From positions 526,098 to 590,097 of the forward strand of contig CP064975.1 in NCBI GenBank assembly GCA_016699425.1: a stretch of 64,000 nucleotides of DNA, given 5' to 3'. Positions 1 to 64,000 of the stretch are shown piece after piece. The notes below the pieces were generated by a model. The model saw nothing but the letters and a program-made list of their open reading frames with translations. It did not search any database and had not been told where the DNA came from. Position 1 is the first letter of the stretch. Every line of letters begins with the position of its first letter. The stretch is from Candidatus Moraniibacteriota bacterium (GTDB lineage Bacteria; Patescibacteriota; Minisyncoccia; Moranbacterales; UBA1568). The position numbers and the translations under genes are program-made.

Positions 1-3
1 GCC

Positions 4-2079
4 TTGGTCATCTTCAATACCCAAGTCTTCCTGATCGGCCTCTTGCCCGGCCATGCACCGGTTATCCCCTTCGCCGTTTGGCCCACAGCCAATCTGTCTT
101 TCCTCACGAAACTCGGAACTGTCATCGTGACCTATTTCCTCCTCTCGGGAGTACTTGCCGCCACGGGGAACAGTGTCTTGAAACGACTGCGGGACTCAGA
201 CCGAACGGACGCGAGCTACGGATTTTTCCTCCGTATCGTCATTGGGTCGAGTCTGTGGGCGACACTCCTGGTCGCTCTCGGATGGCTCTCAGCGCTCACG
301 CCTGGGGTCATCTGGGTTTGTCTTGCCGGTATCGCACTCTTTGAATGGCGCTATCTCCTGTCTCTTTGTCGCTATTGCCTTGGGAGCGATGTCTGGCATC
401 TTGATGTGAAGAGTCCACTCTTCGCGCTCGCCCTCTTCGGACTTTTCCTCGTCGCGCTGAACCTGTCCGAAACCATCCGCCCCGAACCCACCGGTTTCGA
501 TGACATGACCTATTACATGGATCACGTCCATCGGATGCAGGCAGCACAGGCCTTCCTGCCCGGTGGAAATCCCTTTCCATTTGAACTCACCGCTGCCGCC
601 GTCGGAATCGCGAGTCATGACCAGAAGATGATGCTCGCGCTCTCACTCGGCGTGTACGGACTACTCCTCGGGGCGGCCATCCTCTTCGCCTTTGGCCGAG
701 CGATCTGGGGCGCGAATGTCGGTGCCATCGCCGCTGTACTCACGCTCTCGATACCGATGGGCGCCGCCCTCGCTCTCAACGAGACCAAACCGGACGCCTG
801 GCTTTTCCCCGTGACCACACTATTCTTTTGGTCGCTTATCCGCTGGCTTCGATCCCGCGATATGTCAGCTTGTTTCCTCGCCCTTTACCTCTTCAGTTTT
901 GCACTGACCATCAAACTCACTGCCCTCTTCCTCCTCGCGCCGCTTGGCATCGGTATCCTCATCGTGTTCCTCACCCGACAGTCAGCCACAGCAATCTGGC
1001 CGTCGTCCCGGACCATCGTGCTGGCGGGCGTCTTCGTCCTCTTGCCGGTCCTCCCCTGGCTTATGCTATCAGTAGCCACACACCCGCCCGGGCAGCCCTA
1101 TGAATTTTCACAAATCCTCGCGAGTTATCCACCGGACTCGCCGTCGCTCCACCGCGACATCGCTCTTCTCCTCACTGATCATCGGTGTCAATCAACGGCC
1201 GCTGCCGAAGACTTCACCCGCTTCGTGGGGCAGCGCGGTCCGATCGCCACTCTCCTCTTCCTCCCCTGGGATATCACGATGAACCTGACCGTGGCCGCGT
1301 TTGCGACCGAGATTGGATTCCTCTTTCTCGCCATCCTGCCTCTCTGGCTCTGGTATACATGGTCGATAGTCCGTGACCCAACACGTGAACACCTTCGATC
1401 ACCGAGCACCCAGCTCATACTCCTCTCTGCCGGATACTTGCTGGTGTGGCTATGTCTCGCACAGCGTGTCCCGTGGTACGGATACCCTGTCATCGCGCTC
1501 CTATCGCTACTCGCTGCTGAAGCGATCAGCCGAAGCCGGTCAGTCTCAATCGCACTGTTTCGTTTCCTGGCAATTCTCTTCGTGGTCGGCCTCATCGGCA
1601 ACACCCTCGTTCGGATGAAGTTTTCCGGCTCACCAGAACACTTCCGCTATGCCGCAGGAACCCTCGAAGCCAGTGACTACCTCGATGTCACTTTCTCCGG
1701 TCTGAAGACGCTCAAGAGCGCCATCAATCGACCGTCCGCGCCCCGAATCTATATCACGGGGTCCCGCCTCTGGTATGCTGTCGACGACCACGCTGTCCGC
1801 GCCTACAATGATCCTCATCTCGATACCTTCAACTGCCTCTTCGACACCGGTGGATCAGACGGGGTGCTCGAAACATTCCGAGCCCTCGATATCCAGTACG
1901 TCTTCTTCTCACGGATACTTCTCCGCGAACTTCAGCACGACCAGAACCAGACCTTTCGAGCCAAAATTGAACGCTTCACTGATTTCGCCGGCCACTCGCT
2001 CCGCGTCGTCTGGGGCTCTGCCGATTACATGCTGTTCGAGGTGCCACCGGCCCCCTTCGTCCCAACTGACACTCAATAG
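4..2079 (+). CDS. Large polytopic membrane protein, possibly a GT-C-fold glycosyltransferase (ArnT/PMT-like); may be 5' partial because the frame is open to the window edge
   Basis: 691-aa ORF with GC3-rich codons, >10 predicted TM helices and a C-terminal soluble domain. No stop lies between window position 1 and the first start codon. Confidence 0.6.
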   Translation: MVIFNTQVFLIGLLPGHAPVIPFAVWPTANLSFLTKLGTVIVTYFLLSGVLAATGNSVLKRLRDSDRTDASYGFFLRIVIGSSLWATLLVALGWLSALTPGVIWVCLAGIALFEWRYLLSLCRYCLGSDVWHLDVKSPLFALALFGLFLVALNLSETIRPEPTGFDDMTYYMDHVHRMQAAQAFLPGGNPFPFELTAAAVGIASHDQKMMLALSLGVYGLLLGAAILFAFGRAIWGANVGAIAAVLTLSIPMGAALALNETKPDAWLFPVTTLFFWSLIRWLRSRDMSACFLALYLFSFALTIKLTALFLLAPLGIGILIVFLTRQSATAIWPSSRTIVLAGVFVLLPVLPWLMLSVATHPPGQPYEFSQILASYPPDSPSLHRDIALLLTDHRCQSTAAAEDFTRFVGQRGPIATLLFLPWDITMNLTVAAFATEIGFLFLAILPLWLWYTWSIVRDPTREHLRSPSTQLILLSAGYLLVWLCLAQRVPWYGYPVIALLSLLAAEAISRSRSVSIALFRFLAILFVVGLIGNTLVRMKFSGSPEHFRYAAGTLEASDYLDVTFSGLKTLKSAINRPSAPRIYITGSRLWYAVDDHAVRAYNDPHLDTFNCLFDTGGSDGVLETFRALDIQYVFFSRILLRELQHDQNQTFRAKIERFTDFAGHSLRVVWGSADYMLFEVPPAPFVPTDTQ

Positions 2080-2183
2080 TCGTCCAACAGCAAAAACGCC
2101 GATGAGAGAGCGCTTCTCCTCGACCCTTCCTCTTAACGAAAATATTGGATCACGCCAAGGCTAACGCCTCTTGGAACGAACGG

Positions 2184-3449
2184 TTAGCGGTCGTTTCGAA
2201 TAAACCGGAGCATGATGAGCGTGAGTGATGCGACAAACAGAATCAGTGCTCCCGGCAAAAGATACGGGTACCGCTCTGAGAAAGGAAGGGGTGGCGCTAC
2301 CGGAGCGACGTATGCAGCATTCACATACCGAGCACCCGAGACCGCTTCTGTCGCCGAGGATGGGTCGAGATAGGCGACGTATTGCTCGAAATCATAGACC
2401 GGCCGATGCGCGCCAGGATTTCCGAAATAGACAGAAAATATCCCGGCTTGTTTCGCTTCAAAGACCACTTCCCGGTAGAGCGATGCGAGACGGAGCGTAC
2501 CGAGCGTGAGCGACTGATCGTCATAGTCGAGTATCCGAAGGCGGAGGTACCGATCAAACGTCTCCGGAAAAGTAACCTCGGTCTTTTCGCCAAAGAAACG
2601 AGGCGTAGCGTACCGAAAGATATAGTCCTGACCGAGACGGCGCCAGGTAACCCTGTCATCCCCCGACTCAACAATGACACTGCGATTGAAATTCTTCTCA
2701 TCGATTTCGAGTTTCACCCGGCTGGCAGGGATTCCTTCTGATCCCTCATCAATCACGATCATACTCTCTTGGGATTCGGCATCTTTGTCCATCTGGTACG
2801 GGAGTTCCCGAAAGACTTCCCTGGCCGAGACGGTCTTGGTCTGGCGTCCGGTAACACCGAGGATGACGACCGGCGAACCCTTGGGATCGTCGATGACGAT
2901 CTTGAGGGAGGCAAACGTGCTCGTCGGGATAGAAATTGTCGTACCGGTCGCGTGGAAATTCCCCCGCCCATCCAGATAATCATAGATGTAAGCGTTCTCG
3001 CGAAGGACGCGCCAAGAGGTCCTGTCATCCGATCCGTACACAGTCACGTTGCGTTGAAAATTTCTGGATGCGGTCCGGATACTGAGCTCATTGATCGGAC
3101 CAGCCTGGCTCGTGTCGATGATGACGCTCGTCGATTCTCCTGGGACGGAAGAATTGTTTGAGATTGGGAACGCTAGAGACTGCACCTCGGTCGTCACTCT
3201 AGCAGCCGAGAGCTTGTACGGGACTTCCTTCCCCTCCGGCGAGATGATCCGGAGATCCGAGAGGTCACTCTTCGATCCCGAGAATACCTCGTCATCGATC
3301 GCAAAACGAACCAGTCCTGGAGACTGGACCGTCAGCTCCTTGGTAGAGAGCCAGTCTGACAAGCGGAAATCTGCTGAGGCGACCGAGGGTAACGAGAGTA
3401 GTACCCCGACCCCGAAGAATCCACCAACGAAAGCACTTTTGAGCAACAT
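2184..3449 (-). CDS. Secreted, C-terminally membrane-anchored protein resembling DUF3999-family partners of DUF2339 proteins
   Basis: N-terminal signal peptide (MLLKSAFVGGFFGVGVLLSLPSVASA), repeated beta-rich segments and a C-terminal TM helix. It lies 19 nt downstream of the DUF2339-like gene on the same strand. Confidence 0.6.
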   Translation of the reverse strand: MLLKSAFVGGFFGVGVLLSLPSVASADFRLSDWLSTKELTVQSPGLVRFAIDDEVFSGSKSDLSDLRIISPEGKEVPYKLSAARVTTEVQSLAFPISNNSSVPGESTSVIIDTSQAGPINELSIRTASRNFQRNVTVYGSDDRTSWRVLRENAYIYDYLDGRGNFHATGTTISIPTSTFASLKIVIDDPKGSPVVILGVTGRQTKTVSAREVFRELPYQMDKDAESQESMIVIDEGSEGIPASRVKLEIDEKNFNRSVIVESGDDRVTWRRLGQDYIFRYATPRFFGEKTEVTFPETFDRYLRLRILDYDDQSLTLGTLRLASLYREVVFEAKQAGIFSVYFGNPGAHRPVYDFEQYVAYLDPSSATEAVSGARYVNAAYVAPVAPPLPFSERYPYLLPGALILFVASLTLIMLRFIRNDR

Positions 3450-3467
3450 AGGGGCAGAAGTTAGTCG

Positions 3468-5405
3468 CTAAATAATCTCCCGAAACCGCTCCCGATAGCG
3501 AGTGTACAAGAACGAGATCGACAGGAGCACGATGCCGAGCACGATCGATGAGATGATCCGATAGAGCGGGCCGAGACTCCAGAGATCATGGAAAAACAAC
3601 TTGAGAAGCGCGAACACGAGGAGGAGCAGTCCACCGATACGCGGCCAGCGGGATTTCCGAAGCATCCCGAACGCAAGCAAAACGATAGCGTACGCGATCC
3701 AAAAGAGCGACAGGGTTACGCTCGCCCAACTTTGGAGACTCCGGAGTTCCTCGCGAGCTGCCCGGCCCGGATCATAGTCCGCCGTATACCCCAAGGATGC
3801 CGTAGTGGCATCGACCGCGCTGATCCGGGTGTCATAGTAATAATCTATCTCCATACTGCCTGCGGAGACAGCAAAGAAATTAGCCGTAAAGAAGAACAAA
3901 ACAATATATGATGATATGGTCGCTTTCCAGCGGAGATCCTCTGTCGAGTCAAGACCGCGCTGCGCGAGATATCCAAGCAGGAAAAGCACTCCGACCGCAA
4001 ACAGGTACGTCAGAAATCGTCCATTGAAGATCGCACTGGATCCCGGATCGATATGGAACGGTTCGATGATGATGAGACGCAGGAAGGTCAGCGCCGCCAC
4101 CAGCAATCCGAACTGCAGGATCGCTTGGTGCCGCGTGTAGATGCCGTAAGCGAAGATGACGAACATCTCGACGATCCAGGCCAGGGTGATAACATTACCT
4201 CGGAACTCGATCGGGATCGCCAGCGTGAGGAATCCGATCGAAAGGAAAGAGAGCAGCGCCCGGAGCGTCGAATCGTTGGGAGAAAATGCTTTCGCGGCGT
4301 AGGCGAAGAGGAAATAGTACAGACCGAGCAGAGCGGTGAAGTACCCCATGAAAGGACGATACTCAACCCACAAGAGACTCCAGACACCGACAAAGTAGAT
4401 AAGCGGCAACAGGAGTGTCAGCGCTCGGTCAGCCGTGAGCGGCTCGTTCAGTCCAGCTTTTGTCTCGGTCTTGGATCGGATCCGATAGGCGAGGAACGAT
4501 ACGGAGTACAAGATGAAGAAGAGTGTCATGAACGTCAGGGCGACCAAGAGTTGGCTGTCACTATAAAACTGCCCTGACCAGGCCAGGTATATGAAGACGG
4601 TTGCAATCGATCCGAGTACGTTGAGTCGGTACCAGGATTTGAAGAATGAGACAATCAGGATGGCGATATCGAGGATGAGAATATACGAGAAGAGCGCGAC
4701 GGGGTGGTTTTCGCCCGAAGAGATAAGTATCGGGGTCATGAAACCGCCGGCCGAAGCCAACACAAGGATGAGCTGCGCATCGTACCGAATTGCCAACGCC
4801 ATCCCGGACGCCGTCACGAGCGTAAAGGCTCCATAGGCGGCCCAGACCGGCAGGAGGTGATAGAACTGATAGGCCGCAAAGAAAGAGAGGTAGAGAATCA
4901 CAATCCCCCCGCCGGTCAGGAGGTACGCGTATCTCGGATACTGCCGGATGAGCTTTTCACCCAGTCCGAGCAGCCCGACGCCGATCGCGATACCGATGAT
5001 GACCCGACCCGTCTCCCCGATCCAATCGTTGTCGAAGGCGTATTTAAGGAAGAAGGAAATCCCCAGGATAAGGACCACGATACCCGCGACCGAAAACCAT
5101 TTCATGCCGAGTTTCTCTTCAAAGGAAGCCGAGTGAGCAGCCGGGGTCGGTTGTTCAGCCTTCTTTTCCGTGTACACCGGAGGAGCGGGAGGCGTTGGCG
5201 GGGTCGGTGGAACGGGCGATGCAAAAGCGGTTCCCTCGGGAATCAATGGTGCCGTTCTGGTTGGCTCGGCCGTGGGCGGTGTCACCTGATTAGCATGCTT
5301 CAGCGAGGCAATCTCACGGCTTTGCTCCTCCAGCTGGGTATTCATCTTGATGAGCAGCTCGCGAAGCGACGCATCGTTCTCATTCTTCTGATCTTCTGGT
5401 TCCAT
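3468..5405 (-). CDS. Large integral membrane protein resembling the DUF2339 family
   Basis: 645 aa with an N-terminal coiled-coil (…LEEQSREIASLKHANQ…), a Pro-rich linker, then ~16 TM helices. Assignment is from architecture recalled from the family, not a search. Confidence 0.6.
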   Translation of the reverse strand: MEPEDQKNENDASLRELLIKMNTQLEEQSREIASLKHANQVTPPTAEPTRTAPLIPEGTAFASPVPPTPPTPPAPPVYTEKKAEQPTPAAHSASFEEKLGMKWFSVAGIVVLILGISFFLKYAFDNDWIGETGRVIIGIAIGVGLLGLGEKLIRQYPRYAYLLTGGGIVILYLSFFAAYQFYHLLPVWAAYGAFTLVTASGMALAIRYDAQLILVLASAGGFMTPILISSGENHPVALFSYILILDIAILIVSFFKSWYRLNVLGSIATVFIYLAWSGQFYSDSQLLVALTFMTLFFILYSVSFLAYRIRSKTETKAGLNEPLTADRALTLLLPLIYFVGVWSLLWVEYRPFMGYFTALLGLYYFLFAYAAKAFSPNDSTLRALLSFLSIGFLTLAIPIEFRGNVITLAWIVEMFVIFAYGIYTRHQAILQFGLLVAALTFLRLIIIEPFHIDPGSSAIFNGRFLTYLFAVGVLFLLGYLAQRGLDSTEDLRWKATISSYIVLFFFTANFFAVSAGSMEIDYYYDTRISAVDATTASLGYTADYDPGRAAREELRSLQSWASVTLSLFWIAYAIVLLAFGMLRKSRWPRIGGLLLLVFALLKLFFHDLWSLGPLYRIISSIVLGIVLLSISFLYTRYRERFREII

Positions 5406-5424
5406 AAGGTAGAGCGACTAACAA

Positions 5425-5796
5425 TTAGAGGAAACGAGGAGTCATGTAACGCAGTATGCTACCGGCAAACAGCACCATGAAAACCCAACGCGTGAACACC
5501 CCGTATGGGATATATCGTCGCCGCTTCCAGAAATACACAATGAAGAATATATCCAGGACGACAGTGAGGAACGGGAGGAAAATTAGGAAGAGAAGTGGGA
5601 CGATGAAACCGATGAGAAAGTCCGACACGACCGATGTCTGAGGAGCGTTGACGGTCGGGACAACTCCATACACCACTCTCGCGCTCGCCACGATATCTTC
5701 TTCTGAGTAACCGGAAGTCCTCAGCACCGAGATGAGTGCTTCTTTGGCATATCGTTCCTTGTTCTCGCGGAGATACGAGATCGCCTGGTCGCTCAT
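5425..5796 (-). CDS. Small membrane protein, hypothetical
   Basis: 123-aa ORF with a soluble N-terminus and 2-3 TM helices. It is tightly linked (19 nt) upstream of the DUF2339-like gene. Confidence 0.45.
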   Translation of the reverse strand: MSDQAISYLRENKERYAKEALISVLRTSGYSEEDIVASARVVYGVVPTVNAPQTSVVSDFLIGFIVPLLFLIFLPFLTVVLDIFFIVYFWKRRRYIPYGVFTRWVFMVLFAGSILRYMTPRFL

Positions 5797-5802
5797 AGAG
5801 AA

Positions 5803-6744
5803 TCAGTTCTTACACGCCCCTTCCGAACATCCATTCGGACAGAAATATATCTTACTCCATGAAGACTGCGGTCCGCTCGGAAGGAACGCGCCGCAACCAC
5901 TCTCCATGACGTGGCTCGTGTCACGACAGACTTCGAATTCACTGCCTCGAAGGAATAGATCAGCCCCATCCGTATCCGAACACGAAGCCGATAGATCTAT
6001 CGGGTAGATATCCGGGAAAACCGCTGTCTGGCGATTCGGACTGACCGAAACGGATACCGTATGTTCCATCCCGTTCTTCGTGAATGTTTCGACAGAATAC
6101 TCCCCTGCCAGGATATCCCTGAAGAGACAGATCCCATTCTTATCGGAGAGTCGACTGAGAAGATACCCTTCGGCTGGATACCCAGCGGTGGTAAAGAGCC
6201 GGCACAACGCACCCGACACGAAACCGCCGCCGCCATCGATGACGAACACCTGCAGACTCCCGGCGGACTCCTTGGGCGAAGTGAGATATCGAAGTTGACT
6301 CTCAGTCAGCGGGTGGGCAGACACTGAAAGTCCTAAGTCCCCGAATATCAGAGCTGATTTCCGACCCGTCCGCGCCGGAACCCTGTTATATGGATCCGGA
6401 GATACCGATCCGGGATTGGCCTCTTTAGTAGCCACAACACTCCCCGAAGTCAGTGGTCCTGGGTGCAGTTGTTCGATGGAACCCTGCTGATTTCGGATGT
6501 TTCCAGCCGCCTGTTGCACGGCCTTCAGTTTCGAGTTATTTTCCATATCCTCCTGATACCGACGCTCCTGTTCGGCACGCTCACTGGCTCTTTTCGTGAT
6601 CAATTCCCGGTTTGCACCGGTAAGTGCGATCCCAAAAACCGTTGTCAGGATAAGAAAAACAATGCCCCCAAAGAAAAGCACTGCTTGATCCTTGTTCATA
6701 TCGTCAATCAGAATTTTTTTTATAATACCATAGGGGATTGCCAC
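5803..6744 (-). CDS. Membrane-anchored coiled-coil protein with a Cys-containing C-terminal domain, hypothetical
   Basis: The ORF has a GTG at 6744 and an alternative ATG at 6699 (MNKDQAVLFFGG…). One N-terminal TM helix. The start is uncertain. Confidence 0.5.
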   Translation of the reverse strand: MAIPYGIIKKILIDDMNKDQAVLFFGGIVFLILTTVFGIALTGANRELITKRASERAEQERRYQEDMENNSKLKAVQQAAGNIRNQQGSIEQLHPGPLTSGSVVATKEANPGSVSPDPYNRVPARTGRKSALIFGDLGLSVSAHPLTESQLRYLTSPKESAGSLQVFVIDGGGGFVSGALCRLFTTAGYPAEGYLLSRLSDKNGICLFRDILAGEYSVETFTKNGMEHTVSVSVSPNRQTAVFPDIYPIDLSASCSDTDGADLFLRGSEFEVCRDTSHVMESGCGAFLPSGPQSSWSKIYFCPNGCSEGACKN

Positions 6745-6911
6745 TGGGCAAAAACCGAAACCTCTACGCCAGCATACTCGTACCCTGTTTCAGAAGAAGA
6801 AGCGCTGTCACTAGTGACTCTCCACACTTGTCGCTACGATGTTACAATTCTTGACAAAGAACTGTGTTTCAATTACTCTGAGACGTTCCGAGATTGCTCG
6901 TTAACAACCAG

Positions 6912-6918
6912 AAGGAGT
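6912..6918 (+). promoter_or_regulatory. Shine-Dalgarno sequence (AGAAGGAG) for the 6925 start, inside a divergent promoter region 6745-6924
   Basis: AAGGAG lies 7 nt upstream of ATG 6925. This supports the internal start rather than the 6463 ORF extension. Confidence 0.5.
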
Positions 6919-6924
6919 TTCACC

Positions 6925-7725
6925 ATGACTGTTGAGAATCTCACCTCCGTGCTCAATCAAAGATCCTACACAGCGGCAATGGAGGAGTTCGGGATGGCCT
7001 ATCCGTATCAAAATTTCCCCGACGTCATCCGACACACCATTGCGCTCATATACGGGGACCAGGAAGGACATCGGGATACGCTCATTTCCTGTCGTTGCTG
7101 TATCAGTCGTCCACCTCAGCAGGAAATACGGTCCAATTTCGTTGTCGGAGTACGGTTTCGTCACTTTGGCAGACAAACGACCGTTGACCTCGTGAGCTAC
7201 CCGGTCGGCAGATTTCGTAATCTCTCCCAGGAACATGCCCGACGGCTCGACTGGCTGAGTGCTCCCACCGATGCCCAATTCGGCAACAAAGTCTTGCCAG
7301 CGCCGCTCATCGTGGCAGAGGGTGTAGTCAAAATCTCATCGGATGGTACATTGAAATTCTCAGATTCTGGTAATGATCGCCCAGAGTCGCTCTTTGGCTT
7401 CGATGTCTCGCTCATCGCAAACTCGATTGCTTCGTTCTTCGATCTCCGGACAGCGGGCGCGACGAGCCATGAGTTCTTCCACCGACTCAATTGTTTTCTC
7501 GTCGAGTACAAGGGCAGACCTGACTTCTACGAACAATTCGCACTCTGGCTATGTGAACAGCGGATTCAATTGACTCCCGCTCAGAGTGAAGCACTGATCG
7601 CGATGAAGGCACGCGATCGGGCTCAATCAGAGCACGTCGACCTCTCCACTGCCTACCTGGAAGAAATATACTCCGGGCAGTTAACGAGAATCTGCAACAC
7701 CATTCGGGCCATCCGTGGTGAGTAA
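6925..7725 (+). CDS. Hypothetical cytoplasmic protein (266 aa)
   Basis: This is the in-frame internal start of tracked ORF 6463..7725. The upstream 460 nt of that ORF overlap the minus-strand gene 5803..6744 and lack a ribosome-binding site. A strong RBS precedes 6925. Confidence 0.6.
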   Translation: MTVENLTSVLNQRSYTAAMEEFGMAYPYQNFPDVIRHTIALIYGDQEGHRDTLISCRCCISRPPQQEIRSNFVVGVRFRHFGRQTTVDLVSYPVGRFRNLSQEHARRLDWLSAPTDAQFGNKVLPAPLIVAEGVVKISSDGTLKFSDSGNDRPESLFGFDVSLIANSIASFFDLRTAGATSHEFFHRLNCFLVEYKGRPDFYEQFALWLCEQRIQLTPAQSEALIAMKARDRAQSEHVDLSTAYLEEIYSGQLTRICNTIRAIRGE

Positions 7726-7751
7726 CAGCCCCTTCGACACCACAATCACTC

Positions 7752-7783
7752 GCACCGTGTCTTCCAGACCCGGTGCTTTTTTT
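7752..7783 (+). terminator. Intrinsic terminator
   Basis: GCACCG…CGGTGC stem followed by T7, 27 nt after the stop at 7725. Confidence 0.55.
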
Positions 7784-7897
7784 AGACTACATCTGACTCA
7801 ATTGGAACTCAATCATAGCAGAACCGACGGCTTGGTCGGAACTTGGAATGGCTAAAGAGGAGTATTCAGAATGAACTTCCTCAGAAACCTATTTCTT

Positions 7898-8401
7898 CTA
7901 GCCTATTAAGGATTCTTCAAATTTCTCCCAGTACTCTGGGTAGTTCTTTTCTACAAAGGGACGCAAAACTTTCTCTGTTTTCTCCCTAGCTTTTTGTTTC
8001 TCTGCTTCGCTAGAAAATGCCGCAGCCCTATTATTATCCAGTTTATCCGCCATTTTTACCTTTATGAGGTCATCGTCCTTCGTGGAGACTATTTTTTGGA
8101 AAAATGTATCCCACGTATCACCTTGATTCCAAGTTAGAGTTTCAACACCGGCTATTACATCAGTTCCAAATTCATTTTTGAGATTCTTCACATCGTATTC
8201 TGACCACTCTCCTAAGTCGTGACAGAGAGCAATCAATACAGCTCTGGTATTCTTCACGTCAAACTCTTCCAATAAAATTCTTGCCACTCTCACTGGGTGT
8301 CGATTGTAGTTTCCTGTATATAAAGTTCTTGGAGTATCGTGATACTTTTCTACGATTCCTCTCGCCCGTTCCACAACACCTCTGTCCTGTGCCTCAACCA
8401 T
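7898..8401 (-). CDS. HD-domain phosphohydrolase (YfbR-like 5'-deoxynucleotidase family), AT-rich gene
   Basis: H…HD motif (HPVRVARILLEEF…ALCHDLGE). The tracked ORF extends to 8629, but its N-terminus overlaps tRNA-Ala, so the start was moved to Met77 (8401). The start is uncertain. GC content is ~40% against ~59% for the surrounding sequence. Confidence 0.6.
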   Translation of the reverse strand: MVEAQDRGVVERARGIVEKYHDTPRTLYTGNYNRHPVRVARILLEEFDVKNTRAVLIALCHDLGEWSEYDVKNLKNEFGTDVIAGVETLTWNQGDTWDTFFQKIVSTKDDDLIKVKMADKLDNNRAAAFSSEAEKQKAREKTEKVLRPFVEKNYPEYWEKFEESLIG

Positions 8402-8572
8402 ATTCAAAACTACTGACTTGTGAACTCCCCAGTTCTCGTAGGTTTCTAGACTCTTGTAGTATTGTTCTTGTATAAGTTTTTCTAGTATATTTGTGGACCT
8501 GGGGAGAATCCCTGCTCGCCTCTGGCGGGGAACTCCCGACTCGACAACCCGCCCCGTTAGAAAATCATTCTG

Positions 8573-8643
8573 TGGACCCGGCGAGAATCGAACTCGCGCC
8601 TCTGCAATGCGAATGCAGCGTTGTACCACTTAACTACGGGCCC
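8573..8643 (-). tRNA. tRNA-Ala (anticodon CGC)
   Basis: Manual fold: acceptor GGGCCCG/CGGGTCC with a G3:U70 pair (the Ala identity element), D-loop AGTGGTA, anticodon stem CTGCA/TGCAG with loop TTCGCAT, and T-arm GCGAG-TTCGATT-CTCGC. CCA is not encoded. Confidence 0.8.
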
Positions 8644-8987
8644 ATGTTTCCTTGAGAAAAACCTGAGCCTTTACAGATTGATAACTTTCTAACGGAGTGA
8701 GAAATGCTGCGCAATATTCACCCTCTCACCTATTCAAGTAACCCCTCCCGGCTTTACGCATCGTAAGACACCGTCGCCTGGCGGCTTACACTTACCAGTA
8801 GCATACATCGTTGCCTAAATAGGTGACAGGGCAAGCTTTTACTACAGGCCCGGATAGTTAAAAACAAAGGCAGTATAGGGCGAAAAAAGACGGAAAGCAA
8901 GCCGCCACATGGGCGTGGTCGCAGGCCTTACGAATCCGGCCAGGAACGGCTATACTAGGGAAAGTAAATACCCACTCGATCGCCACT

Positions 8988-9200
8988 ATGCATCAAATTA
9001 CCCCGCAGTATCTCGCCCGAAATCTCGCGACCGTCATCGGACTCGTCCTTGTGTGGCGTGGCATCTGGCACCTCCTCGACGGCGTCGACAACTTCTTCTT
9101 TGCCGGCAGCCACTTCTGGACGGCGATCCCCGGCATTATCATCGGACTGATTATCCTCTACCTCCCCGACAAGGATCTGAAGGAGATTGAAAAACTGTAA
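8988..9200 (+). CDS. Small membrane protein (70 aa, 2 TM), hypothetical
   Basis: ORF with hydrophobic helices. It follows a 340-bp non-coding region. Confidence 0.4.
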   Translation: MHQITPQYLARNLATVIGLVLVWRGIWHLLDGVDNFFFAGSHFWTAIPGIIIGLIILYLPDKDLKEIEKL

Positions 9201-9227
9201 CTTCCGAGATCAGCCAGAGAGCGGTCT

Positions 9228-9698
9228 TTACAATTTTTCGACGACCTGGATATCCTGCTCGAGCAAGACATCGCCCTCCCCGAAGAGAAACTTCGTCCGG
9301 AATTTTTTCCCCGCGAGAAATACAGGGAACCAGTATCGATCATCTGACCACATCATATCGTAGGGTATCGCCTCGATGGGAAACCACTCGGGACGCATTT
9401 CTTCTGTCTCAATCGGTTCCCGCTCGTAGTCAATCGCCCGAAATACGTGAGCTTCAAGCACTTCGTCTGGCCAAGCGGTAAAGCGAAACTCATGTCTTCC
9501 TGCCAGCTCCATCGCTGTAATTTCGATGCCACACTCCTCCTTTGTCTCACGCCGCGCGGCATCCTGGATGCTCTCGCCCGTCTCTACTTTGCCGCCGAAA
9601 CCATTCCAGCGACCCGCGCCGAAACCACGTTTCTTCATCCCGAGGAGGATTCTATCATCACGAATCACAAAGACAAGGGTGTAGAGCTTTCGTTTCAT
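9228..9698 (-). CDS. NUDIX hydrolase
   Basis: Nudix box GFGGKVETGESIQDAARRETKEECGIEI. Confidence 0.8.
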   Translation of the reverse strand: MKRKLYTLVFVIRDDRILLGMKKRGFGAGRWNGFGGKVETGESIQDAARRETKEECGIEITAMELAGRHEFRFTAWPDEVLEAHVFRAIDYEREPIETEEMRPEWFPIEAIPYDMMWSDDRYWFPVFLAGKKFRTKFLFGEGDVLLEQDIQVVEKL

Positions 9699-9702
9699 GC
9701 CG

Positions 9703-10833
9703 CTAGTATATCACTACTGGTGTCCCGATTGGCGCCCACTCATAGACACGTTTCGCTGGACCAACACCGAGCCGCATGCAGCCGTGCGACACCGGGGTGC
9801 CCAGATGATTCGCCCCTTCCTTGTAGCCGCCGGGCCACTCCGGCAATTCATGGATACCGTATTTCCCATCGGGCGTGATCGCTTGCCAGTACGGCATGTA
9901 GAGACTATAGGCTTTCGACCATGGTCGCGGCGCCTTGTTCTGGATTGCAAACTCACCTTTGGGAGTATCCATCCCGCGCTTGCCCGAAGAGATCATATAC
10001 GCGTCAATCGCCCGACCATCCTCAAAGAGCGTCATCACCTGCTGCGCGAGGTTGATATCGATATATTTGCCATCCAACCGCTTGGCCCGGGTGAAGCGTT
10101 TGGCATCGGCAACCCGCACAGAAAAGTCCGCATTTGCTCGCACCGGCTTCGGCGGCAGAGTTGTGAAGGTGATGGTACCGAGCGGTCGATAGGCCAGATC
10201 AGTCTCGTTCCTCCAGCGCAGCTGCATCTCTAGTGAATACTGCTTCCCCGGTTGCAGATCGCTCGTGGGGAGGATCTCGAACACCGTTTTTTCAGGATTG
10301 TTCTGATAGACGACATCGACTGGCGGATCGAACTGGAAATCGATGTAGAAGTCCCGCACGGAACGGTCGAACTCGATTCGGATCGGATCCTCGACCCCGA
10401 GGAGCACATCCGTCGATTGATCGGTGGGCGAGACTGACACGATATGCGGGAGCCGCGGACTGGCGACAGTGAAGGAGAAAATCGGCGTCCGAGCAAACCA
10501 CGACGTTCTACCTTGACCAATCACCAGCTGGTACGACGTATCGAGCGCCCAATTCTCCTCAGGCAGAATGATGAGCTGTTTGCCGAAGTCCTGCCACTCG
10601 GTCCGAAACGGGATGGGTGGAACGAGCGTGATCTTGTCGACCAGGCTCTCTGCTTGGACGGTCTTGGAAAAGTCAATGACGACTGACTCGCGCTGGCCGT
10701 TCATCGCTGCCGTTTCAAGCGCTGCCGTGACCGGGGCCTGTCGCCACTTCTCGAACGCCCCAACGCTTCCGACAAATGTGGTCAGGACGAAAAAGAAAAT
10801 GAACCAAAAAAGTACTGAGAGTGAGCGACGCAT
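9703..10833 (-). CDS. L,D-transpeptidase (YkuD domain), secreted
   Basis: Signal peptide MRRSLSVLFWFIFFFVLTTFVGSVGA. The C-terminal catalytic motif is SHGCMRL. Confidence 0.8.
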   Translation of the reverse strand: MRRSLSVLFWFIFFFVLTTFVGSVGAFEKWRQAPVTAALETAAMNGQRESVVIDFSKTVQAESLVDKITLVPPIPFRTEWQDFGKQLIILPEENWALDTSYQLVIGQGRTSWFARTPIFSFTVASPRLPHIVSVSPTDQSTDVLLGVEDPIRIEFDRSVRDFYIDFQFDPPVDVVYQNNPEKTVFEILPTSDLQPGKQYSLEMQLRWRNETDLAYRPLGTITFTTLPPKPVRANADFSVRVADAKRFTRAKRLDGKYIDINLAQQVMTLFEDGRAIDAYMISSGKRGMDTPKGEFAIQNKAPRPWSKAYSLYMPYWQAITPDGKYGIHELPEWPGGYKEGANHLGTPVSHGCMRLGVGPAKRVYEWAPIGTPVVIY

Positions 10834-10835
10834 TA

Positions 10836-11276
10836 TCAGAAATTACTTTTTAGGTTGGCACTCAACACGATAGCGACCGCCGCCGCAATGACCCCGAACC
10901 AGAGCGCTCCGTCTTGAAGCCAGACGGTCGGATCCGGCCAATGCTGGGAAATGGCTGCTCGGATATATTTCGGGGCACTGACCGACACGACCAGGACGAG
11001 TGACGCCGCGATGAAAACACCGGCCCCCGGCAGACTCCTGTCCAGCATCCGCTCGAGCACGACGAGCGCCAAACTGGTGAGGAGTGCCGGAACAATGATG
11101 CCCGCCACAATACGACCAACCCAACCGGGAGCGACCGCTGCCTGATACACTGACTCAGACGACACCCCCTGTGTCCGCCTCCAGGCTGGTCCGAACCAGA
11201 ACGGAGAATACCAGATGAACTGAGCAATGGAGTAGGCCAGGGAACCCGAGAGGATAGGGAAAAGTACGTGTGACAT
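10836..11276 (-). CDS. Membrane protein (4 TM), hypothetical
   Basis: 146-aa hydrophobic ORF. Its stop is 3 nt from the start of the L,D-transpeptidase gene. Confidence 0.5.
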   Translation of the reverse strand: MSHVLFPILSGSLAYSIAQFIWYSPFWFGPAWRRTQGVSSESVYQAAVAPGWVGRIVAGIIVPALLTSLALVVLERMLDRSLPGAGVFIAASLVLVVSVSAPKYIRAAISQHWPDPTVWLQDGALWFGVIAAAVAIVLSANLKSNF

Positions 11277-11283
11277 GACCAGC

Positions 11284-11450
11284 TATTTCAAATGCTGTTT
11301 CGCCTCTGATTCGAGTTTGTCAATCCGCTCAACCGACCGGCGAACGGCCCGGACGATGCGGTGGCGAGTGAGATAGCCGAGCGCCGCCAAGACGACGCCC
11401 GAAGCGATCCCGCCCGCAAATTCCGCCCAGAATTGTTCCCAGAAATTCAT
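11284..11450 (-). CDS. Possible small membrane protein; the reading frame appears broken by a 1-nt homopolymer indel
   Basis: ATG at 11450 gives MNFWEQFWAEFAGGIAS…. After ~17 codons the GC3-rich, protein-like frame (…GVVLAALGYLTRHRIVRAVRRSVERIDKLESEAKQHLK*) continues in the +1 frame. This is consistent with one missing G in the run at ~11395-11400. Confidence 0.25.
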
Positions 11451-11456
11451 ACACTT

Positions 11457-12044
11457 TTAATAGAATAATCGTTTCTCCTCTGTCTGTAGCAGGGTCATCA
11501 GTTCATCAAAATACGGTTGAATCTCTGGTGAAAGGGCCACCTTGTCTTTCTTATTCTGGTACAACATATCGAGGGTAATCGACTTCTCCCGCCATGTCCG
11601 ACCACCGTCGAGATACATCTTGAGAAGTGGCTCGATCTTGTCGAGGGCATAGACGAAGCGGCTTTCGGCATCCCCCCTCGTCACATAACCACGAATCGCC
11701 ATGTGCATCTCAGGGACTTCCGGAAATTCTGCTACCAGTCGTTCAGCCGCGAGCCGTTCGCGCTCAGGTTTCGAGGCGAGCAGTTCCTTGTCTTCACTAT
11801 ACACATACGTATCCCCAGCGTACACCTCGACCAGATCATGGGCCAGTGCATAGCAAAGTACCTTCTCCCGATCCAAGGGGAATTTCCCTGTATCCAGGAT
11901 ATACCACGCGAGCATGGCCAGGCTGTACGAATGCTCCTGATCGTTCTCCCACCGCTCGCTCTCTGTCACATGAACCACTCGCTCCACTTTTTGGAGTTCG
12001 TTCAGAAGCCTAGCGAACGAAAGGAGACGTTCTAGATTTTTCAC
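11457..12044 (-). CDS. HD-domain phosphohydrolase (YfbR-like)
   Basis: HSYSLAMLAWYI…ALAHDLVEVYAGD. Confidence 0.8.
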   Translation of the reverse strand: MKNLERLLSFARLLNELQKVERVVHVTESERWENDQEHSYSLAMLAWYILDTGKFPLDREKVLCYALAHDLVEVYAGDTYVYSEDKELLASKPERERLAAERLVAEFPEVPEMHMAIRGYVTRGDAESRFVYALDKIEPLLKMYLDGGRTWREKSITLDMLYQNKKDKVALSPEIQPYFDELMTLLQTEEKRLFY

Positions 12045-12075
12045 AATACTTGGCGCAACTTAAATGTGATGATCT

Positions 12076-12372
12076 TCACCATGGTGTTCCAATCAACCCG
12101 CTCCCCATAGTATCCCCGGTACGCCGCAAGCATCGCTTCCCGGCTCTCGTAGCCCTCGTGACCACGGAAATCCGCTTCTTCGATTGCTCCGAGAGTCTTT
12201 TCCGAACAGTCACGATCCGCGCCTGGGCGAACTCCTCCCCGGTCGACTTGTTGATAAACGATAGCTCATCGCCGACGGAGAGAGCCTTGTCATCGAACAT
12301 CCGCCACGTCGAAGTCTTTGCTCCAGAGAGCACCAGTTTCGATAGGCTGTCCGTAAACTTCAGCGTTTTCAT
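12076..12372 (-). CDS. ASCH-domain protein (YqfB-like fold)
   Basis: 98-aa beta-barrel protein, SLSKLVLSGAKTSTWR…. Size and pattern are typical of ASCH. Confidence 0.65.
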   Translation of the reverse strand: MKTLKFTDSLSKLVLSGAKTSTWRMFDDKALSVGDELSFINKSTGEEFAQARIVTVRKRLSEQSKKRISVVTRATRAGKRCLRRTGDTMGSGLIGTPW

Positions 12373-12382
12373 GCTTTTCGTT

Positions 12383-12838
12383 TCAGATTTTAACTCCCGC
12401 CCTCTTGATCATCCTGAAATTCCTCACCGTTTCAGAATGCATGGGCTTGGGGAACTTCCCGACCGGAAACCAGCCGATTTCATCCATCTTGTCTGGTTCA
12501 CCGATCTTCACCTTCCTCGGATCCACCTCTGCTGTGAAGAGGGCTTTCACCCAGTGAGTCGGTATTCCCTCATGCATACGGAGAGTGTTGAGGAAAGTAA
12601 TTTGTTTCAGATGCTTCGCCGTCACGCCATATTCTTCACGGATCTCCCGCTTCACGGTCTCTTCAAACGTCTCTCCGAATTCCATCGAGCCGCCGCCCGT
12701 ATCCCACACTCCCTGTTCGTCCCGGCAGCGCCCGCTCCGTCGATGCAAGAGGATATTCCCCTTCCCATCATGACAAACAAAAACACAGGTCACCCCGATG
12801 AAATCAATTCCCTTACGCACATCAAGTGACTTTTTCAT
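12383..12838 (-). CDS. NUDIX hydrolase
   Basis: Nudix box GGSMEFGETFEETVKREIREEYGV. The start was set at MKKSL (12838), which forms an ATGA overlap with the upstream gene's stop. The tracked ORF extends to 12874. Confidence 0.8.
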   Translation of the reverse strand: MKKSLDVRKGIDFIGVTCVFVCHDGKGNILLHRRSGRCRDEQGVWDTGGGSMEFGETFEETVKREIREEYGVTAKHLKQITFLNTLRMHEGIPTHWVKALFTAEVDPRKVKIGEPDKMDEIGWFPVGKFPKPMHSETVRNFRMIKRAGVKI

Positions 12839-13311
12839 AATTTTATTTTCGGATTTTGATTCCCATTTATCCACTCGGCCAGATCATCCAGGTTTTCAAA
12901 AATCTGATCGGAGAGCTCCGAAACAAACGGGTGAACCCACTCTTTTCTCTGCCCACCCTCCGCTTCCACCCATCCCCTGTATTCCGACCCATAGGGACAA
13001 AGCGTCAATACGGGTATGCCGGCGCGCTTCGCCATCACCATCTCAGCCCCGACACCTAACCCCTTCTTAGTCCGCGCATCTACTATGATCACGTCACTTC
13101 GAAGGAGCATATCCACGTCCGCATCAAATCTTTCTTTCGCGCGATATTCCGGGATATCGATAGTATTCGGATTAAGCATTTCTACCTCCATTGCAGCCAG
13201 AGCATCCTTCAAGACTCTCTCGTCTTCTTCAGACCAAAAATATTCGGCTGTACGGTTGTCACCCGCGCCCTTCTTTACGCTCCCGGAAAGAAAAATAGAA
13301 ATCTTTTTCAT
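12835..13311 (-). CDS. Nucleoside 2-deoxyribosyltransferase-like protein
   Basis: Rossmann-like protein with …DVIIVDARTKKGLGVGAEMVMAKRAGIPVL…, resembling the NDT family core. Confidence 0.55.
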   Translation of the reverse strand: MKKISIFLSGSVKKGAGDNRTAEYFWSEEDERVLKDALAAMEVEMLNPNTIDIPEYRAKERFDADVDMLLRSDVIIVDARTKKGLGVGAEMVMAKRAGIPVLTLCPYGSEYRGWVEAEGGQRKEWVHPFVSELSDQIFENLDDLAEWINGNQNPKIKL

Positions 13312-13312
13312 A

Positions 13313-13585
13313 CTATTCTATGGAGATAATCTGAACCCCGAGACGATCAACTTCTTCTTTCGAATTGGACGCATAGATGTCTTCGAGCTTGAAACGACTT
13401 ACTTCCGTCACGTGTTTTTCGATCGTTCTCCCGGTATATGTTTTCGTATCCTTGTCCCATTCCCGGAGCCGGAGCGTGTCGCCTTCGGCAATCTCAAAGT
13501 CATTCAGACGAAGTTCATACTTCTTCTTGCCTGAAGCGAGTCGATCAAAATATTCCTTGTTCAGTTTTTTTTCGACAACAGCCAT
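13313..13585 (-). CDS. DUF3850-type (ASCH-like) small protein
   Basis: 90 aa. K(K)YELRLNDF…GD.L.L.EWD pattern. The stop is 1 nt from the next gene's start. Confidence 0.6.
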   Translation of the reverse strand: MAVVEKKLNKEYFDRLASGKKKYELRLNDFEIAEGDTLRLREWDKDTKTYTGRTIEKHVTEVSRFKLEDIYASNSKEEVDRLGVQIISIE

Positions 13586-13671
13586 ACATACTTCTTAATC
13601 TACATAATTCTTCAGGAAGAATTCAACATCCGATCTCGTAGTGTCCGTATATTCCAAGTTTCATACAGTCA

Positions 13672-14166
13672 TTACAATACGTCAAAAGACGGCCTAAATG
13701 AAGGTACAAAGTTTTCGGGTGAATCGGCATACATCGCGAAAACTTCATCGCGGGTAAACCACTTAACCTGATCCACCTCCTGCGGATCAATCAAGAATGT
13801 ATCCTCAGAGCAATCAACCGTCACCCAATACCATTGCGTGAAATGTTCATATTCGTCCTTTATATGCTCAATCGGGCCAATCTTCAGATCGGATTCAGAA
13901 AGGTTGAGTCCGACTTCTTCCATCGCCTCCCTCCGGATAGTCTCTTCATAGGTCTCCCCCGCTGCATTCATTCCAACCACGGCTGCCCCCCATTTTCCGG
14001 GATAGTGTTTTTTCACAAGCGCTCTCTTTGCAAGCAAAACCCGCTTTTGACTGTCGAAAATCCAGAGTGCAGACACCCGATAGATATCATCCAGCCGAAG
14101 CAAAGAGCGCTCCTTTGCACCCAAGAGAGCATCGTTTGAATCAACAATAATAATTTTTTCTGACAT
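13672..14166 (-). CDS. NUDIX hydrolase
   Basis: GETYEETIRREAMEEVGL Nudix box. Confidence 0.75.
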   Translation of the reverse strand: MSEKIIIVDSNDALLGAKERSLLRLDDIYRVSALWIFDSQKRVLLAKRALVKKHYPGKWGAAVVGMNAAGETYEETIRREAMEEVGLNLSESDLKIGPIEHIKDEYEHFTQWYWVTVDCSEDTFLIDPQEVDQVKWFTRDEVFAMYADSPENFVPSFRPSFDVL

Positions 14167-14343
14167 AGATCACTTCTGTTTAATATTTTCCATACGATTT
14201 TATTCAGCAAATCCATTCTTCGCAAGCCACTCTGCGGCTTCGCGACTGAGTGACGCATTATTCCCCGTAAAGAGGACAAGCCACTTCCCCCGGCTTCAGT
14301 CTAAGGGTAATACACTTCATAAAAGTAGGCTCCGTGGCATTGC

Positions 14344-14934
14344 TTAAAGACTTTGTTGAGCAGTCAATTCTTCTTGAACCACTTTCCACATGGCTTGTAG
14401 CTCAGGAAAATTATGTACTGGTTCATCTGCCCAATGCAAAAGGATGGAGTCAATATCATTGCGTTCCCAATTCTTTTTTCCTAAATCAATCCTCTGTATA
14501 ATCACTTCTATTTTATCCAATGCTTTTGCGAATTTAGCTTCTTCAGAGCCTTGATTCTCATACTCCAACCATAGTGCCTTCAAAGCATCTCCCGTTTTAC
14601 TGGGAAGGACCGCGTACAAATCTTCAGCGGCTCGCATTTCTTTTTTCTGCTGATTATCGTGCGCGGCCTTATCATCTCTATCAAGAATCCATACATCCCC
14701 AGCCGTAACTTCGACCAGATCATGCACGATCATGATTTCTAAAGATTTCAATAAGTCGATTTTCAAATCAAGTTCTCTATGAAGTATCATCGCCATAAGA
14801 GCCACGCGCCAGCTATGTTCAGCAGGACTTTCTTTCCGAGAATTATCGCTTATAGAAACTTTTCGCTGTATAGTTTTGAGTTTCTCCGCTTTATTCAGGA
14901 ATGTGAGTATTCGACTCAGATTATTCTCATCCAT
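14344..14934 (-). CDS. HD-domain phosphohydrolase (YfbR-like), AT-rich gene
   Basis: HSWRVALMAMILHRE…MIVHDLVEVTAGD. GC content is ~38%. Confidence 0.75.
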   Translation of the reverse strand: MDENNLSRILTFLNKAEKLKTIQRKVSISDNSRKESPAEHSWRVALMAMILHRELDLKIDLLKSLEIMIVHDLVEVTAGDVWILDRDDKAAHDNQQKKEMRAAEDLYAVLPSKTGDALKALWLEYENQGSEEAKFAKALDKIEVIIQRIDLGKKNWERNDIDSILLHWADEPVHNFPELQAMWKVVQEELTAQQSL

Positions 14935-15003
14935 ATCCTATCGAAAGAGATTATTTCCCATGGCACCCGCCTACCGGCGTGTAGGCTTCTCTTCTGCTTC
15001 ATA

Positions 15004-15345
15004 TTAGAACATTTTTCCTCCTTTTGGAACCTTCTTTGTCGGGCTCAGCAACACCACGTCGCCGTTTTCATCCGGTACTCCCAGGGTAAGTGTTTCCGAC
15101 ACGAAAGGACCAATCTGTTTGGAAGGAAAGTTTACGACGCCGATAACCAACCTCCCGATCAGTTCTTCTTTTTTATAATGTTTCGTGATCTGAACGGAAG
15201 ATTTTTTGATACCGATTTCCTGACCAAAATCTATCGTCAGCTTGTACGCCGGTTTCCTGGCTTCCGGAAAATCCTCTACCTGTACGATTTCCCCTACTCG
15301 TATATCTACTTTTTCAAAATCCTCATAGCTGATCATACTTTTCAC
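15004..15345 (-). CDS. tRNA-binding domain protein (CsaA/Trbp111-like)
   Basis: DIRVGEI…AYKLTIDFG…SSVQI…LIGRLV. OB-fold tRNA-binding signature. Confidence 0.75.
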   Translation of the reverse strand: MKSMISYEDFEKVDIRVGEIVQVEDFPEARKPAYKLTIDFGQEIGIKKSSVQITKHYKKEELIGRLVIGVVNFPSKQIGPFVSETLTLGVPDENGDVVLLSPTKKVPKGGKMF

Positions 15346-15356
15346 TCTTTCAGGAT

Positions 15357-15845
15357 TTATTTATCTACGAATTGACCAGTTTCCTTATTCCTTTTAACCT
15401 CGTTCCAGCCATACACTTTCCCGTTCATTGCAATGTAAATACCCTTAGGTACTGTCTGGACTGCGATAACTGCAGCGCCTACATTAAACATGGCATCCGA
15501 GTCAGAAAACTTTTCTGGTCGCATCGATCCTGTGATTATGATGGTTTTATTTTGTATCTCACTCAGCTTGTCGGCGGTTTCAATCATTGTGTCCGTACCA
15601 TGCGTGATTATGATTTTATCTCCAACAGCATTTCTGCAGGCCTCAAGGATTTTCGCCCGATCATCATCGGTAAGATCCAGACTATCTTTTTTAAGTAACG
15701 AGATAATCTCATGCTCGAAGTTTGGATTTACTTTTTCTAAAATCCGTTTGACTGCCGGTTCGCCAATTTCGAAGGCATACCCTTTCGTCATACGAGGATA
15801 CTCCTTATCAATAGTCCCACCAATTTGGATAAAAGTTATTTTCAT
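15357..15845 (-). CDS. Asparaginase N-terminal-domain protein (short, 162 aa)
   Basis: IGGTID, ITHGTDTM and TGSMRP motifs of the asparaginase/glutaminase N-domain. Confidence 0.6.
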   Translation of the reverse strand: MKITFIQIGGTIDKEYPRMTKGYAFEIGEPAVKRILEKVNPNFEHEIISLLKKDSLDLTDDDRAKILEACRNAVGDKIIITHGTDTMIETADKLSEIQNKTIIITGSMRPEKFSDSDAMFNVGAAVIAVQTVPKGIYIAMNGKVYGWNEVKRNKETGQFVDK

Positions 15846-15863
15846 AACTAATTGTATACATCC

Positions 15864-18569
15864 CTACTTCCCATGACACTTTTTGTACTTCTTGCCGCTG
15901 CCACAGGGGCAGGGGTCGTTCCGGCCGACTTCAGCCGCATTGTGGATGGGTGACTGGGGCTCGGACGGTTTGACCTTCTGTTCTTTGCCCTCGGGACTGA
16001 CACCCGCGAACTGCGGGATGGTGTCCGACGCGCCCTTGTATTCGACGGCTCGCGGGACGGACGAGGTGACACCCGGATGGAGCGGCGTGATCTTGAACAA
16101 GGTGACCAGATAGGTCTTGCGCACCGTATCCATGAGTCCGACAAAGAGGTCATAGGCCTCGCGCTTGTACTCGATCAAGGGATCGCGTTGACCATAGCCG
16201 CGCAGCCCGATGCCCTGACGCAGATAGTCGATTTCGTCGAGATGATTCATCCACAGCGTATCGAGCGACTGAAGCAGGATGAGCCGCTGCAGCCGGTTCC
16301 AATCATTCTCGCCGATCGTCACTTCCTTCACGGCAAAGGCCCGCTTCGCTTCGCCGATAAGATACTCGGAGATAGCAGACTTTTTCTCGGGGTCAGTCTT
16401 CGATCGGTCCTCGCGGATACTCTCGAGTTTCGTCCGGGCCGCCTTTTCATCGAGCTCGGTGAAAAGACTGTTTGCCTCCCCTACAATATCGGTTAGATTC
16501 CACTCGCCCTCATCGCCGGCTGTATGGAAGCTGACGACGCGCTCAAATTCATCACTGACCAAACCGAGCGTCGTATCGCGATACTCGGTGGTCCGGAGCC
16601 CCTCGACGCGTTTCTTGTAGACGACTTCACGCTGTTTGTTCATCACATCGTCATAGTCGAGGACGTGTTTGCGGATATCGAAGTTGTAGCCTTCGATCTT
16701 GGACTGAGCGGATTCGATCGTCTTGGAGACCAGGCCGTTTTCGATCGCTTCATCGTCCGGCAGGCCCAAGCTCGTCATCATGCTCTTCATCCGATCCCCG
16801 CCAAAACGCCGCATCAGTTCGTCCTCGAGCGAGACATAAAACTGCGAGACGCCCGGATCCCCCTGACGACCAGCCCGGCCCCGCAGCTGATTGTCGATGC
16901 GCCGCGCCTCGTGCCGCTCACTGCCGATGATCATCAGTCCGCCGAGTGCCTGCACACCGTCCCCGAGCTTGATGTCGGTCCCGCGACCAGCCATATTCGT
17001 CGCGATCGTCACCGCGCCCTGCTGCCCGGCACCGGCGACGATCTGTGCTTCCTTCTCATGATTCTTCGCATTCAGGACCAGGTGCGGCACCCCCTCATGA
17101 GCGAGAAGTGCGGCGAGATATTCGGACTTCTCGATCGCGATGGTCCCGATGAGGACCGGCTGCCCCGTCGCATGGACTTCCTTCACCCGCGCGGCGATGG
17201 CCTTAAACTTCGCTTCCTCGGTCTTGTAGATGACATCCGGCAGGTCGCGCCGCACCATCGGCCGATGCGTCGGGATCTCGGTCACGTCGATCTTATAGAC
17301 TTTGGCGAATTCCTCGGCCGAAGTGGACGCAGTACCGGTCATGCCCGCCAGCTTGTCGTAGAGGCGGAAATAGTTTTGGAATGTGATGGTCGCCAGCGTC
17401 CGGCTCTCGCGCTGCACCGCGACGTGCTCCTTGGCTTCGATCGCTTGGTGCAGGCCCTCACTGTAGCGGCGGCCCGGCATGAGGCGACCCGTGAAGTCAT
17501 CGACGATGATCACCTCGCCGTCCTTCACCACATAGTCGCGGTCGAGCTTGAAGATGATATGTGCCTTGAGCGACTGCTCCAGATGATGGACGTACTGCAC
17601 ATTGCCACTCGCATAGATATTCTCCATCCCGAGGAGTTTCTCGACATGCTCGATACCAGCATCAGTCAGTGTGACCACCTTCATCTTTTCATCGATGGTG
17701 TAGTCCCCGCCCGCATCGTTATGCGAGTCCGCTGACGAAGCGTTTCGGGCGGGCTCTTCTACCGCTTTGAGCCGTGGGACGATCCCCGCAAAGCGTTCAT
17801 AGAGCTTGGTCGATTCGGTATCTGGGGCAGAAATGATGAGCGGGGTCCGCGCCTCGTCAATGAGGATGGAGTCAACTTCATCGACGATGGCAAAGTGGAG
17901 TTCACGCTGCACCTTCTCCTCCAGACTCGCCACCATGTTGTCACGCAGATAGTCGAAGCCGAACTCATTGTTTGTCCCATAGGTGATGTCACAGGCATAG
18001 GCTTCGCGACGACTGATCGGGAGCAGGTTTTCCATCTCGACTGACACGGCATCGATATCAGTAGACTTCGGCTCAAAGCGATACGATGCTCCCTGACCGA
18101 GGATGCAGGCCGTCGACAGCCCGAGGAAATGATACACTCGGCCCATCCAATTGGCATCGCGCTTGGCCAGGTAATCATTCACCGTCACGACATGCACGCC
18201 CTTCCCCGTGATAGCATTCAAATAGATGGGCAGGGTTGAGGTGAGGGTCTTACCTTCGCCAGTCTTCATCTCGGCGATGGTCCCGCGATGGAGCACGATG
18301 CCACCGACGAGCTGGACATCATAGTGACGTTCACCGATCGCACGGCGGGCGGCTTCACGCACGACCGCATACGCCTCGGGCAACAGATCATCGAGCGCTG
18401 TCCCCGCCGCGAGCCGCTGCCGAAATTCAGCTGTCTTGGCTTGCAGGGCCTGATCCGACAGAGCAGTCGTGGCCACATCGAAGCCATTGATCGCTTCGAC
18501 GAGCGGCCGGATCTTGGCAATTTCTCGTTCATTGGAACCGAAGAGCTTTTGGAAGAAAGACATAGGCAA
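15864..18569 (-). CDS. secA: Preprotein translocase ATPase SecA
   Basis: 901 aa with DEAD motor, preprotein-binding and helical scaffold domains, and a C-terminal zinc-binding tail [14 protein letters not shown]. Confidence 0.95.
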
Positions 18570-18637
18570 ATAAAAAAGGCTTGAATAGAGCCATTTTATC
18601 AGACCAAGGGCAGGGGGTCAAAGGCCACTTGGGGGCG

Positions 18638-18877
18638 CTAGAAACCGCAATACCCGACGCAGCTGGCAAGAGAATAGAGCAATGGTACCGCCACCGTCCC
18701 CGAGAGGACGAAGGAGAGGAGGGCAACCTGAAGTTTCGAGAGCCAGTTCCGTTTCCAGTATCGAAAGAAGAGAAAGAATAAGATCGAGAGCACGCTGATG
18801 ACGATAGCCAAAACCAATCCCGCAATCATCGGATCAGCCATTACCAGATACCCAAAGCGTTCGATTGGCGTAAGCAT
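18638..18877 (-). CDS. Small membrane protein, hypothetical
   Basis: 79-aa hydrophobic ORF. Weak support. Confidence 0.3.
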   Translation of the reverse strand: MLTPIERFGYLVMADPMIAGLVLAIVISVLSILFFLFFRYWKRNWLSKLQVALLSFVLSGTVAVPLLYSLASCVGYCGF

Positions 18878-18895
18878 AGGTCTCTCAAAAAAGTA

Positions 18896-19183
18896 TCAAC
18901 AGCGGAGCGTCGTGCCACCGACGGGCACAGTCGGGAGACTCTGCTGCCAGTGCTGGTCGAACACCCGCAGGGCGCAACCGAGGAGGCTCACGATAAGCAA
19001 GATGAGTGCAAAAGTATACGCGGCCAGACGCAACCGACGACGGACGACTGCCGAATGGACGAGCAATCGGAACAGTTCAAGGGCGAGGGCTATGACTGCC
19101 GAAAAATATCCCACCAGGTATGCCCCTTGGATCGGATACTGATACGGGCTCGACGGGATACAAGCCAGGGCAACAGACGGCAC
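18896..19183 (-). CDS. Small membrane protein, hypothetical
   Basis: 95-aa hydrophobic ORF. Weak support. Confidence 0.3.
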   Translation of the reverse strand: MPSVALACIPSSPYQYPIQGAYLVGYFSAVIALALELFRLLVHSAVVRRRLRLAAYTFALILLIVSLLGCALRVFDQHWQQSLPTVPVGGTTLRC

Positions 19184-19240
19184 CAGAATGAGCGCGAGAC
19201 CGAGGAGTGCGGTGAGGAGAAAAGGTATAGGTGGAGCGGA

Positions 19241-19588
19241 TTAAAAGCGGGCGGATTCGTCAACGACGAGCTTCTTCTTGATGGAACGGAGCCCGCGGCG
19301 CTTCAGGTCACGGCTCTTGCCCCGGTTCTTGGCGAGCTGGACTTCGAGTTCATCGATGGCGACGTCGAGCGAACCCTCGATGCTCTCCGAAGTATCTTCG
19401 GCCCGATAGAGATTGTGTGGCGTCTTCACCATCACTTCCACGCGAAATTTCCCTTTTTTGTCCCGGTCGATTTCAACTTCGAACTGGGTCACGGGATCAA
19501 CGAGCTTCTCGATCCGGACGAGCCGTTTTTCGATATAGTCATGTGTTCGCGCATCGAGCTCGACCCCCTTGGAGAGAAACCGTGTCAT
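19241..19588 (-). CDS. hpf: Ribosome hibernation promoting factor (RaiA/HPF family)
   Basis: …FEVEIDRDKKGKFRVEVMVKTPHNLYRAEDTSESIEGSLDVAIDELEVQLAKNRGK. Start set at MTRFLSKG. Confidence 0.85.
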   Translation of the reverse strand: MTRFLSKGVELDARTHDYIEKRLVRIEKLVDPVTQFEVEIDRDKKGKFRVEVMVKTPHNLYRAEDTSESIEGSLDVAIDELEVQLAKNRGKSRDLKRRGLRSIKKKLVVDESARF

Positions 19589-19661
19589 AGGTGTGGGATT
19601 ACTGATTATGTTTCTGTACTCACATGCTAGCACATCCCCGACTTCCTTTTTCGCCGTTGGC

Positions 19662-19871
19662 TTAGAGTCCTTGATACAGGCCCGACAGATTGGACAGGCT
19701 CGACAGGAGAAACGGTATGGCGAACATGAGGACGACGAGCGGCAAAACCACCACCGCGAGCTGCATGATGAAACTCCACAGCATATACTTCCGCGTCTTT
19801 TCGACCGCCACAGCCATCAACTCTTGACGTTCGGCGAGGGCGTTTAGTTTGGCTTCGAGATCGAGTTCCAT
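19662..19871 (-). CDS. Small membrane protein, hypothetical
   Basis: 69 aa: an N-terminal coiled region, then a TM helix. Confidence 0.4.
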   Translation of the reverse strand: MELDLEAKLNALAERQELMAVAVEKTRKYMLWSFIMQLAVVVLPLVVLMFAIPFLLSSLSNLSGLYQGL

Positions 19872-19957
19872 ATATGGTTATTGTAGCACTTCGGACAAAA
19901 AGAAAGAGGGGTGCATACCACGTATGCCTCCCCTCTGTTGCCCCTCCTGCCAGGCCC

Positions 19958-20209
19958 CTACAAACCCCAGGTTGCCTTGCCGCCATATGCATCAATCGAA
20001 TCCGCGAGGAGCTGTGGCAAGAGACCGTAGAAATGAGTAAGCTCCATCACCTCACTCGGGATGCCCTCGGGTGTGACCATGGACACAAAAACAGTTTCAT
20101 CGGTCTCGGTATCCGGTGTCAGCGAGACAATTACCCGAATCCCATTTTCGGGTATGCGCCAAACCTGCCCAATTCTGATCGCCCTTGTGATTCCTTCCTC
20201 GTCTACCAT
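19958..20209 (-). CDS. Small hypothetical protein (83 aa)
   Basis: Internal start MVDEEG, preceded by AGAGGAGGA 7 nt upstream. The tracked ORF extends to 20362 with an implausible Cys/Arg-rich N-terminus. Confidence 0.45.
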   Translation of the reverse strand: MVDEEGITRAIRIGQVWRIPENGIRVIVSLTPDTETDETVFVSMVTPEGIPSEVMELTHFYGLLPQLLADSIDAYGGKATWGL

Positions 20210-20572
20210 CTGAGTCCTCCTCTGGTTGTGAGTCCGATAGTGTCGCCATGATCGGACAAATGGAAAATAACTATTCCGAACAGCGTAGCGCATGTCCAAC
20301 GCTTTAGCAAGAGTCAGACATGCCTCGCCCGTCAAACAACAGCGGGGTTGCACAGGGACCATGACCCCTCGCCAACTCTCCTAAGAGCCTCTCCCCATAG
20401 GTGCTTACCTACTGCGACCAGTCAGCTTCGGTCCCCAGCCCTTCAACCCTCGTCTCCCTATCATTGGATAGGCATCCTCGGGTTTCACGTCTGGTGACTC
20501 GAAGCTTACCGGCCTCGTGACGGAGACCCTATTGGGAATAGGCTCTAAGCTGATTCAGAACCTGTCGCACGG

Positions 20573-21337
20573 TCAACTCCCAGCGATCGTATCGCGCTCT
20601 CGGCAGTAGCGCTCGATCAGGGCCAATTGCTCCGGCGTATTGATCCCGAGTCCTTCGATCGGATCCTCGATCGTATAGACGGCGACCGTATGACCATCGT
20701 CACGAGCGAACTGGATCATATCAGTGAGATACAATTCATGCGCCGCATTATTATCATTTAACCGGTCGAGCGCGTCCCAGAGCCACGCAGCATCAAAACA
20801 ATAGTAGCTCGTATTCACTTCACGGATGGCGCGTTCGACCTCGGTCGCGTCCTTGTACTCGACGATACGGTCCACGGCCCCATCCGCACCGCGCACGATA
20901 CGACCGAAATGTGCGAACTGAGCATTGTCTCCGTCAAAGTCCGGGACGACCACACTCGCGAGCACGACCGTGGCGCCCGTTTCGGCGAGAGTCGAGAGCA
21001 TCCGTTCAAACGTCGCGGTCGAGATAAGCGGATGATCGCCTGGCGTCACGAGGACGCGCGTCACCCCCAATGTCTGCAGTGCCTCGCGGGCGCACCGGAC
21101 AGCGTGACCCGTCCCAAGTTGCTCGGCCTGGTGGACATAGCTAACCCGATCTCCGAGGGCGGCCATCACCTGCTCCCGGCCGTGACCAACGACGACCACC
21201 GGCTTCTCAACCAATGACCGCGTATTGCGCAGAATTTGCTCGATGATGGGTACTCCCTGCACCGGATGCAGCACCTTGGGGAGATCCGACCCCATCCGGG
21301 TTCCTTTGCCCGCCGCGAGTATGACGATTTGATTCAT
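20573..21337 (-). CDS. glmU: UDP-N-acetylglucosamine pyrophosphorylase (GlmU N-terminal uridyltransferase domain only; no left-handed beta-helix acetyltransferase domain)
   Basis: ILAAGKGTRMGSDLPKVLH, AEQLGTGHA, VEYKDATE and YLTD motifs are colinear with the E. coli GlmU N-domain. The ORF ends at the inter-domain linker. Confidence 0.8.
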   Translation of the reverse strand: MNQIVILAAGKGTRMGSDLPKVLHPVQGVPIIEQILRNTRSLVEKPVVVVGHGREQVMAALGDRVSYVHQAEQLGTGHAVRCAREALQTLGVTRVLVTPGDHPLISTATFERMLSTLAETGATVVLASVVVPDFDGDNAQFAHFGRIVRGADGAVDRIVEYKDATEVERAIREVNTSYYCFDAAWLWDALDRLNDNNAAHELYLTDMIQFARDDGHTVAVYTIEDPIEGLGINTPEQLALIERYCRERDTIAGS

Positions 21338-21339
21338 AG
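21285..21339. repeat. 55-bp perfect direct repeat (copy A) containing the glmU start codon and first 17 codons
   Basis: Identical to 22881..22935. Similarity continues in diverged form for ~25 bp more. Confidence 0.85.
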
Positions 21340-21439
21340 GTCTAGGGACGATCCTCCACTTTGATAACGAGTAAATACCCGAGTGCTCTCGTGAAACCAA
21401 TTTCTGCCCATCATACTGCCAATCCCCTGTAGGGTAAGA

Positions 21440-22153
21440 CTATCTATCAACACGAGACGAAACCGCTCGAGCTCGGAGGAGAAATACGGTTTCCGCTTTG
21501 AGCTGATTTTTCACAAATGCTTTTTGCTGCTCATCAATCAGCTCGCCCAGACCCGCGAGCAGTGCGGTCTCTGGGATACGCTCGATGAAACTGGCACACG
21601 TTTCAAGATACTCCGGGACTGAAACGATAGCGTATGCCTTGAGTACCGCAGCATCGATATCCCACCCCTGCTTCAGAAAAAAATATACATCAAACAGATC
21701 ACGAGCAGCAAATTTTTTCCGCTGTATCAGCGCTACAAGTTTCGCCGAGAGCATCGAAGTCTTCGTCATCACGAGCGCCGCTATCCCCAGATAACTTTTC
21801 ATCTCATAGGTCGCACCGATGTTCCGCGTGTTGATTTCCACCTTGATCTGATGCTCCCCTGTACTGTATGAAAGAGCGAAGAAGATGGTGGCGAACTTCT
21901 GCTGTTCGTCTTTGATCTCACCGTAGCGCTCGAGAATCTGGCGAATCTTTCGAAAAATCAGCTCCCGGTTTTCGTTCGAATCATCAAGCAGATCAAAATC
22001 AAGATCCACCGAGAAACGAGGCAGCTCATAGAAGAGGAGAGCGGCGGTACCACCTTTGAATCCCAAAAAGGACGAAATAGACACATCAGAATAAATGTCT
22101 TTTAAGATCTGCGTCATGATAAGCTTATGCTTGGCACTATCGAGGGTGGGCAT
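21440..22153 (-). CDS. AbiEii-type nucleotidyltransferase toxin (DUF1814-like), type IV TA system
   Basis: FLGFKGGTAALLFYELPRFSVDLDFDL…DLFDVYFF. Paralogous (~45% identity) to 29848..30543. The start is approximate. Confidence 0.7.
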   Translation of the reverse strand: MPTLDSAKHKLIMTQILKDIYSDVSISSFLGFKGGTAALLFYELPRFSVDLDFDLLDDSNENRELIFRKIRQILERYGEIKDEQQKFATIFFALSYSTGEHQIKVEINTRNIGATYEMKSYLGIAALVMTKTSMLSAKLVALIQRKKFAARDLFDVYFFLKQGWDIDAAVLKAYAIVSVPEYLETCASFIERIPETALLAGLGELIDEQQKAFVKNQLKAETVFLLRARAVSSRVDR

Positions 22154-22715
22154 ACTCTTGCATATATCTCTCCAAAACCTTTTCAAGTCTCTTACTCTTG
22201 TAGAGCGGTACGATCGTCTGACAACGTTTCCAGTCTATCCCACGGAGATTGTCGAAATAGTAATCCGGAAACAGATAGAGCCGATCGAGAAACGCCCGTT
22301 CCGGGATCGCCTCAGAGAAATATCCCCGATCCACTATCCCTGCCGGATTACCGAGAATGTCATCTCGCAGTTTTCGGTAGACGATTTTCTGACCAGCGAC
22401 CACGATCTCGCGAGAGAGATAGCTCGCAATAAAAATGGAATCATAGTACTGGAAGGTGACACCCGCACGAGCCAGGACGGTCTCGAAACTCACGTATGCC
22501 GGGGTGGAGATGCGCACCGCCAGTTCGCACCGATCGTATGTTGCATCCTTTGCAAAGACCCCTCGACGCAAACGGATGAGCTTCCCCGTCCTGACATAGT
22601 ACGCGAGCTTGGATTTGAGACTGTCCATCGACTTGGTACCACTGAGAAGAGCGATCTCTCGACTCGTGAAGACCGTTTGTTTGGACCCATAGAGAGCGAC
22701 GAGAAACCCGTCCAT
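22137..22715 (-). CDS. AbiEi-type antitoxin/transcriptional regulator
   Basis: N-terminal wHTH with TSREIALL…GKLIRLRRGVFA (the G.L.R…RGVY signature). It lies immediately upstream of and overlapping the AbiEii gene. Confidence 0.7.
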   Translation of the reverse strand: MDGFLVALYGSKQTVFTSREIALLSGTKSMDSLKSKLAYYVRTGKLIRLRRGVFAKDATYDRCELAVRISTPAYVSFETVLARAGVTFQYYDSIFIASYLSREIVVAGQKIVYRKLRDDILGNPAGIVDRGYFSEAIPERAFLDRLYLFPDYYFDNLRGIDWKRCQTIVPLYKSKRLEKVLERYMQEYAHPR

Positions 22716-22880
22716 AAGTATATAGCCTATAGGTAATAATTTTTCTTACCTTCAGTTTACTATAAACCTAGACATTGTCAAGCCCTCCCCACCGTCAAGC
22801 TACTCCCGCAGTACATACCAGCAATCACCACTCGCCAATACCCAAGCGTTCCCTTTCCCCGCCTCAGAACCTTGGGCGTC

Positions 22881-22935
22881 TCCGACCCCATCCGGGTTCC
22901 TTTGCCCGCCGCGAGTATGACGATTTGATTCATAG
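22881..22935. repeat. 55-bp perfect direct repeat (copy B): remnant duplicate of the glmU 5' end
   Basis: Encodes MNQIVILAAGKGTRMGS, then diverges (SETPKVLRRG versus SDLPKVLHPV) and stops. It is a decaying displaced copy. Confidence 0.8.
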
Positions 22936-23036
22936 ATTCAGCCGTTTCCGCTCAGTCAATCCTCGCTCAGTCCTCTCCCACAATACCGAAATCCTCCGCC
23001 GAACACAAACCCGTGTGGGTCCGGCGGAGGTTGGGG

Positions 23037-23921
23037 TTATTCTGTCGGGGTGGGCGCAGGTGGCGTAGTGACTGCATCAGGGGCCACCCCAGAACCCTGG
23101 GCTTCAGGCGATATCGGCGCTCCTTCGCTCGGTGTGGACGCTATGTTTGGGACTTCCGGCACGGTGACTGGATCGGTCGGAGGCGGAATCACGACGGCAG
23201 CGTCCGATGGTGTCGAGGGTATCTCGGGAGCTATTTCAGGAGCGATCTCAGGGATTGCCTCCGGCAGCAGCGGGACCGCAGTGTCTGATCCCCCGGTGAT
23301 CGCGTCTATTTCCGGTGCTTGTATCGGTGCCGCAGCACCAGTCGACACGAGGGTCAAATCCGAAAATATGTCCGCATCATTCCAACCGATTCCGGGCGCG
23401 GGATAGGGCGCCTGCCACGCGGTGAAAGGAAAGTGAAGTGAACAGGACAGTCCAGCTGCGAGCACTGTGTCCGTCGGCAGTGAAACGATGAAGAGCCACG
23501 GTTCAGTCTCCCCCGCCGAGAGCAAACTTCCATCCACGAAGCCGAATCCGGCGACATTCCCTGCATACTTGGTCGAGCCATCTCGGAGGGCTGACAGCTG
23601 CAGCGCATCACAAAGCGCTGCATCCCCAGTCGCAGAGACCGTCGAACGATACAGAAGGGCACTCGTCCCCTGATTCTTCACCAGACCACCAAAATTGACA
23701 CTCCCGCCAGACGGAAGCGCCGTGTCACCGGTCGGATTGGTCAGTGTGTCTTCGGTCGCCAGATCGATACTCCCCCCATGCAGGGTATTCCCCCCTGACT
23801 TGGCTTCACTGGTGAAGACTGACCAGGTATCATGCGTCACCACCACGGTGAACGCGAGACCGAGGAGCACAAACGCTCCCAGACGGATTCCTTTCTTGAT
23901 GCTTGGTTTTCGGGCTTCCAT
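23037..23921 (-). CDS. Secreted protein with a SipW-cognate-type signal peptide and a Pro/Ala/Thr-rich C-terminal tail (TapA-position gene of the locus)
   Basis: N-terminus KKGIRLGAFVLLGLAFTVVVTHDTWSVFTSEAKSGGNTLHGGSIDL. C-terminal PEIAPEIAPEIPSTPSD…TPPAPTPTE repeats. Confidence 0.65.
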   Translation of the reverse strand: MEARKPSIKKGIRLGAFVLLGLAFTVVVTHDTWSVFTSEAKSGGNTLHGGSIDLATEDTLTNPTGDTALPSGGSVNFGGLVKNQGTSALLYRSTVSATGDAALCDALQLSALRDGSTKYAGNVAGFGFVDGSLLSAGETEPWLFIVSLPTDTVLAAGLSCSLHFPFTAWQAPYPAPGIGWNDADIFSDLTLVSTGAAAPIQAPEIDAITGGSDTAVPLLPEAIPEIAPEIAPEIPSTPSDAAVVIPPPTDPVTVPEVPNIASTPSEGAPISPEAQGSGVAPDAVTTPPAPTPTE

Positions 23922-23935
23922 ACGCTCCTTGTAGA

Positions 23936-24591
23936 CTAGACAATTTTCCGCCTCCGAACCGGCACCGGTGGTGGTGTGAATACCGGTCGGGATGGTTGCG
24001 GGCGAGCATTGGTACGCGGATCCGAAAAGGTCAAACGACGCGTCATGACTTTTTCTTCGACGTTCACTTCTGAATGCTCGACAGATTTCTTCCGCGCGAG
24101 CCGCCGGACCTCTTGGACGATCGACCAGGCCTCGCTGAGGATGATCAGGACCGCGGGCAAGACAATGAGCCAGATGAAACCGGACTTGGTCTGCGCATAC
24201 GCGACTGGATAGCCGAGGTAAGGAATCGCGAAGTAAGTCTTGCCGACGATTTCTCGCGGTGTCACGGTCGTCGGATCCGACTCCTCATTAGCATCCCCCT
24301 TCGTCTGATACCGTAGTCCGGCCTCGGTGACCCGTTTGTCGACGATGCGGTGCGTGACGGACTGCTTGTCACTGGTCGCCACCGTCACGATGTCCCCACG
24401 CCATAGTCACTCGCCGCTCGAACCAGGATGAGGCTTCCCGTATGCAGCGTCGGTTCCATCGAACCCGAACGGACGACGAAGAGCTTCAGCATGTTCGGCA
24501 AGGGCAAGAAGGACGAAGCCATCACCAGGACGAAGACGATGACGACTCCCGCCATGACTCCCTGGAGGATGGTACCGAGTCGCTTCAGCAT
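23936..24591 (-). pseudogene. SipW-like type I signal peptidase (S26, archaeal/ER-type), split by a 1-nt frameshift at a G4 run
   Basis: Upstream ORF 24385..24591 carries SGSMEPT and ends …SDYGVGTS*. The next frame continues (G)DIVTV…VTHRIV…TKGDANEESD, the box C-E motifs. The shift is at + strand CCCC 24394-24397. Confidence 0.7.
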
Positions 24592-24606
24592 AGTGGACGG
24601 TGGAGA

Positions 24607-26064
24607 TTAGGGCGCGAACGGTGTCGGATTATTGCGAATCTGTTCGACTTCGAACGAGACGTCCGCCTTGAAGACATCCGTCTGCGCTTCATTGCCGGTA
24701 TCGACGGGCAGATCCCAACCAATACCGAAGTAGTACGTCGTCGAGCCGACCAGACGACCATCGGCGGCCAGCCCATTGCAGAGTCCGTAATTGGTGTGGC
24801 CATCAAGGACTGTACAGCTATGTGCACTGTATGCGGCTGCCAATCCCTGCCAGATATTGTGCGTTTCACTCGGCGTATTGATCTCTCCGGGTGTGACGAG
24901 CACCGGTTCGCCCTCCTGCTGGATATTGTCACCTTCGTCGACGTCGATGCCTTTGCCCTGGAAGCCAGGTGTCGCACCTTCATCCAACCAGATGAAAAAA
25001 TTCAGATTCGAGCGCAAATCCCCGAGACCGAGTCCAGGTACTTGGCAGACACCGGGGCCTTCGGCGACTATTTCGGAACTGGTGCAAGTATTGTCATCAT
25101 CCGCCGTCACCGTGACATTCATCCGGCCCCAAGCATCATTGTCATAAACATGGAGAGAAACCGTGTCTTCACCCACGTCTCCGGGCTTCACATCGGCAAA
25201 GTTGAAGAACTTGTGCGTCGGACCGAGGTCGGTAAGCGTCCAGGTACCATCACATGGCGTCCCGATCAGGTCACCACTGGCAGTCGCCGGACATGCGAGC
25301 TCGTGCACGTCGACCGCATCGAGGAAAGTCCCGAGCGAATTTTCTGTGCCGAGATCCGCGAATGAGATCTCAGTCGTGGCACCGGTCGCAAAGAAATCAT
25401 ACGTGTGTGGCGTCCAGGCGATTGCTCCCCCGCCCGCCGTGGACACTGTATCGAGCAGTACACCATTGGCCTTCACCTCTAGAACATTTTCACTCGCGGC
25501 CGTATTCGGTCGCGGTGAGTACTGGAATGAGAGCCGATACTTCTTGCCCGCAACCGTCGGGATAGACTGCTTGATGCGGATCGAGGCGGGTTCCCCGGTC
25601 TGCGGATCGCTCGGTCCTCCCCAGTCGCTATCGAGCTCCGTATACTGGTCTCCTTCAGCAGCAGCTCCGAGCACACCCTCATGGTATTCGATTTTGGCGA
25701 GCGCAGGTCGCCCACCACCGGATGTCACCCACTGTACATCCCAGGCCAAGCCGCCCGTACTATTGTCGAAGATCTGCCATTGATTCGGGTCCGTCACTTC
25801 GGGATTCTCGAACCCACCATTCGTAATCAGATTGCCACCTGTCGGCGTGCAGGTGCCCGGCAGCTGCCAGGTATTGCCATTTTCCCCCGGCGTACAGACG
25901 AGCCCATTGTAATGCGCTTCGCTGTCCACCTTCAGATCCAGCGCACCGGCGGTGAAGGTGTTGCCGACCGAGGTCTCGGTATCCGAGAAGAACGAATACG
26001 TCCCGCCCGCGACCGCCGCCACGGCGACGAGGATGATGAATGAACTTTTCGCGACTTTCCACAT
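24607..26064 (-). CDS. TasA/camelysin-like secreted protein with SipW-cognate signal peptide (paralog 1, 485 aa)
   Basis: MWKVAKSSFIILVAVAAVAGGTYSFFSDTETSVGNTFTAGALDLKVD. Shared motifs FFNFADVKPGDVGEDTVSLHV and DVSFEVEQIRNN. Confidence 0.75.
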   Translation of the reverse strand: MWKVAKSSFIILVAVAAVAGGTYSFFSDTETSVGNTFTAGALDLKVDSEAHYNGLVCTPGENGNTWQLPGTCTPTGGNLITNGGFENPEVTDPNQWQIFDNSTGGLAWDVQWVTSGGGRPALAKIEYHEGVLGAAAEGDQYTELDSDWGGPSDPQTGEPASIRIKQSIPTVAGKKYRLSFQYSPRPNTAASENVLEVKANGVLLDTVSTAGGGAIAWTPHTYDFFATGATTEISFADLGTENSLGTFLDAVDVHELACPATASGDLIGTPCDGTWTLTDLGPTHKFFNFADVKPGDVGEDTVSLHVYDNDAWGRMNVTVTADDDNTCTSSEIVAEGPGVCQVPGLGLGDLRSNLNFFIWLDEGATPGFQGKGIDVDEGDNIQQEGEPVLVTPGEINTPSETHNIWQGLAAAYSAHSCTVLDGHTNYGLCNGLAADGRLVGSTTYYFGIGWDLPVDTGNEAQTDVFKADVSFEVEQIRNNPTPFAP

Positions 26065-26131
26065 ACTCTTTCTTTACGGATTATTCTTTCTGTTGGAGAG
26101 GAGCCTTTGCTCCGATGCTTGGACTGGAGGG

Positions 26132-27457
26132 TTACGGCGTGACACCGGTCACACTGATATTGTCGATATAGGCATGATTGGAAGCGTTTTGTCCGGCCAT
26201 GGTGAAGCGGAACATCACGCTCGCCTTGTTGTCAGCCGCAGGCGAGAGGGAGAAGGTCTTGGTCGTCCAGGGGGTTTCGCCAGTAATGAACTCGAGGGTC
26301 GTCCAGGAACTCCCGCCATCGACTGAATATTCCACCTTCAACGTTTGCGGATCGACTGGCCCAGAGACATCATCCGTCTTGCGATCGTATTTCAGAGTGA
26401 TGTCGTGGTAGCCGAGCGTGCTGAAGCTCGGGGTCGTGAGATCCTCGTTGTGATTGTTCGCGTTGCTGCTGCCGTCGAGGTCGGCATTCTTGGTACACGC
26501 CTCGACTGAGTCGCTCTGACCACCCCGATGCTTCCACTTCTTGCGCCAGCAAGTGTTGTATCCCTGATCGCCCGGCTTGGAGCAGTCGCTGAAATCTTCG
26601 GCAAAGAGGGTCGAAGTCGTCGGCGGCGCAGGCGGTTCTTCGGTACTCCCACCACACTGGAAGGAATTGTTGCGCGCCTGCGCCACACTGAAGGAAACAT
26701 CCGCGGTGATTCCATCGCTCTGCACGATGTTTCCGACCGCCGCGCCATCACAGGCGAAGCCCGTCCCACGCACGAGCGGCCCATTGGTACTCCCTGCCAG
26801 TTTGCCTTTGCCATCCTGCGCTTTCGGTGTCGCCGCCAAGGTGCCGAAACACCAGGCCTTGCCGATATACTTGGTCACTTCCGGCACCAAAGGACCCGAT
26901 CCGCCCCAGATATTGTGACTGGCATCCGCGATCGGCCAATTGCTCCCATCAAAGATATCCTTCACCAGGCCTTGTTTGAAAATCGATTCGCCTGTCTCAT
27001 ACACATTGTCCCCATCGTCCGCCCAGAAAGAGAAGTACAAATGGTTCTGCAGTTCGCCATCATTCGTTCCAGTCGTCGGATCGACGGCGACTTCCGGCTC
27101 AGGCTGGCCGTTCTCGGGCGTCCCGGTCAAGTTGACCGCCATGCAGGTCCAGGCTTTGTTGTTCTTCACATGGAGCGATATAGTGTCTTCGCCGATGTCC
27201 CCTGGTTTCACGTCTAAAAAGTTGAAGAACAGTTTGCCCGCGAGCTTGCCCAATTGCCACGAGGTCGCCGGGCTGGCCACCAATTTCCCATCGTCATCGG
27301 TGACATAGGACTCATTGTCCACCTTCAGCTCGATCACACCCGAGGCGAACGTATTGCCCACCGACGATTCCTGATCGACGAAGAAAGAATATGTCCCGGC
27401 ACCGGCAGCCGCTGCTACCACGAGTACTGTGAAGAGTCCTTTGGTTATCTTCCACAT
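26132..27457 (-). CDS. TasA/camelysin-like secreted protein with SipW-cognate signal peptide (paralog 2, 441 aa)
   Basis: MWKITKGLFTVLVVAAAAGAGTYSFFVDQESSVGNTFASGVIELKVD. LFFNFLDVKPGDIGEDTISLHV. DVSFSVAQARNN. Confidence 0.75.
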   Translation of the reverse strand: MWKITKGLFTVLVVAAAAGAGTYSFFVDQESSVGNTFASGVIELKVDNESYVTDDDGKLVASPATSWQLGKLAGKLFFNFLDVKPGDIGEDTISLHVKNNKAWTCMAVNLTGTPENGQPEPEVAVDPTTGTNDGELQNHLYFSFWADDGDNVYETGESIFKQGLVKDIFDGSNWPIADASHNIWGGSGPLVPEVTKYIGKAWCFGTLAATPKAQDGKGKLAGSTNGPLVRGTGFACDGAAVGNIVQSDGITADVSFSVAQARNNSFQCGGSTEEPPAPPTTSTLFAEDFSDCSKPGDQGYNTCWRKKWKHRGGQSDSVEACTKNADLDGSSNANNHNEDLTTPSFSTLGYHDITLKYDRKTDDVSGPVDPQTLKVEYSVDGGSSWTTLEFITGETPWTTKTFSLSPAADNKASVMFRFTMAGQNASNHAYIDNISVTGVTP

Positions 27458-27537
27458 ATACGGCGACGTTATAAGTTATCGTGTTTTCCCTCCCTCGCAC
27501 CACCCAATTGGTGATGCGAAGTGAGGAAATCACGAGA

Positions 27538-29079
27538 CTAGTTCTCGAAGTCAGTTACTTCGCCGTCAAATTCAATCCAATCGACGAAACTGGTCTCACC
27601 AATCGGTCCAGGATGTCCGACGCGGACACCAAAGAATGAGTCAGTCGAGCGCGTTTCGGCATTTGGATAGTTGGCCAATACATCAGCCCACGTACGCGAA
27701 GTAGTACCAGGAGTTGTTCCGGTAATATCCACCAAACCCACTGGCCAGGTCGGACCAGAGTAGGTCCAATTACCCGCCAAGGCGTCTACCGTCGTCCAGG
27801 TATTCACAGCCACGCCGGTCGGCACCTGCACCAAGCGACGCTGCCACGTATCGCTGTTATTGAAGTCAACATTGAAGTGGAGGTAAGGCGTCTGTGAAGA
27901 AGCCGAGGCATCATAGATCCGATACTTCAAAGATCCGATGTCCGACAGTTTCACGTCCTTGTACTTGTAGGTCGCGATGTTGTAGCGGGGATTGCCGATG
28001 TTAGTTCCGATGTAGAGCGGATCGGTGCCGTTATCGAGCACAAAGCGTGCTGCACCAACAGTATCCGGACCAGCGACAATTTCATTTGCACCACCAGTAC
28101 CTGCAAACTGGTTTGTGGTCATGATGAACGCTGCGTCATTCGAATCATTGTGAAAGAGCCAGCTGTTCGGAGCGGCGATGAGCTCCGGAAGGCTCTCGGC
28201 CAAGTCGCCCTGGCGCACGACACGTGAACAGGAGAAATTCGGATTATTGCGCGCCTGCTCCACTCGGAAGGCAACATTCGCCACAAGCGAGTCTGTCTGA
28301 GCGACATTGCCCATGGTCGAGCCATCACAAGTAATGACACCAGCTGCAGCCGTCATATTGCCTGCACACCAGGCGAGACCAATATAGCTCGTACTGCCAC
28401 CAGCGAGTGCGCCAGTCCCAGCATCTGCCAGCCGATATGTCCGGCCGCCGAGCACATCGCTCGCAGAACCGACACCATTCGAGAAGAGCGGCAACTCATT
28501 GGCTTGCCAAATATTGTCTCCCTCAGCAGTATCAACATTTGACCCCTGAAGACCCGGCGTCGTACCCGTGTCTGCCCATGCGAAGAAGTTCAGGTTCTGC
28601 GCGAGCTCGCCATCGAAGTTATTGCCCGCGTTCTCGACCGCGTCCCCGGCGTCCGTCTCCGGATCAACTGTACTGACATCATCATTCTTCGTGATATCGA
28701 TATCCACACACGCGAAGGCATCATTGGAATCGACATGAAGCGAGATGGTATCCTCACCACTATCTCCCGGTTTCACATCAGCAAAGTTGAAAAACTTTTG
28801 TGCACCGAGGTTGGTCGCTGCCCATGTACCGTCACACGCACTCCCGATAACCGGGTACTGAGGGACAGTAGCTGTTGCGCTTGGTTCAAGCTGCCACAAG
28901 CCCGCAACACAGACGGCATTGTTATAGTGCTGCTGACTATCGACGGTTAGGTCAATCGCGCCGGCGGTGAAGGTATTGCCGGTCGATGTCTCGGTATCCG
29001 AAAAGAACGAGTAGGTCGCACCACCCACGGCGACGGCCACCGCGAGCGCCACGAGGCCACTCTTCCAAATCTTTTGCAT
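27538..29079 (-). CDS. TasA/camelysin-like secreted protein with SipW-cognate signal peptide (paralog 3, 513 aa)
   Basis: Start set at MQKIWKSGLVALAVAVAVGGATYSFFSDTETSTGNTFTAGAIDL. KFFNFADVKPGDSGEDTISLHV. NVAFRVEQARNNP. The tracked ORF extends to 29196. Confidence 0.75.
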   Translation of the reverse strand: MQKIWKSGLVALAVAVAVGGATYSFFSDTETSTGNTFTAGAIDLTVDSQQHYNNAVCVAGLWQLEPSATATVPQYPVIGSACDGTWAATNLGAQKFFNFADVKPGDSGEDTISLHVDSNDAFACVDIDITKNDDVSTVDPETDAGDAVENAGNNFDGELAQNLNFFAWADTGTTPGLQGSNVDTAEGDNIWQANELPLFSNGVGSASDVLGGRTYRLADAGTGALAGGSTSYIGLAWCAGNMTAAAGVITCDGSTMGNVAQTDSLVANVAFRVEQARNNPNFSCSRVVRQGDLAESLPELIAAPNSWLFHNDSNDAAFIMTTNQFAGTGGANEIVAGPDTVGAARFVLDNGTDPLYIGTNIGNPRYNIATYKYKDVKLSDIGSLKYRIYDASASSQTPYLHFNVDFNNSDTWQRRLVQVPTGVAVNTWTTVDALAGNWTYSGPTWPVGLVDITGTTPGTTSRTWADVLANYPNAETRSTDSFFGVRVGHPGPIGETSFVDWIEFDGEVTDFEN

Positions 29080-29500
29080 AGGTTTGGTGTTATGGTTTAT
29101 GCTGCTCCGCTCGATCCCGGCCTCCGCTGCACATCGACCCATCCGCTGCTCCAGTACAGTACCGAAAGCCAGAGGATCCACGCAGTTCTCTCGCACAGCT
29201 TCCGGAGTAACCCGAAATCGGCTCGAGAGAATGAGGGAACGGAATTTGAGAGAAGCAGATTTCGCTATTTATGACTTCGACGACTCGCACTCGACCTGTG
29301 CTTTGATGTTGCAATTGATAAACGACAAGCGCCCTCCTCGCTCCTATCGTTGCTTTTTTATTTTTTTTCTTCTCCTCGAAAGTTTTGTCGAGTTGAGAAA
29401 TATGTTTGCCCTCCCACAAACACTCATTGTTTCAACAATAGAGCCGATTGAAAATAAGTCAAGCAAATAAAAAATTTTCAGAACCAAACAATGTGCGACA

Positions 29501-29545
29501 AACAAAAAATGCGGAGACGCCAGACGTACTAGCCTCTCCGCAAAA
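29501..29545 (-). terminator. Intrinsic terminator (minus strand) downstream of the AbiEii gene. It is the left copy of a ~90-bp diverged direct repeat.
   Basis: Minus strand: GCGGAGAGGCTAGTACGTCTGGCGTCTCCGC followed by ATTTTTTGTTT. Confidence 0.6.
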
Positions 29546-29847
29546 CGGCCTTGTGTCCTCAGGGAGGGAGGACGTGCACTCGGCCGAAGTCAGAAAGTTG
29601 AGAGTGAGGGCATCTAGGAGAGTGCTCATTCCAACACATCCCGACGGGACCGAGGTTTCGGTTCCCATTTTTCGGGATACTGGTCAAACGGTCGATACAC
29701 CGTGAACCTCACCGGTTCAGGTTCAGGCGTGGCCTCGCTCCAGAGAAATTCTGTACTCAGGTCCACCGGAAAACCACAACGTTACAATCACCACCGCTAT
29801 GGTAATCTCACACGCACGCTCTGCAATACGGGAAAATTTTCGGAATA

Positions 29848-30543
29848 TCATTTCTCACTCTCTCCCAGAGTTCTCAACAAGAATATTGTCTCGGTTCGTA
29901 ACTTTGCGCGTGCCCAATCTTTCTGTGATTCCGTCAGTAATTCCCCGAGTCCATCGAGAACATGCCGATCACTCATTTTCTCTAACTGTTCCACACACAG
30001 CGCCACAAGTCCTGCAAATGACATGCCCGAACGAGATTCAACAATCGCCTTATTAATCGGCCAATGATTTTTCGCAAAGAAATAGACATCAAATATATCT
30101 CGACTCGTTTTACCAACACGTTCATACATCGCCATCAATTTATGCGCAAACATATCTTCTTGTGCCATGACCAGCAGTGAGATACCCAGTATCGTTTTTA
30201 CCTCATACCGGGAACCGAAATTTCTGCGATTGACCTCAATCTTGATATGCTGAGACTGTTTGTTGTATGAAATCACGGAAATGAGATTGAAACGCTTGTT
30301 TCGAGAATCAATCATCACCCCATAATTTCTGGCAATAGTGTTTATTCCCTCGAACACTGACTGTTCTTTAGTTTCATCCAAAAGATCGAAGTCCAAATCG
30401 ACTGAATGACGATTCAATCCATAGAATAACAAAGCGGCTGTACCGCCCTTAAAGCCGAGGAATGGAGCCAGTGTTGTATCGGAGTAAATGTCTTTTAAAA
30501 TCTGTAACAATATACTCCTGTGCTTCGAATAGTCCAATGTCAT
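29848..30543 (-). CDS. AbiEii-type nucleotidyltransferase toxin (second, AT-richer copy)
   Basis: FLGFKGGTAALLFYGLNRHSVDLDFDL…DIFDVYFF. 4-nt ATGA overlap with the upstream AbiEi gene. Confidence 0.75.
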   Translation of the reverse strand: MTLDYSKHRSILLQILKDIYSDTTLAPFLGFKGGTAALLFYGLNRHSVDLDFDLLDETKEQSVFEGINTIARNYGVMIDSRNKRFNLISVISYNKQSQHIKIEVNRRNFGSRYEVKTILGISLLVMAQEDMFAHKLMAMYERVGKTSRDIFDVYFFAKNHWPINKAIVESRSGMSFAGLVALCVEQLEKMSDRHVLDGLGELLTESQKDWARAKLRTETIFLLRTLGESEK

Positions 30544-31166
30544 ACGTTTCCTCGATAATGCTCGAAATATTGTTGTACTTTTTTCTCCATTTGTTTGTTA
30601 TGATATATTGGCAAAATTTCAAATACTTTGTCCCAGTCCAATACGTCCAAATGATCGAAATGATAGTCTTTGCTCACACAAACTCGATCCAGAAAAGCGC
30701 GCTCTTTCGTCGCGACGGAGTACCCTTCCGAATGATTGATACCAGCTGGGTTGCTCAAAATATCTGTTTTCATCCGCACAAAAGAAATTTTTTGTCTATC
30801 GACGACCAGTTCTCTCGAGACATATGACGCGACAAAAATATTCCCATAATACTGAAAATTCACTCCAGTACGAGTCAATACGGTCTCGAAGCTGATGTAG
30901 GATGGGGTATATATCCGAGTCGCCAACTCAAAACGATTATACTCTCTGTCCTTCGCATAGACACCACGATGGATGCGGACCAACTTTCCCGCCTTCGCAT
31001 ATTTACTCAATCGAACACACAGTGCATTTTCTGCTGCTTCACCCCACAACAAAGCAATATCTCTCGTGGTAAAGACCGTTTTCGGAGAGCGAAGCAATGC
31101 TTCCAGGTATTCCCCTTTTTCTGGCTTTCTATTCATATATGCACTGTATATTACCTTAAAACTCAC
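30540..31166 (-). CDS. AbiEi-type antitoxin (second copy)
   Basis: TTRDIALLWGE…GKLVRIHRGVYA. Confidence 0.75.
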   Translation of the reverse strand: MSFKVIYSAYMNRKPEKGEYLEALLRSPKTVFTTRDIALLWGEAAENALCVRLSKYAKAGKLVRIHRGVYAKDREYNRFELATRIYTPSYISFETVLTRTGVNFQYYGNIFVASYVSRELVVDRQKISFVRMKTDILSNPAGINHSEGYSVATKERAFLDRVCVSKDYHFDHLDVLDWDKVFEILPIYHNKQMEKKVQQYFEHYRGNV

Positions 31167-31511
31167 TTGCAGTTCAATTATACACTAATATGGTAGTATT
31201 TGCAAGTGAAATAGTTCCTCGTTCACTATTGGTCTTTCATAAAGAAATCTTTTCCTTTTCTATCATGCAACGGAGGTAGTCTCCCGCACACGAGCGTGGA
31301 TATGGGAAAGTTTTCGGAAGTTTATAATAGGATCGTTTGCCATTGGTGACTTTTCTGCGATTGCGAGAGCTTCGCACCCCGCTATAGCCCAGATACCCGA
31401 GACACGATGCGAGCGTCAGTCCCGAAATAATGAGTCCGACAGAGAACCAGCGCTGTGGCGTGGACTCGATAGTCAATTTGATGTTGTATCAGCCATCGTC
31501 ATCTGTGGCTA

Positions 31512-31553
31512 GAAAAAAAGCGGAGACGCCAGGCGTACTGGCTTCTCCGCAAA
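31512..31553 (-). terminator. Intrinsic terminator (minus strand) after the Fic operon. It is the right copy of the diverged direct repeat.
   Basis: Minus strand: GCGGAGAAGCCAGTACGCCTGGCGTCTCCGC followed by TTTTTTT. ~90% identical to the 29501..29545 element. Confidence 0.6.
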
Positions 31554-31631
31554 ACGGACCAATAGTCCCAGGAGCAGGACGTGTTGGCCGAGGTCAGACT
31601 GTGGTGTCCAGCGGAAGGCGGCTCAGGTGAA

Positions 31632-32081
31632 CTACGCGAACAGGCTCAGCTGCCAACCACTGTAGTCAGTGTCGCCCTGTTGCCGCCAATTGTCAACCGC
31701 ATCATCTTGGCCCATCTGCGCTGACCACTGCAACGCCGCGTCTCCATGTTCGGAGACAGAGAACGGCGCCGAACCGTCGGTGAAAAGCAGTCCCTGGTGC
31801 AACGGAATCGCACTCGCCAGAGCGCACTCGGCCGAACAACAGTCGCCATTCATGTTGGCATCCCGCTCGGCCCGAGTCATCGAGAACCCGCAGACAGGAC
31901 ACGTCACGGTCGTGGGCAGATCATTCTCGACCGTATCCGTCGGGTCATCCAAATCAACTGGTTGAGTTTCTATCACAATTGCCTCCATTCGGTAAGGTAC
32001 AGGAGAAAACCAAAAACTACACCCCAGTTTACTCCACGGGGCCTCAGGCTGTCTACTGCCGGAGCAGACCCGTCCGCTCAT
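31632..32081 (-). CDS. Hypothetical Cys-rich (zinc-ribbon-like) protein, translationally coupled downstream of the Fic gene
   Basis: The start codon directly abuts the Fic stop (32082). CPVCGFS…CCSAEC motif. An alternative start is MEAIVIE at 31988. Confidence 0.45.
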   Translation of the reverse strand: MSGRVCSGSRQPEAPWSKLGCSFWFSPVPYRMEAIVIETQPVDLDDPTDTVENDLPTTVTCPVCGFSMTRAERDANMNGDCCSAECALASAIPLHQGLLFTDGSAPFSVSEHGDAALQWSAQMGQDDAVDNWRQQGDTDYSGWQLSLFA

Positions 32082-32957
32082 CTACTCACAACCGATCTTC
32101 CACACTCCCTTTTCGCGAAAAGCAGGGATATTTTGACGCCGTGCGGCATTCGATACCGCCGAAACCGATTTCCCCTGCTGCTTCGCATACACAGCGAGTG
32201 AGACGATCGGTTTCCCTTGCAAGTACGTGATCCGTTTATGAAGCGACTCTATCAACGCGAGCGAGAGCACCTTTTCCATCGTCTTCGTAATCTTTCGATC
32301 ACGGTAATCAGCGAACGCCTGATAATACATATCCTTTTCCTTGTCTCGAATGATAATAATCGGAAAGCCGAGACGCAGGAGCTGATAGGAGATGAGCACC
32401 CGACCGATCCGCCCGTTACCATCACAGAAAGGATGGATATTCTCGAAATCCAGATGGAAGCGAGCGATCTGGTCCAGAAAATAGGCACTCTGGTTGCTGC
32501 CCCGTTCTGTGATGAGCGACGCGACGAGCGACTGGACATGCTCGGGGGCTGGGGCGACATGTGTCCCCACACGGACATATTCCCCCCTCGTACGGAACCG
32601 GCCAGCGATGTCATCACGAATCCCGCCGATAAGCATCTGGTGCAAGAGGAGCATCAGGTCTTCATCCACTTCCTTCGCCTGCGATTTCTCACGGATGTAA
32701 TTGACAACCCGGGCCAAATTTTTTGCCTCAAATACTTCCCGGACCGAAACATCGCGCGAAACAGCAACATCGAGCAGGATTTTTTCGGTCTCCCGAAGAG
32801 TAAGCGTTGAATTCTCGATCGCATTCGAATTATAGACACTCTCTGGAATTTCCGCCTCATCCAATAAAATAAGGAGCGATTCCTTCCCCTTCTTGAGCGT
32901 ATCAAACTCTCGCTTGAGCGATTGGATGCGATCACGGATCGGCTTCGTTGTAGCCAT
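32082..32957 (-). CDS. Fic-family protein (AMPylase/Doc-like)
   Basis: Canonical Fic motif HPFCDGNGRIGR. Confidence 0.85.
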   Translation of the reverse strand: MATTKPIRDRIQSLKREFDTLKKGKESLLILLDEAEIPESVYNSNAIENSTLTLRETEKILLDVAVSRDVSVREVFEAKNLARVVNYIREKSQAKEVDEDLMLLLHQMLIGGIRDDIAGRFRTRGEYVRVGTHVAPAPEHVQSLVASLITERGSNQSAYFLDQIARFHLDFENIHPFCDGNGRIGRVLISYQLLRLGFPIIIIRDKEKDMYYQAFADYRDRKITKTMEKVLSLALIESLHKRITYLQGKPIVSLAVYAKQQGKSVSAVSNAARRQNIPAFREKGVWKIGCE

Positions 32958-33072
32958 AATTATTAGTGAATATTACTCAAATATGATAGCATATTCACGC
33001 TTTTTGGTCAATATTGCGTGAATTCGGCCAAGAAAATGACTTCGATTCACGCTTTTTTCGAGGTGGATCAAT

Positions 33073-34002
33073 TCAGAACCCAACGAGCTGGACTTCCTCG
33101 CGAAGCTGGATACCGAGCTGGTCGCGGACACGCTGCTTCACGACGGAAGCGAGCATGATGACGTCCTCGGCTGTGGCGGTACCGGTGTTCACGATATAGT
33201 TTGGGTGTTGGGGGCTGACCTGGGCGCCACCGATACGCTTGCCGCGGAGCCCTGCATGGTCGATGAGCCAACCGGCTGGCAGTTTGCCATCTTTGGGGAC
33301 CTTGGCCGTGTCGTGGGCGAATTCCTCGCGGAGTTGCTCATCCGAAACGAGTGGATTCATGAAAAACGATCCCGCACAACGCGCGCTTTGCGGATGCTTG
33401 GCTTCACGGACCGAAATTGTCTCCTCGGCGATCCGACCGAGTTCGGCGGCATTCCATTCCTCAAGCCGCAAGGTCGCCGAGAGGATGACGATCTCGGGAT
33501 GTGTTTTGAAATAGCTTTGCCGATACCCGAAGTCGCATTGCTTCATCGAAAATTCTCGGAGCATCTTGGCTTGACGGTCATACACTTTCACCGAGAGGAC
33601 ACTGTCCCGGATCTCGGCTCCGAACGCGCCCGCATTGCCGCGGATGGCCCCACCGAGTGAACCTGGGATACCCGCGAGCCGTTCCAATCCGGCAAGGCCA
33701 TGGCTGATCGCGAGCCGGACGATACTGAGGAGCGGTGCCCCCGCATCGGCGATGATGTCGTGACCACTGACCCGCGCCGAAGCATTGGCGACCCGGATGA
33801 CCAGCCCCCGGAAACCATGATCCGCGATGAGGAGATTGCTCCCACCAGAAAATACGAAGGTCTTCAGGGAATTGTCAGCAGCGTACTCGAGCGCTTCGAT
33901 GAGCTCCGCCACGGTCGTCACGGACGCGAAGAAATCGGCCGGTCCACCGATCCGAAAAGTCGAAAATGGGGCGAGAGGGACATCTCTCTCTACGGTGAGC
34001 AT
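33073..34002 (-). CDS. murB: UDP-N-acetylenolpyruvoylglucosamine reductase MurB
   Basis: FAD-binding domain with VFSGGSNLL, plus the C-terminal MurB domain. Confidence 0.9.
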   Translation of the reverse strand: MLTVERDVPLAPFSTFRIGGPADFFASVTTVAELIEALEYAADNSLKTFVFSGGSNLLIADHGFRGLVIRVANASARVSGHDIIADAGAPLLSIVRLAISHGLAGLERLAGIPGSLGGAIRGNAGAFGAEIRDSVLSVKVYDRQAKMLREFSMKQCDFGYRQSYFKTHPEIVILSATLRLEEWNAAELGRIAEETISVREAKHPQSARCAGSFFMNPLVSDEQLREEFAHDTAKVPKDGKLPAGWLIDHAGLRGKRIGGAQVSPQHPNYIVNTGTATAEDVIMLASVVKQRVRDQLGIQLREEVQLVGF

Positions 34003-34127
34003 AACAACGCAGCCCAGAACGGATTAGGAGAGCGGACCAGGCATCGGGATTGCCATCATGAGAAGAAAAGCACTACAACACAAAGCAGCAACGAAAACCC
34101 CGGCGATGAGCACGATGAGTTTTTTCT

Positions 34128-35555
34128 TCATAGCGTTTTGTTCTTGCGATTTGTCTTTGATGCCGCGAGGATGGTCTCGGCGACTTGCCAGACATCACCC
34201 GCACCCATGGTTATGATAACATCGTTCGGCTGCATATCGCGAGCAATTTCCGCCGCGAGGACCGCCCGATCGGGCGCATAGGCCGCCTTGTCCGGCGTGT
34301 AGTGATTGATCCGATCAACGAGCTCGCGAGCTGACACACCACCCTGAACTTCGCGCGCACTGCCATAGATGTCGAGGATGACGACACCATCGGCGAGTTC
34401 GAAACTCGTCGCGAATTCCTCGAGGAGTGCCTTGGTCCGACTGAAGGTATGCGGATGAAAGACGACAAAGAGTCGCCGAGTGGGATAGAGGTCACGGAAG
34501 GCCACGAGCGTCGCTTGAATTTCGGCCGGGTGATGCGCATAGTCGTCATAGACGAGGGCACCGCGCCGTTCACCGAGGTATTCGAACCGTCGCTTCGTCC
34601 CCGTGAAGGCCGCGATCCCCTGCTGAACCGCCAAACGATCGAGTTTCAGGTGGAGGGTCACCGCGATGACCGCGAGCGCATTTTCGACATTGTGCCGACC
34701 GGCGAGACGGAGTCGATACGGACCCAGACGCTCCCCGTGATACTCGACCGAGAATTCCTGGAGCACGCCATCCATCCGTTCTGCTTCGGGCACGACGCGG
34801 TACTCGACCGCGCGAACCATGTTCGTCGGGAGAAATCCATACGTGTAGCGGGTCGCGGCCACATCGCGCGAGAGGAATTCTGCCCGGGCCTGATCACCAG
34901 CGATGACCGCAAAGCCGTGACGTGGAATCCGAGCGAGAAAATCCGCGAACACGGCTTCATACGCTGCGACCGTCGGAAAGTAATCCGGATGATCCCAATC
35001 GACGCTCGTCAAGATAGCACCGAGCGGCTGGTAGAGGGCGAGCTTGTTCTGGTACTCATCCGCCTCGATGACAAAGTAGGGGCCCTGGCCCACGAGCGCG
35101 CTGCCGCCCCAGCTACGGATTTCACTCCCGATGACCGCTGACGGATCGACACCTGCGGCGCGAAGTACATCCGCGAGGAGCGCCGAAGTTGTCGTCTTGC
35201 CGTGGGTACCGCAGACCGCGATGGTCATCTTCTCCTGAGTCAGCGCACCGATCGCTTCGGGATAGGTCAGGACTGGCCGACCAGACTCCAGTGCAGCTTT
35301 CAGTTCCGGGTTGGTCTCCGGCGTATACGCAGTCGAATAGACAAACACTTCGGCAGTCGTTGGGAGATTGGCCGGGGCAAATGGCGTCATGACCGTCACC
35401 TGCAACCGCTTCAAAATAGCGTCGGTGTAAAAGACTTCAGCCGTGTCGGAGCCCGTCACTCGAGCGCCTCGACCGATGAGGAGTTCGGCGAGTGCCGTCA
35501 TCCCCGCGCCCTTGATGCCGATCAGGTGCCAGCGTTTGAAATCCGAAAACACCAT
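34128..35555 (-). CDS. murC: UDP-N-acetylmuramate--L-alanine ligase MurC
   Basis: IGIKGAGMTALAELL and VCGTHGKTTT motifs. Confidence 0.9.
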   Translation of the reverse strand: MVFSDFKRWHLIGIKGAGMTALAELLIGRGARVTGSDTAEVFYTDAILKRLQVTVMTPFAPANLPTTAEVFVYSTAYTPETNPELKAALESGRPVLTYPEAIGALTQEKMTIAVCGTHGKTTTSALLADVLRAAGVDPSAVIGSEIRSWGGSALVGQGPYFVIEADEYQNKLALYQPLGAILTSVDWDHPDYFPTVAAYEAVFADFLARIPRHGFAVIAGDQARAEFLSRDVAATRYTYGFLPTNMVRAVEYRVVPEAERMDGVLQEFSVEYHGERLGPYRLRLAGRHNVENALAVIAVTLHLKLDRLAVQQGIAAFTGTKRRFEYLGERRGALVYDDYAHHPAEIQATLVAFRDLYPTRRLFVVFHPHTFSRTKALLEEFATSFELADGVVILDIYGSAREVQGGVSARELVDRINHYTPDKAAYAPDRAVLAAEIARDMQPNDVIITMGAGDVWQVAETILAASKTNRKNKTL

Positions 35556-35572
35556 ACAGGGAAAACTATTGG

Positions 35573-36685
35573 CTAGTAGAGCGTCATGAGTCCACGGGCG
35601 ATTGCCTGGGCTGCATTGGGGTGATAGTAATACTTCTGGAGCGCTTCACCCATCGCGTGTGCCCGATCCGGGTGATTCACGACGTCCGCGATCACTTCCA
35701 TCAGGATATGACTGCCGAGATTGGCTTCCTCGATGACGACCGCGCCGCCGCGCCGAGCGATCTCATAGGCGTTCTCTCGCTGCTCATTGTTCGCCGCGGT
35801 CGACAAGGGCACGAGGATAGCAGGCTTGGCCAAGGCGGCGAGCTCGGCGATGGTCGAGGCACCGGCGCGCGAAATGACGACCGTCGCGAGGGCATAAACA
35901 TCGGCCAGTTCCGCTGCTGGAAGAAACGGCAGCGCGATATAGCCCTGTCCGGCTTCGAGCCCGAGCACTTGAGCATCGGCCTGCACTTTCATAAGATTGC
36001 GCCGCCCGGTGAGATGCATCACCTGATAGCCCGCCGCGAGGAGATCCGGCAGAATACGAACGACGCTCTTGTTCAAGACCTCGGCACCGAGACTGCCACC
36101 GATGACGGCGATGATCGGTCGCTCGACGGTGAAGCCGAGATTGGTCCTGCCGCGTTCGGCATCACCAGCGAGGATTTCTTCACGGATCGGATTGCCAGTC
36201 AGGGCGATCTTGTTGGCGGGGAAGAAACGCCGGGCCCGCTCATAGGCGATCGCGATACGTGACGCATAACGCGCGACCGTCCGATTGGCCCGACCAGCGA
36301 CTGCGTCCGAATCATGGATGAGGATCGGGATACGGTACAGCCAAGCCGCAAACGCGATGGGTACGGACGCAGCGCCCCCCTTGGAAAAGACAACATCCGG
36401 CATGAACCAGAGCAAATGCCAGAGTGCCTGCCCGAAAGCCGCCGGGAGCTTGAACAGATCGACGAAATTTTGCAGCGAAAAATAACGCCGCCACTTGGCC
36501 GTCGGAATAAACTTGCAAGGTATCCCGGCTTCCTCCATCGCGGTCGCTTCGAACTCGCCGCGCGAACCAATGAAGAGGAACTCGACATCGCCCTTGGTCT
36601 CTTTCACCAAAGCGCGCGCCACCGCAATCAGCGGAAACGTATGACCGCCGGATAGTCCGCCCGTGAGTACGACTCGTTTCGCCAT
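35573..36685 (-). CDS. murG: Undecaprenyl-PP-MurNAc-pentapeptide-UDP-GlcNAc GlcNAc transferase MurG
   Basis: GGLSGGHTFP and GGSLGAEVLN motifs. Confidence 0.9.
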   Translation of the reverse strand: MAKRVVLTGGLSGGHTFPLIAVARALVKETKGDVEFLFIGSRGEFEATAMEEAGIPCKFIPTAKWRRYFSLQNFVDLFKLPAAFGQALWHLLWFMPDVVFSKGGAASVPIAFAAWLYRIPILIHDSDAVAGRANRTVARYASRIAIAYERARRFFPANKIALTGNPIREEILAGDAERGRTNLGFTVERPIIAVIGGSLGAEVLNKSVVRILPDLLAAGYQVMHLTGRRNLMKVQADAQVLGLEAGQGYIALPFLPAAELADVYALATVVISRAGASTIAELAALAKPAILVPLSTAANNEQRENAYEIARRGGAVVIEEANLGSHILMEVIADVVNHPDRAHAMGEALQKYYYHPNAAQAIARGLMTLY

Positions 36686-36854
36686 ATGTATTGGTGCCTA
36701 TCTTAATCTCCGTATCGGCTACAAAACCGTTCCTTGAGCTGCAAAAATCCTGAGTCTCGTCATGTTACCTCGATTTGGTAGCCTTCCTCGCCTCATGCTT
36801 TTTTCGCACGCAAGGAACTGTTTTTCGCGGCGAAAGAGAGAATAAGGTAGGCAC

Positions 36855-37991
36855 CTATGCTTTCAGTGTAGAGTGCCGGGATATATTCAGCAAGACACCG
36901 ACCGCACCCATGAGGACCGCGAGCGAAGTCCCGCCGAAACTGATAAATGGCAGCGGGATGCCGGTCAGTGGGATGAGACCCGTGATAGCCGCGATATTGA
37001 TGAAGGCCTGGCACGTGACCCAGGCCGTGATACCGACCGCGAGCAGCTGTCCGAACATGTCTGGCGCCCGTACCGCGATGCGGATCCCACGCCAGAGGAA
37101 GAAGAGGAAGAGCGCCACGACTACCGCTCCACCGAGGAGGCCCGTCTCTTCCGCCAAGACAGCGTAGATCGAGTCCGTCACCGGCTCGGGCAGGTAGTTG
37201 AACTTCTGCCGGCTGTGACCCAAGCCCACGCCGAACCAGCCCCCGGTTCCAATCGCGAGAAACGCCTGTGTCATCTGATAGCCCGCCCCGAGCGGATCAT
37301 GTTCGGGATTGAGGAAGACGAGGAAGCGTTCCATCCGGTACGGCGCGATCTTGATGAGGACAAAAAGCGAGGCGAAGGCCAAACCGATGAGACCCACGAT
37401 ATGCCGCAAACTCGCCCCTGAAGCAAAAAAGATCGAAAGCGCAATACAGAATATGAGACCAAGCGTCCCGGTGTCCGGCTGCTTGATGATGAGAAAGCCG
37501 ACGAGCGACAAGACGACGAGGAATGGGACGAATCCCTCGTAAAAGTCCTCGGCGGTCCGAGCGCCACGCCGCGACAGCCACGCCGCGAGGTAAAAGATGA
37601 TCGCGATCTTCATGATTTCGGACGGCTGAAAGGAGAATGGTCCGAGATCGACCCAGCGGGCAGCTCCATAGACCGAGGTCCCAAAGCCCGGAATGAACAC
37701 GAGGATGAGCAAGATGAGTGCGAGGATGAACAGTGGGACGACGAATCGGCGCCAGACCGCGTACGGGATGCGTTCGGCGATGAGAAGGAGGACGGTCCCG
37801 ACACCCAGACCGAGGAGCTGCTCCTTGAAGAAATAGTACGGGTCACCGAAACGGATATTGCCGTACGAGACACCCGCGGAGGCGATCGTAAGGAGGCCGA
37901 GGCCGATGAGCGTGAAGACTGAGAGCTTCAGCCAGCGATCGCTCGGTCCGGCGTTATTCCGGAAGAGGGACCACCGGGATGGCTGTTTCAT
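36855..37991 (-). CDS. ftsW: SEDS-family peptidoglycan polymerase FtsW/RodA
   Basis: 10-TM SEDS protein. Start set at MKQPSRW. The tracked ORF extends to 38204 with a non-protein-like leader that overlaps trmD. Confidence 0.85.
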   Translation of the reverse strand: MKQPSRWSLFRNNAGPSDRWLKLSVFTLIGLGLLTIASAGVSYGNIRFGDPYYFFKEQLLGLGVGTVLLLIAERIPYAVWRRFVVPLFILALILLILVFIPGFGTSVYGAARWVDLGPFSFQPSEIMKIAIIFYLAAWLSRRGARTAEDFYEGFVPFLVVLSLVGFLIIKQPDTGTLGLIFCIALSIFFASGASLRHIVGLIGLAFASLFVLIKIAPYRMERFLVFLNPEHDPLGAGYQMTQAFLAIGTGGWFGVGLGHSRQKFNYLPEPVTDSIYAVLAEETGLLGGAVVVALFLFFLWRGIRIAVRAPDMFGQLLAVGITAWVTCQAFINIAAITGLIPLTGIPLPFISFGGTSLAVLMGAVGVLLNISRHSTLKA

Positions 37992-38655
37992 AACGTTGTT
38001 TGGTTTGGTATTGGGATTGTGCTTGGCGCCACGCGGCGATCTCGGCATGATGACCAGACAAGAGCACAGATGGGACCGCCCAACCGCGATAGGTTTCTGG
38101 TTTGGTGTATTGCGGGAACTCCACGTTTTCTCCATCAGCAAACGACTCGCCCCGAGCACTCTCTTCATTTCCGAGGACACCCGGGAGGAGCCGCGCGACG
38201 GCATCGACGACGATCATCGCCGCTAGCTCTCCGCCGGTCAAGACGAAAGACCCGAGAGACAGCTCTTCATCGACGAGATGCTCCGCGACGCGTTCATCGA
38301 CACCTTCGTACCGGCCGCATAAGAGGACGAGCCGCTCACATCCGGCGAGCTCGCGCGCTTTCGCCTGATCAAACGGCCGACCCTTGGCCGAGAGGAGGAT
38401 GATGCGCGTGCCAACCGTCTTGGGCACTGCCTGAATCGACTGGAGCGCCCGATCAAACGGCTCCACCGCCATCACCATCCCTGCTCCACCGCCATACGGC
38501 GTATCATCGACTTTGCCATGCTTGTCGGTCGTGAAGACGCGGACATCGTGCGTCCGGATCGAAATGTGTCCAGCGTCCTGAGCGCGCTTCAAAATTGAGG
38601 CCTGAAAATAGCTCTCGAACGCTTCAGGAAAAATAGAGAGAATATCGAATTGCAT
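37954..38655 (-). CDS. trmD: tRNA (guanine37-N1)-methyltransferase TrmD
   Basis: MQFDILSIFPEAFESYF…. SPOUT-fold TrmD signature. Confidence 0.9.
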   Translation of the reverse strand: MQFDILSIFPEAFESYFQASILKRAQDAGHISIRTHDVRVFTTDKHGKVDDTPYGGGAGMVMAVEPFDRALQSIQAVPKTVGTRIILLSAKGRPFDQAKARELAGCERLVLLCGRYEGVDERVAEHLVDEELSLGSFVLTGGELAAMIVVDAVARLLPGVLGNEESARGESFADGENVEFPQYTKPETYRGWAVPSVLLSGHHAEIAAWRQAQSQYQTKQRYETAIPVVPLPE

Positions 38656-38779
38656 AGCAAAAAATACTAAGTACCCCTCATACTATCATGGTCGCCCTCA
38701 GACAAAAAGAACGCCGGAAATCCAAGATTCTGGACTCCGGCGAACTGCAATAAGGCTGAGGGGCGGGGTGAGTCGACGA

Positions 38780-39568
38780 CTACCCGCAGTCCCACGGGCG
38801 CTCCGCGAGATGCTGTTCATACTTCTCTAACGTCGGGGCATTGCGGGTGGTTACGGTCCGGTGCGTCTCGGGTAATACCTGGTAACCGACGATCTCATAC
38901 ATGAGCACAGTGCGCGGCATTGGTTCAAACTCGCCTGGCTGTGGCGTACGGAGTCGATAGAAGATACGGAGCGGTTGACCGGAAACACCCCAGATCGGAT
39001 AACGCTTGGCAGCTCCGAACGGGATGAAACAGGAGAGTATTTCCTTTTTGTGAGTTTCTGGATTATCCCTCACCACGTAGATATTGAATCCCTTCTTCTG
39101 AGTGTTCCAGTCATCACCAGCTGGATAGCTGATGTAACCGTCGAGGCAGTGATTCACCGGCTGGGTGAGTTCTAGCCAGATCCCCCACTCGGTCTCAAAG
39201 CGCTGGCCACGGCCATGCTGCAGCCACCAGCCCGCAAAGAGTTCGGTCAATCCGATGCCCGACCAGGCCCACAGCTCCCGTATATCGAGCCCGAACCACC
39301 ACGTCAGGTTGATGATCACCGGGACGAGGACCCAACCCACTTGATCCCAGCGACGGTTCAGATACTGGACGAACAGCGGCGGAATAGCGCGCGCGCCGAC
39401 ATCGGTCTTCCGGCGCTCTTCATACAGCATGAGCATATCCCGCAATCGGGAAAGACCGAAACCTGACCAAGTGAACCACAGGCCAAGAATAACGGAGGCA
39501 AGGAAAACAAATGTCCCCTGCATGATTTCCGCGCCGAAAAAGGCGAAGAGAAGCGAGAGATAATCCAT
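38780..39568 (-). CDS. Membrane protein with a C-terminal soluble domain (tandem paralog 1), hypothetical
   Basis: Start at MDYLSLLFAFF with AAAGGAT upstream. The architecture is shared with 39852..40697 (IPPLFVQYLNRRWDQVGWVLVP / …RIFYRLRT). Confidence 0.55.
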   Translation of the reverse strand: MDYLSLLFAFFGAEIMQGTFVFLASVILGLWFTWSGFGLSRLRDMLMLYEERRKTDVGARAIPPLFVQYLNRRWDQVGWVLVPVIINLTWWFGLDIRELWAWSGIGLTELFAGWWLQHGRGQRFETEWGIWLELTQPVNHCLDGYISYPAGDDWNTQKKGFNIYVVRDNPETHKKEILSCFIPFGAAKRYPIWGVSGQPLRIFYRLRTPQPGEFEPMPRTVLMYEIVGYQVLPETHRTVTTRNAPTLEKYEQHLAERPWDCG

Positions 39569-39851
39569 GTGCGGATCCTTTGTGAGTGAGCGTCGATTAT
39601 GTGACGCAGGGTGAATTGGGAAGGGACGAAATCTTTCAAACATCAGTGTCATCAAATCAGCACTGACACCGACACGCGACCCAAAAACTCCAGTCGAGTG
39701 CCCATCAACATACCACAACTCGTCTGCTATGTAAAGAAAGAGCCGGAGTATCCAGGGGTGCTGGACTCCGGCGAAGGAACGAAACGGCGGGCCTACGCTG
39801 TTCAGTTTGTTTCATCTATTCCTGTCGGCTCACCTGGTGGTCGCTGAGCCA

Positions 39852-40697
39852 CTACAGTCTCGCCGCTTCCGCGTCTGGACTGACGGGTTGAGACTGCGCC
39901 AGCGCCTCGACTCTGAGGATGACGCCACTGACAGCCTCGGGCAACTCGTCGATCAGCGAGCCATCATCATCTCGCGTTTCACGCGGGCGATAGATAATCC
40001 GGACCAGCTGATCAGACCCGAAATACCGGACCGCGTAATCAGCATCAGATTCGGAGTAGACAAAGAGCCTGTGGGTCCACACTATTCGGCCATCGGCTAT
40101 CACCTTGAAGGTGATTTGCCGTCCATAATAAGTGCGTTCAAACGGCGCTGTCTGATCGGTGATCCTCCCTTCGAGGACACGGTTTGCTGCTTCCGTTAGC
40201 TGCTCATACCTGAGCCAATCGGATGTCAGTCGTACACGCCGCTGCCGCCGAAGCCACAGACCGAGCCAGACCTCGGCACCGAGGATGAGAAACCACCAGA
40301 TGTTCAGGAAGCGTTCTTCAGGCGGGAAGAGAGACCACAGACCCATATTGACGAGCAGCGGCACGAGGAACCACCCCCATACCCGCCAAACAATACCTTC
40401 GTAATACCGGACGAACTGCGGCGGCGGGATGATGGCTCCAACAACTGAATGCCGCTGAACCGCATACACCGCACACCAACCACAGAGTGTCGCCGTTTTG
40501 ACGGGTTGAAGCACGTAGACGAAACCGAGAAACACCGAGATGCCGAGAAAAACAGCGGTGTGAAACAACGGAGAAGCCCATACTTCATTCATAGCTAATC
40601 CTTTCAGAAGAAGCGCTAGTGGCGCGAGAGAGTGGGAAAGAACCGTACTGCCAATTATTCCGATAGCAGTGAAAAAGGGATAGGGCACACGCGGCAT
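39852..40697 (-). CDS. Membrane protein with a C-terminal soluble domain (tandem paralog 2), hypothetical
   Basis: IPPPQFVRYYEGIVWRVWGWFLVP…RIIYRPRET. Start set at MPRVPYPFF with AGGGGA upstream. The start is uncertain. Confidence 0.55.
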   Translation of the reverse strand: MPRVPYPFFTAIGIIGSTVLSHSLAPLALLLKGLAMNEVWASPLFHTAVFLGISVFLGFVYVLQPVKTATLCGWCAVYAVQRHSVVGAIIPPPQFVRYYEGIVWRVWGWFLVPLLVNMGLWSLFPPEERFLNIWWFLILGAEVWLGLWLRRQRRVRLTSDWLRYEQLTEAANRVLEGRITDQTAPFERTYYGRQITFKVIADGRIVWTHRLFVYSESDADYAVRYFGSDQLVRIIYRPRETRDDDGSLIDELPEAVSGVILRVEALAQSQPVSPDAEAARL

Positions 40698-40751
40698 GTC
40701 ATATCCCCTTTTCACTACTGGGAAGCCTCCAGCTTCCCACGATACCACCTC

Positions 40752-42101
40752 TTACTCGAGCGCAGACCAGGTACTCGGCCGATTCAAGATGAAACTTTTT
40801 TGATCCGTCTCGTCGCCCACTCCGATGACGGTCACCGTGACGGGCACATCATTGAGTCCCGGTTGCTTCTCGATGAGCAAATCATAGTCAGCCGCCGTGA
40901 TCGTTTTTGGCAAGACATAATTCCAGGTCACAGTCTTGGTCGTTCCGAGCGGCACCTGGACAATCGCCCCAAAGTACTTATGCCCCAGTTCGCTCCCAAA
41001 GACCGCCGGTTTGGCCGCACCAGTGACAGATTCGAGCCAGCTCCCTTCGGGCACATAGATCCGAGAAAACGACTGATAGTCCTTTGTCATGTAGTCCTTT
41101 TCTTTGGCCGTGTGCTCATAGGTCACGACGAGTTTCGCCTTGGGTGCCTCACCCGAGAGATCGATGGTGTAATCCATCTTCCGCCGCATCCGATAATCAG
41201 TCTTGAATGCATTCAGGTTTGAATCGACCGCGAGGAGATAATCCTGTTTCCACTCTTGATTGACCTCGCCGCTCCACCCGGCCGATCGGACCACCTGTTG
41301 CAGTCCTTCGTCCTTGAACGAAATTTGAATGTCTTTTTTGTGAAGGTCATCCAGAACCACTTTGAAAAGTTCATACTTTCCTGACACGGGCAAGGCCTTC
41401 GCCTTTTCGAGGATGATGTCACCGAGGAGATTCATGATGGATTTGCGTTCGCCCCGGGTAATCCCCTGCTTATAAAACGCCTGCTCCACCTGATACTCCA
41501 GATCGAGCACACCCGTCTCAGCATCGAATTCCCCTGGATAGCCGGGCACCTCGACGGGGCCGACCACCGAGAGAAACGACGTCAGGACATTGGTCGTGAT
41601 ACCGATCACCCCGTCGAGTGTCTCTTCGCCTTTACCCATCCGATAAAAATCCTCCGCTACTTTCGCATTCACCGACCAGTCCGGCGAGACATTGGAATCA
41701 CGGAGCTTGAGACTTTTGACCCCAAGTGTCTCGGGCAAAGGATATGGAGCCGGGACCGTGTCCGGAATCCGACCGTCGAAGTTGACCACATCATGCGAGG
41801 CGAAGTCCGTGATCGATCCATCCTTCACCTTCAGGATACCGAACGAGCCGATGAAGCCACCGCCCGGACGAAGCTCCATATTGTTTTGAAACAAGACGAG
41901 GAAGATACGTTCTTCACCTGCGGTATTCATGAACGCTCCAGCGAGTTTGGTCAGAGTCGCGAGATCACCCGTCAGTTCCCCGCCGAACAGTCCGTCGCCC
42001 ACATCGTTCATCCGCGTCGTCCAATAATACCCACCGACGAGGAGGATGACGACGATGACGAGGGTAGTCGTGAAGAAAAGTTTCATCGTGGGTATAAGCA
42101 A
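40752..42101 (-). CDS. Membrane-anchored extracytoplasmic protein resembling the DUF4012 family (polysaccharide-locus associated)
   Basis: N-terminal TM, then ELRPGGGFIGSFG. Assignment is from memory of the family motif. Confidence 0.55.
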   Translation of the reverse strand: MLIPTMKLFFTTTLVIVVILLVGGYYWTTRMNDVGDGLFGGELTGDLATLTKLAGAFMNTAGEERIFLVLFQNNMELRPGGGFIGSFGILKVKDGSITDFASHDVVNFDGRIPDTVPAPYPLPETLGVKSLKLRDSNVSPDWSVNAKVAEDFYRMGKGEETLDGVIGITTNVLTSFLSVVGPVEVPGYPGEFDAETGVLDLEYQVEQAFYKQGITRGERKSIMNLLGDIILEKAKALPVSGKYELFKVVLDDLHKKDIQISFKDEGLQQVVRSAGWSGEVNQEWKQDYLLAVDSNLNAFKTDYRMRRKMDYTIDLSGEAPKAKLVVTYEHTAKEKDYMTKDYQSFSRIYVPEGSWLESVTGAAKPAVFGSELGHKYFGAIVQVPLGTTKTVTWNYVLPKTITAADYDLLIEKQPGLNDVPVTVTVIGVGDETDQKSFILNRPSTWSALE

Positions 42102-42110
42102 TGATGACTT

Positions 42111-43331
42111 CTACATCTTACCACTCAAAAGCTCATTCAGACGGCGACGATAGTCTTCGCGTGTCGGTTCATGCGTTTGTGGTTCGGTCGGCTCAGTCTT
42201 CGCAACCTCCGGAAAGACCGGTTCAGCAGCGGCCGCATTAGCTTCGGCGGTCGCATCGATGTCGGCCTTCATGAGCCGAGCCTGCGCCCCCTGAAGCGGC
42301 GTGATCGGTCCGTCGACAATCGGCAAATTGTCCGGCGCGGCAGCATGCGACACATAACCCGCCGACACGTCTTCGGTCAGTCCAGCCCGTTCGGCTTCAT
42401 AGGACAGCGAGTGATTATCCTCAGGCAATTGGCCATCCTCAACCGTCCATTCTTCAGTTTCTATGGCCGCCTCCTGCTCGATTGCTTCTGCCGCCGCTGT
42501 CTTGGCATATTCCCCCGTTTCCACCGTCTCTTCCGCCTGCCCTTCAGCAGTCGTATCAATCATCTCGGACGGCATGGCTGACATGTCCGATGCAGTCGGT
42601 TCGGGTGCAACGACTGGTTCTGTTACTGATTCTTCCGGCACGAGGGTTTCCGATTCGGCCGGCGAGACCGACTCTTCATGTCCCCAATAGGTCGGCACCC
42701 GTGGCTTGAAAGTCTCGGACGAGATGACGTATTCGCCGTCTCCCGGACGACGGCTGTGCCGCTCCGGGAATACCCACTCGATCAGCCGGTAGATAGAGAA
42801 GAAAAGCGTGGTGAAAAACAGCGCCGTCGCTACTGCCGAGAAAAGGAAGCGCGGCCAGGCGGTGAAGCGCGGGATGATCACGAGATCACCAACGATGCGG
42901 ATATCGATATCGGTTTTCTGATTGTAGTACCGGCTGGCAGTCCGGACGAGCTCCGCGACGATCGCCTGCGTCAGTTGCTCTGCTTCATCACTGTCGTCAC
43001 CGTGCGACGAGACATGGATGACATCACTTTGGCCGACAGAACGGACCTCGGTCCGGTCCTGCCAGATCGCCCGACGTTCCGCGGGCGTCTTGCCGGCGAA
43101 CGGACTCTCGAGGGTATCGGTTGCCGCGTACACTGCAAGCGCAAATGACGTCTCGCGTGACAGAGCCACGAGATTGGCCGCGGCGCCGGTGGCAGAAACT
43201 GTCTTGGGCAAAATGAACAGCGACATCTCACCCGAATAGCCGCGCAGTTCGTCCATCCAGAACAGTCCCGCTGCGAGGAGGAGCGGGACGAAGACAGCCC
43301 AGAATGATCGACGGAAGAGATTAGACAACAT
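42111..43331 (-). CDS. Polysaccharide co-polymerase (Wzz/chain-length-determinant-like) with an acidic C-terminal tail
   Basis: Two TM helices flank a ~190-aa extracytoplasmic domain, followed by an E/T/A-rich tail. Start set at MLSNLFRR. The tracked ORF extends to 43472. Confidence 0.5.
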   Translation of the reverse strand: MLSNLFRRSFWAVFVPLLLAAGLFWMDELRGYSGEMSLFILPKTVSATGAAANLVALSRETSFALAVYAATDTLESPFAGKTPAERRAIWQDRTEVRSVGQSDVIHVSSHGDDSDEAEQLTQAIVAELVRTASRYYNQKTDIDIRIVGDLVIIPRFTAWPRFLFSAVATALFFTTLFFSIYRLIEWVFPERHSRRPGDGEYVISSETFKPRVPTYWGHEESVSPAESETLVPEESVTEPVVAPEPTASDMSAMPSEMIDTTAEGQAEETVETGEYAKTAAAEAIEQEAAIETEEWTVEDGQLPEDNHSLSYEAERAGLTEDVSAGYVSHAAAPDNLPIVDGPITPLQGAQARLMKADIDATAEANAAAAEPVFPEVAKTEPTEPQTHEPTREDYRRRLNELLSGKM

Positions 43332-44490
43332 GTTTGGTAATCCAGTGGTAACCGCTCGGCTGAGCATTGATCGTCTCTTGATAGACACCCGCCGTCTGGC
43401 GAGCGATGGCGTCCCAGCTGAAGGCCGCATCAATACGCGTTCGAGCCGACTCGCCGAGCCGCTTGGCCTCATCGGGCCGATTGATATAGTGCGCCATCTC
43501 CTGCTTCAGCGCTTCGACATCTTTCACGGGGAAAACCGCTCCGTACCCGCCGCGAATCACTTCGAGATTGGGAGCGATATCGGACACGACCACCGGAAGT
43601 CCATAAGCCATTGCTTCGAGCAAGGCCATCGACATCCCTTCATTTTCGGATGGCTGGACGAAGAGACCGGCATGCGTGAAGAGTGCGGCCAACCGCTTCC
43701 CTCGCAGTTCGCCGATGAAGAGGATGTTCTTCCGTCCGGCGGCCATCGTCCGCAGATACTTCTCATAGTCCGGCGTATTGGCTGGGGCACCGACGATGAC
43801 AAGTTTGTAGTTATTTGGCAATTTATTGGTATCCTCGAGCTCCATGAATGCCTTGATGAGAAAATGGATACCTTTGTGACCGACGAGACGCGAGACGGAC
43901 AAGGCATAGCGACCCGGTCGCAGCCCCCACTCCAAGAGGACATCCGGAGAGGCAACCATCTCCACCTCTGCACCGTTCGGGATATACACCGCATCGCAAT
44001 GGTAAAAATCCTTGGCGTACTGAGCGAGCTCTTGGCTCACCGTGATCGTCCGTTCGGGGACTTTGCAGGTGAAGAACTCCGCCGCCTTCAGAAAGTTCTG
44101 TGCGAAGAATCCCCACTTCTTGTGGAAGTAGTCACGGCTGTGGAAGGTCGAGATGACGCGTGTCTTCGGTTTCAGAATGCGCGGAATGATCGAGAGGATA
44201 GACGGTCCGATCGAGTGGTAATGAATGACATCGTAATCCTGAAACAGCGCGTGCACGGTCGCAAGGAAAGAATGCGTGATCGCGTCAAGGTGCTTGGTCG
44301 AGATAGACGGCAGCGAGATAAGCCGGACGCCCCGAAACGAGCTCAGCTCTTTGGGGGTATAGTTGGGGCGTGTATAGACGGTCACCTCATGCCCAATCTG
44401 CACCAGACGCGCGGAAAGCTTTTCGACATGCTTTTCCACGCCACCCGACCGCGTTGGGATGCCCTTTTGACCGATGAAAGCGATTTTCAT
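43321..44490 (-). CDS. GT4-family glycosyltransferase
   Basis: GGVEKHV… N-terminal motif and EX7E motif EGMSMALLEAMAYGLP. Confidence 0.85.
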   Translation of the reverse strand: MKIAFIGQKGIPTRSGGVEKHVEKLSARLVQIGHEVTVYTRPNYTPKELSSFRGVRLISLPSISTKHLDAITHSFLATVHALFQDYDVIHYHSIGPSILSIIPRILKPKTRVISTFHSRDYFHKKWGFFAQNFLKAAEFFTCKVPERTITVSQELAQYAKDFYHCDAVYIPNGAEVEMVASPDVLLEWGLRPGRYALSVSRLVGHKGIHFLIKAFMELEDTNKLPNNYKLVIVGAPANTPDYEKYLRTMAAGRKNILFIGELRGKRLAALFTHAGLFVQPSENEGMSMALLEAMAYGLPVVVSDIAPNLEVIRGGYGAVFPVKDVEALKQEMAHYINRPDEAKRLGESARTRIDAAFSWDAIARQTAGVYQETINAQPSGYHWITKHVV

Positions 44491-44733
44491 AGCGGTTCTA
44501 AACCAAAGGATTTAACGGTGTACAGTAGCAAAGAATGAGTCTTCTGTCAAGCCTATTTTCGACTAGAGCGACGAGTGGGGAAAATGGGCGATCAACTCAC
44601 TTGAAATCCTCATTTTGAGGAAGCCCCTGTTCCGTCGACGGATGCCTGCTGGAGCCAGTGGCTTCTGGGTGAGAAAAAAGCATAAAACTGGCTACTCTGT
44701 GCCAGTTCCATGCGACCCACAAGACACTCCTCA

Positions 44734-45669
44734 TTACCGAATCCGAAGTACCGATGAGATGGTGCCAAGACGATTGCCTTCATAACGATTGGTCGCGGTG
44801 AGCGTGAGTCCGGAGAAATCACCGTTTCCCGCCCGTACCACACGCGCGATCGCATACCGACCATTGTCGATGAACGTAGCCTTCTTGAATCCGATCGAAC
44901 CGGCCGAGCCATATGAGTTCACCTCCACACCTTCGCGGCCATTCCGGCGGATGGAATTGTCCTTGCTCCAGAATGAGGCACCGTCGATGGTCAGTTTGAA
45001 ACCCGAACCCCGGTTTTCGAGCACACGGTTATCCTCGAACCAGGCCTTCACTTCAGCGATGAGATCGACGCCATCACCATTGCCAGTGATATCGGTCCCG
45101 GTGACGATGAGGCTACGCTTGTCGGAATAGATACCGGCCAGTCGATTGTTCTTGATGACTGACTGATCGATAATAACCTGCTCTTTTTTGTCACGAGAAC
45201 CACGGTCGATGTGGATGCCGTCGCGGGTGCTCCCCTTGACGACAGAACGCACGATTTTGGCCCGGGCATGCTCCACGACGCGCACGCCATGACGCCCACC
45301 GACGATGGTGAGCTTATTGATCTCGGTATCATCCTTCATGGTGATGACCGGCTGGTCCGGATTGTCGGCCTTGATAACGACATCGTCCATGTTCTTGCCA
45401 CCGACGAGTTTGACATCCTTGGGCAGAGTGAGGTTTTCCTTGTACGTTCCCTTAGCGACATACACGGTTGTCGAGCCCTTGGCCTGCTTCAACGCCTTGG
45501 AAATAGTGCGATATGGATGGCTGTAGGAACCGTCCTGATTGCCCTTATTGTCCTCGTCGACGTAGATCGACTTGGAACCCCCGAGCACGACGACGGGGCC
45601 GAGGATCAGCGCAAAGAGCACCACGGCGAGGAGGCCATTCTTCCACTGGAGAGCGAGTGAGCTGTTCAT
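44734..45669 (-). CDS. Secreted right-handed parallel beta-helix repeat protein
   Basis: Signal-anchor. Repeated …NRLAGIYS…VTGTDITGNGDGVDL… PbH1-like repeats. Confidence 0.65.
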   Translation of the reverse strand: MNSSLALQWKNGLLAVVLFALILGPVVVLGGSKSIYVDEDNKGNQDGSYSHPYRTISKALKQAKGSTTVYVAKGTYKENLTLPKDVKLVGGKNMDDVVIKADNPDQPVITMKDDTEINKLTIVGGRHGVRVVEHARAKIVRSVVKGSTRDGIHIDRGSRDKKEQVIIDQSVIKNNRLAGIYSDKRSLIVTGTDITGNGDGVDLIAEVKAWFEDNRVLENRGSGFKLTIDGASFWSKDNSIRRNGREGVEVNSYGSAGSIGFKKATFIDNGRYAIARVVRAGNGDFSGLTLTATNRYEGNRLGTISSVLRIR

Positions 45670-45761
45670 AGTTGCGTCATTGAGCGAATAAAGCGGTAAC
45701 CCACGATGCTACCAGAAGACGCCAGTTTTGTCAATTCCCCGCCGGTCGGCTACTATGAAGG

Positions 45762-47897
45762 ATGAAAACAACACACAACATGTCCCTCCAGAGCCTGTTT
45801 GCCCCCCGGTCCATCGCCGTCATCGGGGCCTCGACGACTCCAGGAAGCGTCGGGAACGATGTCGCCAAAAATCTCATTGAGAGTGATTACTCCGGTGATG
45901 TGTATCTCATCAATCCGAAGACCGATACCCTCTTGGGCCGGGTGTGTTATCCGTCCATCGATGCTGTCCCTGGATCCATCGACCTGGCGATCATCATCGT
46001 CCCAGCAAAAATCGTCCCCGCTGTACTGCGCGAAGCGGGCGAACGACTCGTCCGTGCCGCCATCATCATCAGCGCCGGATTCAAAGAAAGTGGTCCTGTC
46101 GGTCAGGCCCTCGAGTCCGAAATCGTCACCATCGCCGAGGAATACAATATCGCGGTCCTCGGGCCGAACTGCCTCGGCTTCATCAATCCCCGACATTTCC
46201 TCAACGCTTCTTTCGCCTCGTCCATCCCGACAGCTGGATCGATTGCGTTTTTCTCCCAGAGCGGCGCCCTCACCAGCGCCTTCCTCGACCTCACCAAGGG
46301 TGTCTTCGGATTCTCGCTCTTCGCCTCGATCGGGAACAAGGCTGTCATCGATGAACCCGCCCTCCTCGAATACTTGTTCAAAGATGAGGCCACTCGGACC
46401 ATCGGTCTGTACACCGAAAACCTGTCCGATGCCGCCCGCTTCATCACCCTGGGCCGGGACAATCTCCGTTCGAAGCAGGCCAAGCCGATCGTCGCCCTAA
46501 AAGCTGGGACGACTGCGGCTGGGACCAGCGCATCGAGCTCACACACGGGTGCTGTCGCGGGGAGCGATGCCGCCTACGATGCGCTCTTCCGCCAGGCGCG
46601 GATATTTCGGGCAGCGAGTTTCGAAGCCCTCACCGAACTCCTCCTCGTCCTCGATCAGAACCCTGTCCCACGCGGCAAACGGATCGCGATCGTGACCAAT
46701 GCTGGTGGACTCGGTGTCCTCGCGACCGATGCCAGCATCAAGGCCGGACTCGAACTCGCAACACTCGCGGATGGGACCGTCGAAAAGCTCCAGGCGGTGT
46801 TGCCACCGGCGGCCAATACACATAATCCCATTGACGTGCTCGGTGATGCGCTCGCGGACCGCTATACCAAGGCACTCAATATCGTCGCGGCCGATGCGGG
46901 TGTCGACCTCCTCCTCGTCATCCTCACACCTCAGACGATGACCGAAGCAGAGCGCACGGCTGAGGCAATTGTGAAACTCCGTAAAGCATTCCCCCAACTC
47001 CCGATCACCACAGTCTTTTCGGGTGATCGGCTCGTCTTTCCTGGACAAGAAGTGCTCCGAAAGGCAGGTATCCCAAATCTCCTCTACCCCGAGTCTGGTG
47101 CCCGAGCACTCGGAGCGCTCGCTGAGTTCGGAGAGTGGTGTCGCTCACTTCGGACTGAGTCTCCGACAATCCTGGCAGTCGACACAGATCGGGCCCGCCA
47201 GGTACTCGCCGAGGCCCGCGCGGCCGGACAGACGCAGCTCGGCGAAGGATCAGCCGCTCGATTTCTGTCTGCCTATGGTTTTCCGTTTCTGAGAAGTGCG
47301 CTCGTCACATCGCATGATACAGCGGACGCTTTTGCCCGAGACATGGGTGCTCCCATCGCGCTGAAAATCGCCTCGCCGGACATCATCCACAAGTCCGATG
47401 TCGGCGGTGTCATCCTCAACGTGAAACCCGAAGAAGCGGCGGTCTCATACGAACACCTCCTCGCCACCGTCCGGATCCATGCGCCCCACGCGCGAATCGA
47501 TGGTGTCATGGCCGTTGAGATGGCCGCAGCCGGCGGACGTGAGCTCCTCTTGGGGCTGAAGCGTGAACCCGGCCTGGGTACGCTCGTCGTCGTGGGCCTC
47601 GGCGGTATCCATGTCGAGACCTTCCGGGATATCGCCATGCGCTTCGCTCCGCTCCTCCCGTCGGACATCGATGCGATGTTGGATGAGCTCCAGTGTCTCC
47701 CGCTCCTCCTCGGTACCCGCGGTGAAACCGGCATTGATCTCGGCCAACTGAAGGTATACCTCGCACTTCTGTCGCAAATCGCGGTCGACTTCCCCGAAAT
47801 CGTTGAGCTCGATATCAATCCGCTCCTCGCCTTCCCTGATGGCGCAGCCTTCCGCATCCTCGATGCCCGGCTCCGGCTCAAAAGTGATAGTAATTAA
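45762..47897 (+). CDS. Acetate--CoA ligase (ADP-forming), fused alpha/beta (NDP-forming acyl-CoA synthetase)
   Basis: N-terminal CoA-binding domain (SIAVIGASTTPGSVG…INPK), succinyl-CoA-synthetase-like flavodoxin domains and a C-terminal ATP-grasp. Confidence 0.85.
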   Translation: MKTTHNMSLQSLFAPRSIAVIGASTTPGSVGNDVAKNLIESDYSGDVYLINPKTDTLLGRVCYPSIDAVPGSIDLAIIIVPAKIVPAVLREAGERLVRAAIIISAGFKESGPVGQALESEIVTIAEEYNIAVLGPNCLGFINPRHFLNASFASSIPTAGSIAFFSQSGALTSAFLDLTKGVFGFSLFASIGNKAVIDEPALLEYLFKDEATRTIGLYTENLSDAARFITLGRDNLRSKQAKPIVALKAGTTAAGTSASSSHTGAVAGSDAAYDALFRQARIFRAASFEALTELLLVLDQNPVPRGKRIAIVTNAGGLGVLATDASIKAGLELATLADGTVEKLQAVLPPAANTHNPIDVLGDALADRYTKALNIVAADAGVDLLLVILTPQTMTEAERTAEAIVKLRKAFPQLPITTVFSGDRLVFPGQEVLRKAGIPNLLYPESGARALGALAEFGEWCRSLRTESPTILAVDTDRARQVLAEARAAGQTQLGEGSAARFLSAYGFPFLRSALVTSHDTADAFARDMGAPIALKIASPDIIHKSDVGGVILNVKPEEAAVSYEHLLATVRIHAPHARIDGVMAVEMAAAGGRELLLGLKREPGLGTLVVVGLGGIHVETFRDIAMRFAPLLPSDIDAMLDELQCLPLLLGTRGETGIDLGQLKVYLALLSQIAVDFPEIVELDINPLLAFPDGAAFRILDARLRLKSDSN

Positions 47898-47973
47898 AGA
47901 AAAAGCGCCCAGGATCCATTCGGACCCCAGGCACTCAAGACCTCGTTTGTTTTGAAATCAAGTCCAGACTCCC

Positions 47974-49337
47974 TCAATAGACCGTGATGGGACTACTCAC
48001 CGTGCAATTGTTGGCTTCATTTGACTCTGTGACCGCACTTTGATAATCAGCGCAACCCTTGAAGTAGTACGTGCCACGGGCACTGATCTTCATGCCGCCA
48101 TCGTACTGCTCGCGTTCTTCACAACCGATGCAGAGTTTGGAAGCCTCGGTCCCATCATCGGTAATGTACGTCCAGGTACCGCCCGTGCCCGGACCCATGA
48201 ACCAGTACGAGCTCCGGATTGCTGCTGGTGAGGGAGCGGTGCCGACGTTTTTCACGTACATCGCTGGATAGAACTTGCTCCCCGCCTTGATCGACGCTGA
48301 CCCACCCGCTGGACCAACCGCTCTCACGATGAAGTCGGGTTGGGGTGGTGGTTTGGGCGCCAACGTCACCGTCAGGCTGGCTGAGTTGTTGGTCTCATCT
48401 GTTTCCGGTTGTGTTCCCTGGTAGTCGGTGAAAAAAGAGAGGGTGCAGGTTCCGACCACATTCGGCAATTGAACCGGGGTGAGGGTCTCTTCCCAAGCAC
48501 TCGCACCAGCCGTGAGGCTGCTGGCCATGGTGCCATCGTCAGTGAGCAGTATGTTCGATCCCCCATTGCAGGAAACCGTGTAGGCACTGCGGATGTCAGC
48601 TGTGGCATTGACCGTGCCTTGATTGGTGATGGTGGCGCCGAGACGGACGAAGTCGCCAGCGTAGGTAGGGGCTTGGAGGAGGGTGAAGCCGCTCGGGGTG
48701 AGGTCGACATCGGGGACGTTGACTGTCCCTTCGACGACTTCAATCACTGCTTCGGTACTGCAGTTGTTGGACTCGTGCTTTTCGTCGTGCTCGCCGCCGT
48801 TGTTGTGATCGTCCTGGGGATGATCGATACAGGCGACAATATTGTAAATGCCGGGTTCCGTGATCCACTCCCGGATGACCGTATTCTTGGTCTCGGTGTG
48901 GGTATCGCCCGGTTTCAGGTTGTCGCACTGAGTCGTCGTACTGTCGAGCCTCCGCCAAGCACCGTCTCCTGAGTGGGGATCCTCCTTGTAGCCCCGGGAG
49001 AGGTAGAAGTGACTGGTGATGGTGGTGGGTTCGCCGTCCTTGATGGGACAGGTACCTTCTCCGATGTTTTCAAACTGGGCTTTGGTGTTGAAGGATTCGT
49101 TCAGGCCATACTTGTACGTCTCCGTGCCCCAGGGGGTGGTGAGCCAGGTGCGTTTGGTGATGAAATCGGGGGGGACGAGGGTGGGTGGCGCTACGCTTTG
49201 GATGGGATAGCCCTGCCCCGTACCGTAGACGGCTTTCGACGCGTTCCCGGCGACGACCGTACCCGTGTAGACATTGATGGTGTTGATGGTCCAATTCGTG
49301 CTCATCGCTTGCGCAATTTCCTGAGCACTGGCTGTCT
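47974..49337 (-). pseudogene. C-terminal ~450-aa beta-rich domain of an IS-disrupted secreted M23-peptidase fusion gene
   Basis: The tracked ORF 47974..49305 (MSTNWTINT…) has no signal peptide and no RBS. Its frame is open upstream through 49328 and joins in-frame, across IS copy 1, with the M23 segment (…GETA-S-AQEIAQA-MSTNW…). Confidence 0.7.
49329..49337. repeat. 9-bp target-site duplication TGGCTGTCT (left) of IS copy 1
   Basis: An identical 9-mer sits at 50541..50549, immediately outside the inverted repeats. Confidence 0.8.
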
Positions 49338-50540
49338 GATACCGTTACCTTTTCAGTTGATGGAAAGTGTTGTTCTTGTTAGACTAGAGCCTCAAACCGG
49401 CTGTAAAGTTGACTTTAAGCCTTAAATTTCATTCAGCATGTCAAAAAAATGGTCACGTCACTGTCCCCGCTGCAGCAGTCGTGAGACGGTGAAGAATGGC
49501 TCCCAAGGCTACAGCCATCACTACCTGTGTCGTGCTTGTGAACATTCTTTTTCTCGTTACTTCGGGCATGATCCGAGACTGCTGTGGATCGAGCATATTG
49601 ATGGGGTACCGTTTCGTAAATTAGGAGATGAATATGGTCTCTCGGGAAAACAAGCCTTCGTGAGAGTTACAAGAGAATTAGCACAACTTCCTTCCAATGA
49701 CGCTCTGACGCAAACCCTCTGTGACCCGAGACGCTTCTCGGGCATCCTTGTCATGGATGGGAAGTATGTGGCGGTCAAAGGCTTTGCGAGAAAGATTCCT
49801 TTTCTCTACGGCATTGATTACTTGACCCACGATATTCCCTTCGGGGCTTTGTATACAGCGGAAGATGAGGTGTCCTTCTCACGTTTCTTCCATCAAGTGA
49901 AGCAACTTGGCTATGATCTTCAGATCGTGGTCGCCGATGACCGCTCTGGCCTGAAAAAGGCTCTCCTGAAGGTTTTTCCGTCGGCTCGGCTGCAGCTCTG
50001 CCACAACCACTACCTGGAGAATATCCGGGTGGCTTTACGGGTGCGGAGTGAAGAGCGATACCGGCCCTTCTTTTACGCTCTCAAGGAGAGCGTGTTTGGA
50101 GAACGAGAGGATGTGACGAACGCCATTCGATCTTTTGCCGCGAGCATCAAGAGAGAGAAACGTCTGCTCAAAACATCGTAAGTGAGATAGCGTACCGGCA
50201 GGAGGAACTCTTCAATTACTTGCTGCTGCCAGGCTGTCCCAACAACACCAATCTCATTGAACTCTACAATTCCCATCTCAATGGGAGGCTGAAGACGATC
50301 AAGGGTTTTCAGAGTTTTGCTTCGGCTCAGTGTTGGTTGAATGCGTGGATGATACGGAGGAGAACCAAGCCTTTTACAGATTGTGAAGCTAAATTTAAAT
50401 ATTTGAACGGTTACCCTTCACTCTCTTTGAGTATCAAAAAACAGGCTCGCTGGCCTGAGACATTAGTAAAACTAGGCGTAGAAGCAGTAAAACTTTTTGA
50501 AAAAAAGCGCCCTACTATCAACTGAAAAGGTAACGGTAAC
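49338..50540 (+). mobile_element. IS1-family insertion sequence, copy 1 (1203 bp)
   Basis: 24-bp terminal inverted repeats (GATACCGTTACCTTTTCAGTTGAT / GTTACCGTTACCTTTTCAGTTGAT on the reverse strand). The ORF 49438..50181 encodes an InsA-like zinc finger CPRCSSRETVKNGSQGYSHHYLCRACEHSF plus an InsB-like DDE region. It is frameshifted at A4 (50170-50173) from its C-terminal part, 50220..50525. Confidence 0.85.
49438..50525 (+). pseudogene. IS1-family transposase, copy 1, split by a single-base deletion in an A-run
   Basis: LLKTS* here versus LLKNIVSEIAYRQEELFNYLLLPGCPNN… in copy 2, which has A5. Confidence 0.75.
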
Positions 50541-51323
50541 TGGCTGTCTCCCCCAACATCTTGTGGATGAATCGCATGAAGTTCCACCAGAGACTGCCCT
50601 CCGGGAGTACTTCACCCGGATCTTCAGCTGCAGCTACGGCATTGAACATGGGATGAAGGTCATCACAGATCTCTCTTCCAACTTCGAACATCCACGGGAT
50701 ACCCGCTCGAACGACTGGATCTGATAGGCCCTTGTACCACATCGTCGCAGTTTCACATGCGACAGTCTTGGGCGACCAACACACATGACCCTGACAGGCA
50801 ACCTGCTTTTCTGTTGAGGGATTGAAGGCGAAGTGCGTTTGGATGAAGGCGACTGGGTTGGTGAAAGTGTTGGTGCAAGTACTATTTCCCTCGCACGGAG
50901 TCCTCCATTCTGAGTTTGCCATCATGCCCCAACCACTTTTCGCCATAGTGCGAAACGGTCCGTCATGAATGGCGAAATGCAAATGATCACCATAATCCCA
51001 GTGACCAATCTTTCCGATCGACACACCACCTTCTACTTCGGCGTACTTAGCTGGAAGGCTGCTACACTTGAGATGACCATACACAGCAGAAAACACCATG
51101 CTTTCGGTAGTTCTGTGCTCGATAACCAGGGCACAATTACCTACACCCCACTTTTTACCATCACCATCATCGTAGCTAATGTAGACTACTTTCCCATCCG
51201 CAATGGCATATGCATCTTTTCCAAGACCATGCATCATATCAACACCAACGTGGTAGAAGCCAGCAAAGTAGCTACCATATTTCGGTGCCCCGCCAGCTAA
51301 CCAACCTGCCCCAGGCTGAAAAT
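50541..51323 (-). pseudogene. Central M23 metallopeptidase segment of the IS-disrupted fusion gene, lying between the two IS copies
   Basis: HxxxD (YHVGVD) and HxH (GDHLHFAIHDG) M23 motifs. The tracked ORF 50518..51237 reads through the target duplication into the IS inverted repeat before stopping. Confidence 0.75.
51315..51323. repeat. 9-bp target-site duplication GCTGAAAAT (left) of IS copy 2
   Basis: An identical 9-mer sits at 52526..52534. Confidence 0.8.
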
Positions 51324-52525
51324 GATACCGTTACCTTTTCAGTTGATGGAAAGTGTTGTTCTTGTTAGACTAGAGCCTCAAACCGGCTGTAAAGTTGACT
51401 TTAAGCCTTAAATTTCATTCAGCATGTCAAAAAAAATGGTCACGTCACTGTCCCCGCTGCAGCAGTCGTGAGACGGTGAAGAATGGCTCCCAAGGCTACA
51501 GCCATCACTACCTGTGTCGTGCTTGTGAACATTCTTTTTCTCGTTACTTCGGGCATGATCCGAGACTGCTGTGGATCGAGCATATTGATGGGGTACCGTT
51601 TCGTAAATTAGGAGATGAATATGGTCTCTCGGGAAAACAAGCCTTCGTGAGAGTTACAAGAGAATTAGCACAACTTCCTTCCAATGACGCTCTGACGCAA
51701 ACCCTCTGTGACCCGAGACGCTTCTCGGGCATCCTTGTCATGGATGGGAAGTATGTGGCGGTCAAAGGCTTTGCGAGAAAGATTCCTTTTCTCTACGGCA
51801 TTGATTACTTGACCCACGATATTCCCTTCGGGGCTTTGTATACAGCGGAAGATGAGGTGTCCTTCTCACGTTTCTTCCATCAAGTGAAGCAACTTGGCTA
51901 TGATCTTCAGATCGTGGTCGCCGATGACCGCTCTGGCCTGAAAAAGGCTCTCCTGAAGGTTTTTCCGTCGGCTCGGCTGCAGCTCTGCCACAACCACTAC
52001 CTGGAGAATATCCGGGTGGCTTTACGGGTGCGGAGTGCAGAGCGAGACCGGCCCTTCTTTTACGCTCTCAAGGAGAGCGTGTTTGAGAACGAGAGGATGT
52101 GACGAACGCCATTCGATCTTTGCCGCGAGCATCAAGAGAGAGAAACGTCTGCTCAAAAACATCGTAAGTGAGATAGCGTACCGGCAGGAGGAACTCTTCA
52201 ATTACTTGCTGCTGCCAGGCTGTCCCAACAACACCAATCTCATTGAACTCTACAATTCCCATCTCAATGGGAGGCTGAAGACGATCAAGGGTTTTCAGAG
52301 TTTTGCTTCGGCTCAGTGTTGGTTGAATGCGTGGATGATACGGAGGAGAACCAAGCCTTTTACAGATTGTGAAGCTAAATTTAAATATTTGAACGGTTAC
52401 CCTTCACTCTCTTTGAGTATCAAAAACAGGCTCGCTGGCCTGAGACATTAGTAAAACTAGGCGTAGAAGCAGTAAAACTTTTTGAAAAAAAGCGCCCTAC
52501 TATCAACTGAAAAGGTAACGGTAAC
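51324..52525 (+). mobile_element. IS1-family insertion sequence, copy 2 (1202 bp)
   Basis: Same inverted repeats and ~99% identity to copy 1. The transposase is broken by two other 1-nt homopolymer deletions (GG>G near 52084, TTTT>TTT near 52121). It also carries E>A and Y>D substitutions. Confidence 0.85.
51424..52451 (+). pseudogene. IS1-family transposase, copy 2, disrupted by two frameshifts
   Basis: Tracked ORFs 51395..52102 and 52035..52451 overlap in different frames. Confidence 0.75.
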
Positions 52526-52643
52526 GCTGAAAATCTGCTTTGCCAGTCGGATAGAAGAACCCGGTTTCCGTCTGATCGAAGGCATATGCCGCATTCGCGG
52601 ATACGCACAGAACCAGGAGTATGAACCTCATTACTGCCTGCAT
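52526..52643 (-). pseudogene. 5' end (signal peptide, 39 codons) of the IS-disrupted M23 fusion gene
   Basis: GGAGAG RBS, then ATG at 52643: MQAVMRFILLVLCVSANAAYAFDQTETGFFYPTGKADFQ. It runs directly into the IS copy 2 target duplication. Confidence 0.65.
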
Positions 52644-52759
52644 GCTACTCTCCTTTCAGTGAGAGTTGAGTTGTGAAGGGACTGCGGGCGTAGAGATGAA
52701 AAATACCATCCTACAGAATTCACACATTGGGAAATATATGAATTCTGTAGAGCGCTATA

Positions 52760-53398
52760 CTACTTCAGCGTTCTAAAAGACAAAAGAAAACCGTTTAATA
52801 CATCTCTTTTCACTCCGATAGAACTTGAAATATACCAGCTTTGGGGAATATTTGATATATACCCTACATTATATTTATCGATAACTATAACTACGCTCTG
52901 TTCATCAACTGTTGAACGATAGATCTTAGATTTTTCCATTTTATCCAGCTCCAGAACCTCTCTTAATTCACCAATGTTCAAGCCATCGTTATCAGAAAGA
53001 TTAACTGTGATCACGATCTTATTCTTTAACCTCCCTGCGTAATAAGCTTCTTTTTGAATCTTTTCTAAACAAGCAACACTACGTTTTGAATTTGGATCAA
53101 GCGCAATACCCCCACAGAACCAATCTTTCGGAATCTTCACTTCAAATCCAACCTCCTCATTCCGATACGTCTGCCAATCGGAAGTATCAACGGGTGTGAA
53201 GGCATATTCACCATCAATGAGATCTTTGATACCCTCGGTCCCTTCAGTTTGTGTCGGCTGTTCAGCCTGAATAGGAGCTTCTTTCACCACCGGCTGATTG
53301 ACAGTCATGGGTGGGCGGTTTTGTAGGTACCAGAAAGCACCGGCGATAACGAGCAGGGCGATGAGGGTAATGGCGAGTAGGAGGGGTTTCTGATTCAT
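52760..53398 (-). CDS. Membrane-anchored hypothetical protein, AT-rich gene
   Basis: Start at MNQKPLLLAITLIALLVIAGAFW. GC content is ~38%, well below the surrounding sequence. Confidence 0.5.
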   Translation of the reverse strand: MNQKPLLLAITLIALLVIAGAFWYLQNRPPMTVNQPVVKEAPIQAEQPTQTEGTEGIKDLIDGEYAFTPVDTSDWQTYRNEEVGFEVKIPKDWFCGGIALDPNSKRSVACLEKIQKEAYYAGRLKNKIVITVNLSDNDGLNIGELREVLELDKMEKSKIYRSTVDEQSVVIVIDKYNVGYISNIPQSWYISSSIGVKRDVLNGFLLSFRTLK

Positions 53399-53877
53399 AG
53401 ATTTGAAGATTGAAAGTAGCAAAAATTGACTGAGACTGTCAAGCCCATGATACTCTGGGCACGAAATATGGTCGAGAGAATGAAAAACGGATCCCGAAGA
53501 GCAATGCCCTCGAGACCCTTCCTGCTTCCTCCTTTCTGCTGGCGACCTCGACCTTAGTAAGGTGTCGCCGCCTCACGCGCCTCGGCCGCCCGAAGTTCGG
53601 CATCGTGGGACAGTGTCCAAATTATCCCCACGATACATCCCACCAAGACCACGACGAGGATCAGTCCCGTGGCGACCATCGCCCACCGCTCCAGCCGACG
53701 AGCCGACCAAGATCTTCTCGGTTTATATTTCCTATCTCTCACGATTCCCCCCTTGGGAAAAAAGTTGCATCGAAAAACTAATTTCCAGTGCCTGAAATGA
53801 TAGCCGATTTTCACACCAAAGTCAATCCCACATTCGCGGCCTGCCAGCGGACGGTAAGAAAAGTAAAGAGATTATCA

Positions 53878-55074
53878 TCAATTTACCCCTTTGTAGAGCC
53901 GTAAAATAGTCTGATAGTACGCTTCCGGCCGGACATCGGCCACGCTCTCATATGCCCGCTTGGACAGAGTGACTGGATCAGGATATTCGATCAGTTTTCG
54001 GATTGCCCGGACGAGGTCCTCAGTGTTTCCCGGCTCGAACAAGAAACCATTTTCGCCTTCTTGGATGCGCTCCGGCACACCGCCGAGGTTTGAAGCAATC
54101 ACCGGGATACCTCGCGACAGGGCTTCGAGAACAACATAGGGCATGTTCTCGTACCAGATCGACGGGATCATAAGGGCGCTTGCTTCTCGGAGTGCCTGTT
54201 CCCACACCTCGCCTGTTTGATACCCGAGGAATTCGATGTTCGGAATTCCCTTGGCTTGTTCGCGGAGGAGCATTTCTTCTGGTCCAGTGCCGATGATTTT
54301 CAATGGTACCGCACCCAACAAGAGTCGGCTCGCCTCGATGAGCGTCGCCAACCCCTTTTCTTTCGACAGTCGGCCGATGAAGAGAAGGTACTTCCGGACG
54401 GCGGGTACTGGTGCGGTCGGAAATGGCTGAATCGGTTGGACGACATGGGTAATCGGATAAGGGAAACCGGCCGCATGAAATTTCTCGATGAGGAAGCGAC
54501 TCGGGGCGATATAGGCGTCAACGTTTCGATAGCTACCAATCATCGCATGAAACCATTTTTCCATCGCACAAACCAAACTCTTCAGATACGAATCCTGCAC
54601 CGCCCGATCAGTAATCGCCCTCAGTCCGCTCGTATGGTCCCAGATCCGACCCCGGACGAGCAGGCTATAATTGGGCGATATCAGTTTATAATCATGCAGT
54701 GTCATCACGATCCGCACGCCATGTTTCCGAAGTGTCCAAAGAATCGACGGCGAGAGCTGATGATAGGTATTGTGCAGATGGGCGACCTCCGGCTTGAATT
54801 CCTCGATGAGTGTGTCGAGCTTGGTCGCAGCCTCATGGTTCCAGAGGATACGCAACGCAGCCCGGAGTTTGGACCAGAGTCCGGCCGCCGCGTCATGATA
54901 ATCAACATTCGAGACAAAAAATCGGCTCCACGGCGTTTCAAAATTGTCCGGATGCTCCATGGCAAAGAAAGCGACCGAGTGACCGTTTTCTGCTAAAATA
55001 TGGGCAGTATCAAAATACGCTCGCTCTGCCCCGCCTTTTAGGTAGTGGAATTTGTTGATGAGGAGTACGCGCAT
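53878..55074 (-). CDS. GT4-family glycosyltransferase
   Basis: MRVLLINKFHYLKGGAERAY… and ENMPYVVLEALSRGIPVIASNLGG (EX7E motif). The tracked ORF's upstream TTG start at 55122 was not used. Confidence 0.8.
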   Translation of the reverse strand: MRVLLINKFHYLKGGAERAYFDTAHILAENGHSVAFFAMEHPDNFETPWSRFFVSNVDYHDAAAGLWSKLRAALRILWNHEAATKLDTLIEEFKPEVAHLHNTYHQLSPSILWTLRKHGVRIVMTLHDYKLISPNYSLLVRGRIWDHTSGLRAITDRAVQDSYLKSLVCAMEKWFHAMIGSYRNVDAYIAPSRFLIEKFHAAGFPYPITHVVQPIQPFPTAPVPAVRKYLLFIGRLSKEKGLATLIEASRLLLGAVPLKIIGTGPEEMLLREQAKGIPNIEFLGYQTGEVWEQALREASALMIPSIWYENMPYVVLEALSRGIPVIASNLGGVPERIQEGENGFLFEPGNTEDLVRAIRKLIEYPDPVTLSKRAYESVADVRPEAYYQTILRLYKGVN

Positions 55075-55113
55075 AATTACAGTATAGCGCTTTTCCTCCG
55101 CCTCCCAGAATCT

Positions 55114-55773
55114 ATGGCTCAATTGGTCGAAACCCTCGCTGGCACCATTTCGAAAAAAAGCCGCGCCCGGAAATGGGCGCAGTTTCTCGCACTCATGACT
55201 CCCGGACCCGCTGATCGCATCGTCGATGTCGGCGTGAACACGATCGAGTATTCGGAGTCCGACAATTATCTCGAGCGCCGCTACGCATATCCTGCGAATA
55301 TCACTGCTATTGGGGTCGAGACCGACTTCACAACGTTCAAAGAGCGCTACCCCGCTGTCACAGTCATCACGAGTGACGGCACCCGACTTCCCTTTTCAGA
55401 TGATGCGTTTGACATCGGCTATTCCAATGCCGTCATTGAGCATGTCGGCGACCGCGCCAAGCAACTCGCCTTCCTCCGTGAACTCTATCGCGTGGGGAAG
55501 CGGGGCTACCTCACCACCCCCAATCGACTCTTCCCCGTCGAAGTCCACACCCGCATCCCGCTCCTCCATATCCTCCTCCCAAAGTCGGCATTTGACCGCG
55601 TCGCGACTGCACTCGGCAAAGGCTGGGCCACCGGCGACTACATGCAGCTCCTCTCCCGTCACGAATTGTCCACCCTCGCCACCGAAGCTGGACTGCAGCA
55701 TTTTGAAATTATCCCGAACCGCTTTCTCGGTTTCACTATGACCTTCACCCTCATATGGAACAAACACGCTTGA
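55114..55773 (+). CDS. Class I SAM-dependent methyltransferase
   Basis: VDVGVNTIEY… and AFDIGYSNAVIEHVGD motifs. The start is uncertain; the tracked ORF begins at 55045, which overlaps the divergent GT4 start. Confidence 0.7.
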   Translation: MAQLVETLAGTISKKSRARKWAQFLALMTPGPADRIVDVGVNTIEYSESDNYLERRYAYPANITAIGVETDFTTFKERYPAVTVITSDGTRLPFSDDAFDIGYSNAVIEHVGDRAKQLAFLRELYRVGKRGYLTTPNRLFPVEVHTRIPLLHILLPKSAFDRVATALGKGWATGDYMQLLSRHELSTLATEAGLQHFEIIPNRFLGFTMTFTLIWNKHA

Positions 55774-57155
55774 CCCCGAGTCCCTCCGGACCGTCGCTCT
55801 GGACTGATCCCCGTGCCTACGTCATCACCGGCGGCGCCTTTTTCCTGATCGCGCTCTTGGCTGGATTTCTTGGCTTGTCCCTCCTCTGGCCCCTCATCGC
55901 CATCCTCGGTGTCATCGCCGTCATCGCTCTCTATCGCGCTCCCCTCTTCCTCCTCGCCGCTCTCATCGTGCTCCGGATGTCACTCGACTACTCGTCACAG
56001 TTCATCACCCTCACCCTCTTCGAGCAGACATTTTCGCTCTCACAACTCCTCGGCGTCGGCATCGCCCTCTTCGGCGTCCTCTTCATCGTTGTCCGTTGGT
56101 CGACACTCGGCCGCTACCCACTCACGCTCCCCTATGGTCTCATCATCGTCTGGGGACTCGGCACGCTCGCCTATTCGATCGCCCCGTCGATGTCCCTCCA
56201 AGAAGTCCTCCGTGTCTTCGATCTCTTCGTCGTCGGCTTCATCGCCTATGCCTCGATCGGACGCTATCGCGACTACCGGCTCCTCCTCATGGCGATCTTC
56301 GTCTCGAGCATTCTCCCCATCGTTTTCGGACTCGCGCAGTTCATCCTCGGGATTGGCCTCGCGGATGAAAGTGTCTCGGCCACCCGCATCTTCGGCACCT
56401 TCAGTCACCCCAATGTCTTCAGTCTCTACCTCTTCACCGTCGCCGCCGTCGCGAGCATGTACTTCCTCGTCTATGCCAGACAGGATCGCGCGCGCCTCCT
56501 GACCGGTGCCTACATCGCCCTCGTGCTCCTCACCCTCCTCCTCACCTATGCCCGGATCGCCTGGGTATCACTCTTCGTCTTCGTCTTTCTCGTTGCCATC
56601 TGGCGCTACCGATTCCTCCTCCTGCCACTCATCCTCCTCCCCCTCGTTCTCATGACCTTCGTCCCAGCTGTCAATGAACGCGTCACCGAAGCGCTCCACC
56701 CGACACCGGACTCATCCATCGTCTGGCGACAAAACCTCTGGCATGACATGCTCCTCAAAGCCAACCTCGAAGACCGGGTCCTCCTCGGGAGTGGCATGGA
56801 CACCTTCCGCGTCTCAGCCGAGGCACTGCGCGGAGAACGCTTCGGCTCCAATGAATCCCACAATGACTTCGTGAAGTTCTATATCGACGGCGGCATAGTC
56901 GGCCTCACCGTTTTCATTCTCGCTCTCCTCGCGTTCGCTTTCCCGGTGCACCGGGTGCGCCGCCTGACACCGAGTCACAGTCTGAAAAACATGGCGACTC
57001 TCCTCGCGCTCCTCATGGTGACACTCGTGATCGCGAGCCTCTCTGACAATGTTTTCAAGAACACGCCCGTCCAGTGGATCCTCGCGATCGTCACCGGCGG
57101 CTTCCTCGCCCTGTATCACGCGTCACTTCCGAGCGAGCTCTGCGATCAGTTGTAG
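55755..57155 (+). CDS. O-antigen ligase/polymerase-like (Wzy_C-type) polytopic membrane protein
   Basis: ~12 TM helices with a large loop (…YARIAWVSLFVFVFL…) typical of the family. Confidence 0.6.
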   Translation: MEQTRLTPSPSGPSLWTDPRAYVITGGAFFLIALLAGFLGLSLLWPLIAILGVIAVIALYRAPLFLLAALIVLRMSLDYSSQFITLTLFEQTFSLSQLLGVGIALFGVLFIVVRWSTLGRYPLTLPYGLIIVWGLGTLAYSIAPSMSLQEVLRVFDLFVVGFIAYASIGRYRDYRLLLMAIFVSSILPIVFGLAQFILGIGLADESVSATRIFGTFSHPNVFSLYLFTVAAVASMYFLVYARQDRARLLTGAYIALVLLTLLLTYARIAWVSLFVFVFLVAIWRYRFLLLPLILLPLVLMTFVPAVNERVTEALHPTPDSSIVWRQNLWHDMLLKANLEDRVLLGSGMDTFRVSAEALRGERFGSNESHNDFVKFYIDGGIVGLTVFILALLAFAFPVHRVRRLTPSHSLKNMATLLALLMVTLVIASLSDNVFKNTPVQWILAIVTGGFLALYHASLPSELCDQL

Positions 57156-57310
57156 TCATTTTTCGTAAACCGCCACACCGATTCTGGTAGCTTGAGCGAC
57201 AGCGTTCGTGAGTAGAAAATATAATTGGTGTTGCGGTAAAAAAATCGGGTCCCGTCCAGATGCATCGCATCCTTCAGGGACCCTTGTGGATCAGTCGCGG
57301 GCGTTGCCGT

Positions 57311-58066
57311 TTATCGAGCGTTGCCAAGGAGAGACCGCGGTGAGATTACGGTCACGAATTGACCGGCCGTATCGCCGATCCAGTCGCTGAGCCAAGCCTC
57401 ACAGTGGTTCATACCCTGACAGTCCTCGGCCCAAGGAAGCGGTGGACTATCGCGACCCTTCCAGTAGTCCATGGCGAGTTGCAATCGTGCATCGCCGGTC
57501 ACTCGGACTTCCGCTCGGATACCGTAGACATGACCTGCAACTGCCGGAATCCTGTCGGTCCACATGTGCAGGATATGCTCCGGAATCGATTTCAGATCAA
57601 TCAGGAAGCCAGATCTACGCATGGCTACGATCGTCGGTTGTCGTTCGGGTTGACCCGAGATGAACCATTCCGGTAATCGTTTCCACTGCCCGCCACCCGC
57701 GAACGACGAACCACCATTCCCATCAAAACGGATCGAAAACTCGGTGATGAGTTTGCCGGTTGCGTGGTCCAAACGCACGATGTCAAACTCTTTGATCTCG
57801 ATCGTCGCCGGACGACTGCGATCACACGGATAGACCGTGACCGCATTCCACATCCCGAGCAGGTGATCGAAACCACGATTCGCCATCTTTGCTGCAGGAC
57901 GATATTCGTCCTTGATGGTTTCCTCAGGGAACATCGCAATACCCGTCTCTCCTGCCTGCGGGACAGCACGTTCGGGCAAGCCAGGCGCGCACGGTTGCGC
58001 CCAAGCAATTCCTGATACGAGGAGCATGAGCGCTCCGAGGAGTCTTTGCAACATGTGTTCCTCCAT
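57311..58066 (-). CDS. Secreted hypothetical protein
   Basis: Signal peptide MLQRLLGALMLLVSGIAWAQP. Confidence 0.55.
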   Translation of the reverse strand: MEEHMLQRLLGALMLLVSGIAWAQPCAPGLPERAVPQAGETGIAMFPEETIKDEYRPAAKMANRGFDHLLGMWNAVTVYPCDRSRPATIEIKEFDIVRLDHATGKLITEFSIRFDGNGGSSFAGGGQWKRLPEWFISGQPERQPTIVAMRRSGFLIDLKSIPEHILHMWTDRIPAVAGHVYGIRAEVRVTGDARLQLAMDYWKGRDSPPLPWAEDCQGMNHCEAWLSDWIGDTAGQFVTVISPRSLLGNAR

Positions 58067-58068
58067 TC

Positions 58069-58623
58069 TCAGTCGGAAAACTGGCCACTGGCTTCGGCAG
58101 CTGTCATGAGCACAGCCTTACCGTTCATGGTCCAGCGAATCGGGATGGCACGGTCGGGCTGACCGTTCGCTCGGATGAACTCCACCGAACCGGACGGCTT
58201 GTCAGGCCACACCTTGATCACCCCGTCGGCATCAACCCCGATCGGGATATAGCCGATGACGGCACCCTTCGACTCATAGCGCTTGGCCTCGAGGCGAATT
58301 GGCACGGTCACCTTATCGCCTACGATTTTGGCACAGCCAACTTTCTCGATATTCACCTTGGCCGCCGTTCCATGCCAGTTACCATGTCCCAGGCCGATGA
58401 GACAATAGGACAGGTTGCTGTTGAGTTGGACACCAGTGATGGCAATCTCGGCCTGGCCGGCCGCCTTGGAGACGAAATTCTCTATGGCTGGGCAGCTACT
58501 GTAGCCAGCCACCGTCTGAGCCCGGGCCGCCGAAGTGACAGACCAGAGCAGTGCGCCGATGAAAAGCAGCATGGCTACTGCAATGAAGTGACTGATGGGA
58601 AACGTTTGCGACTTGGATTGCAT
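58069..58623 (-). CDS. Secreted hypothetical protein
   Basis: Signal peptide ending …SAARAQT. 3 nt downstream of the previous gene. Confidence 0.55.
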   Translation of the reverse strand: MQSKSQTFPISHFIAVAMLLFIGALLWSVTSAARAQTVAGYSSCPAIENFVSKAAGQAEIAITGVQLNSNLSYCLIGLGHGNWHGTAAKVNIEKVGCAKIVGDKVTVPIRLEAKRYESKGAVIGYIPIGVDADGVIKVWPDKPSGSVEFIRANGQPDRAIPIRWTMNGKAVLMTAAEASGQFSD

Positions 58624-58873
58624 TGCAATCTCCTTTCAGTTGGTAGTGGACTTGAAAAACCCGCCAATGCTGGGTTTATTCACGCCCAGAATTGACTAAG
58701 TAATCTACTATACTATTCTATTTCTGTCAAGGATTTTTCCTTATGTGGTTTCGGATCTCTCCGCCATCACGGCGAATCCCCCCTATATCTAAAAAATAAG
58801 CAAAAAAAAGCCCTCGCAGAACGTAACTTCCGTTCTTTGAGAGCTGAATCTGCCCGATGGGCAGGGAGAGATG

Positions 58874-59584
58874 TCACTTGGCCGCAGTAGCGACCGGTTT
58901 TTCGGCATCGGCCGGCGGCAGGACGATCTTGGCCAGGTCCGTCCGCATCGCTGGCGTGACGGGCACGATATTGCCGGTGCCATCATAGCAGATGACTGTC
59001 GCAGGGAACCGCTGATCGTTGTTGGCGAGCACCATGTAGTCCCCGATACCCGACGATGAATTGTCGGTTGCCCAGCCCGGATGCCCGAGCCACGCACGAT
59101 TGCCATCTGCCTTGGCAAGCAGGAAGTTGACTGGCTGACAGTCGTACTTCACGCCGGCACTAGCCTTGCGACTGGGGAAGGTAAAGACGACTTCGTCTGT
59201 GCCGATGGGAGCTTTGGCCAAAATGACCAAGCCATTGTCGGCGGTGAGATTAACGGACGCTGCCGTCTTTCCGCCGCGCCAGTCATTGCCGAGTTTCAGG
59301 ACATAGACAGTCCCGCCCTTGAAATACTCGGGGTTGGCACCGTGCCACGCCTGACGCTTGCCAGGTTCCAGCCGCTTACTGCCGGCCTCGCCGTAGGCGT
59401 AGAGGTTCGCCAGCGACAGCTTGGTTGTACCGCCATCGGAGACAAGCGTCATGCGGGTGTCACCACCAGGAAGTACCTTGCCAACGGCATCGGTATAGCC
59501 TGCAACTGCGAGGTCGCCGGCAAGCGCGACGGGGGTTGCCAGGGCGATGAACGTCCCGAAGAGTTGCTTCATGAGTTTCTTCAT
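58874..59584 (-). CDS. Secreted hypothetical protein
   Basis: Signal peptide MKKLMKQLFGTFIALATPVALAGD. Confidence 0.55.
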   Translation of the reverse strand: MKKLMKQLFGTFIALATPVALAGDLAVAGYTDAVGKVLPGGDTRMTLVSDGGTTKLSLANLYAYGEAGSKRLEPGKRQAWHGANPEYFKGGTVYVLKLGNDWRGGKTAASVNLTADNGLVILAKAPIGTDEVVFTFPSRKASAGVKYDCQPVNFLLAKADGNRAWLGHPGWATDNSSSGIGDYMVLANNDQRFPATVICYDGTGNIVPVTPAMRTDLAKIVLPPADAEKPVATAAK

Positions 59585-59819
59585 GCTGTGGCCCCTCCTT
59601 GGAGCCGTTGTGTTGCGTTGTTAAGGTTCGTCATTTCCCTGCCGGGAAATGCCGGCAGAAAGATGACACTCCATCCTAACGGTAAATCACTTCTTTGTCA
59701 ATGCCTGAATTGTGACTTTAACAAGCCGCGAATACAGTAGTTTCCAAATAAGCAAAAGGGGCAGGATCGAATATGATCGACCCTGCCCCTGCGGAGAATT
59801 TTCCCCGACTATATGCTAC

Positions 59820-61763
59820 TTACTGCTTGTCGCCCTTCCAGGTGTCACCGAAACGGATGCTCTCGATGTACCCCCGGCGGTTTTCCTCGACAGTGATGCC
59901 GCGGTCTGCCGCTTCGACGACCATTTGGTGCTTGCGATGGACTGCTCGTCCGACGCGGATGCCTTTGACGACATCGCACCACCACCCCCAGGCCGCGACA
60001 TCACCGCCGCGCAAGAGGTCATGGTCGATACCCGCACCGATACCGCAGATGCGGTTCGTGTCAGCGATGCCCAGACGGGCACTCAGCGACTCGGACGACG
60101 GAGTTTCGAGGAAGTAGCCAAGCTGCGCATATGGCAACACGACCGAGTCCTCGTCCTCGTACAGCCACACGCGTACACCAGCATTGGCATACACCCCGAA
60201 CCGAGAAAGCTCCTCGGTATCAGCAATCGCTTGACCGTCCCAGCTATGGTAAACGGCGCGCGACAGTGGTATGGCGAGGGTCCCAAAGACTTGCGTCTCA
60301 GGGATCAACGGTTCACCGCGGAGGCGGCGCTCGTAGTTGTTGTACCCCGCCGAGAGACCGACAAGATTGAAGTCCCGGCGGGACTCGTACTTGTCTTGGT
60401 GGAACCGCTCATGGAGTTGGCCCACCATCGGGAGAGACACTTCCGTATCCCAACCGTCATCCGAGATGTACTCGTACGCCGGCCCGACTAAGTGCATGTG
60501 ACCAGTGTACTTTCCAGCCCGTTGGTTCACGGTCCCACTCCAACTCGAAGCGGTCAGCTTGGCACCGAGGCCATGCGTCCCATCGTCATCTTCATTCCGC
60601 CAGGTGCAGTACAGCGCGGCGGCGAGGAAGTTCGAGTCAGCTTGGTCACCACCGTCGTGCCGCGGCTCATGCTCTTGGCCAATGACCAAATGCGGGTCGA
60701 AGCGGTTACAGAACCCCTTGGGCGCATCGGCCTGAGGAGTGGGAGCCGGTCCTTCTGACGCAACAACGATAGCAGGTTCTGGTGGCGGGGTTTCCGCGAC
60801 TGGGGGCTCCGCTGGAGGCGGAGGCGGTGCAAAGACCGTCTTCTCCTCGGGGAGGATGACCCAGTTGAAACAGTTCCGCATCCAGACGAGCATCTTGCCC
60901 GACGGGAGAACGAACCGCTCACCATAGACCGCCGTCTTCGCATCCCACGCCGTACGCATGGGACCGATGGCGACCACTTTGCCAGCCCGGCAAAAGGTGA
61001 CTTGTTCCAGTCGGACATTCGTCTCGATCTGGTACAGGCCCTCTTCCACCGTGAAGTGGATACGCGGACCGCCAATGAGGTCAGCGTGTTCACGTAGGTA
61101 CACCCGGTCGTCATCCGACAGACCGAGGACTTCCCACGCTTCTTCACTGATGCTCGCGATGGTGCGCTTGCCGCAACCATTGAGCGGTGCGGTACCGACG
61201 CGACGATACAGGATTTCGCCCGCATCATTCGTCTTCGGTGCAACCACAACTGGCCGATATGTCCGTGTCACGCGCTTGGCGATGACAGGTTTGTCAGCTA
61301 GTACAGCAGTCGCAGGCTTTGCGTCTGCAGGCTTGGTAGCCGGCTTCGCTACGACCTCGACCACGGTCTTGGTTTCCCGGGGCGTGATGCCTGCGGGGAG
61401 CTTCAAGACTTGGCCCACTTCGATGTGATCGCAGTTGGCAAGCTTGTTTAGTTCACAGACCACCTTGGCCTGTTTACCGAACTTCTTCAACAACTGATCG
61501 CCCCGCTGGACCGTATAGGTCTCAGAGGGAACCTTCACTGCTGGAGTCGCAGGAACACTCGGCTTTTCAGCCGCTTTGGCAGTGCCGATCTTCCCTTGCA
61601 CCTGCTGCTGTGCCATTGCTTCTGGCACCAGCATGTTACTGTACGGCCAGTACTCGAGACCGATGAAGGTCCAGAGTGCCGTCAGCACAATCAATTGCCA
61701 GACGGGTGTCCGGCACTTCGATACGTTCTTCATTTTACCGGCCTCCTTCGCCGTTGAATTCAA
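59820..61763 (-). CDS. Large secreted LysM-domain protein with a Pro-rich linker
   Basis: LysM-like YTVQRGDQLLKKFG…VGQVLKLP. PPPPPAEPPVAETPPPEP linker. The likely start is the internal MKNVSK near 61733. Confidence 0.6.
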   Translation of the reverse strand: MNSTAKEAGKMKNVSKCRTPVWQLIVLTALWTFIGLEYWPYSNMLVPEAMAQQQVQGKIGTAKAAEKPSVPATPAVKVPSETYTVQRGDQLLKKFGKQAKVVCELNKLANCDHIEVGQVLKLPAGITPRETKTVVEVVAKPATKPADAKPATAVLADKPVIAKRVTRTYRPVVVAPKTNDAGEILYRRVGTAPLNGCGKRTIASISEEAWEVLGLSDDDRVYLREHADLIGGPRIHFTVEEGLYQIETNVRLEQVTFCRAGKVVAIGPMRTAWDAKTAVYGERFVLPSGKMLVWMRNCFNWVILPEEKTVFAPPPPPAEPPVAETPPPEPAIVVASEGPAPTPQADAPKGFCNRFDPHLVIGQEHEPRHDGGDQADSNFLAAALYCTWRNEDDDGTHGLGAKLTASSWSGTVNQRAGKYTGHMHLVGPAYEYISDDGWDTEVSLPMVGQLHERFHQDKYESRRDFNLVGLSAGYNNYERRLRGEPLIPETQVFGTLAIPLSRAVYHSWDGQAIADTEELSRFGVYANAGVRVWLYEDEDSVVLPYAQLGYFLETPSSESLSARLGIADTNRICGIGAGIDHDLLRGGDVAAWGWWCDVVKGIRVGRAVHRKHQMVVEAADRGITVEENRRGYIESIRFGDTWKGDKQ

Positions 61764-61880
61764 GTGAGAAATTCAAGAACCAAGGTGGGTCGATCTGAGC
61801 GACCCACGCCTGGCACCTGGATAGGTACGAGACAATCGGGTCGCTCATGATGAGCTACTCCTTTCTGCAAACTCGCTTAC

Positions 61881-62765
61881 TTAATGCATGCAGTCGTCTT
61901 TCGCGAGCGCCATGCCCGCTTGGACGGCATACATGCCGGCTACCACTGGTGCGGCTGCGACTGATCCGCTCCCGAGCTTCAAGCTCGTGCACGAAATCAT
62001 CCGATCTGCCGCGTTTTCAACCGAGGTGAACTCGGCGAGGACAGTCGCGATGTCAGGAGTACCGACATAGGCACCGTCCCGGTCCCGCAAGAAGAAGCGA
62101 GCGGGGAACATTCCAGCCACACCATCGAGGGCCTGGCGAGCATGCTCATTGTCGATCGGGTTCAGGCGGATCACCTGCGTCACAGCGGACGGATGATCCG
62201 TGAAGAACCCAGCCGGGAGCCGATCCGGGGCGAACCCCTTCTCAAACTCCACTTTTCCCCCACGGACCGTCATCCCCCATTTCCCGCCCGAAGACAGGAT
62301 AAGGAGAGACTTCCCACGGACACGTTCCATGTCGACAATCGGTACGAAGACGGTGAAGCCCTGTACTAAACGGTCGACGACCGCATCATAGGTCTGGATT
62401 TCTCCGGGGCCCATGAAGACGATAGCCCGAAACACCAGTCTCACGAGCGGCTTCCGGGACTTGCGTGGACCATCCTTCACTTCATAGGTTCGAGCTGGAT
62501 CCACAAATTCTTCCCGCCAATACTCCGGCAAAGGTTGTGGCAATGTAACATACACTGCCCCCACACCAGCTGGTGTGAATACCTCTCGACTGATTGAGCG
62601 GTTCTGCCATGGCTCTTGGCGGCCGATTGCCTCGACTGTCCGGACCTCGTACCCGCTTTCGCGAGGGAGAGACGAACAGCCACCGAGAAACAACATAGCG
62701 AGAAGCATTCCCGCCACAAAAGATTTTTGCAACATGGGAACCTCCCGTACTTGAGTTGAATTCAA
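61881..62765 (-). CDS. Lipoprotein, hypothetical
   Basis: Lipobox LFLGGCSS after a hydrophobic signal. The start may be the internal MLQKSF. Confidence 0.6.
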   Translation of the reverse strand: MNSTQVREVPMLQKSFVAGMLLAMLFLGGCSSLPRESGYEVRTVEAIGRQEPWQNRSISREVFTPAGVGAVYVTLPQPLPEYWREEFVDPARTYEVKDGPRKSRKPLVRLVFRAIVFMGPGEIQTYDAVVDRLVQGFTVFVPIVDMERVRGKSLLILSSGGKWGMTVRGGKVEFEKGFAPDRLPAGFFTDHPSAVTQVIRLNPIDNEHARQALDGVAGMFPARFFLRDRDGAYVGTPDIATVLAEFTSVENAADRMISCTSLKLGSGSVAAAPVVAGMYAVQAGMALAKDDCMH

Positions 62766-62895
62766 AACCTGGTTGTTAAGTGACTTAATCGAAACCTTTC
62801 CTCTGGAGTACTTCCCTCAAGTGAGAGAAACGATCCAGAGGAAGCTTCGGTCGGCCCGCTACCGCGGAGTAAAGCCGAAGCCCTCTTTCAAATAC

Positions 62896-63543
62896 TTAGT
62901 GTTGTGCGAAAGAAACCGCCTTGCCACCGGGATGGTCCGCTTGCTTCAACACAATCCAGGTCGCGCGGACAAAGACGCCGGCGAGAAAGCCGAGCACCGC
63001 GAGGACAAAGAGTTCTTTCGGAGTCGGATTGCGATCAGTGATCGGACCCGAGAGGACACGGACCTCGACAGCTTTCTCCTCGCCACCACGGAACTCCGTG
63101 TTGCGATGAATGAGCACATCGGACAAGGCTTCCATCGTCTTGCCGGCCTCGCGCTCCGTGTCGGCCTTCACCGACACTGAGAGCATGCCGAGCTCGATAT
63201 TCTTTTCGACCGAAACCATCGAGCGCCAAGCCGAGAGCCGTTCCCGTTTGTCGGTCGGGAGGAAACCTTGCGCGCTCACCTTGCCCGTCTCGATGACGGC
63301 ATTGATGAAGCGTTCGCTGTACATCGACTCAGAGAGCACCTTGCCCAGGTATTCAGACGACTTGAAGAGCGTATAGAAGTCCTGAGAACCTGATAATTGT
63401 ACCACCATGAAGTCGGTCCGGACTGCATAGCGTGGCGAGATCGCCGTCTCGACGAAAAAGACCGCGGCAGCAATGAAGAACCCGAACAAGAGGATACTCC
63501 CCTTCTTTTCCTTAAACAAAGCCACAAAATTGGTCATTGGCAT
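62896..63543 (-). CDS. Chain-length-determinant (Wzz)-like small membrane protein
   Basis: Two TM helices flank a ~150-aa periplasmic coiled domain. Confidence 0.5.
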   Translation of the reverse strand: MPMTNFVALFKEKKGSILLFGFFIAAAVFFVETAISPRYAVRTDFMVVQLSGSQDFYTLFKSSEYLGKVLSESMYSERFINAVIETGKVSAQGFLPTDKRERLSAWRSMVSVEKNIELGMLSVSVKADTEREAGKTMEALSDVLIHRNTEFRGGEEKAVEVRVLSGPITDRNPTPKELFVLAVLGFLAGVFVRATWIVLKQADHPGGKAVSFAQH

Positions 63544-63778
63544 AGCCTTTGAGCGATAAAGAGGTAACGCCCGATAGTAGCGAAAAAGAAGACTTTTGTC
63601 AAGCCGGGCGTGATATTCCGATCACTTGGAAACAGCGAAACGAGTTCGTCTCACGGCTTCTGGATATTTCTCGGCCCATCGAAACCGGACGGTCAGAAAA
63701 GAAGACCGCCGTTACCAATTGAACGGTAACGGGGTCAATACGGCTCCTGCGTGTCGCACTCCATGGCCTGACGACTAT

Positions 63779-64000
63779 TCAGAACCAACCCGAGAAACGG
63801 CTCCAAAATTGCAGCCTTATGATGTCGTTCAAGGTGACGAGCACCATGAGGAGGAGGAGGAGAATGAAGCCGATTTGGTGCACATAGCCTTCGATATGTG
63901 TGCTCACCGGTGAGCCTTTGATCTTTTCGATGAGGACGAAGAGGATGCGCCCGCCGTCCAGGGCCGGGATCGGCAAGATGTTGATGATTCCGAGATTGAT
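63779..64000 (-). CDS. rseP: RIP metalloprotease RseP (site-2 protease), C-terminal end; the gene continues beyond the window
   Basis: C-terminal …LLPIPALDGGRILFVLIEKIKGSPVS…FILLLLLMVLVTLNDI matches the RseP C-terminus. The frame is open to position 64000. Confidence 0.75.
   Translation of the reverse strand: MNLGIINILPIPALDGGRILFVLIEKIKGSPVSTHIEGYVHQIGFILLLLLMVLVTLNDIIRLQFWSRFSGWF

Follow-up and report, generated by a model that had tools for sequence, protein, structure and literature searches.

Among the characterised ASCH amidohydrolases, YqfB and EOLA1 carry out the deacetylation of free ac4C within nucleotide salvage, and mutagenesis within this group has shown the Lys, Thr/Glu and Arg residues of the ASCH octapeptide to be essential for ac4C hydrolysis. 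In the nucleoside deoxyribosyltransferase (NDT) superfamily, DNPH1 (Rcl) is a nucleotide-pool sanitiser, and in the CMP N-glycosidase MilB the place of Tyr24 is taken by Phe, in keeping with a ribose substrate. We analyzed a 64,000-nucleotide stretch (hereafter the window) of the genome of an uncultured Candidatus Moraniibacteriota bacterium (CPR/Patescibacteria), in which predicted proteins of these folds are encoded in a tightly packed island directly downstream of secA. Based on the ORF list and on Pfam and NCBIfam searches, the nine genes of the initial annotation lie where it had placed them, all on the minus strand, with the domains it had named. Together with two flanking genes they are:

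9228 to 9698, minus strand: NUDIX_C, 156 aa, MTH1/NUDT1-like NUDIX protein
11457 to 12044, minus strand: HD1, 195 aa from a GTG start, HD_3/YfbR-like predicted metal-dependent phosphohydrolase, last gene of module 2
12041 to 12372, minus strand: ASCH gene with a YqfB-type octapeptide, 110 aa once repaired
12383 to 12838, minus strand: NUDIX_A, 151 aa from ATG 12838, predicted MutT/NUDX1/NUDT15-like NUDIX hydrolase
12835 to 13311, minus strand: NDT-like protein, 158 aa, NDT superfamily, unclassified DNPH1/MilB-like family
13313 to 13585, minus strand: DUF3850 protein, 90 aa, small ASCH/PUA-like protein, first gene of module 2
13672 to 14166, minus strand: NUDIX_B, 164 aa, IDI/YfcD/DR0079 branch, module 1
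14344 to 14934, minus strand: HD2, 196 aa, HD_3/HDDC2-like predicted phosphohydrolase, module 1
15004 to 15345, minus strand: tRNA-binding/CsaA protein (NCBIfam, 183.7 bits)
15357 to 15845, minus strand: short, single-domain protein with an asparaginase N-terminal domain (84.5 bits; PDB 8uoo, E 6e-31)
15864 to 18569, minus strand: secA, 901-aa ORF, a conserved anchor and not a functional part of the island

The block had been described as a single operon. It consists instead of two modules, HD2 followed by NUDIX_B (module 1) and DUF3850, NDT-like, NUDIX_A, ASCH and HD1 in that order (module 2). The genes of module 2 are translationally coupled, with start/stop overlaps or gaps of 1 to 10 nt throughout, and the DNA sequence bore out the spacings noted earlier: the NDT-like stop codon overlaps the NUDIX_A start, ATG 12838, in the sequence ATGA, 1 nt separates the DUF3850 stop from the NDT-like ATG, and 10 nt separate the NUDIX_A stop from the ASCH ATG. 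The CsaA and asparaginase-domain genes are present as claimed but are bystanders of the nucleotide system. The first encodes an export-related chaperone or tRNA-binding protein adjoining secA, and the second a small asparaginase. None of the genes is orthologous to a characterised enzyme, since the cluster proteins all fell far short of the cut-offs that NCBIfam sets for the YqfB, YfbR, MutT and IDI equivalogs.

The 98-aa ORF annotated for the ASCH gene (12076-12372) does encode the domain, but it is not an intact gene. Three-frame translation identified it as a frameshift product whose last 37 residues are out of frame, because a single nucleotide has been lost within 12198-12204 (gttcgg|aaaag). 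The genuine C-terminal half sits in a different frame and extends to the TGA at 12043-12041, which overlaps the GTG start of HD1 (GTGA). PF04266 matched the annotated ORF with 28.8 bits over profile positions 1-58, versus 42.2 bits and an end-to-end match over positions 1-101 for the repaired protein. The latter has 14 homologues of 107-123 aa that show 54-64% identity over 96-98% of its length. Since the gene is frameshifted in this assembly, it is possibly inactive here. Its octapeptide residues are of the YqfB type (G17-x-K19-x-x-T22-x-R24), and the DUF3850 protein (PF12961, 54.6 bits; PF04266, 25.3 bits) shows the GKER type, G19-x-K21-x-x-E24-x-R26. The YqfB catalytic residues Lys, Thr/Glu and Arg are thus kept in both ASCH-fold products, against the possibility, raised at the outset, that they were missing. 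The octapeptides of the two families align with each other in hhalign, and in the DUF3850 family each octapeptide residue is either invariant or conserved at a level of 90% or more. The DUF3850 protein has 114 homologues, which come nearly all from Patescibacteria and show up to 89% identity. The DUF3850 profile matched PDB 3iuw (E 4e-8), which was also matched at TM 0.69 by a low-confidence structural model (pLDDT 65).

The NDT-like protein belongs to a small family, not covered by Pfam, that counts 414 representatives among 1.84 billion and only 38 clusters among 5.8 billion. The initial annotation had called it nucleoside 2-deoxyribosyltransferase-like and placed it in an operon that might salvage or detoxify a modified (deoxy)nucleoside through deacylation, base exchange and then diphosphate hydrolysis. 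On such a reading the protein would be a true transferase, swapping the base of a deoxynucleoside once an ASCH enzyme had deacylated it. Consistent with this, PF05014 (Nuc_deoxyrib_tr) is its only Pfam family match, although its 20.2 bits stay under the gathering score (28.8); it possesses the catalytic Glu, a canonical PF05014 gene occurs in the equivalent island of the relative L004, and the top Foldseek match of the AF2 model (pLDDT 93) is a bona fide 2'-deoxyribosyltransferase, 7o62 (TM 0.63 query-normalised, 0.73 target-normalised). The model matched NDT, DNPH1, MilB and BcmB alike at TM 0.5-0.66, which confirms an NDT/DNPH1/MilB fold. However, the best PDB match of the family profile is Rcl/DNPH1 and not the transferases. 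Asp65 and Glu90 align with Asp69 and Glu93 of rat Rcl, its acid and nucleophile, and the phosphate loop GSVKKG (GS-x-K-K-G) aligns with GSIRGG of Rcl, the family profile including the phosphate-binding GS-x-[KR]-x-G loop. The invariant residues of the family are G10, K14, D65, D78, R80, E90, Y111 and H127; of these the basic K14 and R80, together with K82/K83, suggest a phosphorylated substrate, and the family does not conserve the C-terminal Tyr/carboxylate that NDTs employ. The triad position whose Tyr favours 2'-deoxy substrates is occupied by Phe, which, in an argument carried over from the ribonucleotide enzyme MilB by alignment only, suggests a ribonucleotide substrate. Moreover, the fusion partners NUDIX and Maf yield nucleoside monophosphates. 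We consider base exchange on a deoxynucleoside improbable, and the proposed order of steps is probably wrong. The DNPH1/Rcl alignment, the MilB-like Phe and the fusions to NUDIX, HD_3 and Maf favour hydrolysis of the N-glycosidic bond of a monophosphate, and the NDT-like protein is more likely to be a nucleoside 5'-monophosphate N-glycosidase than a transferase.

The NUDIX_A ORF (12383-12874; Pfam NUDIX, 67.6 bits) most likely starts at ATG 12838 and not at GTG 12874, to judge from orthologue length: its orthologues in L001 and L088 have 151 aa and 59-62% identity. It carries a canonical NUDIX box, GSMEFGETFEETVKREIREEYGV, and among solved structures it comes nearest to plant NUDX1 (E 6e-13) and NUDT15. 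For NUDIX_B (67.8 bits) the nearest ones are IDI, DR0079 and YfcD. We rejected it as an IPP isomerase, because it scores under the cut-off of the NCBIfam IPP-isomerase equivalog and its full NUDIX box, GMNAAGETYEETIRREAMEEVGL, marks it as a hydrolase. The additional NUDIX gene reported 'upstream', NUDIX_C (68.3 bits, canonical box), is real and MTH1-like. It is a syntenic flank, separated from the island by YkuD and DUF1761 genes, and orthologues of 54-69% identity occupy the corresponding place in L001, L087, L088 and L092. Both HD proteins show the motif residues of their family: H38, H69-D70 and D134, the metal-ligand pattern, in HD1 (Pfam HD_3, 95.8 bits; YfbR-like, 47 bits), and H40, H71-D72 and a further D in HD2 (HD_3, 142.5 bits), whose structure matches were PDB 3kh1 (E 2e-28) and HDDC2 (E 1e-16). 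A third HD gene had been claimed at 7898-8629; the ORF is there, but its HD assignment is weak (HD_4, 23.3-25.2 bits under a gathering cut-off of 27.2; PF01966, 21.5 bits full and 22.8 trimmed for a cut-off of 22) and its start overlaps tRNA-Ala 8572-8643.

The neighbourhood turned out to be conserved and modular in related Moraniibacteria, contrary to the concern that it might occur nowhere else. In L001, L004 and L087-L092 an island always follows immediately downstream of secA, with the pattern secA, NUDIX, DUF3850 or NDT-like, HD_3, and also ASCH followed by HD. The order is secA, a 68-aa gene, NUDIX_A, DUF3850 and HD1 in L088-L090; secA, DUF3850 and HD1 in L087; secA ... NUDIX_A, NDT-like, HD1, DUF1761, YkuD and NUDIX_C in L001; secA, DUF1653, ASCH and HD in L092; and secA, NUDIX, pyrophosphatase, CsaA, NUDIX, PF05014 NDT, NUDIX ... 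NDT-like in L004. HD1 orthologues (61-76% identity) come after the NDT-like or the DUF3850 gene in L001, L087 and L088.

Such variability would also be expected if a recombination-prone spot behind secA simply gathered independent housekeeping hydrolases, with the spacing explained by a compact genome. Each relative examined has a different set of genes between secA and DUF1761/YkuD, GC and GC3 fall sharply over 12800-15850 (GC3 0.37-0.52 versus 0.73 in secA), suggesting recent exchange, and the spot holds unrelated genes: CsaA and asparaginase here, and a methyltransferase, cupin and cellulase in relatives. Of 26 metagenome loci in which the sequence upstream of DUF3850 extends for 3 kb or more, 10 have secA within these 3 kb, a linkage about as frequent as that to NUDIX. 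The neighbour met most often beside DUF3850 in metagenome loci is a NUDIX gene of the NUDIX_C type. Most NDT-like and DUF3850 genes of distant relatives have no NUDIX or HD gene beside them, and in small CPR genomes gene order is retained also for reasons besides shared function.

Yet the order NUDIX, X, HD_3 is retained while X changes, and the partners are physically fused elsewhere. In L091 an HD_3::NUDIX fusion of 374 aa, which aligns to 14925-13705 of the window, unites counterparts of HD2 (72% identity) and NUDIX_B (46%), and members of the NDT-like family are fused to HD_3 (P0169), NUDIX (P0199, P0311) or Maf (P0262). In several genomes of another phylum, the Chlamydiota, the NDT-like gene is directly preceded by NUDIX, the pair recurring with overlapping codons. 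The overlapping operon of L175 is purely house-cleaning (NUDIX, HAD, MazG, NUDIX, an NDT-like::NUDIX fusion, Ham1/ITPase and HIT). NUDIX-box ORFs, identified with a strict regular expression, are enriched beside NDT-like and DUF3850 genes in loci that are phylogenetically non-independent. Because relatives again have these families side by side and other organisms have them fused, the clustering exceeds chance; co-location without a shared pathway appears unlikely, if somewhat less so than the base-exchange scheme, and the claim that these enzymes of the nucleotide pool or of modified nucleotides are linked in function gains support.

A phage-related role, in which ASCH/PUA-like proteins would sense modified bases while the hydrolases deplete or destroy phage-specific modified nucleotides, or an origin as a phage nucleotide-metabolism module, seems to us very improbable. 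The variable content is island-like, there is an AbiEi/AbiEii pair at a distance of 6 kb, ASCH clades are known in restriction-modification contexts, prophages carry DUF3850 fused to a ParB-CTPase, and one NDT-like homologue is found on a phage-like 149-kb contig beside dCTP deaminase and DUF4406. However, just one of 2.9 million viral contigs carries that family, PADLOC gave no matches except generic NUDIX, the island has no nuclease, ATPase or other effector, and no mobile-element genes were found between 11 and 16 kb in the window. Synteny is kept by the orthologues of DUF3850, NUDIX_A and HD1, and their rate of evolution is about that of secA, which marks them as vertical core genes.

Familiar gene types make up the island, although one member falls in the unclassified DNPH1/MilB-like family and the ASCH gene carries a frameshift. 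The domain identities, the intact catalytic motifs (the ASCH frameshift excepted), the tight coupling, the conserved neighbourhoods and the fusions are all directly observed. From them we infer a house-cleaning role, and with it all the substrates, the sequence of steps and any preference between ribo- and deoxynucleotides. The NUDIX enzymes would hydrolyse (d)NTPs that are aberrant or modified, yielding monophosphates, and so exclude such nucleotides from RNA and DNA. The DNPH1/MilB-like enzyme would cut the N-glycosidic bond of the monophosphate, releasing the free base and (deoxy)ribose 5-phosphate, and the HD_3 phosphohydrolases would turn monophosphates into nucleosides; these two would be rivals for the same monophosphate and not serial, so the pathway logic is incomplete. 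The two ASCH-fold proteins would take the N4-acyl (acetyl) group off cytidine-type substrates and return the base or nucleoside to normal salvage, although the ASCH-dependent step may be absent in this organism given the frameshift. On balance, the evidence tips slightly towards 11457-14934 being a modular island for the house-cleaning and salvage of non-canonical nucleotides, possibly those of N4-acylated cytidine.

The genes considered here lie on the minus strand directly after secA (15864-18569), with DUF1761, YkuD and NUDIX genes downstream of them. The ORF listing together with Pfam and NCBIfam scans confirmed all the domain calls of the initial annotation, and the cluster it had described is real, with the overlaps and spacings it gave. 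The genes are listed by rising coordinate; transcription runs in the opposite direction, from secA.

Genes of the island downstream of secA, with the flanking NUDIX_C
9228-9698, minus strand, NUDIX_C, MTH1-like (Pfam NUDIX)
11457-12044, minus strand, HD1, HD_3/YfbR-like (Pfam HD_3, 95.8 bits)
12076-12372, minus strand, ASCH, annotated ORF of 98 aa (Pfam PF04266, 28.8 bits)
12383-12874, minus strand, NUDIX_A as an ORF; 151 aa from start ATG 12838 (Pfam NUDIX)
12835-13311, minus strand, NDT-like protein, weak Nuc_deoxyrib_tr match (20.2 bits, cut-off 28.8)
13313-13585, minus strand, DUF3850 (PF12961, 54.6 bits)
13672-14166, minus strand, NUDIX_B (Pfam NUDIX)
14344-14934, minus strand, HD2, HD_3 (142.5 bits)
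15004-15345, minus strand, CsaA-type tRNA_bind (Pfam and NCBIfam equivalog-level match)
15357-15845, minus strand, asparaginase N-terminal domain, 162 aa (Pfam)

The NDT-like start follows the DUF3850 stop after a single nucleotide, the NDT-like stop overlaps the NUDIX_A ATG at 12838 (ATGA), giving NUDIX_A the 151 aa of its orthologues, and 10 nt lie between the NUDIX_A stop and the ASCH start. Once the ASCH gene is repaired as described below, its stop overlaps the GTG start of HD1 (GTGA), so the module running from DUF3850 to HD1 is coupled throughout. The genes had been read as a single operon. HD2 and NUDIX_B, 177 nt apart, form instead a unit of their own, since in one relative a 374-aa HD_3::NUDIX fusion directly after secA (L091:3771-4895) corresponds to HD2 (72%) and NUDIX_B (46%) and aligns to positions 14925-13705, spanning the gap. 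Predicted promoter and terminator sites were no more numerous than in shuffled sequence, so transcription units were not definable from them. Rfam returned nothing except one tRNA for the whole window at the gathering threshold and nothing for 11200-16000 at E <= 1, that is, no riboswitch or leader RNA, while inverted repeats were absent from a repeat scan, in which the only matches came from paralogues, through their HD and NUDIX motifs.

Two genes that had been counted with the cluster are bystanders. CsaA gave a strong equivalog-level match of the tRNA-binding or export-chaperone type (NCBIfam), and its position adjoining secA is unsurprising; the match of the asparaginase-domain protein is an asparaginase of known structure that has one domain and 185 aa (8uoo, E 6e-31). 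Both recur with nucleotide genes only through their position near secA and stand outside the nucleotide system. Concerning the additional paralogs proposed further upstream, the NUDIX gene stands as MTH1-like, whereas the HD gene (7898-8629, minus strand) is marginal: its RelA/SpoT-type HD_4 match falls below the HD_4 gathering score and reaches only the PF01966 cut-off. Listed as a 243-aa ORF in a low-GC patch, it begins within tRNA-Ala(CGC) (8572-8643), so the real start must lie further in. Also upstream of the region studied, a conserved pair at 2184-5405 (minus strand) joins DUF3999 (421 aa) to the membrane protein DUF2339 (645 aa). About 6 kb from the island there is a type IV toxin-antitoxin pair, formed by an AbiEii nucleotidyltransferase toxin (21440-22186, minus strand, 69.5 bits) and an AbiEi-like antitoxin (22137-22715, minus strand, AbiEi_4 24.2 bits, just below the cut-off).

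The arrangement recurs in modular form after secA in eight loci of relatives, where the region forms an island of variable content, built from the same families.

Gene order from secA in relatives
L088-L090: secA, 68-aa gene, NUDIX (151), DUF3850, HD_3
L087: secA, DUF3850, HD_3, YkuD, NUDIX
L001: secA, methyltransferase, cupin, 67-aa gene, NUDIX (151), NDT-like, HD_3, DUF1761, YkuD, NUDIX
L092: secA, DUF1653, ASCH, HD
L091: secA, HD_3::NUDIX fusion, 283-aa gene, DUF1653, ASCH, methyltransferase … QueA, dCMP deaminase, NUDIX, DUF1761
L004: secA, NUDIX, pyrophosphatase, CsaA, NUDIX, PF05014 NDT, NUDIX … NDT-like

Orthology of the island genes with those of the relatives is supported by the tblastn identities, which were 59-62% for NUDIX_A, 61-76% for HD1, 86% for DUF3850, 63-64% for the NDT-like gene, 64-65% for ASCH and 69-85% for secA. 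ORFs with a NUDIX box, sought with a strict regular expression, were enriched next to the NDT-like and DUF3850 families (p 0.018 and 0.0025), values that are only indicative because the loci are not independent. A protein of about 136-149 aa (MKITLCGSIAF…GANTLLEMGLA…) also recurs in islands downstream of secA (L004:5118-6026, L091:6947-7396, L092:7403-7846 and L111:1095-1505). By eye it resembled an NDT-like motif; it is left without assignment, as it had no Pfam or PDB match and hhalign gave a probability of 7% against the NDT-like family.

Base composition changes within the island. Between 12800 and 15850, and again at 7800-8600, GC falls from about 0.55-0.60 to 0.40-0.48, and the genes between NDT-like and asparaginase, both included, have a GC3 of 0.37-0.52, against 0.73 for secA. 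Since the GC of relatives in the clade is 0.40-0.55 and the best match of HD2/NUDIX_B is found in a 43%-GC relative, this drop suggests that the half of the island nearer to secA comes from an exchange with a relative of lower GC. Together with the variable content of the island, the low-GC block makes it plausible that these genes are merely located together and share no pathway; the domain fusions and the order NUDIX, X, HD_3, which is kept, speak against such simple co-location.

The least ordinary component of the island is the NDT-like protein. A homology search found it 100% identical to the hypothetical protein IPJ68_02700 (P0001), and an exact-sequence look-up returned no entry. Its family is small: 38 clusters match among 5.8 billion proteins, an exhaustive profile search found 414 representatives among 1.84 billion, and none of the listed homologues carries a precomputed Pfam domain. 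With PF05014 the window protein stays below the gathering threshold, and among 37 family members no more than 14 match it at E <= 0.01 (best E 1.9e-5). The fold is nevertheless recognizable in an AF2 model of high confidence (pLDDT 93.1), for which Foldseek gave 49 PDB matches at E <= 1e-3, all listed as NDT, DNPH1, MilB/BcmB or structural-genomics proteins of the same fold (TM 0.5-0.66, identity 12-19%). A Rossmann-like NDT fold is thus common to this protein, DNPH1/Rcl and MilB/BcmB.

DNPH1/Rcl is a 2'-deoxynucleoside 5'-phosphate N-hydrolase that sanitises hmdUMP, and rat Rcl/DNPH1 was the best PDB sequence match of the family profile. D65 and E90, invariant in 37 sequences, align with D69 and the E93 nucleophile of Rcl, and G10-S11-V-K13-K14-G15, in which G10 and K14 are invariant, aligns with the Rcl loop GSIRGG; by alignment, this G-S-x-basic-x-G segment near the N-terminus is the predicted 5'-phosphate binding loop. 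At the position of the triad Tyr (Y24 in human DNPH1, Y13 in rat) the window protein and its Moraniibacteria-type relatives have Phe7, unlike DNPH1/Rcl, whereas the chlamydial branch keeps Tyr. In MilB, a CMP/hmCMP N-glycosidase, a Phe at the Tyr24 position, as in the window branch, accommodates ribose, and the F17Y change shifts preference toward deoxyribose. In DNPH1, the Glu acts as nucleophile and the Asp as general acid (PMC10603095). The initial annotation proposed a base-exchange step for this gene; the Rcl-like D65/E90 pair, the phosphate loop and Phe7 lead us to infer an N-glycosidase acting on nucleoside 5'-monophosphates, whose substrates, by analogy with MilB, may possibly be ribonucleotides. 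The family differs from the solved DNPH1/MilB members in its low identity to them and its sub-threshold PF05014 score, in its own invariant K14, R80, Y111, H127 and WVHPF motif, in an extra beta-hairpin region suggested by the model, and in a C-terminal extension of about 50 aa in the chlamydial branch.

A GTDB scan placed the family in 110 genomes, mostly of Chlamydiota; the remaining carriers were a few Falkowbacteria and Parcubacteria and some Actinoplanes, Bradyrhizobium, Sphingomonas and Methylobacterium. Its neighbours vary, with a NUDIX_A-type gene directly upstream in seven loci, often with overlapping codons. Family members are fused to HD_3 (P0169), NUDIX (P0199, P0311) and Maf (P0262), and also to SAM methyltransferase, TauD and NrdR; the HD_3 and NUDIX partners mirror the window operon. 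In a metagenomic locus (L175:2082-6798), NUDIX, HAD, MazG, NUDIX, an NDT-like::NUDIX fusion (P0199), Ham1/ITPase, HIT and an EamA transporter follow one another in an eight-gene run with codons overlapping or nearly abutting, unambiguously a house-cleaning context and an unusually complete super-operon. The family thus shares with DNPH1/Rcl a genomic context of pool sanitation. The proposal that these are genes for modified-nucleotide sanitation or salvage was right in spirit, but needs to be amended for the N-glycosidase step, the division into modules, the bystanders and the ASCH frameshift described below.

At another locus (L006:3889-6465) a 46%-identical homologue adjoins a dCTP deaminase and a gene of DUF4406, itself an NDT-like family; its contig of 149 kb consists mostly of small unannotated genes and may be a large phage genome. 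This homologue and the AbiE pair near the island would fit a defence or phage-related system, a reading that is not supported by the rest of the data: the PADLOC-DB matches were limited to the three NUDIX proteins, against the generic candidate model PDC-S07, with none for HD, ASCH, NDT-like or DUF3850; there is no effector gene, and viral copies of the NDT-like family are almost absent. A scan of viral contigs with the family gave one match, a Methylobacterium contig (L028), so phage origin was rejected as a general explanation.

The ASCH gene carries the domain assigned to it. What had been missed is a frameshift, on account of which the 98-aa ORF is not the full protein. Its last 37 residues are arginine-rich and do not fit the ASCH profile, and the canonical C-terminal half of the domain (…EKTLGAIEEADFRGHEGYESREAMLAAYRGYYGERVDWNTMVKIITFKL…) is encoded in another frame. 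There is no uninterrupted ASCH frame: a 1-nt deletion leaves the two halves in different frames, and from the V-R-EK-LG of the homologues against gttcgg|aaaag in the window we place the missing base within 12198-12204. The repaired protein has 110 aa and ends at TGA 12043-12041; 14 homologues (107-123 aa) cover 96-98% of it with 54-64% identity. With PF04266 (cut-off 21.2) the repaired version scored 42.2 bits over positions 1-101 of 103, against 28.8 bits over 1-58 for the annotated ORF; the version scanned had 114 aa, made up of the 110 aa of the repaired protein and 4 out-of-frame residues where the two halves join. The frameshift may be an assembly error or a real mutation that makes a pseudogene. 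When we looked for other frameshifts in the window as a sign of assembly quality, none was found, and FtsW, TrmD and the GT4 glycosyltransferase are full length. In a close relative (L087:4335-6937) secA is broken up over four or five successive ORFs. Long-read assemblies in this clade do therefore contain indel errors, a point to weigh in reading the ASCH frameshift.

In YqfB, mutagenesis found Lys21, Thr24 and Arg26 essential and Glu74 important (PMC6972931). A 2026 preprint, from which we took the octapeptide definition G-x-K-x-x-[E/T/S]-x-R, reports ac4C hydrolysis by ASCH proteins with Thr-type as well as Glu-type octapeptides, for which the Lys and the Thr/Glu are indispensable. The window ASCH has a Thr-type octapeptide like YqfB, G17-A-K19-T-S-T22-W-R24, with G17, K19, T22 and R24 invariant in 15 homologues and K19/T22/R24 in register with YqfB K21/T24/R26 in a HMMER alignment. 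The family also has invariant H76 and E77 and a conserved Y93, although its C-terminal half aligns unreliably with that of YqfB, where Glu74 is the acid, with His70 and Tyr89. DUF3850 has a Glu-type octapeptide like TthASCH/EOLA1, G19-x-K21-x-x-E24-x-R26 (GKER), with G19, K21 and R26 invariant and E24 at least 90% conserved in 46 sequences; hhalign aligns it with the octapeptide of the ASCH family. The catalytic Lys, Thr/Glu and Arg looked for by comparison with YqfB are thus present in both proteins.

Both are small stand-alone proteins that match the ASCH domain, as do YqfB and EOLA1, enzymes with a role in modified-nucleoside salvage. DUF3850 matched PF12961 well above its cut-off of 22.9 and PF04266 with 25.3 bits, and its family profile matched the small ASCH structure 3iuw (E 4e-8); its AlphaFold model is of low confidence (pLDDT 65), and only the 3iuw match was used. 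For the repaired ASCH a single-sequence PDB search gave only chance matches, and a profile search weak ones to YqfB (E 0.14-0.2) and PH0355. The YqfB equivalog NF003443 gave 16.3 bits against a cut-off of 93, and by sequence neither ASCH nor DUF3850 is a YqfB orthologue. Unlike YqfB, the window ASCH gene is frameshifted; moreover, the YqfB clade is reported to be linked to the TmcA/NAT10 acetyltransferase, whereas the ASCH-fold genes here share their operon with NUDIX, HD and NDT-like genes. In a second preprint, the deacetylation of free ac4C by ASCH proteins is assigned to nucleotide salvage; the contexts it describes are TmcA and restriction-modification and not NUDIX/HD/NDT. At least 574 metagenomic relatives of DUF3850 were found, and the family is very widespread in Patescibacteria. 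Among the matches listed, an MTH1-like NUDIX was its commonest neighbour (16 of 212 neighbouring ORFs), and, of the metagenome loci L093-L172, 26 had enough upstream sequence, in 10 of which secA lay at most 3 kb upstream. DUF3850 is up to 89% identical to its closest homologues and 86% in syntenic relatives, whose secA is 72-85% identical.

The NUDIX box G-x5-E-x7-R-E-U-x-E-E-x-G-U is present in NUDIX_A, NUDIX_B and NUDIX_C (PF00293, 67.6-68.3 bits), and the metal ligands of the HD enzymes are H38/H69-D70/D134 in HD1 and H40/H71-D72/D in HD2. Their closest solved relatives are NUDX1, NUDT15, DR0079/YfcD and HDDC2. HD1 and HD2 scored 23.7 and 31.9 bits with the YfbR equivalog NF003009, for which at least 122 bits are needed. 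NUDIX_B was considered as a type 1 IPP isomerase and rejected (TIGR02150, 45.2 bits where 105.8 are needed; NF002995, 65.2 where 127 are needed); it carries a complete hydrolase NUDIX box. The canonical boxes and HD motifs are those of house-cleaning enzymes such as the MutT/MTH1/NUDT15 NUDIX proteins and the YfbR/HDDC2 HD 5'-nucleotidases, and Maf, MazG and Ham1/ITPase, house-cleaners too, are, like HIT, co-operonic with or fused to relatives of the NDT-like protein. In contrast to those enzymes, none of the window genes reaches an NCBIfam equivalog-level match to them, and several are strung here into translationally coupled operons with a predicted N-glycosidase and two ASCH-fold proteins. 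In the literature on Patescibacteria Nudix/salvage and on DNPH1 with bacterial Nudix operons, we found no report of such an arrangement.

All the island enzymes belong to known superfamilies, and the substrates proposed for them are predictions. What we did not find described is an unclassified DNPH1/MilB-like family repeatedly paired with or fused to NUDIX, HD_3 and Maf, and accompanied in this island by two genes of the ASCH fold. The general view is that CPR bacteria and environmental chlamydiae rely on nucleotides taken up from outside. Those recovered from broken-down RNA and DNA include some with modified bases, which can be toxic or unfit for direct salvage. In its most specific form, which we consider improbable, the proposal would be that an unrecognised NMP N-glycosidase family (DNPH1/MilB-like, with no Pfam model and concentrated in host-dependent Chlamydiota/Patescibacteria) acts with NUDIX, HD_3 and two ASCH-fold deacylases as a dedicated route to break down cytidine nucleotides, N4-acylated or modified in some other way, that are scavenged from the RNA of the host. 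With such a route DUF3850 would acquire a biochemical function for the first time, and the sanitation steps of human EOLA1 and DNPH1 would have a bacterial counterpart encoded in a single operon. The locus offers a compact candidate set for processing modified scavenged nucleotides, a first functional context for DUF3850, and an undescribed DNPH1/MilB-like family whose fusions link a predicted N-glycosidase to NUDIX, Maf and HD_3. If N4-acetylcytidine nucleotides are not among the substrates, the locus would be a well-supported, if ordinary, case of housekeeping of the nucleotide pool; if they are, it would yield small, stable enzymes of potential use in nucleoside chemistry and would carry the recently proposed ASCH-based ac4C salvage beyond E. 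coli and humans to symbionts with reduced genomes.

What the first reader, a model, noticed from the sequence alone, without database searches (positions are those of the whole stretch)
21285..22935. AbiEi/AbiEii TA cassette inserted at the 5' end of glmU, bounded by a 55-bp perfect direct repeat that duplicates the glmU start
The 55-mer at 21285..21339 (the glmU start codon plus 17 codons, including AAGKGTRMG) recurs perfectly at 22881..22935, 1596 bp away. The distal copy then continues as a diverged, stop-containing relic of the glmU N-terminus (SETPKVLRRG versus SDLPKVLHPV). The only genes in between are the AbiEi antitoxin and AbiEii toxin. This is the signature of an integrated cassette that brought a replacement 5' gene end and left the displaced original to decay. 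No integrase is present.
Basis: seen in the sequence. Interest (0 to 1): 0.6.

Follow-up and report, generated by a model that had tools for sequence, protein, structure and literature searches.

The report
Integrase-less AbiE islet rebuilding glmU start
A 1.5-kb toxin-antitoxin (AbiE) cassette with no mobility gene sits just inside the start of a cell-wall precursor gene in a Moranbacteria genome, a 71-base duplication keeps that gene intact, and near-identical copies in diverged relatives suggest it spreads by ordinary homologous recombination.

Summary
The 55-mer (21285-21339 = 22881-22935) is a perfect direct repeat 1,596 bp apart, part of a 71-73-nt duplication of glmU positions -2/-4 to +69. 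Between the copies lies a ~1,523-bp, lower-GC insert with only abiEi and abiEii, their promoter and a 98-nt spacer. Relatives with 94% and 84% identical GlmU-N have a single uninterrupted gene start (empty site), and 0 of 24 other glmU loci show the duplication. The same cassette (about 99% nt, AbiEi 100% aa) occurs on 17 contigs from at least 9 samples, at the same junction. Flanks there differ: glmU about 90% identical in the one copy with a readable right flank, upstream DNA unalignable in three. The distal copies are mosaics with switch points at different positions. No recombinase, terminal repeats or conserved ends were found. My reading: an integrase-less TA islet made once by an insertion-duplication event, now exchanged among related Moranbacteria by homologous recombination using the duplicated glmU segment and glmU as arms. 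The distal copy keeps the native promoter side, but its diverged tail is foreign, not in-place decay, and a cassette-borne replacement 5' end is not shown. A second AbiE pair here, and two homologous cassettes elsewhere, are also flanked by duplicated local sequence.

The parts
22938..23037 (-). Native glmU upstream (promoter-side) region, now in front of the distal copy
   Evidence: Collinear similarity to the glmU upstream regions of the empty-site relatives L019/L024, including a shared TTTCGGTAT(G/T)GT box (alignment). Identical in same-species contigs L034 and L049-L051.
22865..22937 (-). Distal copy (relic) of glmU -4..+69. It contains the perfect 55-mer 22881-22935 and a 16-nt variant tail 22865-22880
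   Evidence: The head is identical to the proximal copy. The tail has 5 mismatches in 16 nt and is shared with cassette copies in other hosts. It opens a 51-codon chimeric ORF that is broken by stops or a frameshift in L027, L036 and L041, so it is not conserved.
21342..22864 (-). The insert (~1,523 nt): left non-coding end, abiE promoter, abiEi, abiEii and spacer
   Evidence: The left junction CTG|AGGCGG is defined by L035/L041, whose relic is native-like to nt 69. The right junction ...CCCTAG|ACCTATG is defined by the native ACCTATG of L019/L024. Lower GC. About 99% identical in 9 other contigs.
22754..22781 (-). Promoter-like site TTGACA-16 nt-TAAACT in front of abiEi, followed by an AGGTAA-N9-TTACCT inverted repeat (candidate AbiEi operator)
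   Evidence: 10 of 12 consensus matches. The ~30 nt just downstream is the only non-coding stretch shared with the 70%-identical cassettes L028, L029, L042, L043 and L048. The operator role is inferred.
22137..22715 (-). abiEi (192 aa), antitoxin / transcriptional regulator
   Evidence: PADLOC AbiEi 2.5e-56 over the full length. Pfam AbiEi_4 scores 24.2 bits, just under the 25-bit cut-off. The exact protein is on 17 contigs.
21440..22153 (-). abiEii (237 aa), DUF1814 nucleotidyltransferase toxin, overlapping abiEi by 17 nt
   Evidence: Pfam PF08843 5.5e-19 and PADLOC 8.7e-69. KGGTA...SVDLDFDL is invariant in the family alignment A3.
21342..21439 (-). Cassette-borne spacer that now forms the region directly upstream of the intact glmU. 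The patch 21353-21414 exists as two alleles
   Evidence: Present in all cassette copies with a right flank. It is unrelated to the native upstream of L019/L024. Type 1 (window, L035, L036, L037) and type 2 (L027, L038) are 66% identical in the patch. No terminator or promoter was predicted here.
21269..21341 (-). Proximal copy of glmU -4..+69, part of the intact gene
   Evidence: Continues at 91% identity into the L019 glmU along the whole gene.
20573..21337 (-). Intact glmU-N gene (254 aa, sugar-1-phosphate uridyltransferase half of GlmU)
   Evidence: Pfam NTP_transf_3 5.6e-24. NCBIfam GlmU models match over positions 2-240 only. Orthologues are 94% and 84% identical.
29504..31598 (-). Second, diverged AbiE unit: abiEi-2 30540-31166, abiEii-2 29848-30543 and a 79-aa ORF. 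It is flanked by a duplicated terminator-like hairpin (29504-29548/94 and 31513-31557/98)
   Evidence: The 45-nt repeat is 91% identical (92 nt at 79%), spaced 2,009 bp apart, and has only these two copies in 64 kb.

Best explanation
This is a small genomic islet with no mobility gene of its own. It consists of an abiEi-abiEii type IV toxin-antitoxin / abortive-infection operon with its own promoter and a 98-nt trailing spacer, about 1,523 bp in all. It lies after codon 23 of the GlmU-N gene of a Candidatus Moranbacteria (Patescibacteria) genome. Shown: the insertion comes with a 71-73-nt duplication of glmU -2/-4..+69. One copy stays with the native promoter region as a dead stub. The other, behind the cassette's spacer, heads an intact gene. 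Shown: the same cassette sits at the same junction in several diverged host backgrounds, while close relatives have an empty site. Inferred: the duplication arose once through an insertion-duplication event. The likeliest route is a Campbell-type single crossover of a circular DNA carrying a glmU 5' fragment, or an unequal exchange between sister chromosomes. Inferred: since then the cassette has been passed between related strains and species by host homologous recombination after DNA uptake. The stub acts as the left homology arm and glmU as the right arm, which produces chimeric stubs with different switch points. Inferred: glmU is now transcribed by read-through from the native and/or abiE promoter. 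Toxin-antitoxin addiction would oppose loss of the islet by recombination between the two copies.
For: Anatomy and junctions. Foreign composition. Empty sites: L019-L023 (GlmU-N 94% aa) and L024-L026 (84%) have a single glmU head and no AbiE. None of 24 other glmU loci has a duplicated head. Horizontal exchange: the exact AbiEi protein is on 17 contigs from at least 9 samples. The cassette is 97-100% identical in all nine readable copies. In L035 the adjacent glmU is only 90% identical, and the upstream DNA of L027, L035 and L041 cannot be aligned to the window. Recombination rather than a fixed site: the stub switches from host-type to cassette-type sequence near nt 30 in L036, between nt 48 and 54 in the window, L034 and L037-L040, and at nt 69 in L035/L041. 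L040 combines an L019-type head with the cassette-type tail. Two spacer alleles occur with both upstream types. The window's copies show 0/55 versus 5/16 mismatches (p = 3e-4). L027's stub has 21 nt differences but only 7 aa changes, against 12.5 +/- 1.6 expected for random decay, so it diverged as a working gene in another lineage. No element-borne machinery: only two genes, no terminal inverted repeats and no conserved ends, no Rfam hit, and no recombinase among 46 window ORFs. No terminator is predicted between abiEii and glmU.
Against: The event that first created the duplication was not observed, and nothing here shows a circular intermediate. Intragenomic gene conversion between the two copies could blur an originally fixed crossover point, so the variable switch points do not strictly exclude a site-specific origin. 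All extra copies except L034 are short-read metagenome contigs. Adjacent variants in the stub are phased by 31-mers, but combinations across the 1.4-kb conserved core (upstream type with spacer type) could be assembly chimeras. The contrast between cassette and glmU identity rests on one contig (L035), and its glmU carries an apparent 2-nt indel. An old, vertically inherited insertion with recent allele replacement of the cassette would give the same pattern as new acquisition. Competence and RecA were not examined in this genome.
Confidence: 0.6

Rival explanations
1. It is a decayed site-specific integrative element (CIME-like). An element with a tyrosine or serine integrase that targets the 5' end of glmU integrated here, so the 71-73-nt repeats are attL and attR. 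The integrase and the rest of the element were later deleted, and the addictive TA pair survived. Any current mobility depends on an integrase supplied in trans.
For: The architecture matches attL-cargo-attR with a restored target gene and an element-borne upstream region, as in dusA-specific elements (PMC8409611). CIMEs are defined as att-flanked elements that have lost their integrase (PMC5704250). L028 shows three AbiE cassettes in tandem, each separated by the same repeat, which resembles accretion at an att site. The same junction (CTG|AGGCGG) is used in every copy.
Against: No integrase is present in the cassette or among 46 ORFs of the window. No full-length element or duplicated head was found at 24 other glmU loci. 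The host-to-cassette switch points in the stub vary (nt ~30, 48-54, 69) instead of falling in one core. The repeats flanking the other AbiE units are unrelated sequences (a terminator, intergenic DNA), so a single site-specific enzyme cannot explain them all.
Confidence: 0.2
2. One reading: the cassette carries its own replacement glmU 5' end, which is fused to the gene on insertion, and the displaced original 5' end is left upstream to decay in place.
For: The distal copy does sit behind the native upstream region. The spacer plus the first ~20-30 nt of the proximal head are identical in L027, L037 and L038. Some distal copies carry stops or a frameshift (L027, L036, L041).
Against: In L035 the proximal head carries host-type variants (ATGC..., GGTACACGG, TCAGA) rather than a constant cassette head. 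The diverged tail of the window's distal copy is shared between hosts and is separated from 55 perfect bases by a sharp boundary (p = 3e-4), so it is imported, not decayed. L027's stub shows a purifying-selection pattern rather than random decay.
Confidence: 0.12
3. A local tandem duplication of the glmU start existed first, and the AbiE genes later landed between the two copies by unrelated illegitimate recombination.
For: It would explain why the insert has no conserved ends.
Against: None of 24 glmU loci, including relatives at 94% and 84% identity, has the duplication without the insert. Every cassette copy has it. The same coincidence would have to recur at the second AbiE unit, L028 and L043.
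Confidence: 0.05
4. It is an assembly artefact: the repeat and insert are a mis-join.
For: Short-read assemblies break at this repeat.
Against: The window's proteins match exactly those recorded on a 1,217,328-bp contig. An independent NCBI assembly (L034) reproduces 294-aa gene, native upstream, stub and cassette at 98.9% identity. L035 spans the stub, cassette, spacer and glmU in a single contig.
Confidence: 0.01

Closest known systems
dusA-specific integrative elements (for example IMEVchUSA3; Farrugia et al. 2015 as cited in PMC8409611)
   Same: They insert inside the 5' end of a conserved housekeeping gene, are flanked by direct repeats, and leave the gene functional because new upstream and 5' sequence lies next to it. 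[quoted passage not shown]
   Different: Those elements are 20-40 kb, encode IntdusA and an excision factor, and recombine at a defined core. This one is 1.5 kb with only a TA pair, no integrase and variable switch points, and the proximal head is host-type where it can be read.
CIMEs, cis-mobilizable elements of streptococcal ICE/IME systems (PMC5704250)
   Same: A short remnant bounded by two repeats that lacks integration and transfer genes.
   Different: CIME repeats are att sites of an identifiable integrase family, usually at the 3' ends of tRNA or protein genes. No cognate integrase or full-length element was found here.
e14 / phage 21 integration into icd of E. coli
   Same: Integration within a protein-coding gene, with a duplicated gene end that keeps the gene intact and leaves a partial pseudo-copy.
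   Different: That case involves the 3' end of the gene, a prophage-sized element and its own integrase.
Insertion-duplication (Campbell-type) integration of circular DNA by homologous recombination in transformable bacteria (from my own knowledge)
   Same: It produces exactly this topology: the homologous fragment is duplicated on both sides of the insert, and loss is possible by recombination between the copies.
   Different: It is known mainly as a laboratory tool. No natural circular donor carrying a glmU fragment has been seen here.
Minimal mobile elements of Neisseria (cassettes exchanged by recombination between conserved flanking genes; from my own knowledge)
   Same: Small cargo units without mobility genes that spread between strains through flanking homology after DNA uptake.
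   Different: Minimal mobile elements sit between two intact genes and have no target duplication. Here one homology arm is a 69-nt stub of the very gene that forms the other arm.
AbiE type IV toxin-antitoxin / abortive infection system (Lactococcus, Streptococcus agalactiae; papers listed)
   Same: The cargo is a two-gene operon with the antitoxin first and overlapping genes, an AbiEi regulator and a DUF1814 nucleotidyltransferase toxin.
   Different: Activity is untested here. The Patescibacteria subfamily is only HMM-level similar to the studied proteins.

Membership tests
AbiE type IV toxin-antitoxin system | AbiEii toxin of the DUF1814 nucleotidyltransferase family | tested here: met
   Pfam PF08843 at 69.5 bits (cut-off 22.5), E = 5.5e-19. 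PADLOC AbiEii 8.7e-69 over positions 3-224 of 231.
AbiE type IV toxin-antitoxin system | AbiEi antitoxin with an N-terminal winged-helix DNA-binding domain | tested here: met
   PADLOC AbiEi 2.5e-56 over positions 4-182 of 186. The Pfam AbiEi_4 domain alone scores 24.2 bits, just under its 25-bit cut-off.
AbiE type IV toxin-antitoxin system | Bicistronic operon, antitoxin first, genes overlapping | tested here: met
   abiEi runs 22715->22137 and abiEii 22153->21440, a 17-nt overlap on the same strand.
AbiE type IV toxin-antitoxin system | Nucleotidyltransferase motif (GG/GS ... DxD) | tested here: met
   KGGTA...R.SVDLDFDL is invariant across 15 family members (alignment A3). Reading this as the catalytic motif rests on my knowledge of the family.
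AbiE type IV toxin-antitoxin system | Toxicity neutralised by AbiEi, and phage abortive infection | not testable with these tools
   This needs expression experiments.
Site-specific integrative element or its remnant (IME / CIME) | Direct repeats (attL/attR) at both ends, one overlapping the target gene | tested here: met
   A 71-73-nt repeat at both ends, with the proximal copy forming the start of glmU.
Site-specific integrative element or its remnant (IME / CIME) | An integrase in the element, or a cognate integrase-bearing element at the same site in relatives | tested here: not met
   Only abiEi and abiEii lie in the insert. No recombinase domain was found in 46 window ORFs. None of 24 other glmU loci has an element or a duplicated head.
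Site-specific integrative element or its remnant (IME / CIME) | A single fixed crossover core | tested here: inconclusive
   Switch points in the stub lie near nt 30, at nt 48-54 and at nt 69 in different copies. This argues against a fixed core, but later gene conversion could have moved the boundaries.
Transposon / IS / MITE | Terminal inverted repeats, conserved ends, and a short target duplication of fixed length | tested here: not met
   The best alignment between the two ends is 6 nt. The ends are not shared with homologous cassettes. The duplications are 45-167 nt and vary in length.
Integron gene cassette | An attC-type imperfect palindrome at the cassette's 3' end, with an IntI integrase nearby | tested here: not met
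   No inverted repeat of 14 nt or more lies in 21340-21439 or 22716-22864, and no integrase is in the window. This is a weak test because no attC model was run.
Bifunctional GlmU | N-terminal uridyltransferase domain plus C-terminal left-handed beta-helix acetyltransferase domain (~450 aa) | tested here: not met
   The protein is 254 aa and matches GlmU models only over positions 2-240, with scores of 230 bits against cut-offs of 367-450. It is a uridyltransferase-half homologue, as in its relatives.

The most novel reading that the evidence does not exclude
AbiE operons of Patescibacteria could be a class of recombinase-less mobile cassettes whose insertion regularly duplicates 45-170 bp of the target, sometimes rebuilding a gene start or a terminator. 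That would imply a host-driven insertion-duplication route for defence genes that has not been described. Support: both AbiE units in this genome and two homologous cassettes elsewhere (L028, L043) are bracketed by duplicated local sequence, which is 4 of 9 evaluable contexts. Apart from an IS pair and paralogous coding sequences, these are the only direct-repeat pairs in the 64-kb window.
Probability: 0.2. Interest if true: 0.7.

Novelty: new variant of a known kind. Interest (0 to 1): 0.45.

Why it matters
Defence and toxin-antitoxin genes are known to move, but usually on elements that carry or borrow a dedicated recombinase. Here a bare AbiE operon sits inside the start of a cell-wall precursor gene without breaking it. 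It appears to travel between diverged Candidate Phyla Radiation bacteria using only a 69-nt stub of that gene as a homology arm. If this is general, it gives a simple route by which tiny, reduced genomes with few mobile elements can still exchange defence genes. It also explains why such cassettes assemble as orphan ~1.6-kb contigs. In addition, it places a probably essential gene downstream of an autoregulated toxin-antitoxin operon, a coupling that metatranscriptomes could test.

Tried and rejected
- Exact-protein look-ups of GlmU-N and of a 236-aa AbiEii reading found nothing, because the start codon choice differed and the sequences are not identical.
- The species-representative genome scan gave no relative closer than 50%.
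- A scan of metagenome contigs for the 55-mer with two degenerate positions returned nothing. That collection lacks even L019's sample.
- The AbiEii scan of the same collection gave only 7 loci, and the viral-contig scan only 2 distant ones.
- Looking for a same-species empty site through the 294-aa neighbour failed. L049-L051 stop 30 nt into the repeat, and P0246 was not on record.
- Searching with the chimeric 51-aa stub ORF found only L035's copy.
- Rfam found no RNA family in 20400-23200.
- No terminal inverted repeats or shared termini were found.
- An att-like fixed core was rejected because the switch points differ.
- The ~1,590-bp unit spacing common to the window, L028 and L043 looked meaningful at first. 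It is explained by similar gene lengths plus about 300 nt of non-coding DNA, so I draw nothing from it.
- The ~1.6-kb Logan contigs whose ends overlap by about 23 nt are not evidence for circles. They are what a 31-mer assembly graph gives at a 55-nt repeat.
- Literature searches found no description of repeat-flanked AbiE cassettes.
Full report
OBSERVATION. The 55-mer at 21285-21339 recurs exactly at 22881-22935, 1,596 bp away. About 1.6e-24 such pairs are expected by chance in 64 kb. Read on the minus strand, it covers 2 nt of leader plus the first 53 nt of a 254-aa gene (21337->20573). That gene is a homologue of the uridyltransferase half of GlmU only: Pfam NTP_transf_3, and NCBIfam GlmU models matched over positions 2-240 of ~450, below their cut-offs. 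Homology between the two copies continues to coding nt 69 (71 nt at 93%). Between the copies lie abiEi (22715->22137) and abiEii (22153->21440), which overlap by 17 nt. Pfam AbiEii gives 5.5e-19, and PADLOC gives AbiEi 2.5e-56 and AbiEii 8.7e-69. The interval has GC 0.45-0.52 against 0.55-0.65 on either side. The window's AbiEi, AbiEii and 294-aa neighbour match exactly proteins recorded on a 1,217,328-bp contig annotated as Candidatus Moranbacteria / Moraniibacteriota, locus tags IPJ68_02765-02770.

JUNCTIONS. Nine further contigs carrying the identical AbiEi protein (17 on record, at least 9 samples) allow the ends of the insert to be read off. In L035 and L041 the upstream glmU stub is native-like through ...CCCAAGGTGCTG (nt 69). 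Every copy then continues AGGCGGGGAAAGGG..., so the left junction is window 22865|22864. On the right, all copies end ...GTCCCTAG and are followed by ACCTATG, which is also the native sequence in front of glmU in the cassette-free relatives L019 and L024. The right junction is therefore about 21342|21341. The insert is about 1,523 nt and is flanked by a 71-73-nt duplication of glmU -2/-4..+69.

EMPTY SITES. GlmU-N orthologues at 94% (P0001; L019-L023) and 84% identity (P0002; L024-L026) have one uninterrupted gene start, no AbiE genes and no repeat. Downstream synteny with the window (small ORFs, a ribosome hibernation factor, SecA) is kept in L019. Upstream, L019 carries a different ~7-kb glycan-related block between the 294-aa gene and glmU. 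None of 24 glmU loci without the cassette has a second glmU head.

WHICH COPY IS WHICH. The 100 nt in front of the distal copy align collinearly with the native glmU upstream regions of L019/L024, including a TTTCGGTAT(G/T)GT box (z = 2.8-4.0 against shuffles). The 98-nt spacer in front of the proximal copy matches only other cassette copies. So the distal copy keeps the native promoter side, and the intact gene now sits behind cassette DNA. The distal copy is not simply the old 5' end decaying. Its first 55 nt are identical to the proximal copy, whereas the next 16 nt carry 5 mismatches (Fisher p = 3e-4). That variant tail, GACGCCCAAGGTTCTG, is shared by cassette copies in other backgrounds: L027, L034 and L038-L040 exactly, and L036, L037 and L039 with one further change. 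The tail therefore came in with the cassette.

HORIZONTAL EXCHANGE. Across all nine readable copies the cassette is 97-100% identical from AGGCGG to the end of the spacer. In L035, the one copy with a long right flank, the adjoining glmU is only 90% identical to the window and to L019. The DNA upstream of the stub in L027, L035 and L041 cannot be aligned with the window. A cassette much more conserved than its housekeeping neighbour means recent exchange between lineages.

MOSAIC STUBS. The stubs are chimeras. They are window-type to nt 53 and then cassette-type in the window, L034 and L037-L039. L040 has an L019-type head (GGTACACGG) followed by the cassette-type tail. L036 is window-type to about nt 30 and then a diverged stretch with a TAG. 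L027 has a wholly diverged head with the same TAG, and L035/L041 are native-like to nt 69. L027's head differs from the window's at 21 of 69 nt but at only 7 residues, against 12.5 +/- 1.6 expected for random substitutions (p about 0.002). It therefore diverged as a working gene in another lineage before being displaced. A 62-nt patch of the spacer exists as two alleles that are 66% identical, and both occur with window-type and other stub or upstream types. Different switch points are what homologous crossovers or gene conversion inside a short homology produce. A site-specific recombinase would give one fixed core.

NO MACHINERY. The insert has no third gene, no terminal inverted repeats and no ends shared with the 70%-identical cassettes of L028-L031, L042 and L043. 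Only about 30 nt at the promoter/operator are conserved. Rfam finds nothing. Pfam scans of 46 ORFs across the window show no tyrosine or serine recombinase. The only mobility-related genes are two truncated IS256-type transposase copies 28 kb away. A promoter-like TTGACA-16-TAAACT precedes abiEi, and no terminator or promoter is predicted in the spacer. It is therefore likely, though only inferred, that glmU is transcribed by read-through.

A WIDER PATTERN. The window has a second, diverged AbiE pair (31166->29848). It lies between two copies of a terminator-like hairpin: 45 nt at 91%, or 92 nt at 79%, spaced 2,009 bp apart, with only two copies in the window. In L028 the closest homologous cassette is flanked by a 167-nt repeat (88%) within a tandem array of three AbiE pairs separated by that repeat. 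In L043 a 124-nt intergenic repeat (96%) flanks the pair. Five other contexts with adequate flanks show no repeat. In the whole window the only same-strand repeat pairs that are not paralogous coding sequence are the two flanking the AbiE units and the IS pair. The repeated sequences are unrelated to each other, so this points to a generic insertion-duplication process rather than to one site-specific enzyme.

MECHANISM. Shown: an insert with a target duplication that preserves the gene, empty sites in relatives, the same cassette in diverged backgrounds, and mosaic boundaries. Inferred: (a) the duplication arose once, most simply by a Campbell-type single crossover of a circular DNA carrying a glmU 5' fragment or by unequal sister-chromosome exchange; (b) the cassette is now exchanged by host homologous recombination, with the stub pairing to a recipient's glmU head and glmU itself serving as the right arm; (c) recombination between the two copies would excise it precisely, and toxin-antitoxin addiction would select against that loss. 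The main rival is a decayed integrative element whose att site lay in the glmU 5' end, a CIME-like remnant.

[quoted passage not shown] CIMEs are att-flanked remnants without an integrase (PMC5704250). The present islet shares that architecture, but it lacks any integrase, cognate full-length element or fixed core. It resembles laboratory insertion-duplication constructs and recombination-exchanged cassettes such as the Neisseria minimal mobile elements (the last two from my own knowledge). Literature searches found no description of repeat-flanked AbiE cassettes, although AbiE is reported as one of the commonest defence families in groundwater bacteria.

CAVEATS. Most extra copies are short-read contigs. 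Neighbouring variants in the stub are linked by 31-mers, but long-range combinations across the conserved core may be chimeric. The contrast between cassette and flank identity rests mainly on L035, whose glmU shows an apparent 2-nt indel. Gene conversion could have moved the stub boundaries. The origin of the duplication and any circular form remain unobserved.

VERDICT. The feature is real and is more than a routine TA annotation. It is an integrase-less AbiE islet held in a gene-restoring duplication and exchanged by recombination among Moranbacteria. It is a new variant of known kinds of genomic islet. It also hints that AbiE cassettes in these bacteria insert with long target duplications as a rule, which is unproven.

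Noticed in passing
window 29504-31598 (minus strand): A second, diverged AbiEi/AbiEii pair plus a 79-aa ORF lies between two copies of a terminator-like hairpin (45 nt at 91%, spacing 2,009 bp). These are the only two copies in the window. The first copy lies about 75 nt after the stop of the 149-aa gene at 32081->31632.
   Followed up: partly
window 49337-50540 and 51323-52525: Two 1.2-kb copies (99.4% identical, same orientation, 1,986 bp apart) each encode a truncated Mutator/IS256-family transposase (~240 aa). They bracket a short Peptidase_M23-like ORF at 50518-51237.
   Followed up: no
window 32082-32957 (minus strand): A Fic-domain protein (Pfam Fic 5.9e-20; PADLOC SoFic / PDC-S04 models up to 1e-35) sits right next to the second AbiE unit, forming a small defence cluster just downstream of the murB-murC-murG-ftsW genes.
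   Followed up: no
window 23037-29196 (minus strand): A run of three paralogous secreted proteins sharing an N-terminal ...GGTYSFFSDTE(T/S)S.GNTF... signal region (485, 441 and 552 aa), with an S24/S26-type signal peptidase and a 294-aa protein. The cluster is conserved in L019, L034 and L049. It looks like a SipW/TasA-type secreted fibre cluster (faint Peptidase_M73 hits).
   Followed up: no
L019 1040-8000 compared with window 22938-23037: The closest relative has a ~7-kb block (GH81-like, a 672-aa protein, a GT2 cellulose-synthase-like protein and a 255-aa protein) exactly where the window has only 100 nt plus the cassette. L024 has yet other genes there. The region just upstream of glmU is a synteny breakpoint in this clade.
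   Followed up: partly
L028 1280-6909: Three different AbiE-type pairs lie in tandem, each separated by copies of the same 90-170-nt GC-rich, hairpin-containing repeat (R-C1-R-C2-R-C3-R), next to a PMT_2 glycosyltransferase and sugar epimerase genes. This looks like an accretion array of TA cassettes.
   Followed up: partly
L035 2217-2920: The glmU downstream of this cassette copy has an apparent 2-nt insertion about 170 nt into the coding sequence (GTGGTCTCGTCGTCGG versus GTGGTCGTCGTTGG), and the gene caller starts the gene after it. This is either a pseudogene or a short-read assembly error.
   Followed up: no
L035 250-390: Upstream of the stub in L035 lies a truncated homologue (MDQETSEAMKQLNEKIDRVETSVERTREYMLWSLIMQ...) of the 69-aa gene that lies downstream of glmU in the window (19871->19662). 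The local gene order is therefore rearranged in that host.
   Followed up: no
window 21353-21414: The cassette's spacer has two alleles of nearly equal length that are only 66% identical and are embedded in otherwise ~99-100% identical sequence (type 1: window, L035, L036, L037; type 2: L027, L038). The cause is unknown. It could be an older divergence preserved by recombination breakpoints, or a swapped regulatory leader for glmU.
   Followed up: partly
one search hit table: Many AbiEii homologues of this subfamily are recorded only on contigs of about 1.5-1.8 kb, roughly the size of one cassette. This would fit cassettes that are commonly bounded by repeats or by variable contexts that break assembly graphs.
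   Followed up: no

Follow-up and report, generated by a model that had tools for sequence, protein, structure and literature searches.

A locus for TasA-like proteins and a frameshifted SipW-like signal peptidase in a Candidatus Moraniibacteriota bacterium

Five genes lie at positions 23037-29079 on the minus strand of the window, that is, the whole stretch of 64,000 nucleotides analysed here, from a Candidatus Moraniibacteriota (Patescibacteria/CPR) bacterium. In the sense of transcription, they encode three major proteins, P1, P2, and P3, then a SipW-like signal peptidase and a minor protein, P4. The gaps between successive genes (80, 67, 15, and 14 nt) are compatible with a single operon, which probably specifies an extracellular polymer system of the TasA superfamily. 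The five minus-strand genes of the original prediction were all located, but the peptidase is made of two open reading frames separated by a frameshift that had been overlooked, and the four genes for secreted proteins, described as consecutive, are interrupted by sipW, which separates P3 from P4. The locus had also been assigned to an accessory island. AbiE cassettes do occur on either side; however, its GC content is that of the genome, its position between murB and secA is the same in the 79 % relative L005, and the module is conserved across Patescibacteria. A motif scan found no LPxTG motif, and sortase anchoring was ruled out for this reason.

P1 (27538-29079, minus strand, 513 aa) starts at an ATG codon (MQKIW) and comprises a TasA-like core (residues ~1-285) followed by a C-terminal domain of ~225 aa. 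A longer N-terminus, starting from a GTG at 29196, was dropped in view of the in-frame stop present there in L005 and of the conservation of MQKIWK. The C-terminal domain has no Pfam match and belongs to an unannotated family with 21 homologues, every one hypothetical. In the related strain L001, the first 40 aa of P1 are identical and the gene body is replaced; this exchange behind an identical signal/donor-strand cassette is cited for a reading in which domains are swappable. P2 (26132-27457, minus strand, 441 aa) carries, after a core at residues 1-272, a jelly roll (residues ~304-436) of the choice-of-anchor-J / reelin-subrepeat-B-like type (NF038128, 33 bits for a cutoff of 30). In P3 (24607-26064, minus strand, 485 aa), a DUF642 / choice-of-anchor-C-like insert occupies residues ~78-253 and, according to the alignment, separates the N-terminal strand of the core from its FFNF..KPGD strand; the protein scores 26.8 bits with DUF642 (GA 27) and 61 bits with TIGR04362, under its cutoff of 120. 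The three paralogs are thus longer than TasA, as predicted, but what had been read as nearly twice its length reflects extra jelly-roll domains on a core of ~250-270 aa that is not itself larger.

P1, P2, and P3 share the N-terminal pattern GG(A/T)YSFF.D.E.S.GNTF..G..(D/E)L, and both motifs noticed at the outset, FFNF.DVKPGD.GEDT(I/V)SLHV and (V/A)(S/A)F.V.Q.RNN (first written as (V/A)(S/A)F.V.Q(A/I)RNN), occur in all three. With the SipW-cognate signal model TIGR04088 (cutoff 19), P1 and P3 are above threshold (26.5 and 27.3 bits) but P2 is not (12.0 bits). The same division is seen with Peptidase_M73 (PF12389, GA 22.5), P1 and P3 reaching 28.7 and 31.1 bits and P2 falling slightly short at 21.5 bits. 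These PF12389 matches all span only profile positions ~5-53 of 196, corresponding to the signal and the first strands, and in P1 they are limited to the N-terminal part. Since P1 and P3 exceed curated thresholds, the similarity goes far beyond what chance would give. P1 also matches the HMM of the core with an E-value of 7e-49.

The relationship with TasA itself is visible in profile comparisons. TasA fibres consist of folded subunits that polymerise by donor-strand exchange; the donor strand corresponds to residues 28-38 and the first strand is supplied by TapA (PMC9674648), so that the term "amyloid-like" used in the original prediction is outdated. When the core profile was aligned with TasA by hhalign, using a TasA sequence verified to be identical to 8AUR, an E-value of 3e-5 and a probability of 73 % were obtained. 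The alignment pairs the signal, the donor strand (TasA 22-50), and NF.DvKPGD with NLSNLKPGDK, bearing out the proposed likeness between DVKPGD and NLKPGDK; in particular, GGTgAf..D..tSTGNTFAtGiIDL of the core faces GGGTWAAFNDIK-SKDATFASGTLDL of TasA. A donor-strand-like sequence is therefore found directly after the SipW-type cleavage site. Sequence likeness is limited to ~100 N-terminal residues: the mature-only core gave no significant match with TasA (4 %), and hmmsearch with the core profile against all PDB sequences returned 0 matches at E<=10. Hence, the sequence link to TasA rests on Pfam and hhalign and concerns the N-terminal part.

Structure models extend the comparison. AF2 models of P2 have pLDDT values of 79-80. 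With the full-length model, Foldseek returned CBM22, reelin, gingipain adhesin domains, and CDTb, all via the C-terminal jelly roll, and TasA was absent among the best 50 matches. Because these matches were confined to the jelly roll, the core was re-modelled on its own, and the TasA fibre 8AUR then ranked first in both structure searches, which shows a TasA-type jelly-roll fold, as the original prediction had proposed. In the monomer model, the first 18 mature residues have low confidence, yet they include the invariant T22, S32, G34, N35, and G40, as would be expected of a strand that becomes ordered only in a neighbouring subunit.

The sipW-like gene (23936-24591, minus strand) encodes a signal peptidase I of the archaeal/ER type. 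As written in the window, it consists of a 5' fragment (24385-24591, 68 aa), which bears the catalytic Ser and scores 28.6 bits with TIGR02228, and a 3' fragment (23936-24388, 150 aa), which bears the His and the Asp and scores 54.0 bits. DNA alignment with L001 and L003 places the one-base deletion that splits the gene in a run of four G at 24394-24397 (minus strand), where the closest relatives have five. Adding one G to the run gives an intact peptidase of 218 aa that reaches 99.9 bits with TIGR02228, above the cutoff of 51.85. Its score with NF046067 is 118.2 bits over nearly the full length, under the equivalog cutoff of 190, and by this measure the enzyme is a homologue, not an equivalog, of Bacillus SipW. 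Ser44, His81, and Asp100/Asp106 of the repaired protein have the catalytic residues of human SEC11A (7P2P) as their counterparts in the alignment, SGS44MEP, TH81RIV, and KGD100AN/ESD106P facing SGSMEP, VHRV, and KGDNN/DD. The S26 catalytic residues are thus in place, as a Ser-His(-Asp) set rather than the bacterial Ser-Lys dyad. Among the peptidase motifs first reported, SGSMEPT, THRIV, and KGDAN are seen, but GDIVTV is readable only across the frameshift. Intact copies are present in L001-L005 and L075. Four contigs of a related strain (P2 97 % identical) encode the 218-aa protein, as does the independent MAG contig L075 (98.9 % identical), where base-by-base comparison finds the G run to be the only indel in sipW. 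The one-base deletion is either a homopolymer sequence error or the mark of a system disabled in this strain.

P4 (23037-23921, minus strand, 294 aa) is preceded by an AAGGAG ribosome-binding site 14 nt past the sipW stop. It has a divergent SipW-type N-terminus (TWSVFTSEAKSGGNTLHGGSIDL), a two-Cys domain of ~130 aa (to residue ~190), and a Pro-rich tail of ~100 aa. Searches of Pfam and NCBIfam gave no match, including with PF12389, TIGR04088 giving none at E<=1; the nine nearest relatives also lack a TIGR04088 match. Hence, the SipW-cognate N-terminus attributed to four proteins holds for P1-P3 but fits P4 poorly. Some relatives of P4 reach the PF12389 threshold and have Ig-like or LTD stalks. 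In hhalign, the N-terminal profiles of the P4 and core families align with 98 % probability, the families as such with 96 %, over the N-terminal 90 columns only, and the P4 family with TasA residues 22-88 with 92.5 %. Without its N-terminus, P4 gives 0.3 % against the core and 1.7 % against TasA, so that its body cannot be called TasA-like from sequence. A k-mer-seeded search with P4 found only 2 proteins, and exhaustive phmmer found 220 representative clusters of homologues in 1.84 billion proteins. With its donor-strand-like N-terminus and its gene adjoining sipW in the same operon, P4 is a candidate TapA-like minor or nucleator subunit.

Upstream of P1, the AT-rich region of ~420 bp that had been pointed out is confirmed, the GC content being 0.46 at 29080-29500 and 0.37 at 29300-29500 vs. 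0.57 in the genes. In the AT-rich stretch, ~355 nt before the ATG of P1, a consensus scan found a promoter-like site, TTGACT-16 nt-TATTGT (29435-29462, minus strand). Such sites are not above chance in the region (5 found, 3.7 expected), and the real argument for this one is therefore the conservation of both hexamers in L005. The segment that follows (29080-29434, minus strand) is, by comparison with L005, a conserved non-coding leader and a candidate 5' UTR of the operon. It is ~71 % identical to L005, a level equal to that of coding DNA, with several invariant blocks, and an in-frame stop of L005 three codons before the ATG indicates that it is not coding. A riboswitch or structured RNA is unsupported: Rfam gave nothing at E<=1 on 22000-32000, the folding z-score of the leader is only -2.0, and nhmmer against all 76 loci recovered close relatives and none of the more distant loci.

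The cluster type is common in CPR bacteria and is not peculiar to the source genome. The expected synteny was found in 72 loci, mostly from Patescibacteria, in which SipW comes after one to four core paralogs; counted by source, 70 of 75 have a SipW-like ORF immediately 3' of one to four tandem core genes on the same strand. A P4-like protein accompanies SipW in 48 of the 72 loci, the domain being encoded directly after SipW in 42 and fused to it in 6. In some lineages, the P4-like subunit is translationally joined to its peptidase, or a SipW-LTD fusion takes its place. Such clusters can be recognised with existing models. No record identical in sequence to P2 turned up in an exact-match search. 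More than 1000 homologues of P2 were found, some of which (P0085, P0095) bear the NCBI name "SipW-dependent-type signal peptide-containing protein" (TIGR04088). We know of no experimental study of this cluster type in CPR bacteria.

We propose that P1, P2, and P3 would be exported by Sec and cut after ...GG(A/T)YS by the dedicated SipW-type (archaeal/ER-type, Ser-His-Asp) peptidase. The cut would uncover the conserved N-terminal strand FF(S/V)D.E.S.GNTF..G.(I/L)(D/E)L, which, by analogy with TasA, may enter the jelly-roll core of the neighbouring subunit through donor-strand exchange and thereby build a fibre. Mixed fibres would be likely, since the three donor strands are nearly identical. 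Each subunit would bring a different additional jelly-roll/CBM-like domain, DUF642-like in the P3 insert, choice-of-anchor-J-like at the P2 C-terminus, and unassigned in P1, and the fibre would thus display probable glycan-binding or adhesive modules. P4, with its signal and donor-strand region, its own small domain, and its Pro-rich tail, may act like TapA as a sub-stoichiometric terminal subunit that gives the first strand or anchors the fibre.

The same proteins could also be secreted or cell-surface monomers that bind or scavenge glycans, the SipW-type signal serving export and processing only. The added domains do resemble CBM22, DUF642, reelin-type, and gingipain adhesin jelly rolls, and polymerisation of P1-P3 is proposed by analogy with TasA. 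We consider this unlikely, however, because the best-conserved segment across more than 60 homologues is the counterpart of the TasA donor strand and is disordered in the monomer model, fibre-form TasA comes first in both structure searches, and the conserved P4 resembles the core in the strand region only, in parallel with TapA and TasA. Two further readings derive from database names. Peptidase_M73 suggests a camelysin-type metalloprotease, which the PF12389 matches would favour, but these cover the beginning of the profile only, TasA, the member of the family with a solved structure, is a fibre-forming structural protein (PMC9674648), and the motif scan found HExxH in none of P1-P4, on which ground this very improbable activity was rejected. 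The JGI name [quoted passage not shown], borne by several homologues, would make them RiPP precursors; this has next to no probability for proteins of 441-513 aa with confidently folded beta-sandwich domains, in an operon where no modification enzymes are found.

As written, with sipW frameshifted, the system is without its peptidase, and the locus could be a non-functional remnant in which the substrates are no longer matured. The run of four G, where five other contigs have five, fits a real lesion, and ftsW, murG, murC, murB, and secA of the window each align with the L005 proteins in one frame, so that indels are not a general feature of the assembly. Single-base homopolymer errors are nevertheless a common assembly artefact, the almost identical L075 contig has an intact gene, and P1-P4 are all intact and free of other lesions. 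Decay is thus rather improbable, though somewhat less so than a monomeric role, and we retain the donor-strand fibre as the preferred reading.

Taken together, the sequence comparisons indicate that the locus is real and encodes TasA relatives, a dedicated peptidase, and a fourth, companion protein. Homology, fold, catalytic residues, gene linkage, and the frameshift are established by these comparisons, and SipW cleavage, polymerisation, mixed fibres, adhesion, and the function of P4 are inferred. The core idea of the original prediction, a locus of the SipW/TasA type for secreted proteins, in which three enlarged TasA-like paralogs occur with a cognate peptidase, has survived its own refutation tests. 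For the window alone, this amounts to a mostly well-supported annotation, plus a flag on the frameshifted sipW. CPR/Patescibacteria are ultra-small bacteria, many of which are attached to host cells, and to our knowledge their means of attachment beyond type IV pili are largely unknown. A TasA-type donor-strand fibre conserved across CPR would, if true, be a concrete candidate, open to testing, for a structure that serves attachment or forms a matrix; its subunits carry variable sugar-binding-like domains, and its peptidase is in some cases fused to its partner. The TasA/SipW paradigm would then also reach a third major lineage, after Firmicutes and archaea. More tentatively, the module might provide episymbiotic CPR bacteria with their main surface filament apart from type IV pili, a donor-strand fibre with swappable glycan-binding domains, nucleated or anchored by P4-like proteins, that mediates host-cell attachment and host range.

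Patescibacteria are among the phyla listed with PF12389 proteins (Wang et al. 2022), and the TIGR04088 family is present in Minisyncoccia/Parcubacteria MAGs; this name covers only a 34-residue signal, and nothing about the fold of the core, the display domains, P4, or the conserved operon is on record under it. The closest parallel is the tapA-sipW-tasA system of B. subtilis (8AUR/5OF1). In both, a dedicated archaeal/ER-type signal peptidase is encoded beside its substrates, whose N-terminus GGxT(W/Y)(A/S)|(A/F)F.D......(T)F..G.LDL is the donor strand of TasA; the jelly-roll core, the KPGD strand, and the C-terminal ...F.(F/V)..Q..N strand are also alike, and a companion protein resembles the major subunit in the N-terminal strand region only. 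However, the gene order, thought at first to mirror that of B. subtilis, is inverted, three majors preceding sipW and the minor gene, and the CPR host has three paralogous majors where B. subtilis has one. Each major has an extra inserted or C-terminal jelly-roll domain, and the core, only ~16-18 % identical to TasA, has four to eight Cys as well as an acidic cluster, DDGDN..E..E, which is invariant and which TasA lacks. Donor-strand filaments related to TasA are also found in archaea, namely the AbpA bundling pili of Pyrobaculum (7UEG), the Sulfolobus thread (7PNB), and haloarchaeal TasA-like proteins. Sequence similarity between the archaeal filaments and the CPR core is undetectable, and AbpA relies on the generic signal peptidase, none dedicated to it being encoded nearby, whereas the CPR locus has its own SipW-like enzyme. 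Finally, in one haloarchaeal locus, that of Natribaculum breve (L073), a core-like protein (E 1e-26) is encoded 1.5 kb from a SipW-like peptidase.

The locus consists of five closely packed genes on the minus strand (23037-29079), separated by gaps of 80, 67, 15 and 14 nt. The genes for the TasA-like paralogs P1 (27538-29079, 513 aa from the ATG of MQKIWK), P2 (26132-27457, 441 aa) and P3 (24607-26064, 485 aa) are followed by the gene of a SipW-like signal peptidase (sipW, 23936-24591) and by that of a companion protein, P4 (23037-23921, 294 aa). As an annotation of the window this is sound, a frameshift in sipW excepted, and the motifs quoted in the original prediction are found in P1-P3. A longer, GTG-initiated ORF for P1 was discarded as not conserved, because L005, the locus of a 79 % relative, has an in-frame stop 3 codons upstream. 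The upstream region is AT-rich as announced, with a GC content of 0.46 over 29080-29500 and 0.37 over 29300-29500, vs. 0.57 in the genes. The non-coding leader of about 400 nt (29080-29482) is as conserved in the 79 % relative as coding DNA; some blocks of it are invariant, and its promoter-like TTGACT/TATTGT is conserved. Rfam gave no match for this leader, whose predicted stability is only weak (z -2.0).

P1, P2, and P3 are very probably SipW substrates of the TasA superfamily. Of their N-termini, those of P1 (26.5 bits) and P3 (27.3 bits) match the SipW-cognate signal model (TIGR04088, cutoff 19), with P2 just under the cutoff (12 bits). The same division is seen with the TasA/camelysin model PF12389 (GA 22.5), matched by P1 (28.7 bits) and P3 (31.1 bits), P2 falling just below (21.5 bits). 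These matches span only about the first 40-50 residues. The homology of the TasA-like part of the paralogs, hereafter the core, is seen when its profile is compared with TasA itself (hhalign, E 3e-5, 73 % probability; the TasA sequence was checked as identical to 8AUR). A search of the core profile against PDB sequences gave no match. The hhalign alignment covers the signal peptide and donor strand, and pairs the core motif NF.DvKPGD with TasA NLSNLKPGDK. With relaxed settings, VGNIVQSDGI.ADVSF.V.Q.RNN of the core is also paired with TasA MVQNKYQGNSIKLQFSFEATQWNG. Although the monomer model gives residues 1-18 of the mature chain low confidence, some of these positions are invariant. [quoted passage not shown]

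The paralogs are indeed long, as their description as nearly twice the length of TasA implied; however, the surplus corresponds to added domains. Since homologues of 255-300 aa match only the first ~61 % of P2, the core amounts to about 250-270 aa, close to the size of TasA. In P3, an inserted DUF642/choice-of-anchor-C-like domain (about 78-253) separates the first strand from the FFNF strand. P2 ends with a choice-of-anchor-J/reelin-subrepeat-B-like jelly roll having CBM22 and a gingipain adhesin domain as structural neighbors, and P1 with a domain of about 225 aa belonging to a small unannotated family. HExxH and LPxTG motifs occur in none of P1-P4, and mostly even cysteine counts suggest disulfides in these proteins. 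Within P2, residues 145-157 (window ~26987-27025) form an acidic cluster, W-ADDGDN-YE-GE, in which W145, D147, D148, G149, D150, N151, E154, and E157 are invariant among 60 homologues; P1 and P3 carry another variant, EGDNI.Q..E. By its sequence, the cluster looks like a putative metal (Ca2+) site, which recalls the calcium-dependent archaeal cannulae.

The peptidase had been read as a single ORF. It is actually split into two overlapping ORFs in different frames, one of 68 aa (24385-24591) bearing SGSMEPT and one of 150 aa (23936-24388) bearing THRIV and KGDAN; the reported GDIVTV motif can be read only across the frameshift. One G is missing from the G run at 24394-24397. In the alignment, the peptidase is intact (215-218 aa) in all sequences compared, namely four related-strain contigs (97 % identity in P2), L005 and an independent Moraniibacteriota contig. 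The missing G is the sole indel of sipW with respect to contig JBARUC010000005.1 (GCA_049645545.1), which is 98.9 % identical to the window across 4.57 kb. A Candidatus Moraniibacteriota MAG encodes a protein with 100 % identity to P4; the host is therefore a member of the CPR (Patescibacteria). The lesion is either a homopolymer error or a real, strain-specific one. The assembly is not generally indel-ridden, since ftsW, murG, murC, murB, and secA of the window are each in one frame and colinear with the L005 proteins.

Once the G is restored, the peptidase reaches 99.9 bits with TIGR02228, the archaeal/ER-type signal peptidase I model (cutoff 51.85), and 118 bits with the Bacillus SipW equivalog model, under its cutoff of 190. 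Human SEC11A and SEC11C are the solved structures that it matches best. S44 (SGSMEP), H81 (THRIV), and D100/D106 (KGDAN..ESD) match the catalytic positions on alignment. The protein has a hydrophobic segment at each terminus and a basic, proline-rich tail.

Strain comparison also revealed variation in the paralogs. Residues 1-40 of P1 (signal and donor strand) are 100 % identical in the window and in the related strain contig L001 (P2, 97 %; P3, 90 %). The rest of P1 is only ~42 % identical, with unrelated C-terminal domains (window 27458-28949 vs. L001 2391-4222), and DNA homology is lost at 28949 and comes back exactly at the start of P2. This looks like replacement of a surface-subunit cassette behind a conserved 5' end; L005 carries the same P1 type as the window. 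In P3, about 23 of the 49 differences from the 98.9 %-identical MAG contig L075, together with all the other indels, lie within ~110 nt (25693-25801, residues ~88-124) of the DUF642-like insert. This part of a display domain is either a local hotspot of variation or assembly noise from a strain mixture.

The N-terminal domain of P4 defines a family without Pfam or NCBIfam model, for which an exhaustive search gave 220 representative clusters. Its profile aligns with that of the core family with 96-98 % probability, but the aligned region is limited to the N-terminal signal, donor strand and first strands; comparison of just the mature domains shows no similarity. The P4 family also aligns with TasA residues 22-88 (92.5 %). 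A P4-like ORF directly follows SipW in 42 of 72 loci and is fused to the SipW C-terminus in six others, from other CPR lineages (L019, L025, L030, L034, L049, and L063), where the P4-like domain retains its own signal and donor-strand motif. Fusion of a signal peptidase with a presumed substrate or partner is unusual. Among the 15 loci having no detectable P4-like gene, six in which SipW has a long C-terminal extension were scanned with Pfam, and each of these SipW proteins carries a Lamin Tail Domain (L013, L027, L028, L040, L059, and L064). Large P4-like proteins carry this domain as well, in their long stalks.

The homologues of P2 number more than 1000, the named ones being from CPR bacteria (Patescibacteria). 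Taking one genome per species, the locus scan retrieved 69 loci, nearly all from Patescibacteria lineages (among them Paceibacterota, Moraniibacteriota, Woesebacteria, Chisholmbacteria, Levyibacteriota, WWE3, and Campbellbacteria) and one from a haloarchaeon. In local HMM scans, one to four core genes in tandem are followed immediately, on their own strand, by a SipW-like ORF in 70 of 75 sources. One core copy is found in 15 loci, two in 30, three in 21, and four in 6, so that three paralogs per locus are ordinary. The haloarchaeal locus (L073, Natribaculum breve CP095390.1, 3258877-3279122) is the sole non-CPR locus from the pattern scan; its 558-aa protein matches the CPR core HMM (E 1e-26), and its SipW-like peptidase is encoded 1.5 kb away on the opposite strand. 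Five typical CPR modules bear "uncultured Pseudomonadales," "Gammaproteobacteria," or "Bdellovibrionales" MAG titles (L026, L029, L032, L046, and L068) and their bins are probably mislabelled; SipW (E 2e-67) and P4 of L068 are close to those of the window.

In the window as in L005, the locus has murB/murC/murG/ftsW (33073-37991) on one side and secA (15864-18569) on the other. AbiEi/AbiEii cassettes of lower GC, each within direct repeats, are present on both sides. From this conserved placement and these repeat-bounded flanks, the module is a conserved chromosomal feature, and the accessory-island character originally attributed to it is confined to the flanks. The downstream pair (21440-22715) is bracketed by an 86-nt repeat (21254-21339 and 22850-22935, 86 % identical). 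Because one of the copies forms the 5' end of an NTP-transferase (GlmU-like) gene (20573-21400), this cassette seems to have been inserted with a duplicated gene start; at this position, L001 has GH81 and glycosyltransferase genes instead. The upstream pair (29848-31166) is bracketed by a 45-nt repeat (29504-29548 and 31513-31557, 91 % identical), which is terminator-like, since it reads on the minus strand as a GC hairpin and then a run of T. Also upstream of the locus, a Fic-domain protein (32082-32957) matching the PADLOC SoFic and PDC-S04 models adjoins a 149-aa ORF without family (31632-32081). These genes and the AbiE pairs make up a small defence/TA cluster that separates murB from the fibre operon. 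Elsewhere in the window, two ORFs (49438-50181 and 51395-52102) in a stretch of lower GC (0.44-0.49) have the zinc-finger sequence KKWSRHCPRCSSRETVKNGSQGYSHHYLCRACEHSFSR in common, close to the N-terminus, and are probably a duplicated IS-type transposase gene.

We infer a mechanism in which P1-P3 would be exported via Sec and cleaved by SipW after GG(A/T)YS, by analogy with TWA|AF in TasA. The freed N-terminal strand would then be donated into the jelly roll of the next subunit, and polymerization would yield a fibre, probably mixed, whose CBM-like domains may serve adhesion. P4 would be a TapA-like terminal, strand-donating or anchoring subunit. What the analysis itself establishes is the homology, the fold, the catalytic residues and the gene linkage. 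We give this chain as a whole, from export to the role of P4, a moderate preference. The term "amyloid-like" used at the outset no longer fits TasA fibres.

Homologues already bear the NCBI name "SipW-dependent-type signal peptide-containing protein," and Wang et al. (2022; PMC9245690) devote one sentence to the occurrence of PF12389 proteins in Patescibacteria. Our literature search found no study of the CPR TasA/SipW system. Of the known systems, B. subtilis tapA-sipW-tasA comes closest. The gene order, thought to mirror that operon, is however inverted here: the major subunits are encoded ahead of sipW, and the minor one behind it. Finally, modular display domains, multiple paralogs, a conserved P4-type companion and peptidase fusions set the CPR system apart from those known.

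Follow-up and report, generated by a model that had tools for sequence, protein, structure and literature searches.

A split SipW-like signal peptidase gene in a Moranbacterales genome is probably a homopolymer under-call of a Nanopore-based assembly

Two consecutive minus-strand reading frames of the circular genome CP064975 are halves of one signal peptidase gene, and the frameshift between them probably reflects a homopolymer under-call, GGGG for GGGGG, that went uncorrected when the metagenome was assembled from Nanopore reads. A sequencing error is the likeliest cause of the break because this assembly received little short-read correction and the gene is intact in every related assembly. 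In the organism, the locus probably encodes an intact, membrane-anchored signal peptidase I of 218 aa and of the ER/archaeal (SipW-like) type, with predicted catalysis by Ser44, His81 and Asp100/Asp106, which would cleave TasA/camelysin-type signal peptides off four adjacent secreted or surface proteins. The frameshift itself is most likely no biological feature. Our analysis covered a window of 64,000 nucleotides of this genome (CP064975.1, forward strand, positions 526,098 to 590,097), and all coordinates count from its first letter (Table 1).

One peptidase gene is read as two fragments

Re-reading of the minus strand and of the list of open reading frames (ORFs) reproduced all coordinates and translations of the original prediction, which had described a peptidase gene interrupted by one missing base. 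Near position 24400, the minus strand reads GAC TAT GGC GTG GGG ACA TCG TGA. The 68-aa ORF contains SGSMEPT and ends in SGSMEPTLHTGSLILVRAASDYGVGTS before the stop (SDYGVGTS and stop). The 150-aa ORF begins MTVATSDKQSVTHRIV, its GTG start overlapping the TGA stop of the 68-aa ORF as GTGA, and carries a C-terminal hydrophobic segment followed by a basic tail. Adding one G to the GGGG run in silico produced a single ORF of 218 aa that reads SDYGVGDIVTVATSDK / SDYGVGDIVTVATSDKQSVTHRIV across the junction, restoring the GDIVTV box as had been predicted.

The repaired protein matched the TIGR02228 profile (signal peptidase I, archaeal/ER type) in one stretch, covering profile positions 17-153 of 158 with 99.9 bits (curated cutoff, 51.85 bits), and on this whole-protein score belongs to the ER/archaeal-type signal peptidases I. 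Without repair, the N-terminal fragment scored 28.6 bits (profile 17-61) and the C-terminal fragment 54.0 bits (profile 75-153). The split-gene pattern is not due to chance, as the two fragment matches are complementary on the profile and the repaired match is unbroken; the assignment of both ORFs to one S26 peptidase is borne out by the same matches.

The repaired protein further aligned with human SEC11A (7P2P) and SEC11C (7P2Q) over the Ser, His and Asp boxes (E ~5e-6). Ser44, His81 and Asp100/Asp106 fall in line with the SEC11A boxes. A family alignment of 16 sequences showed conservation of 90% or more at these residues, at G43, M45, P47 and G66, and in the T-H-R and G-D-x-N...D boxes. 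The sequence flanking the G run is coding and conserved, with a near-invariant GDIV. As assembled, Ser44 lies on the N-terminal fragment and His81, Asp100 and Asp106 lie on the C-terminal one; neither fragment would be expected to be active alone, because the catalytic Ser is separated from His and Asp. No second peptidase with the same Ser-box motif is encoded in the 64-kb window.

Table 1. Positions of the peptidase gene, its neighbours and the other features discussed in the text.
Feature	Position	Strand	Description
SipW-like/ER-type signal peptidase I gene, whole	23936..24591	-	218 aa with one G restored
N-terminal fragment, 68 aa	24385..24591	-	Hydrophobic anchor and SGSMEP box with catalytic Ser44
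C-terminal fragment, 150 aa from GTG	23936..24388	-	His81, Asp100 and Asp106 (repaired numbering)
GGGG run (+ strand CCCC)	24394..24397	-	Apparent frameshift site; one G fewer than every related contig
Presumed substrate 1, 485 aa	24607..26064	-	SipW-dependent-type signal peptide (TIGR04088) and choice-of-anchor C/DUF642 domain; intact
Presumed substrate 2, 441 aa	26132..27457	-	Camelysin/TasA-type N-terminus and choice-of-anchor J domain; intact
Presumed substrate 3, 552-aa ORF	27538..29196	-	TIGR04088 signal peptide; intact
Presumed substrate 4, 294 aa	23037..23921	-	N-terminus THDTWSVFTSEAKSGGNTLHGGSIDL matches the pattern of the other three; intact
ASCH-domain gene, second unique split gene	12041..12372	-	Shift at cggaaaag (~12196-12203); one added base repairs
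IS copy A (MULE/IS256-like transposase)	49337..50540	+	Internal control
IS copy B (MULE/IS256-like transposase)	51323..52525	+	Internal control

A SipW-like peptidase beside presumed substrates

Four adjacent minus-strand genes start with the TasA/camelysin pattern T(Y/W)S(F/V)F..(E/A).S.GNT...G.(I/L)(D/E)L. Profile matches (TIGR04088 in two of the proteins, the Peptidase_M73 N-terminus in three) together with the motif read by eye substantiated the earlier claim of four adjoining proteins with SipW-type signal peptides, so that the peptidase is indeed encoded beside proteins of this kind. Presumed substrate 4 had no HMM family match, its pattern being read by eye, and the likely start of presumed substrate 3 is an internal MQKIWKS. 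We infer from this arrangement that the four neighbours are substrates of the peptidase. Their genes (5.3 kb) are intact, and there is therefore no sign of pathway decay. In presumed substrate 1, the choice-of-anchor C/DUF642 protein, a short patch (~25700..25800) is hypervariable: substitutions cluster there, the indels keep the frame, and the patch differs among strains that are otherwise 97-99% identical.

B. subtilis SipW is the ER-type signal peptidase I of the tapA-sipW-tasA operon. The peptidase described here shares with it the ER/archaeal-type S26 signature (SGSMEP Ser box, HR His box, GDxN...D box) without a Lys general base, an N-terminal membrane anchor, and a position next to proteins with TasA/camelysin-type signal peptides (TIGR04088, Peptidase_M73 N-terminal). 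In contrast to SipW, it comes from CPR/Patescibacteria, has a long basic or proline-rich C-terminal tail, adjoins four presumed substrates with choice-of-anchor C/J domains instead of TasA/TapA, and is split in two as assembled. Its score against the Bacillus SipW equivalog NF046067 was 118.2 bits, below the cutoff of 190, and the peptidase is therefore SipW-like but no strict SipW orthologue. A SipW-like identity, as originally predicted, is thus supported by the passed TIGR02228 cutoff and by neighbours with SipW-type signal peptides. SEC11A/SEC11C and archaeal signal peptidase I are similar in that their Ser, His and Asp boxes align and the TIGR02228 cutoff is passed; unlike SEC11A/SEC11C, the peptidase is bacterial, stands alone, with none of the SPC partner subunits known here, and has a second hydrophobic segment close to its C-terminus. 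It is an added member of the ER-type/SipW-like signal peptidases with cognate TasA-type-signal substrates, in Patescibacteria.

The gene order of the peptidase and its neighbours is common to all 12 related contigs considered below. Moranbacterales genomes carry a conserved cassette in which a SipW-like peptidase is joined by three or four large proteins whose signal peptides are of the TasA/camelysin type. These proteins probably act at the surface or in fibres and would bear on an episymbiotic lifestyle.

The gene is intact in all related assemblies

Searching 5.8 billion proteins (E <= 1e-5) returned 168 homologues, and the best 120 of these 168 are all single proteins, nearly all of 175-245 aa. 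Contiguous orthologues, whose absence would have spoken against the split-gene claim, are hence abundant. The best homologue matches the repaired protein from end to end (100% identity, 100% coverage) and is encoded on JBARUC010000005.1 of the metagenome-assembled genome (MAG) GCA_049645545.1 (contig L001). NCBI and Logan both contain the 218-aa protein in its repaired form; the 68-aa and 150-aa products (QQR79174.1, QQR79173.1) were found solely in the source genome's own NCBI record.

We compared the G run of the source record with that of 12 related contigs (L001-L012; one NCBI MAG, three JGI metagenomes and eight Logan runs, from at least 12 samples), which are 84-99% identical to the window at the DNA level. 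All 12 carry GGGGG and an intact 218-aa gene. L001 is 98.9% identical over 4.57 kb (window 25983..21415), and inside the peptidase gene GGGGG versus GGGG is the sole difference, with zero substitutions. The remaining contigs, 84-97% identical to the window, have the GGGGG in a common local sequence; alignment with L009 (97.3% over 6.6 kb) revealed no indel other than the missing G that breaks a frame. Exact-protein look-ups with the 68-aa fragment, the 98-aa ASCH product and the 294-, 441- and 158-aa neighbours retrieved no short-read contig of the same strain. Scans for the junction in a genome-contig and a metagenome-contig collection, neither of which includes this lineage, gave no match.

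Homopolymer deletions in the same assembly

CP064975 is the MAG EsbW_18-Q3-R4-48_MAXAC.278_cln, a single circular contig of 1,217,328 bp (o__Moranbacterales, f__UBA1568; Supplementary Data 3 of Singleton et al. 2021, PMC8012365), which derives from the Esbjerg W 2018 sludge sample (BioProject PRJNA629478). Its coverage was 18.38x Nanopore and 9.79x Illumina, and it was built with CANU 1.8 on Nanopore reads, Racon with Nanopore reads, two rounds of medaka 0.6.5 and one Illumina Racon round (Singleton et al. 2021, PMC8012365). The consensus thus comes from long reads that are prone to error, with limited polishing by short reads.

Two IS copies in the window served as an internal control, with ten Logan contigs from independent runs (L013-L022) as the reference set. 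Copies A and B are 99.4% identical and differ by five one-base indels, all homopolymeric, and two substitutions. Relative to the ten short-read contigs, copy A has no substitutions and two one-base deletions (A8->A7 at ~49443, A5->A4 at ~50170), and copy B has two substitutions and three one-base deletions (GG->G at ~52085, T4->T3 at ~52119, A6->A5 at ~52422). Summed over both copies (2.4 kb), this amounts to five homopolymer deletions, no insertions and two substitutions, and the reference contigs carry the longer allele at all five homopolymer sites. One-base homopolymer deletion, the form of the peptidase break, thus recurs in five out of five IS indels. In the same line, the seven annotated transposase copies of the genome measure 208, 225, 247, 247, 299, 345 and 375 aa and share one sequence up to the homopolymer at which each shifts frame. 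Of these forms, other assemblies contain only the one of 345 aa; exact look-ups of transposase variants repaired in silico gave no match.

Nanopore consensus errors that survive in repeats, which short reads cannot polish, are expected to leave such a pattern. The ratio of indels to substitutions in the IS copies likewise argues for error, although real copy-specific indels are not strictly excluded, because short-read contigs collapse IS copies into a consensus. Each IS transposase in the window is broken at different homopolymers, in a genome with at least seven copies of differing ORF length. Between the two copies lies an M23-peptidase ORF (50518..51237, minus strand), in a composite-transposon-like layout.

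Outside the repeats, a codon-usage scan for same-strand frame switches, combined with Pfam checks, revealed one broken unique gene in the window beyond the peptidase. In this ASCH-domain gene, the repair extends PF04266 coverage from 1-58 to 1-101 of 103. The frameshift may be genuine, because a Logan contig also has the truncated product of 98 aa and there is no close intact orthologue, the nearest intact homologue being 67% identical; variants repaired in silico had no match in exact look-ups. Further candidate frameshifts, in the overlapping same-strand pairs GT4 43321/42111 and TrmD/FtsW 37954/36855 and at GT4 53878 and methyltransferase 55045, were rejected since their domains are complete. 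The unique sequence of the assembly is mostly, though not entirely, clean. Polishing therefore worked in most places, as the suspicious pairs are complete and the 6.6 kb compared hold one frame-breaking indel.

Weighing the explanations of the missing base

The peptidase site resembles R9-era Nanopore consensus indels in being a one-base homopolymer deletion relative to short-read assemblies, in stemming from a pipeline of CANU, Racon and medaka 0.6.5 with one ~10x Illumina Racon round, and in having five counterparts in the unpolishable IS repeats of the window. It differs in lying within unique, supposedly correctable sequence, and a 5-nt run is at the short end for such errors. An artefact is favoured because the discrepancy shares class and direction with the homopolymer deletions of the IS copies, because Illumina coverage was low (9.8x) with a single Illumina polishing round, and because the gene has zero substitutions relative to the 99% identical relative and the 5.3 kb of partner genes are intact. 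As a rough expectation, if raw errors arose at the rate of the IS copies (~2 per kb) and polishing removed 95-99% of them, one to several residual indels would be left per 64 kb. Such indels would be expected to outnumber real strain-specific pseudogenes, which at ~1% divergence should amount to a fraction of a gene per 64 kb. An error is thus the most likely explanation at this particular base. The original prediction had listed an assembly error, a fresh inactivating mutation and a phase-variable switch without ranking them; the first is now favoured, the second keeps a minor share of the probability and the third has found no support.

A genuine and very recent deletion, by which the dominant Esbjerg W strain lost one G and, with Ser set apart from His and Asp, its dedicated peptidase, appears unlikely. 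Four TasA-like proteins would then remain unprocessed or go to another peptidase, and the frameshift would mark a fresh, strain-specific loss of the peptidase/TasA-type system. G5 runs slip in vivo and are natural slippage hot spots, real disruptions exist in the lineage (the 26-bp GH81 deletion in three short-read contigs of relatives, described below), the split ASCH product recurs in a Logan contig, and the assembly shows few other faults in its unique regions. However, the gene shows zero substitutions relative to L001 next to four undecayed substrate genes, the split products are missing from every other assembly while 12 out of 12 relatives are intact, and the assembly is biased to homopolymer base loss with only 9.8x Illumina data for polishing. 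A change in mononucleotide-tract length within a gene that serves surface or secreted proteins, as genes under contingency loci usually do, also recalls phase variation, in which the G tract would toggle the peptidase by slipped-strand mispairing and hence the processing of the four surface proteins. We regard this as very improbable. Known mononucleotide contingency tracts usually span at least 7 nt and vary in length, but this tract is 4 nt long in the window and a uniform 5 nt in the 12 other contigs, with no length polymorphism across many samples and strains; phase variation is therefore unsupported. Moreover, the tract is flanked by conserved coding sequence and abuts the near-invariant GDIV.

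The GGGG run might also be real with the peptidase still expressed, either through a -1 tRNA-Gly slip or as two coupled polypeptides that would reassemble in the membrane, which on the sequence at hand we consider the least credible account of all. A -1 slip on G_GGG would read GTG GGG and then GAC, yielding VGDIV and the repaired 218-aa protein exactly, and the GTGA overlap of the first ORF's TGA with the second ORF's GTG, preceded by a G-rich stretch, resembles a translational-coupling junction that would link translation of the two fragments. If true, a CPR bacterium would possess a leaky or split dedicated signal peptidase controlling the maturation of four surface proteins. Yet none of the homologues covered (the best 120 of 168 and the 12 relatives) is shifted or split at this point, the relatives being in frame with G5, and both versions are unsupported for this reason. 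Conservation of the shift among homologues, expected of programmed frameshifting, is thus lacking; a conserved stimulatory element is absent, a run of four Gs ahead of a sense codon makes a weak slip site, and the break of a split enzyme would fall inside the conserved core, beside the GDIVT strand.

With a homopolymer under-call as the preferred explanation, a public closed CPR genome annotates one peptidase as two proteins, QQR79173.1 and QQR79174.1. The same record also contains several shortened transposases and the split ASCH gene, most of these breaks being consistent with homopolymer deletions left uncorrected in Nanopore data. Studies that deduce gene loss or pseudogenisation from such MAGs of Patescibacteria would be misled, which makes this chiefly a point of quality control.

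Other features of the window and its relatives

An AbiEi/AbiEii toxin-antitoxin pair (21440..22715, minus strand) lies between the two copies (21269..21339 and 22865..22935; 93% identical) of a 71-bp duplication of the 5' end of the NTP-transferase gene; a second AbiE pair is located at 29848..31166. At the position of the first pair, the relatives L002-L005 carry a cluster of GH81, GT2 (cellulose-synthase-like) and membrane-fusion genes. The GH81 gene is intact (703 aa) in L003:7143-9254 and split in L002, L004 and L005 by a deletion of 26 bp between direct repeats of TGGACTATCA; the 2.4 kb compared are otherwise the same. The GH81 split in these relatives is a genuine polymorphic gene disruption. 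Finally, ~670 nt without a convincing ORF (18570..19240) extend from the SecA start (18569) to the end of the hibernation-factor gene (19241), where the gap in relatives measures ~180 nt.
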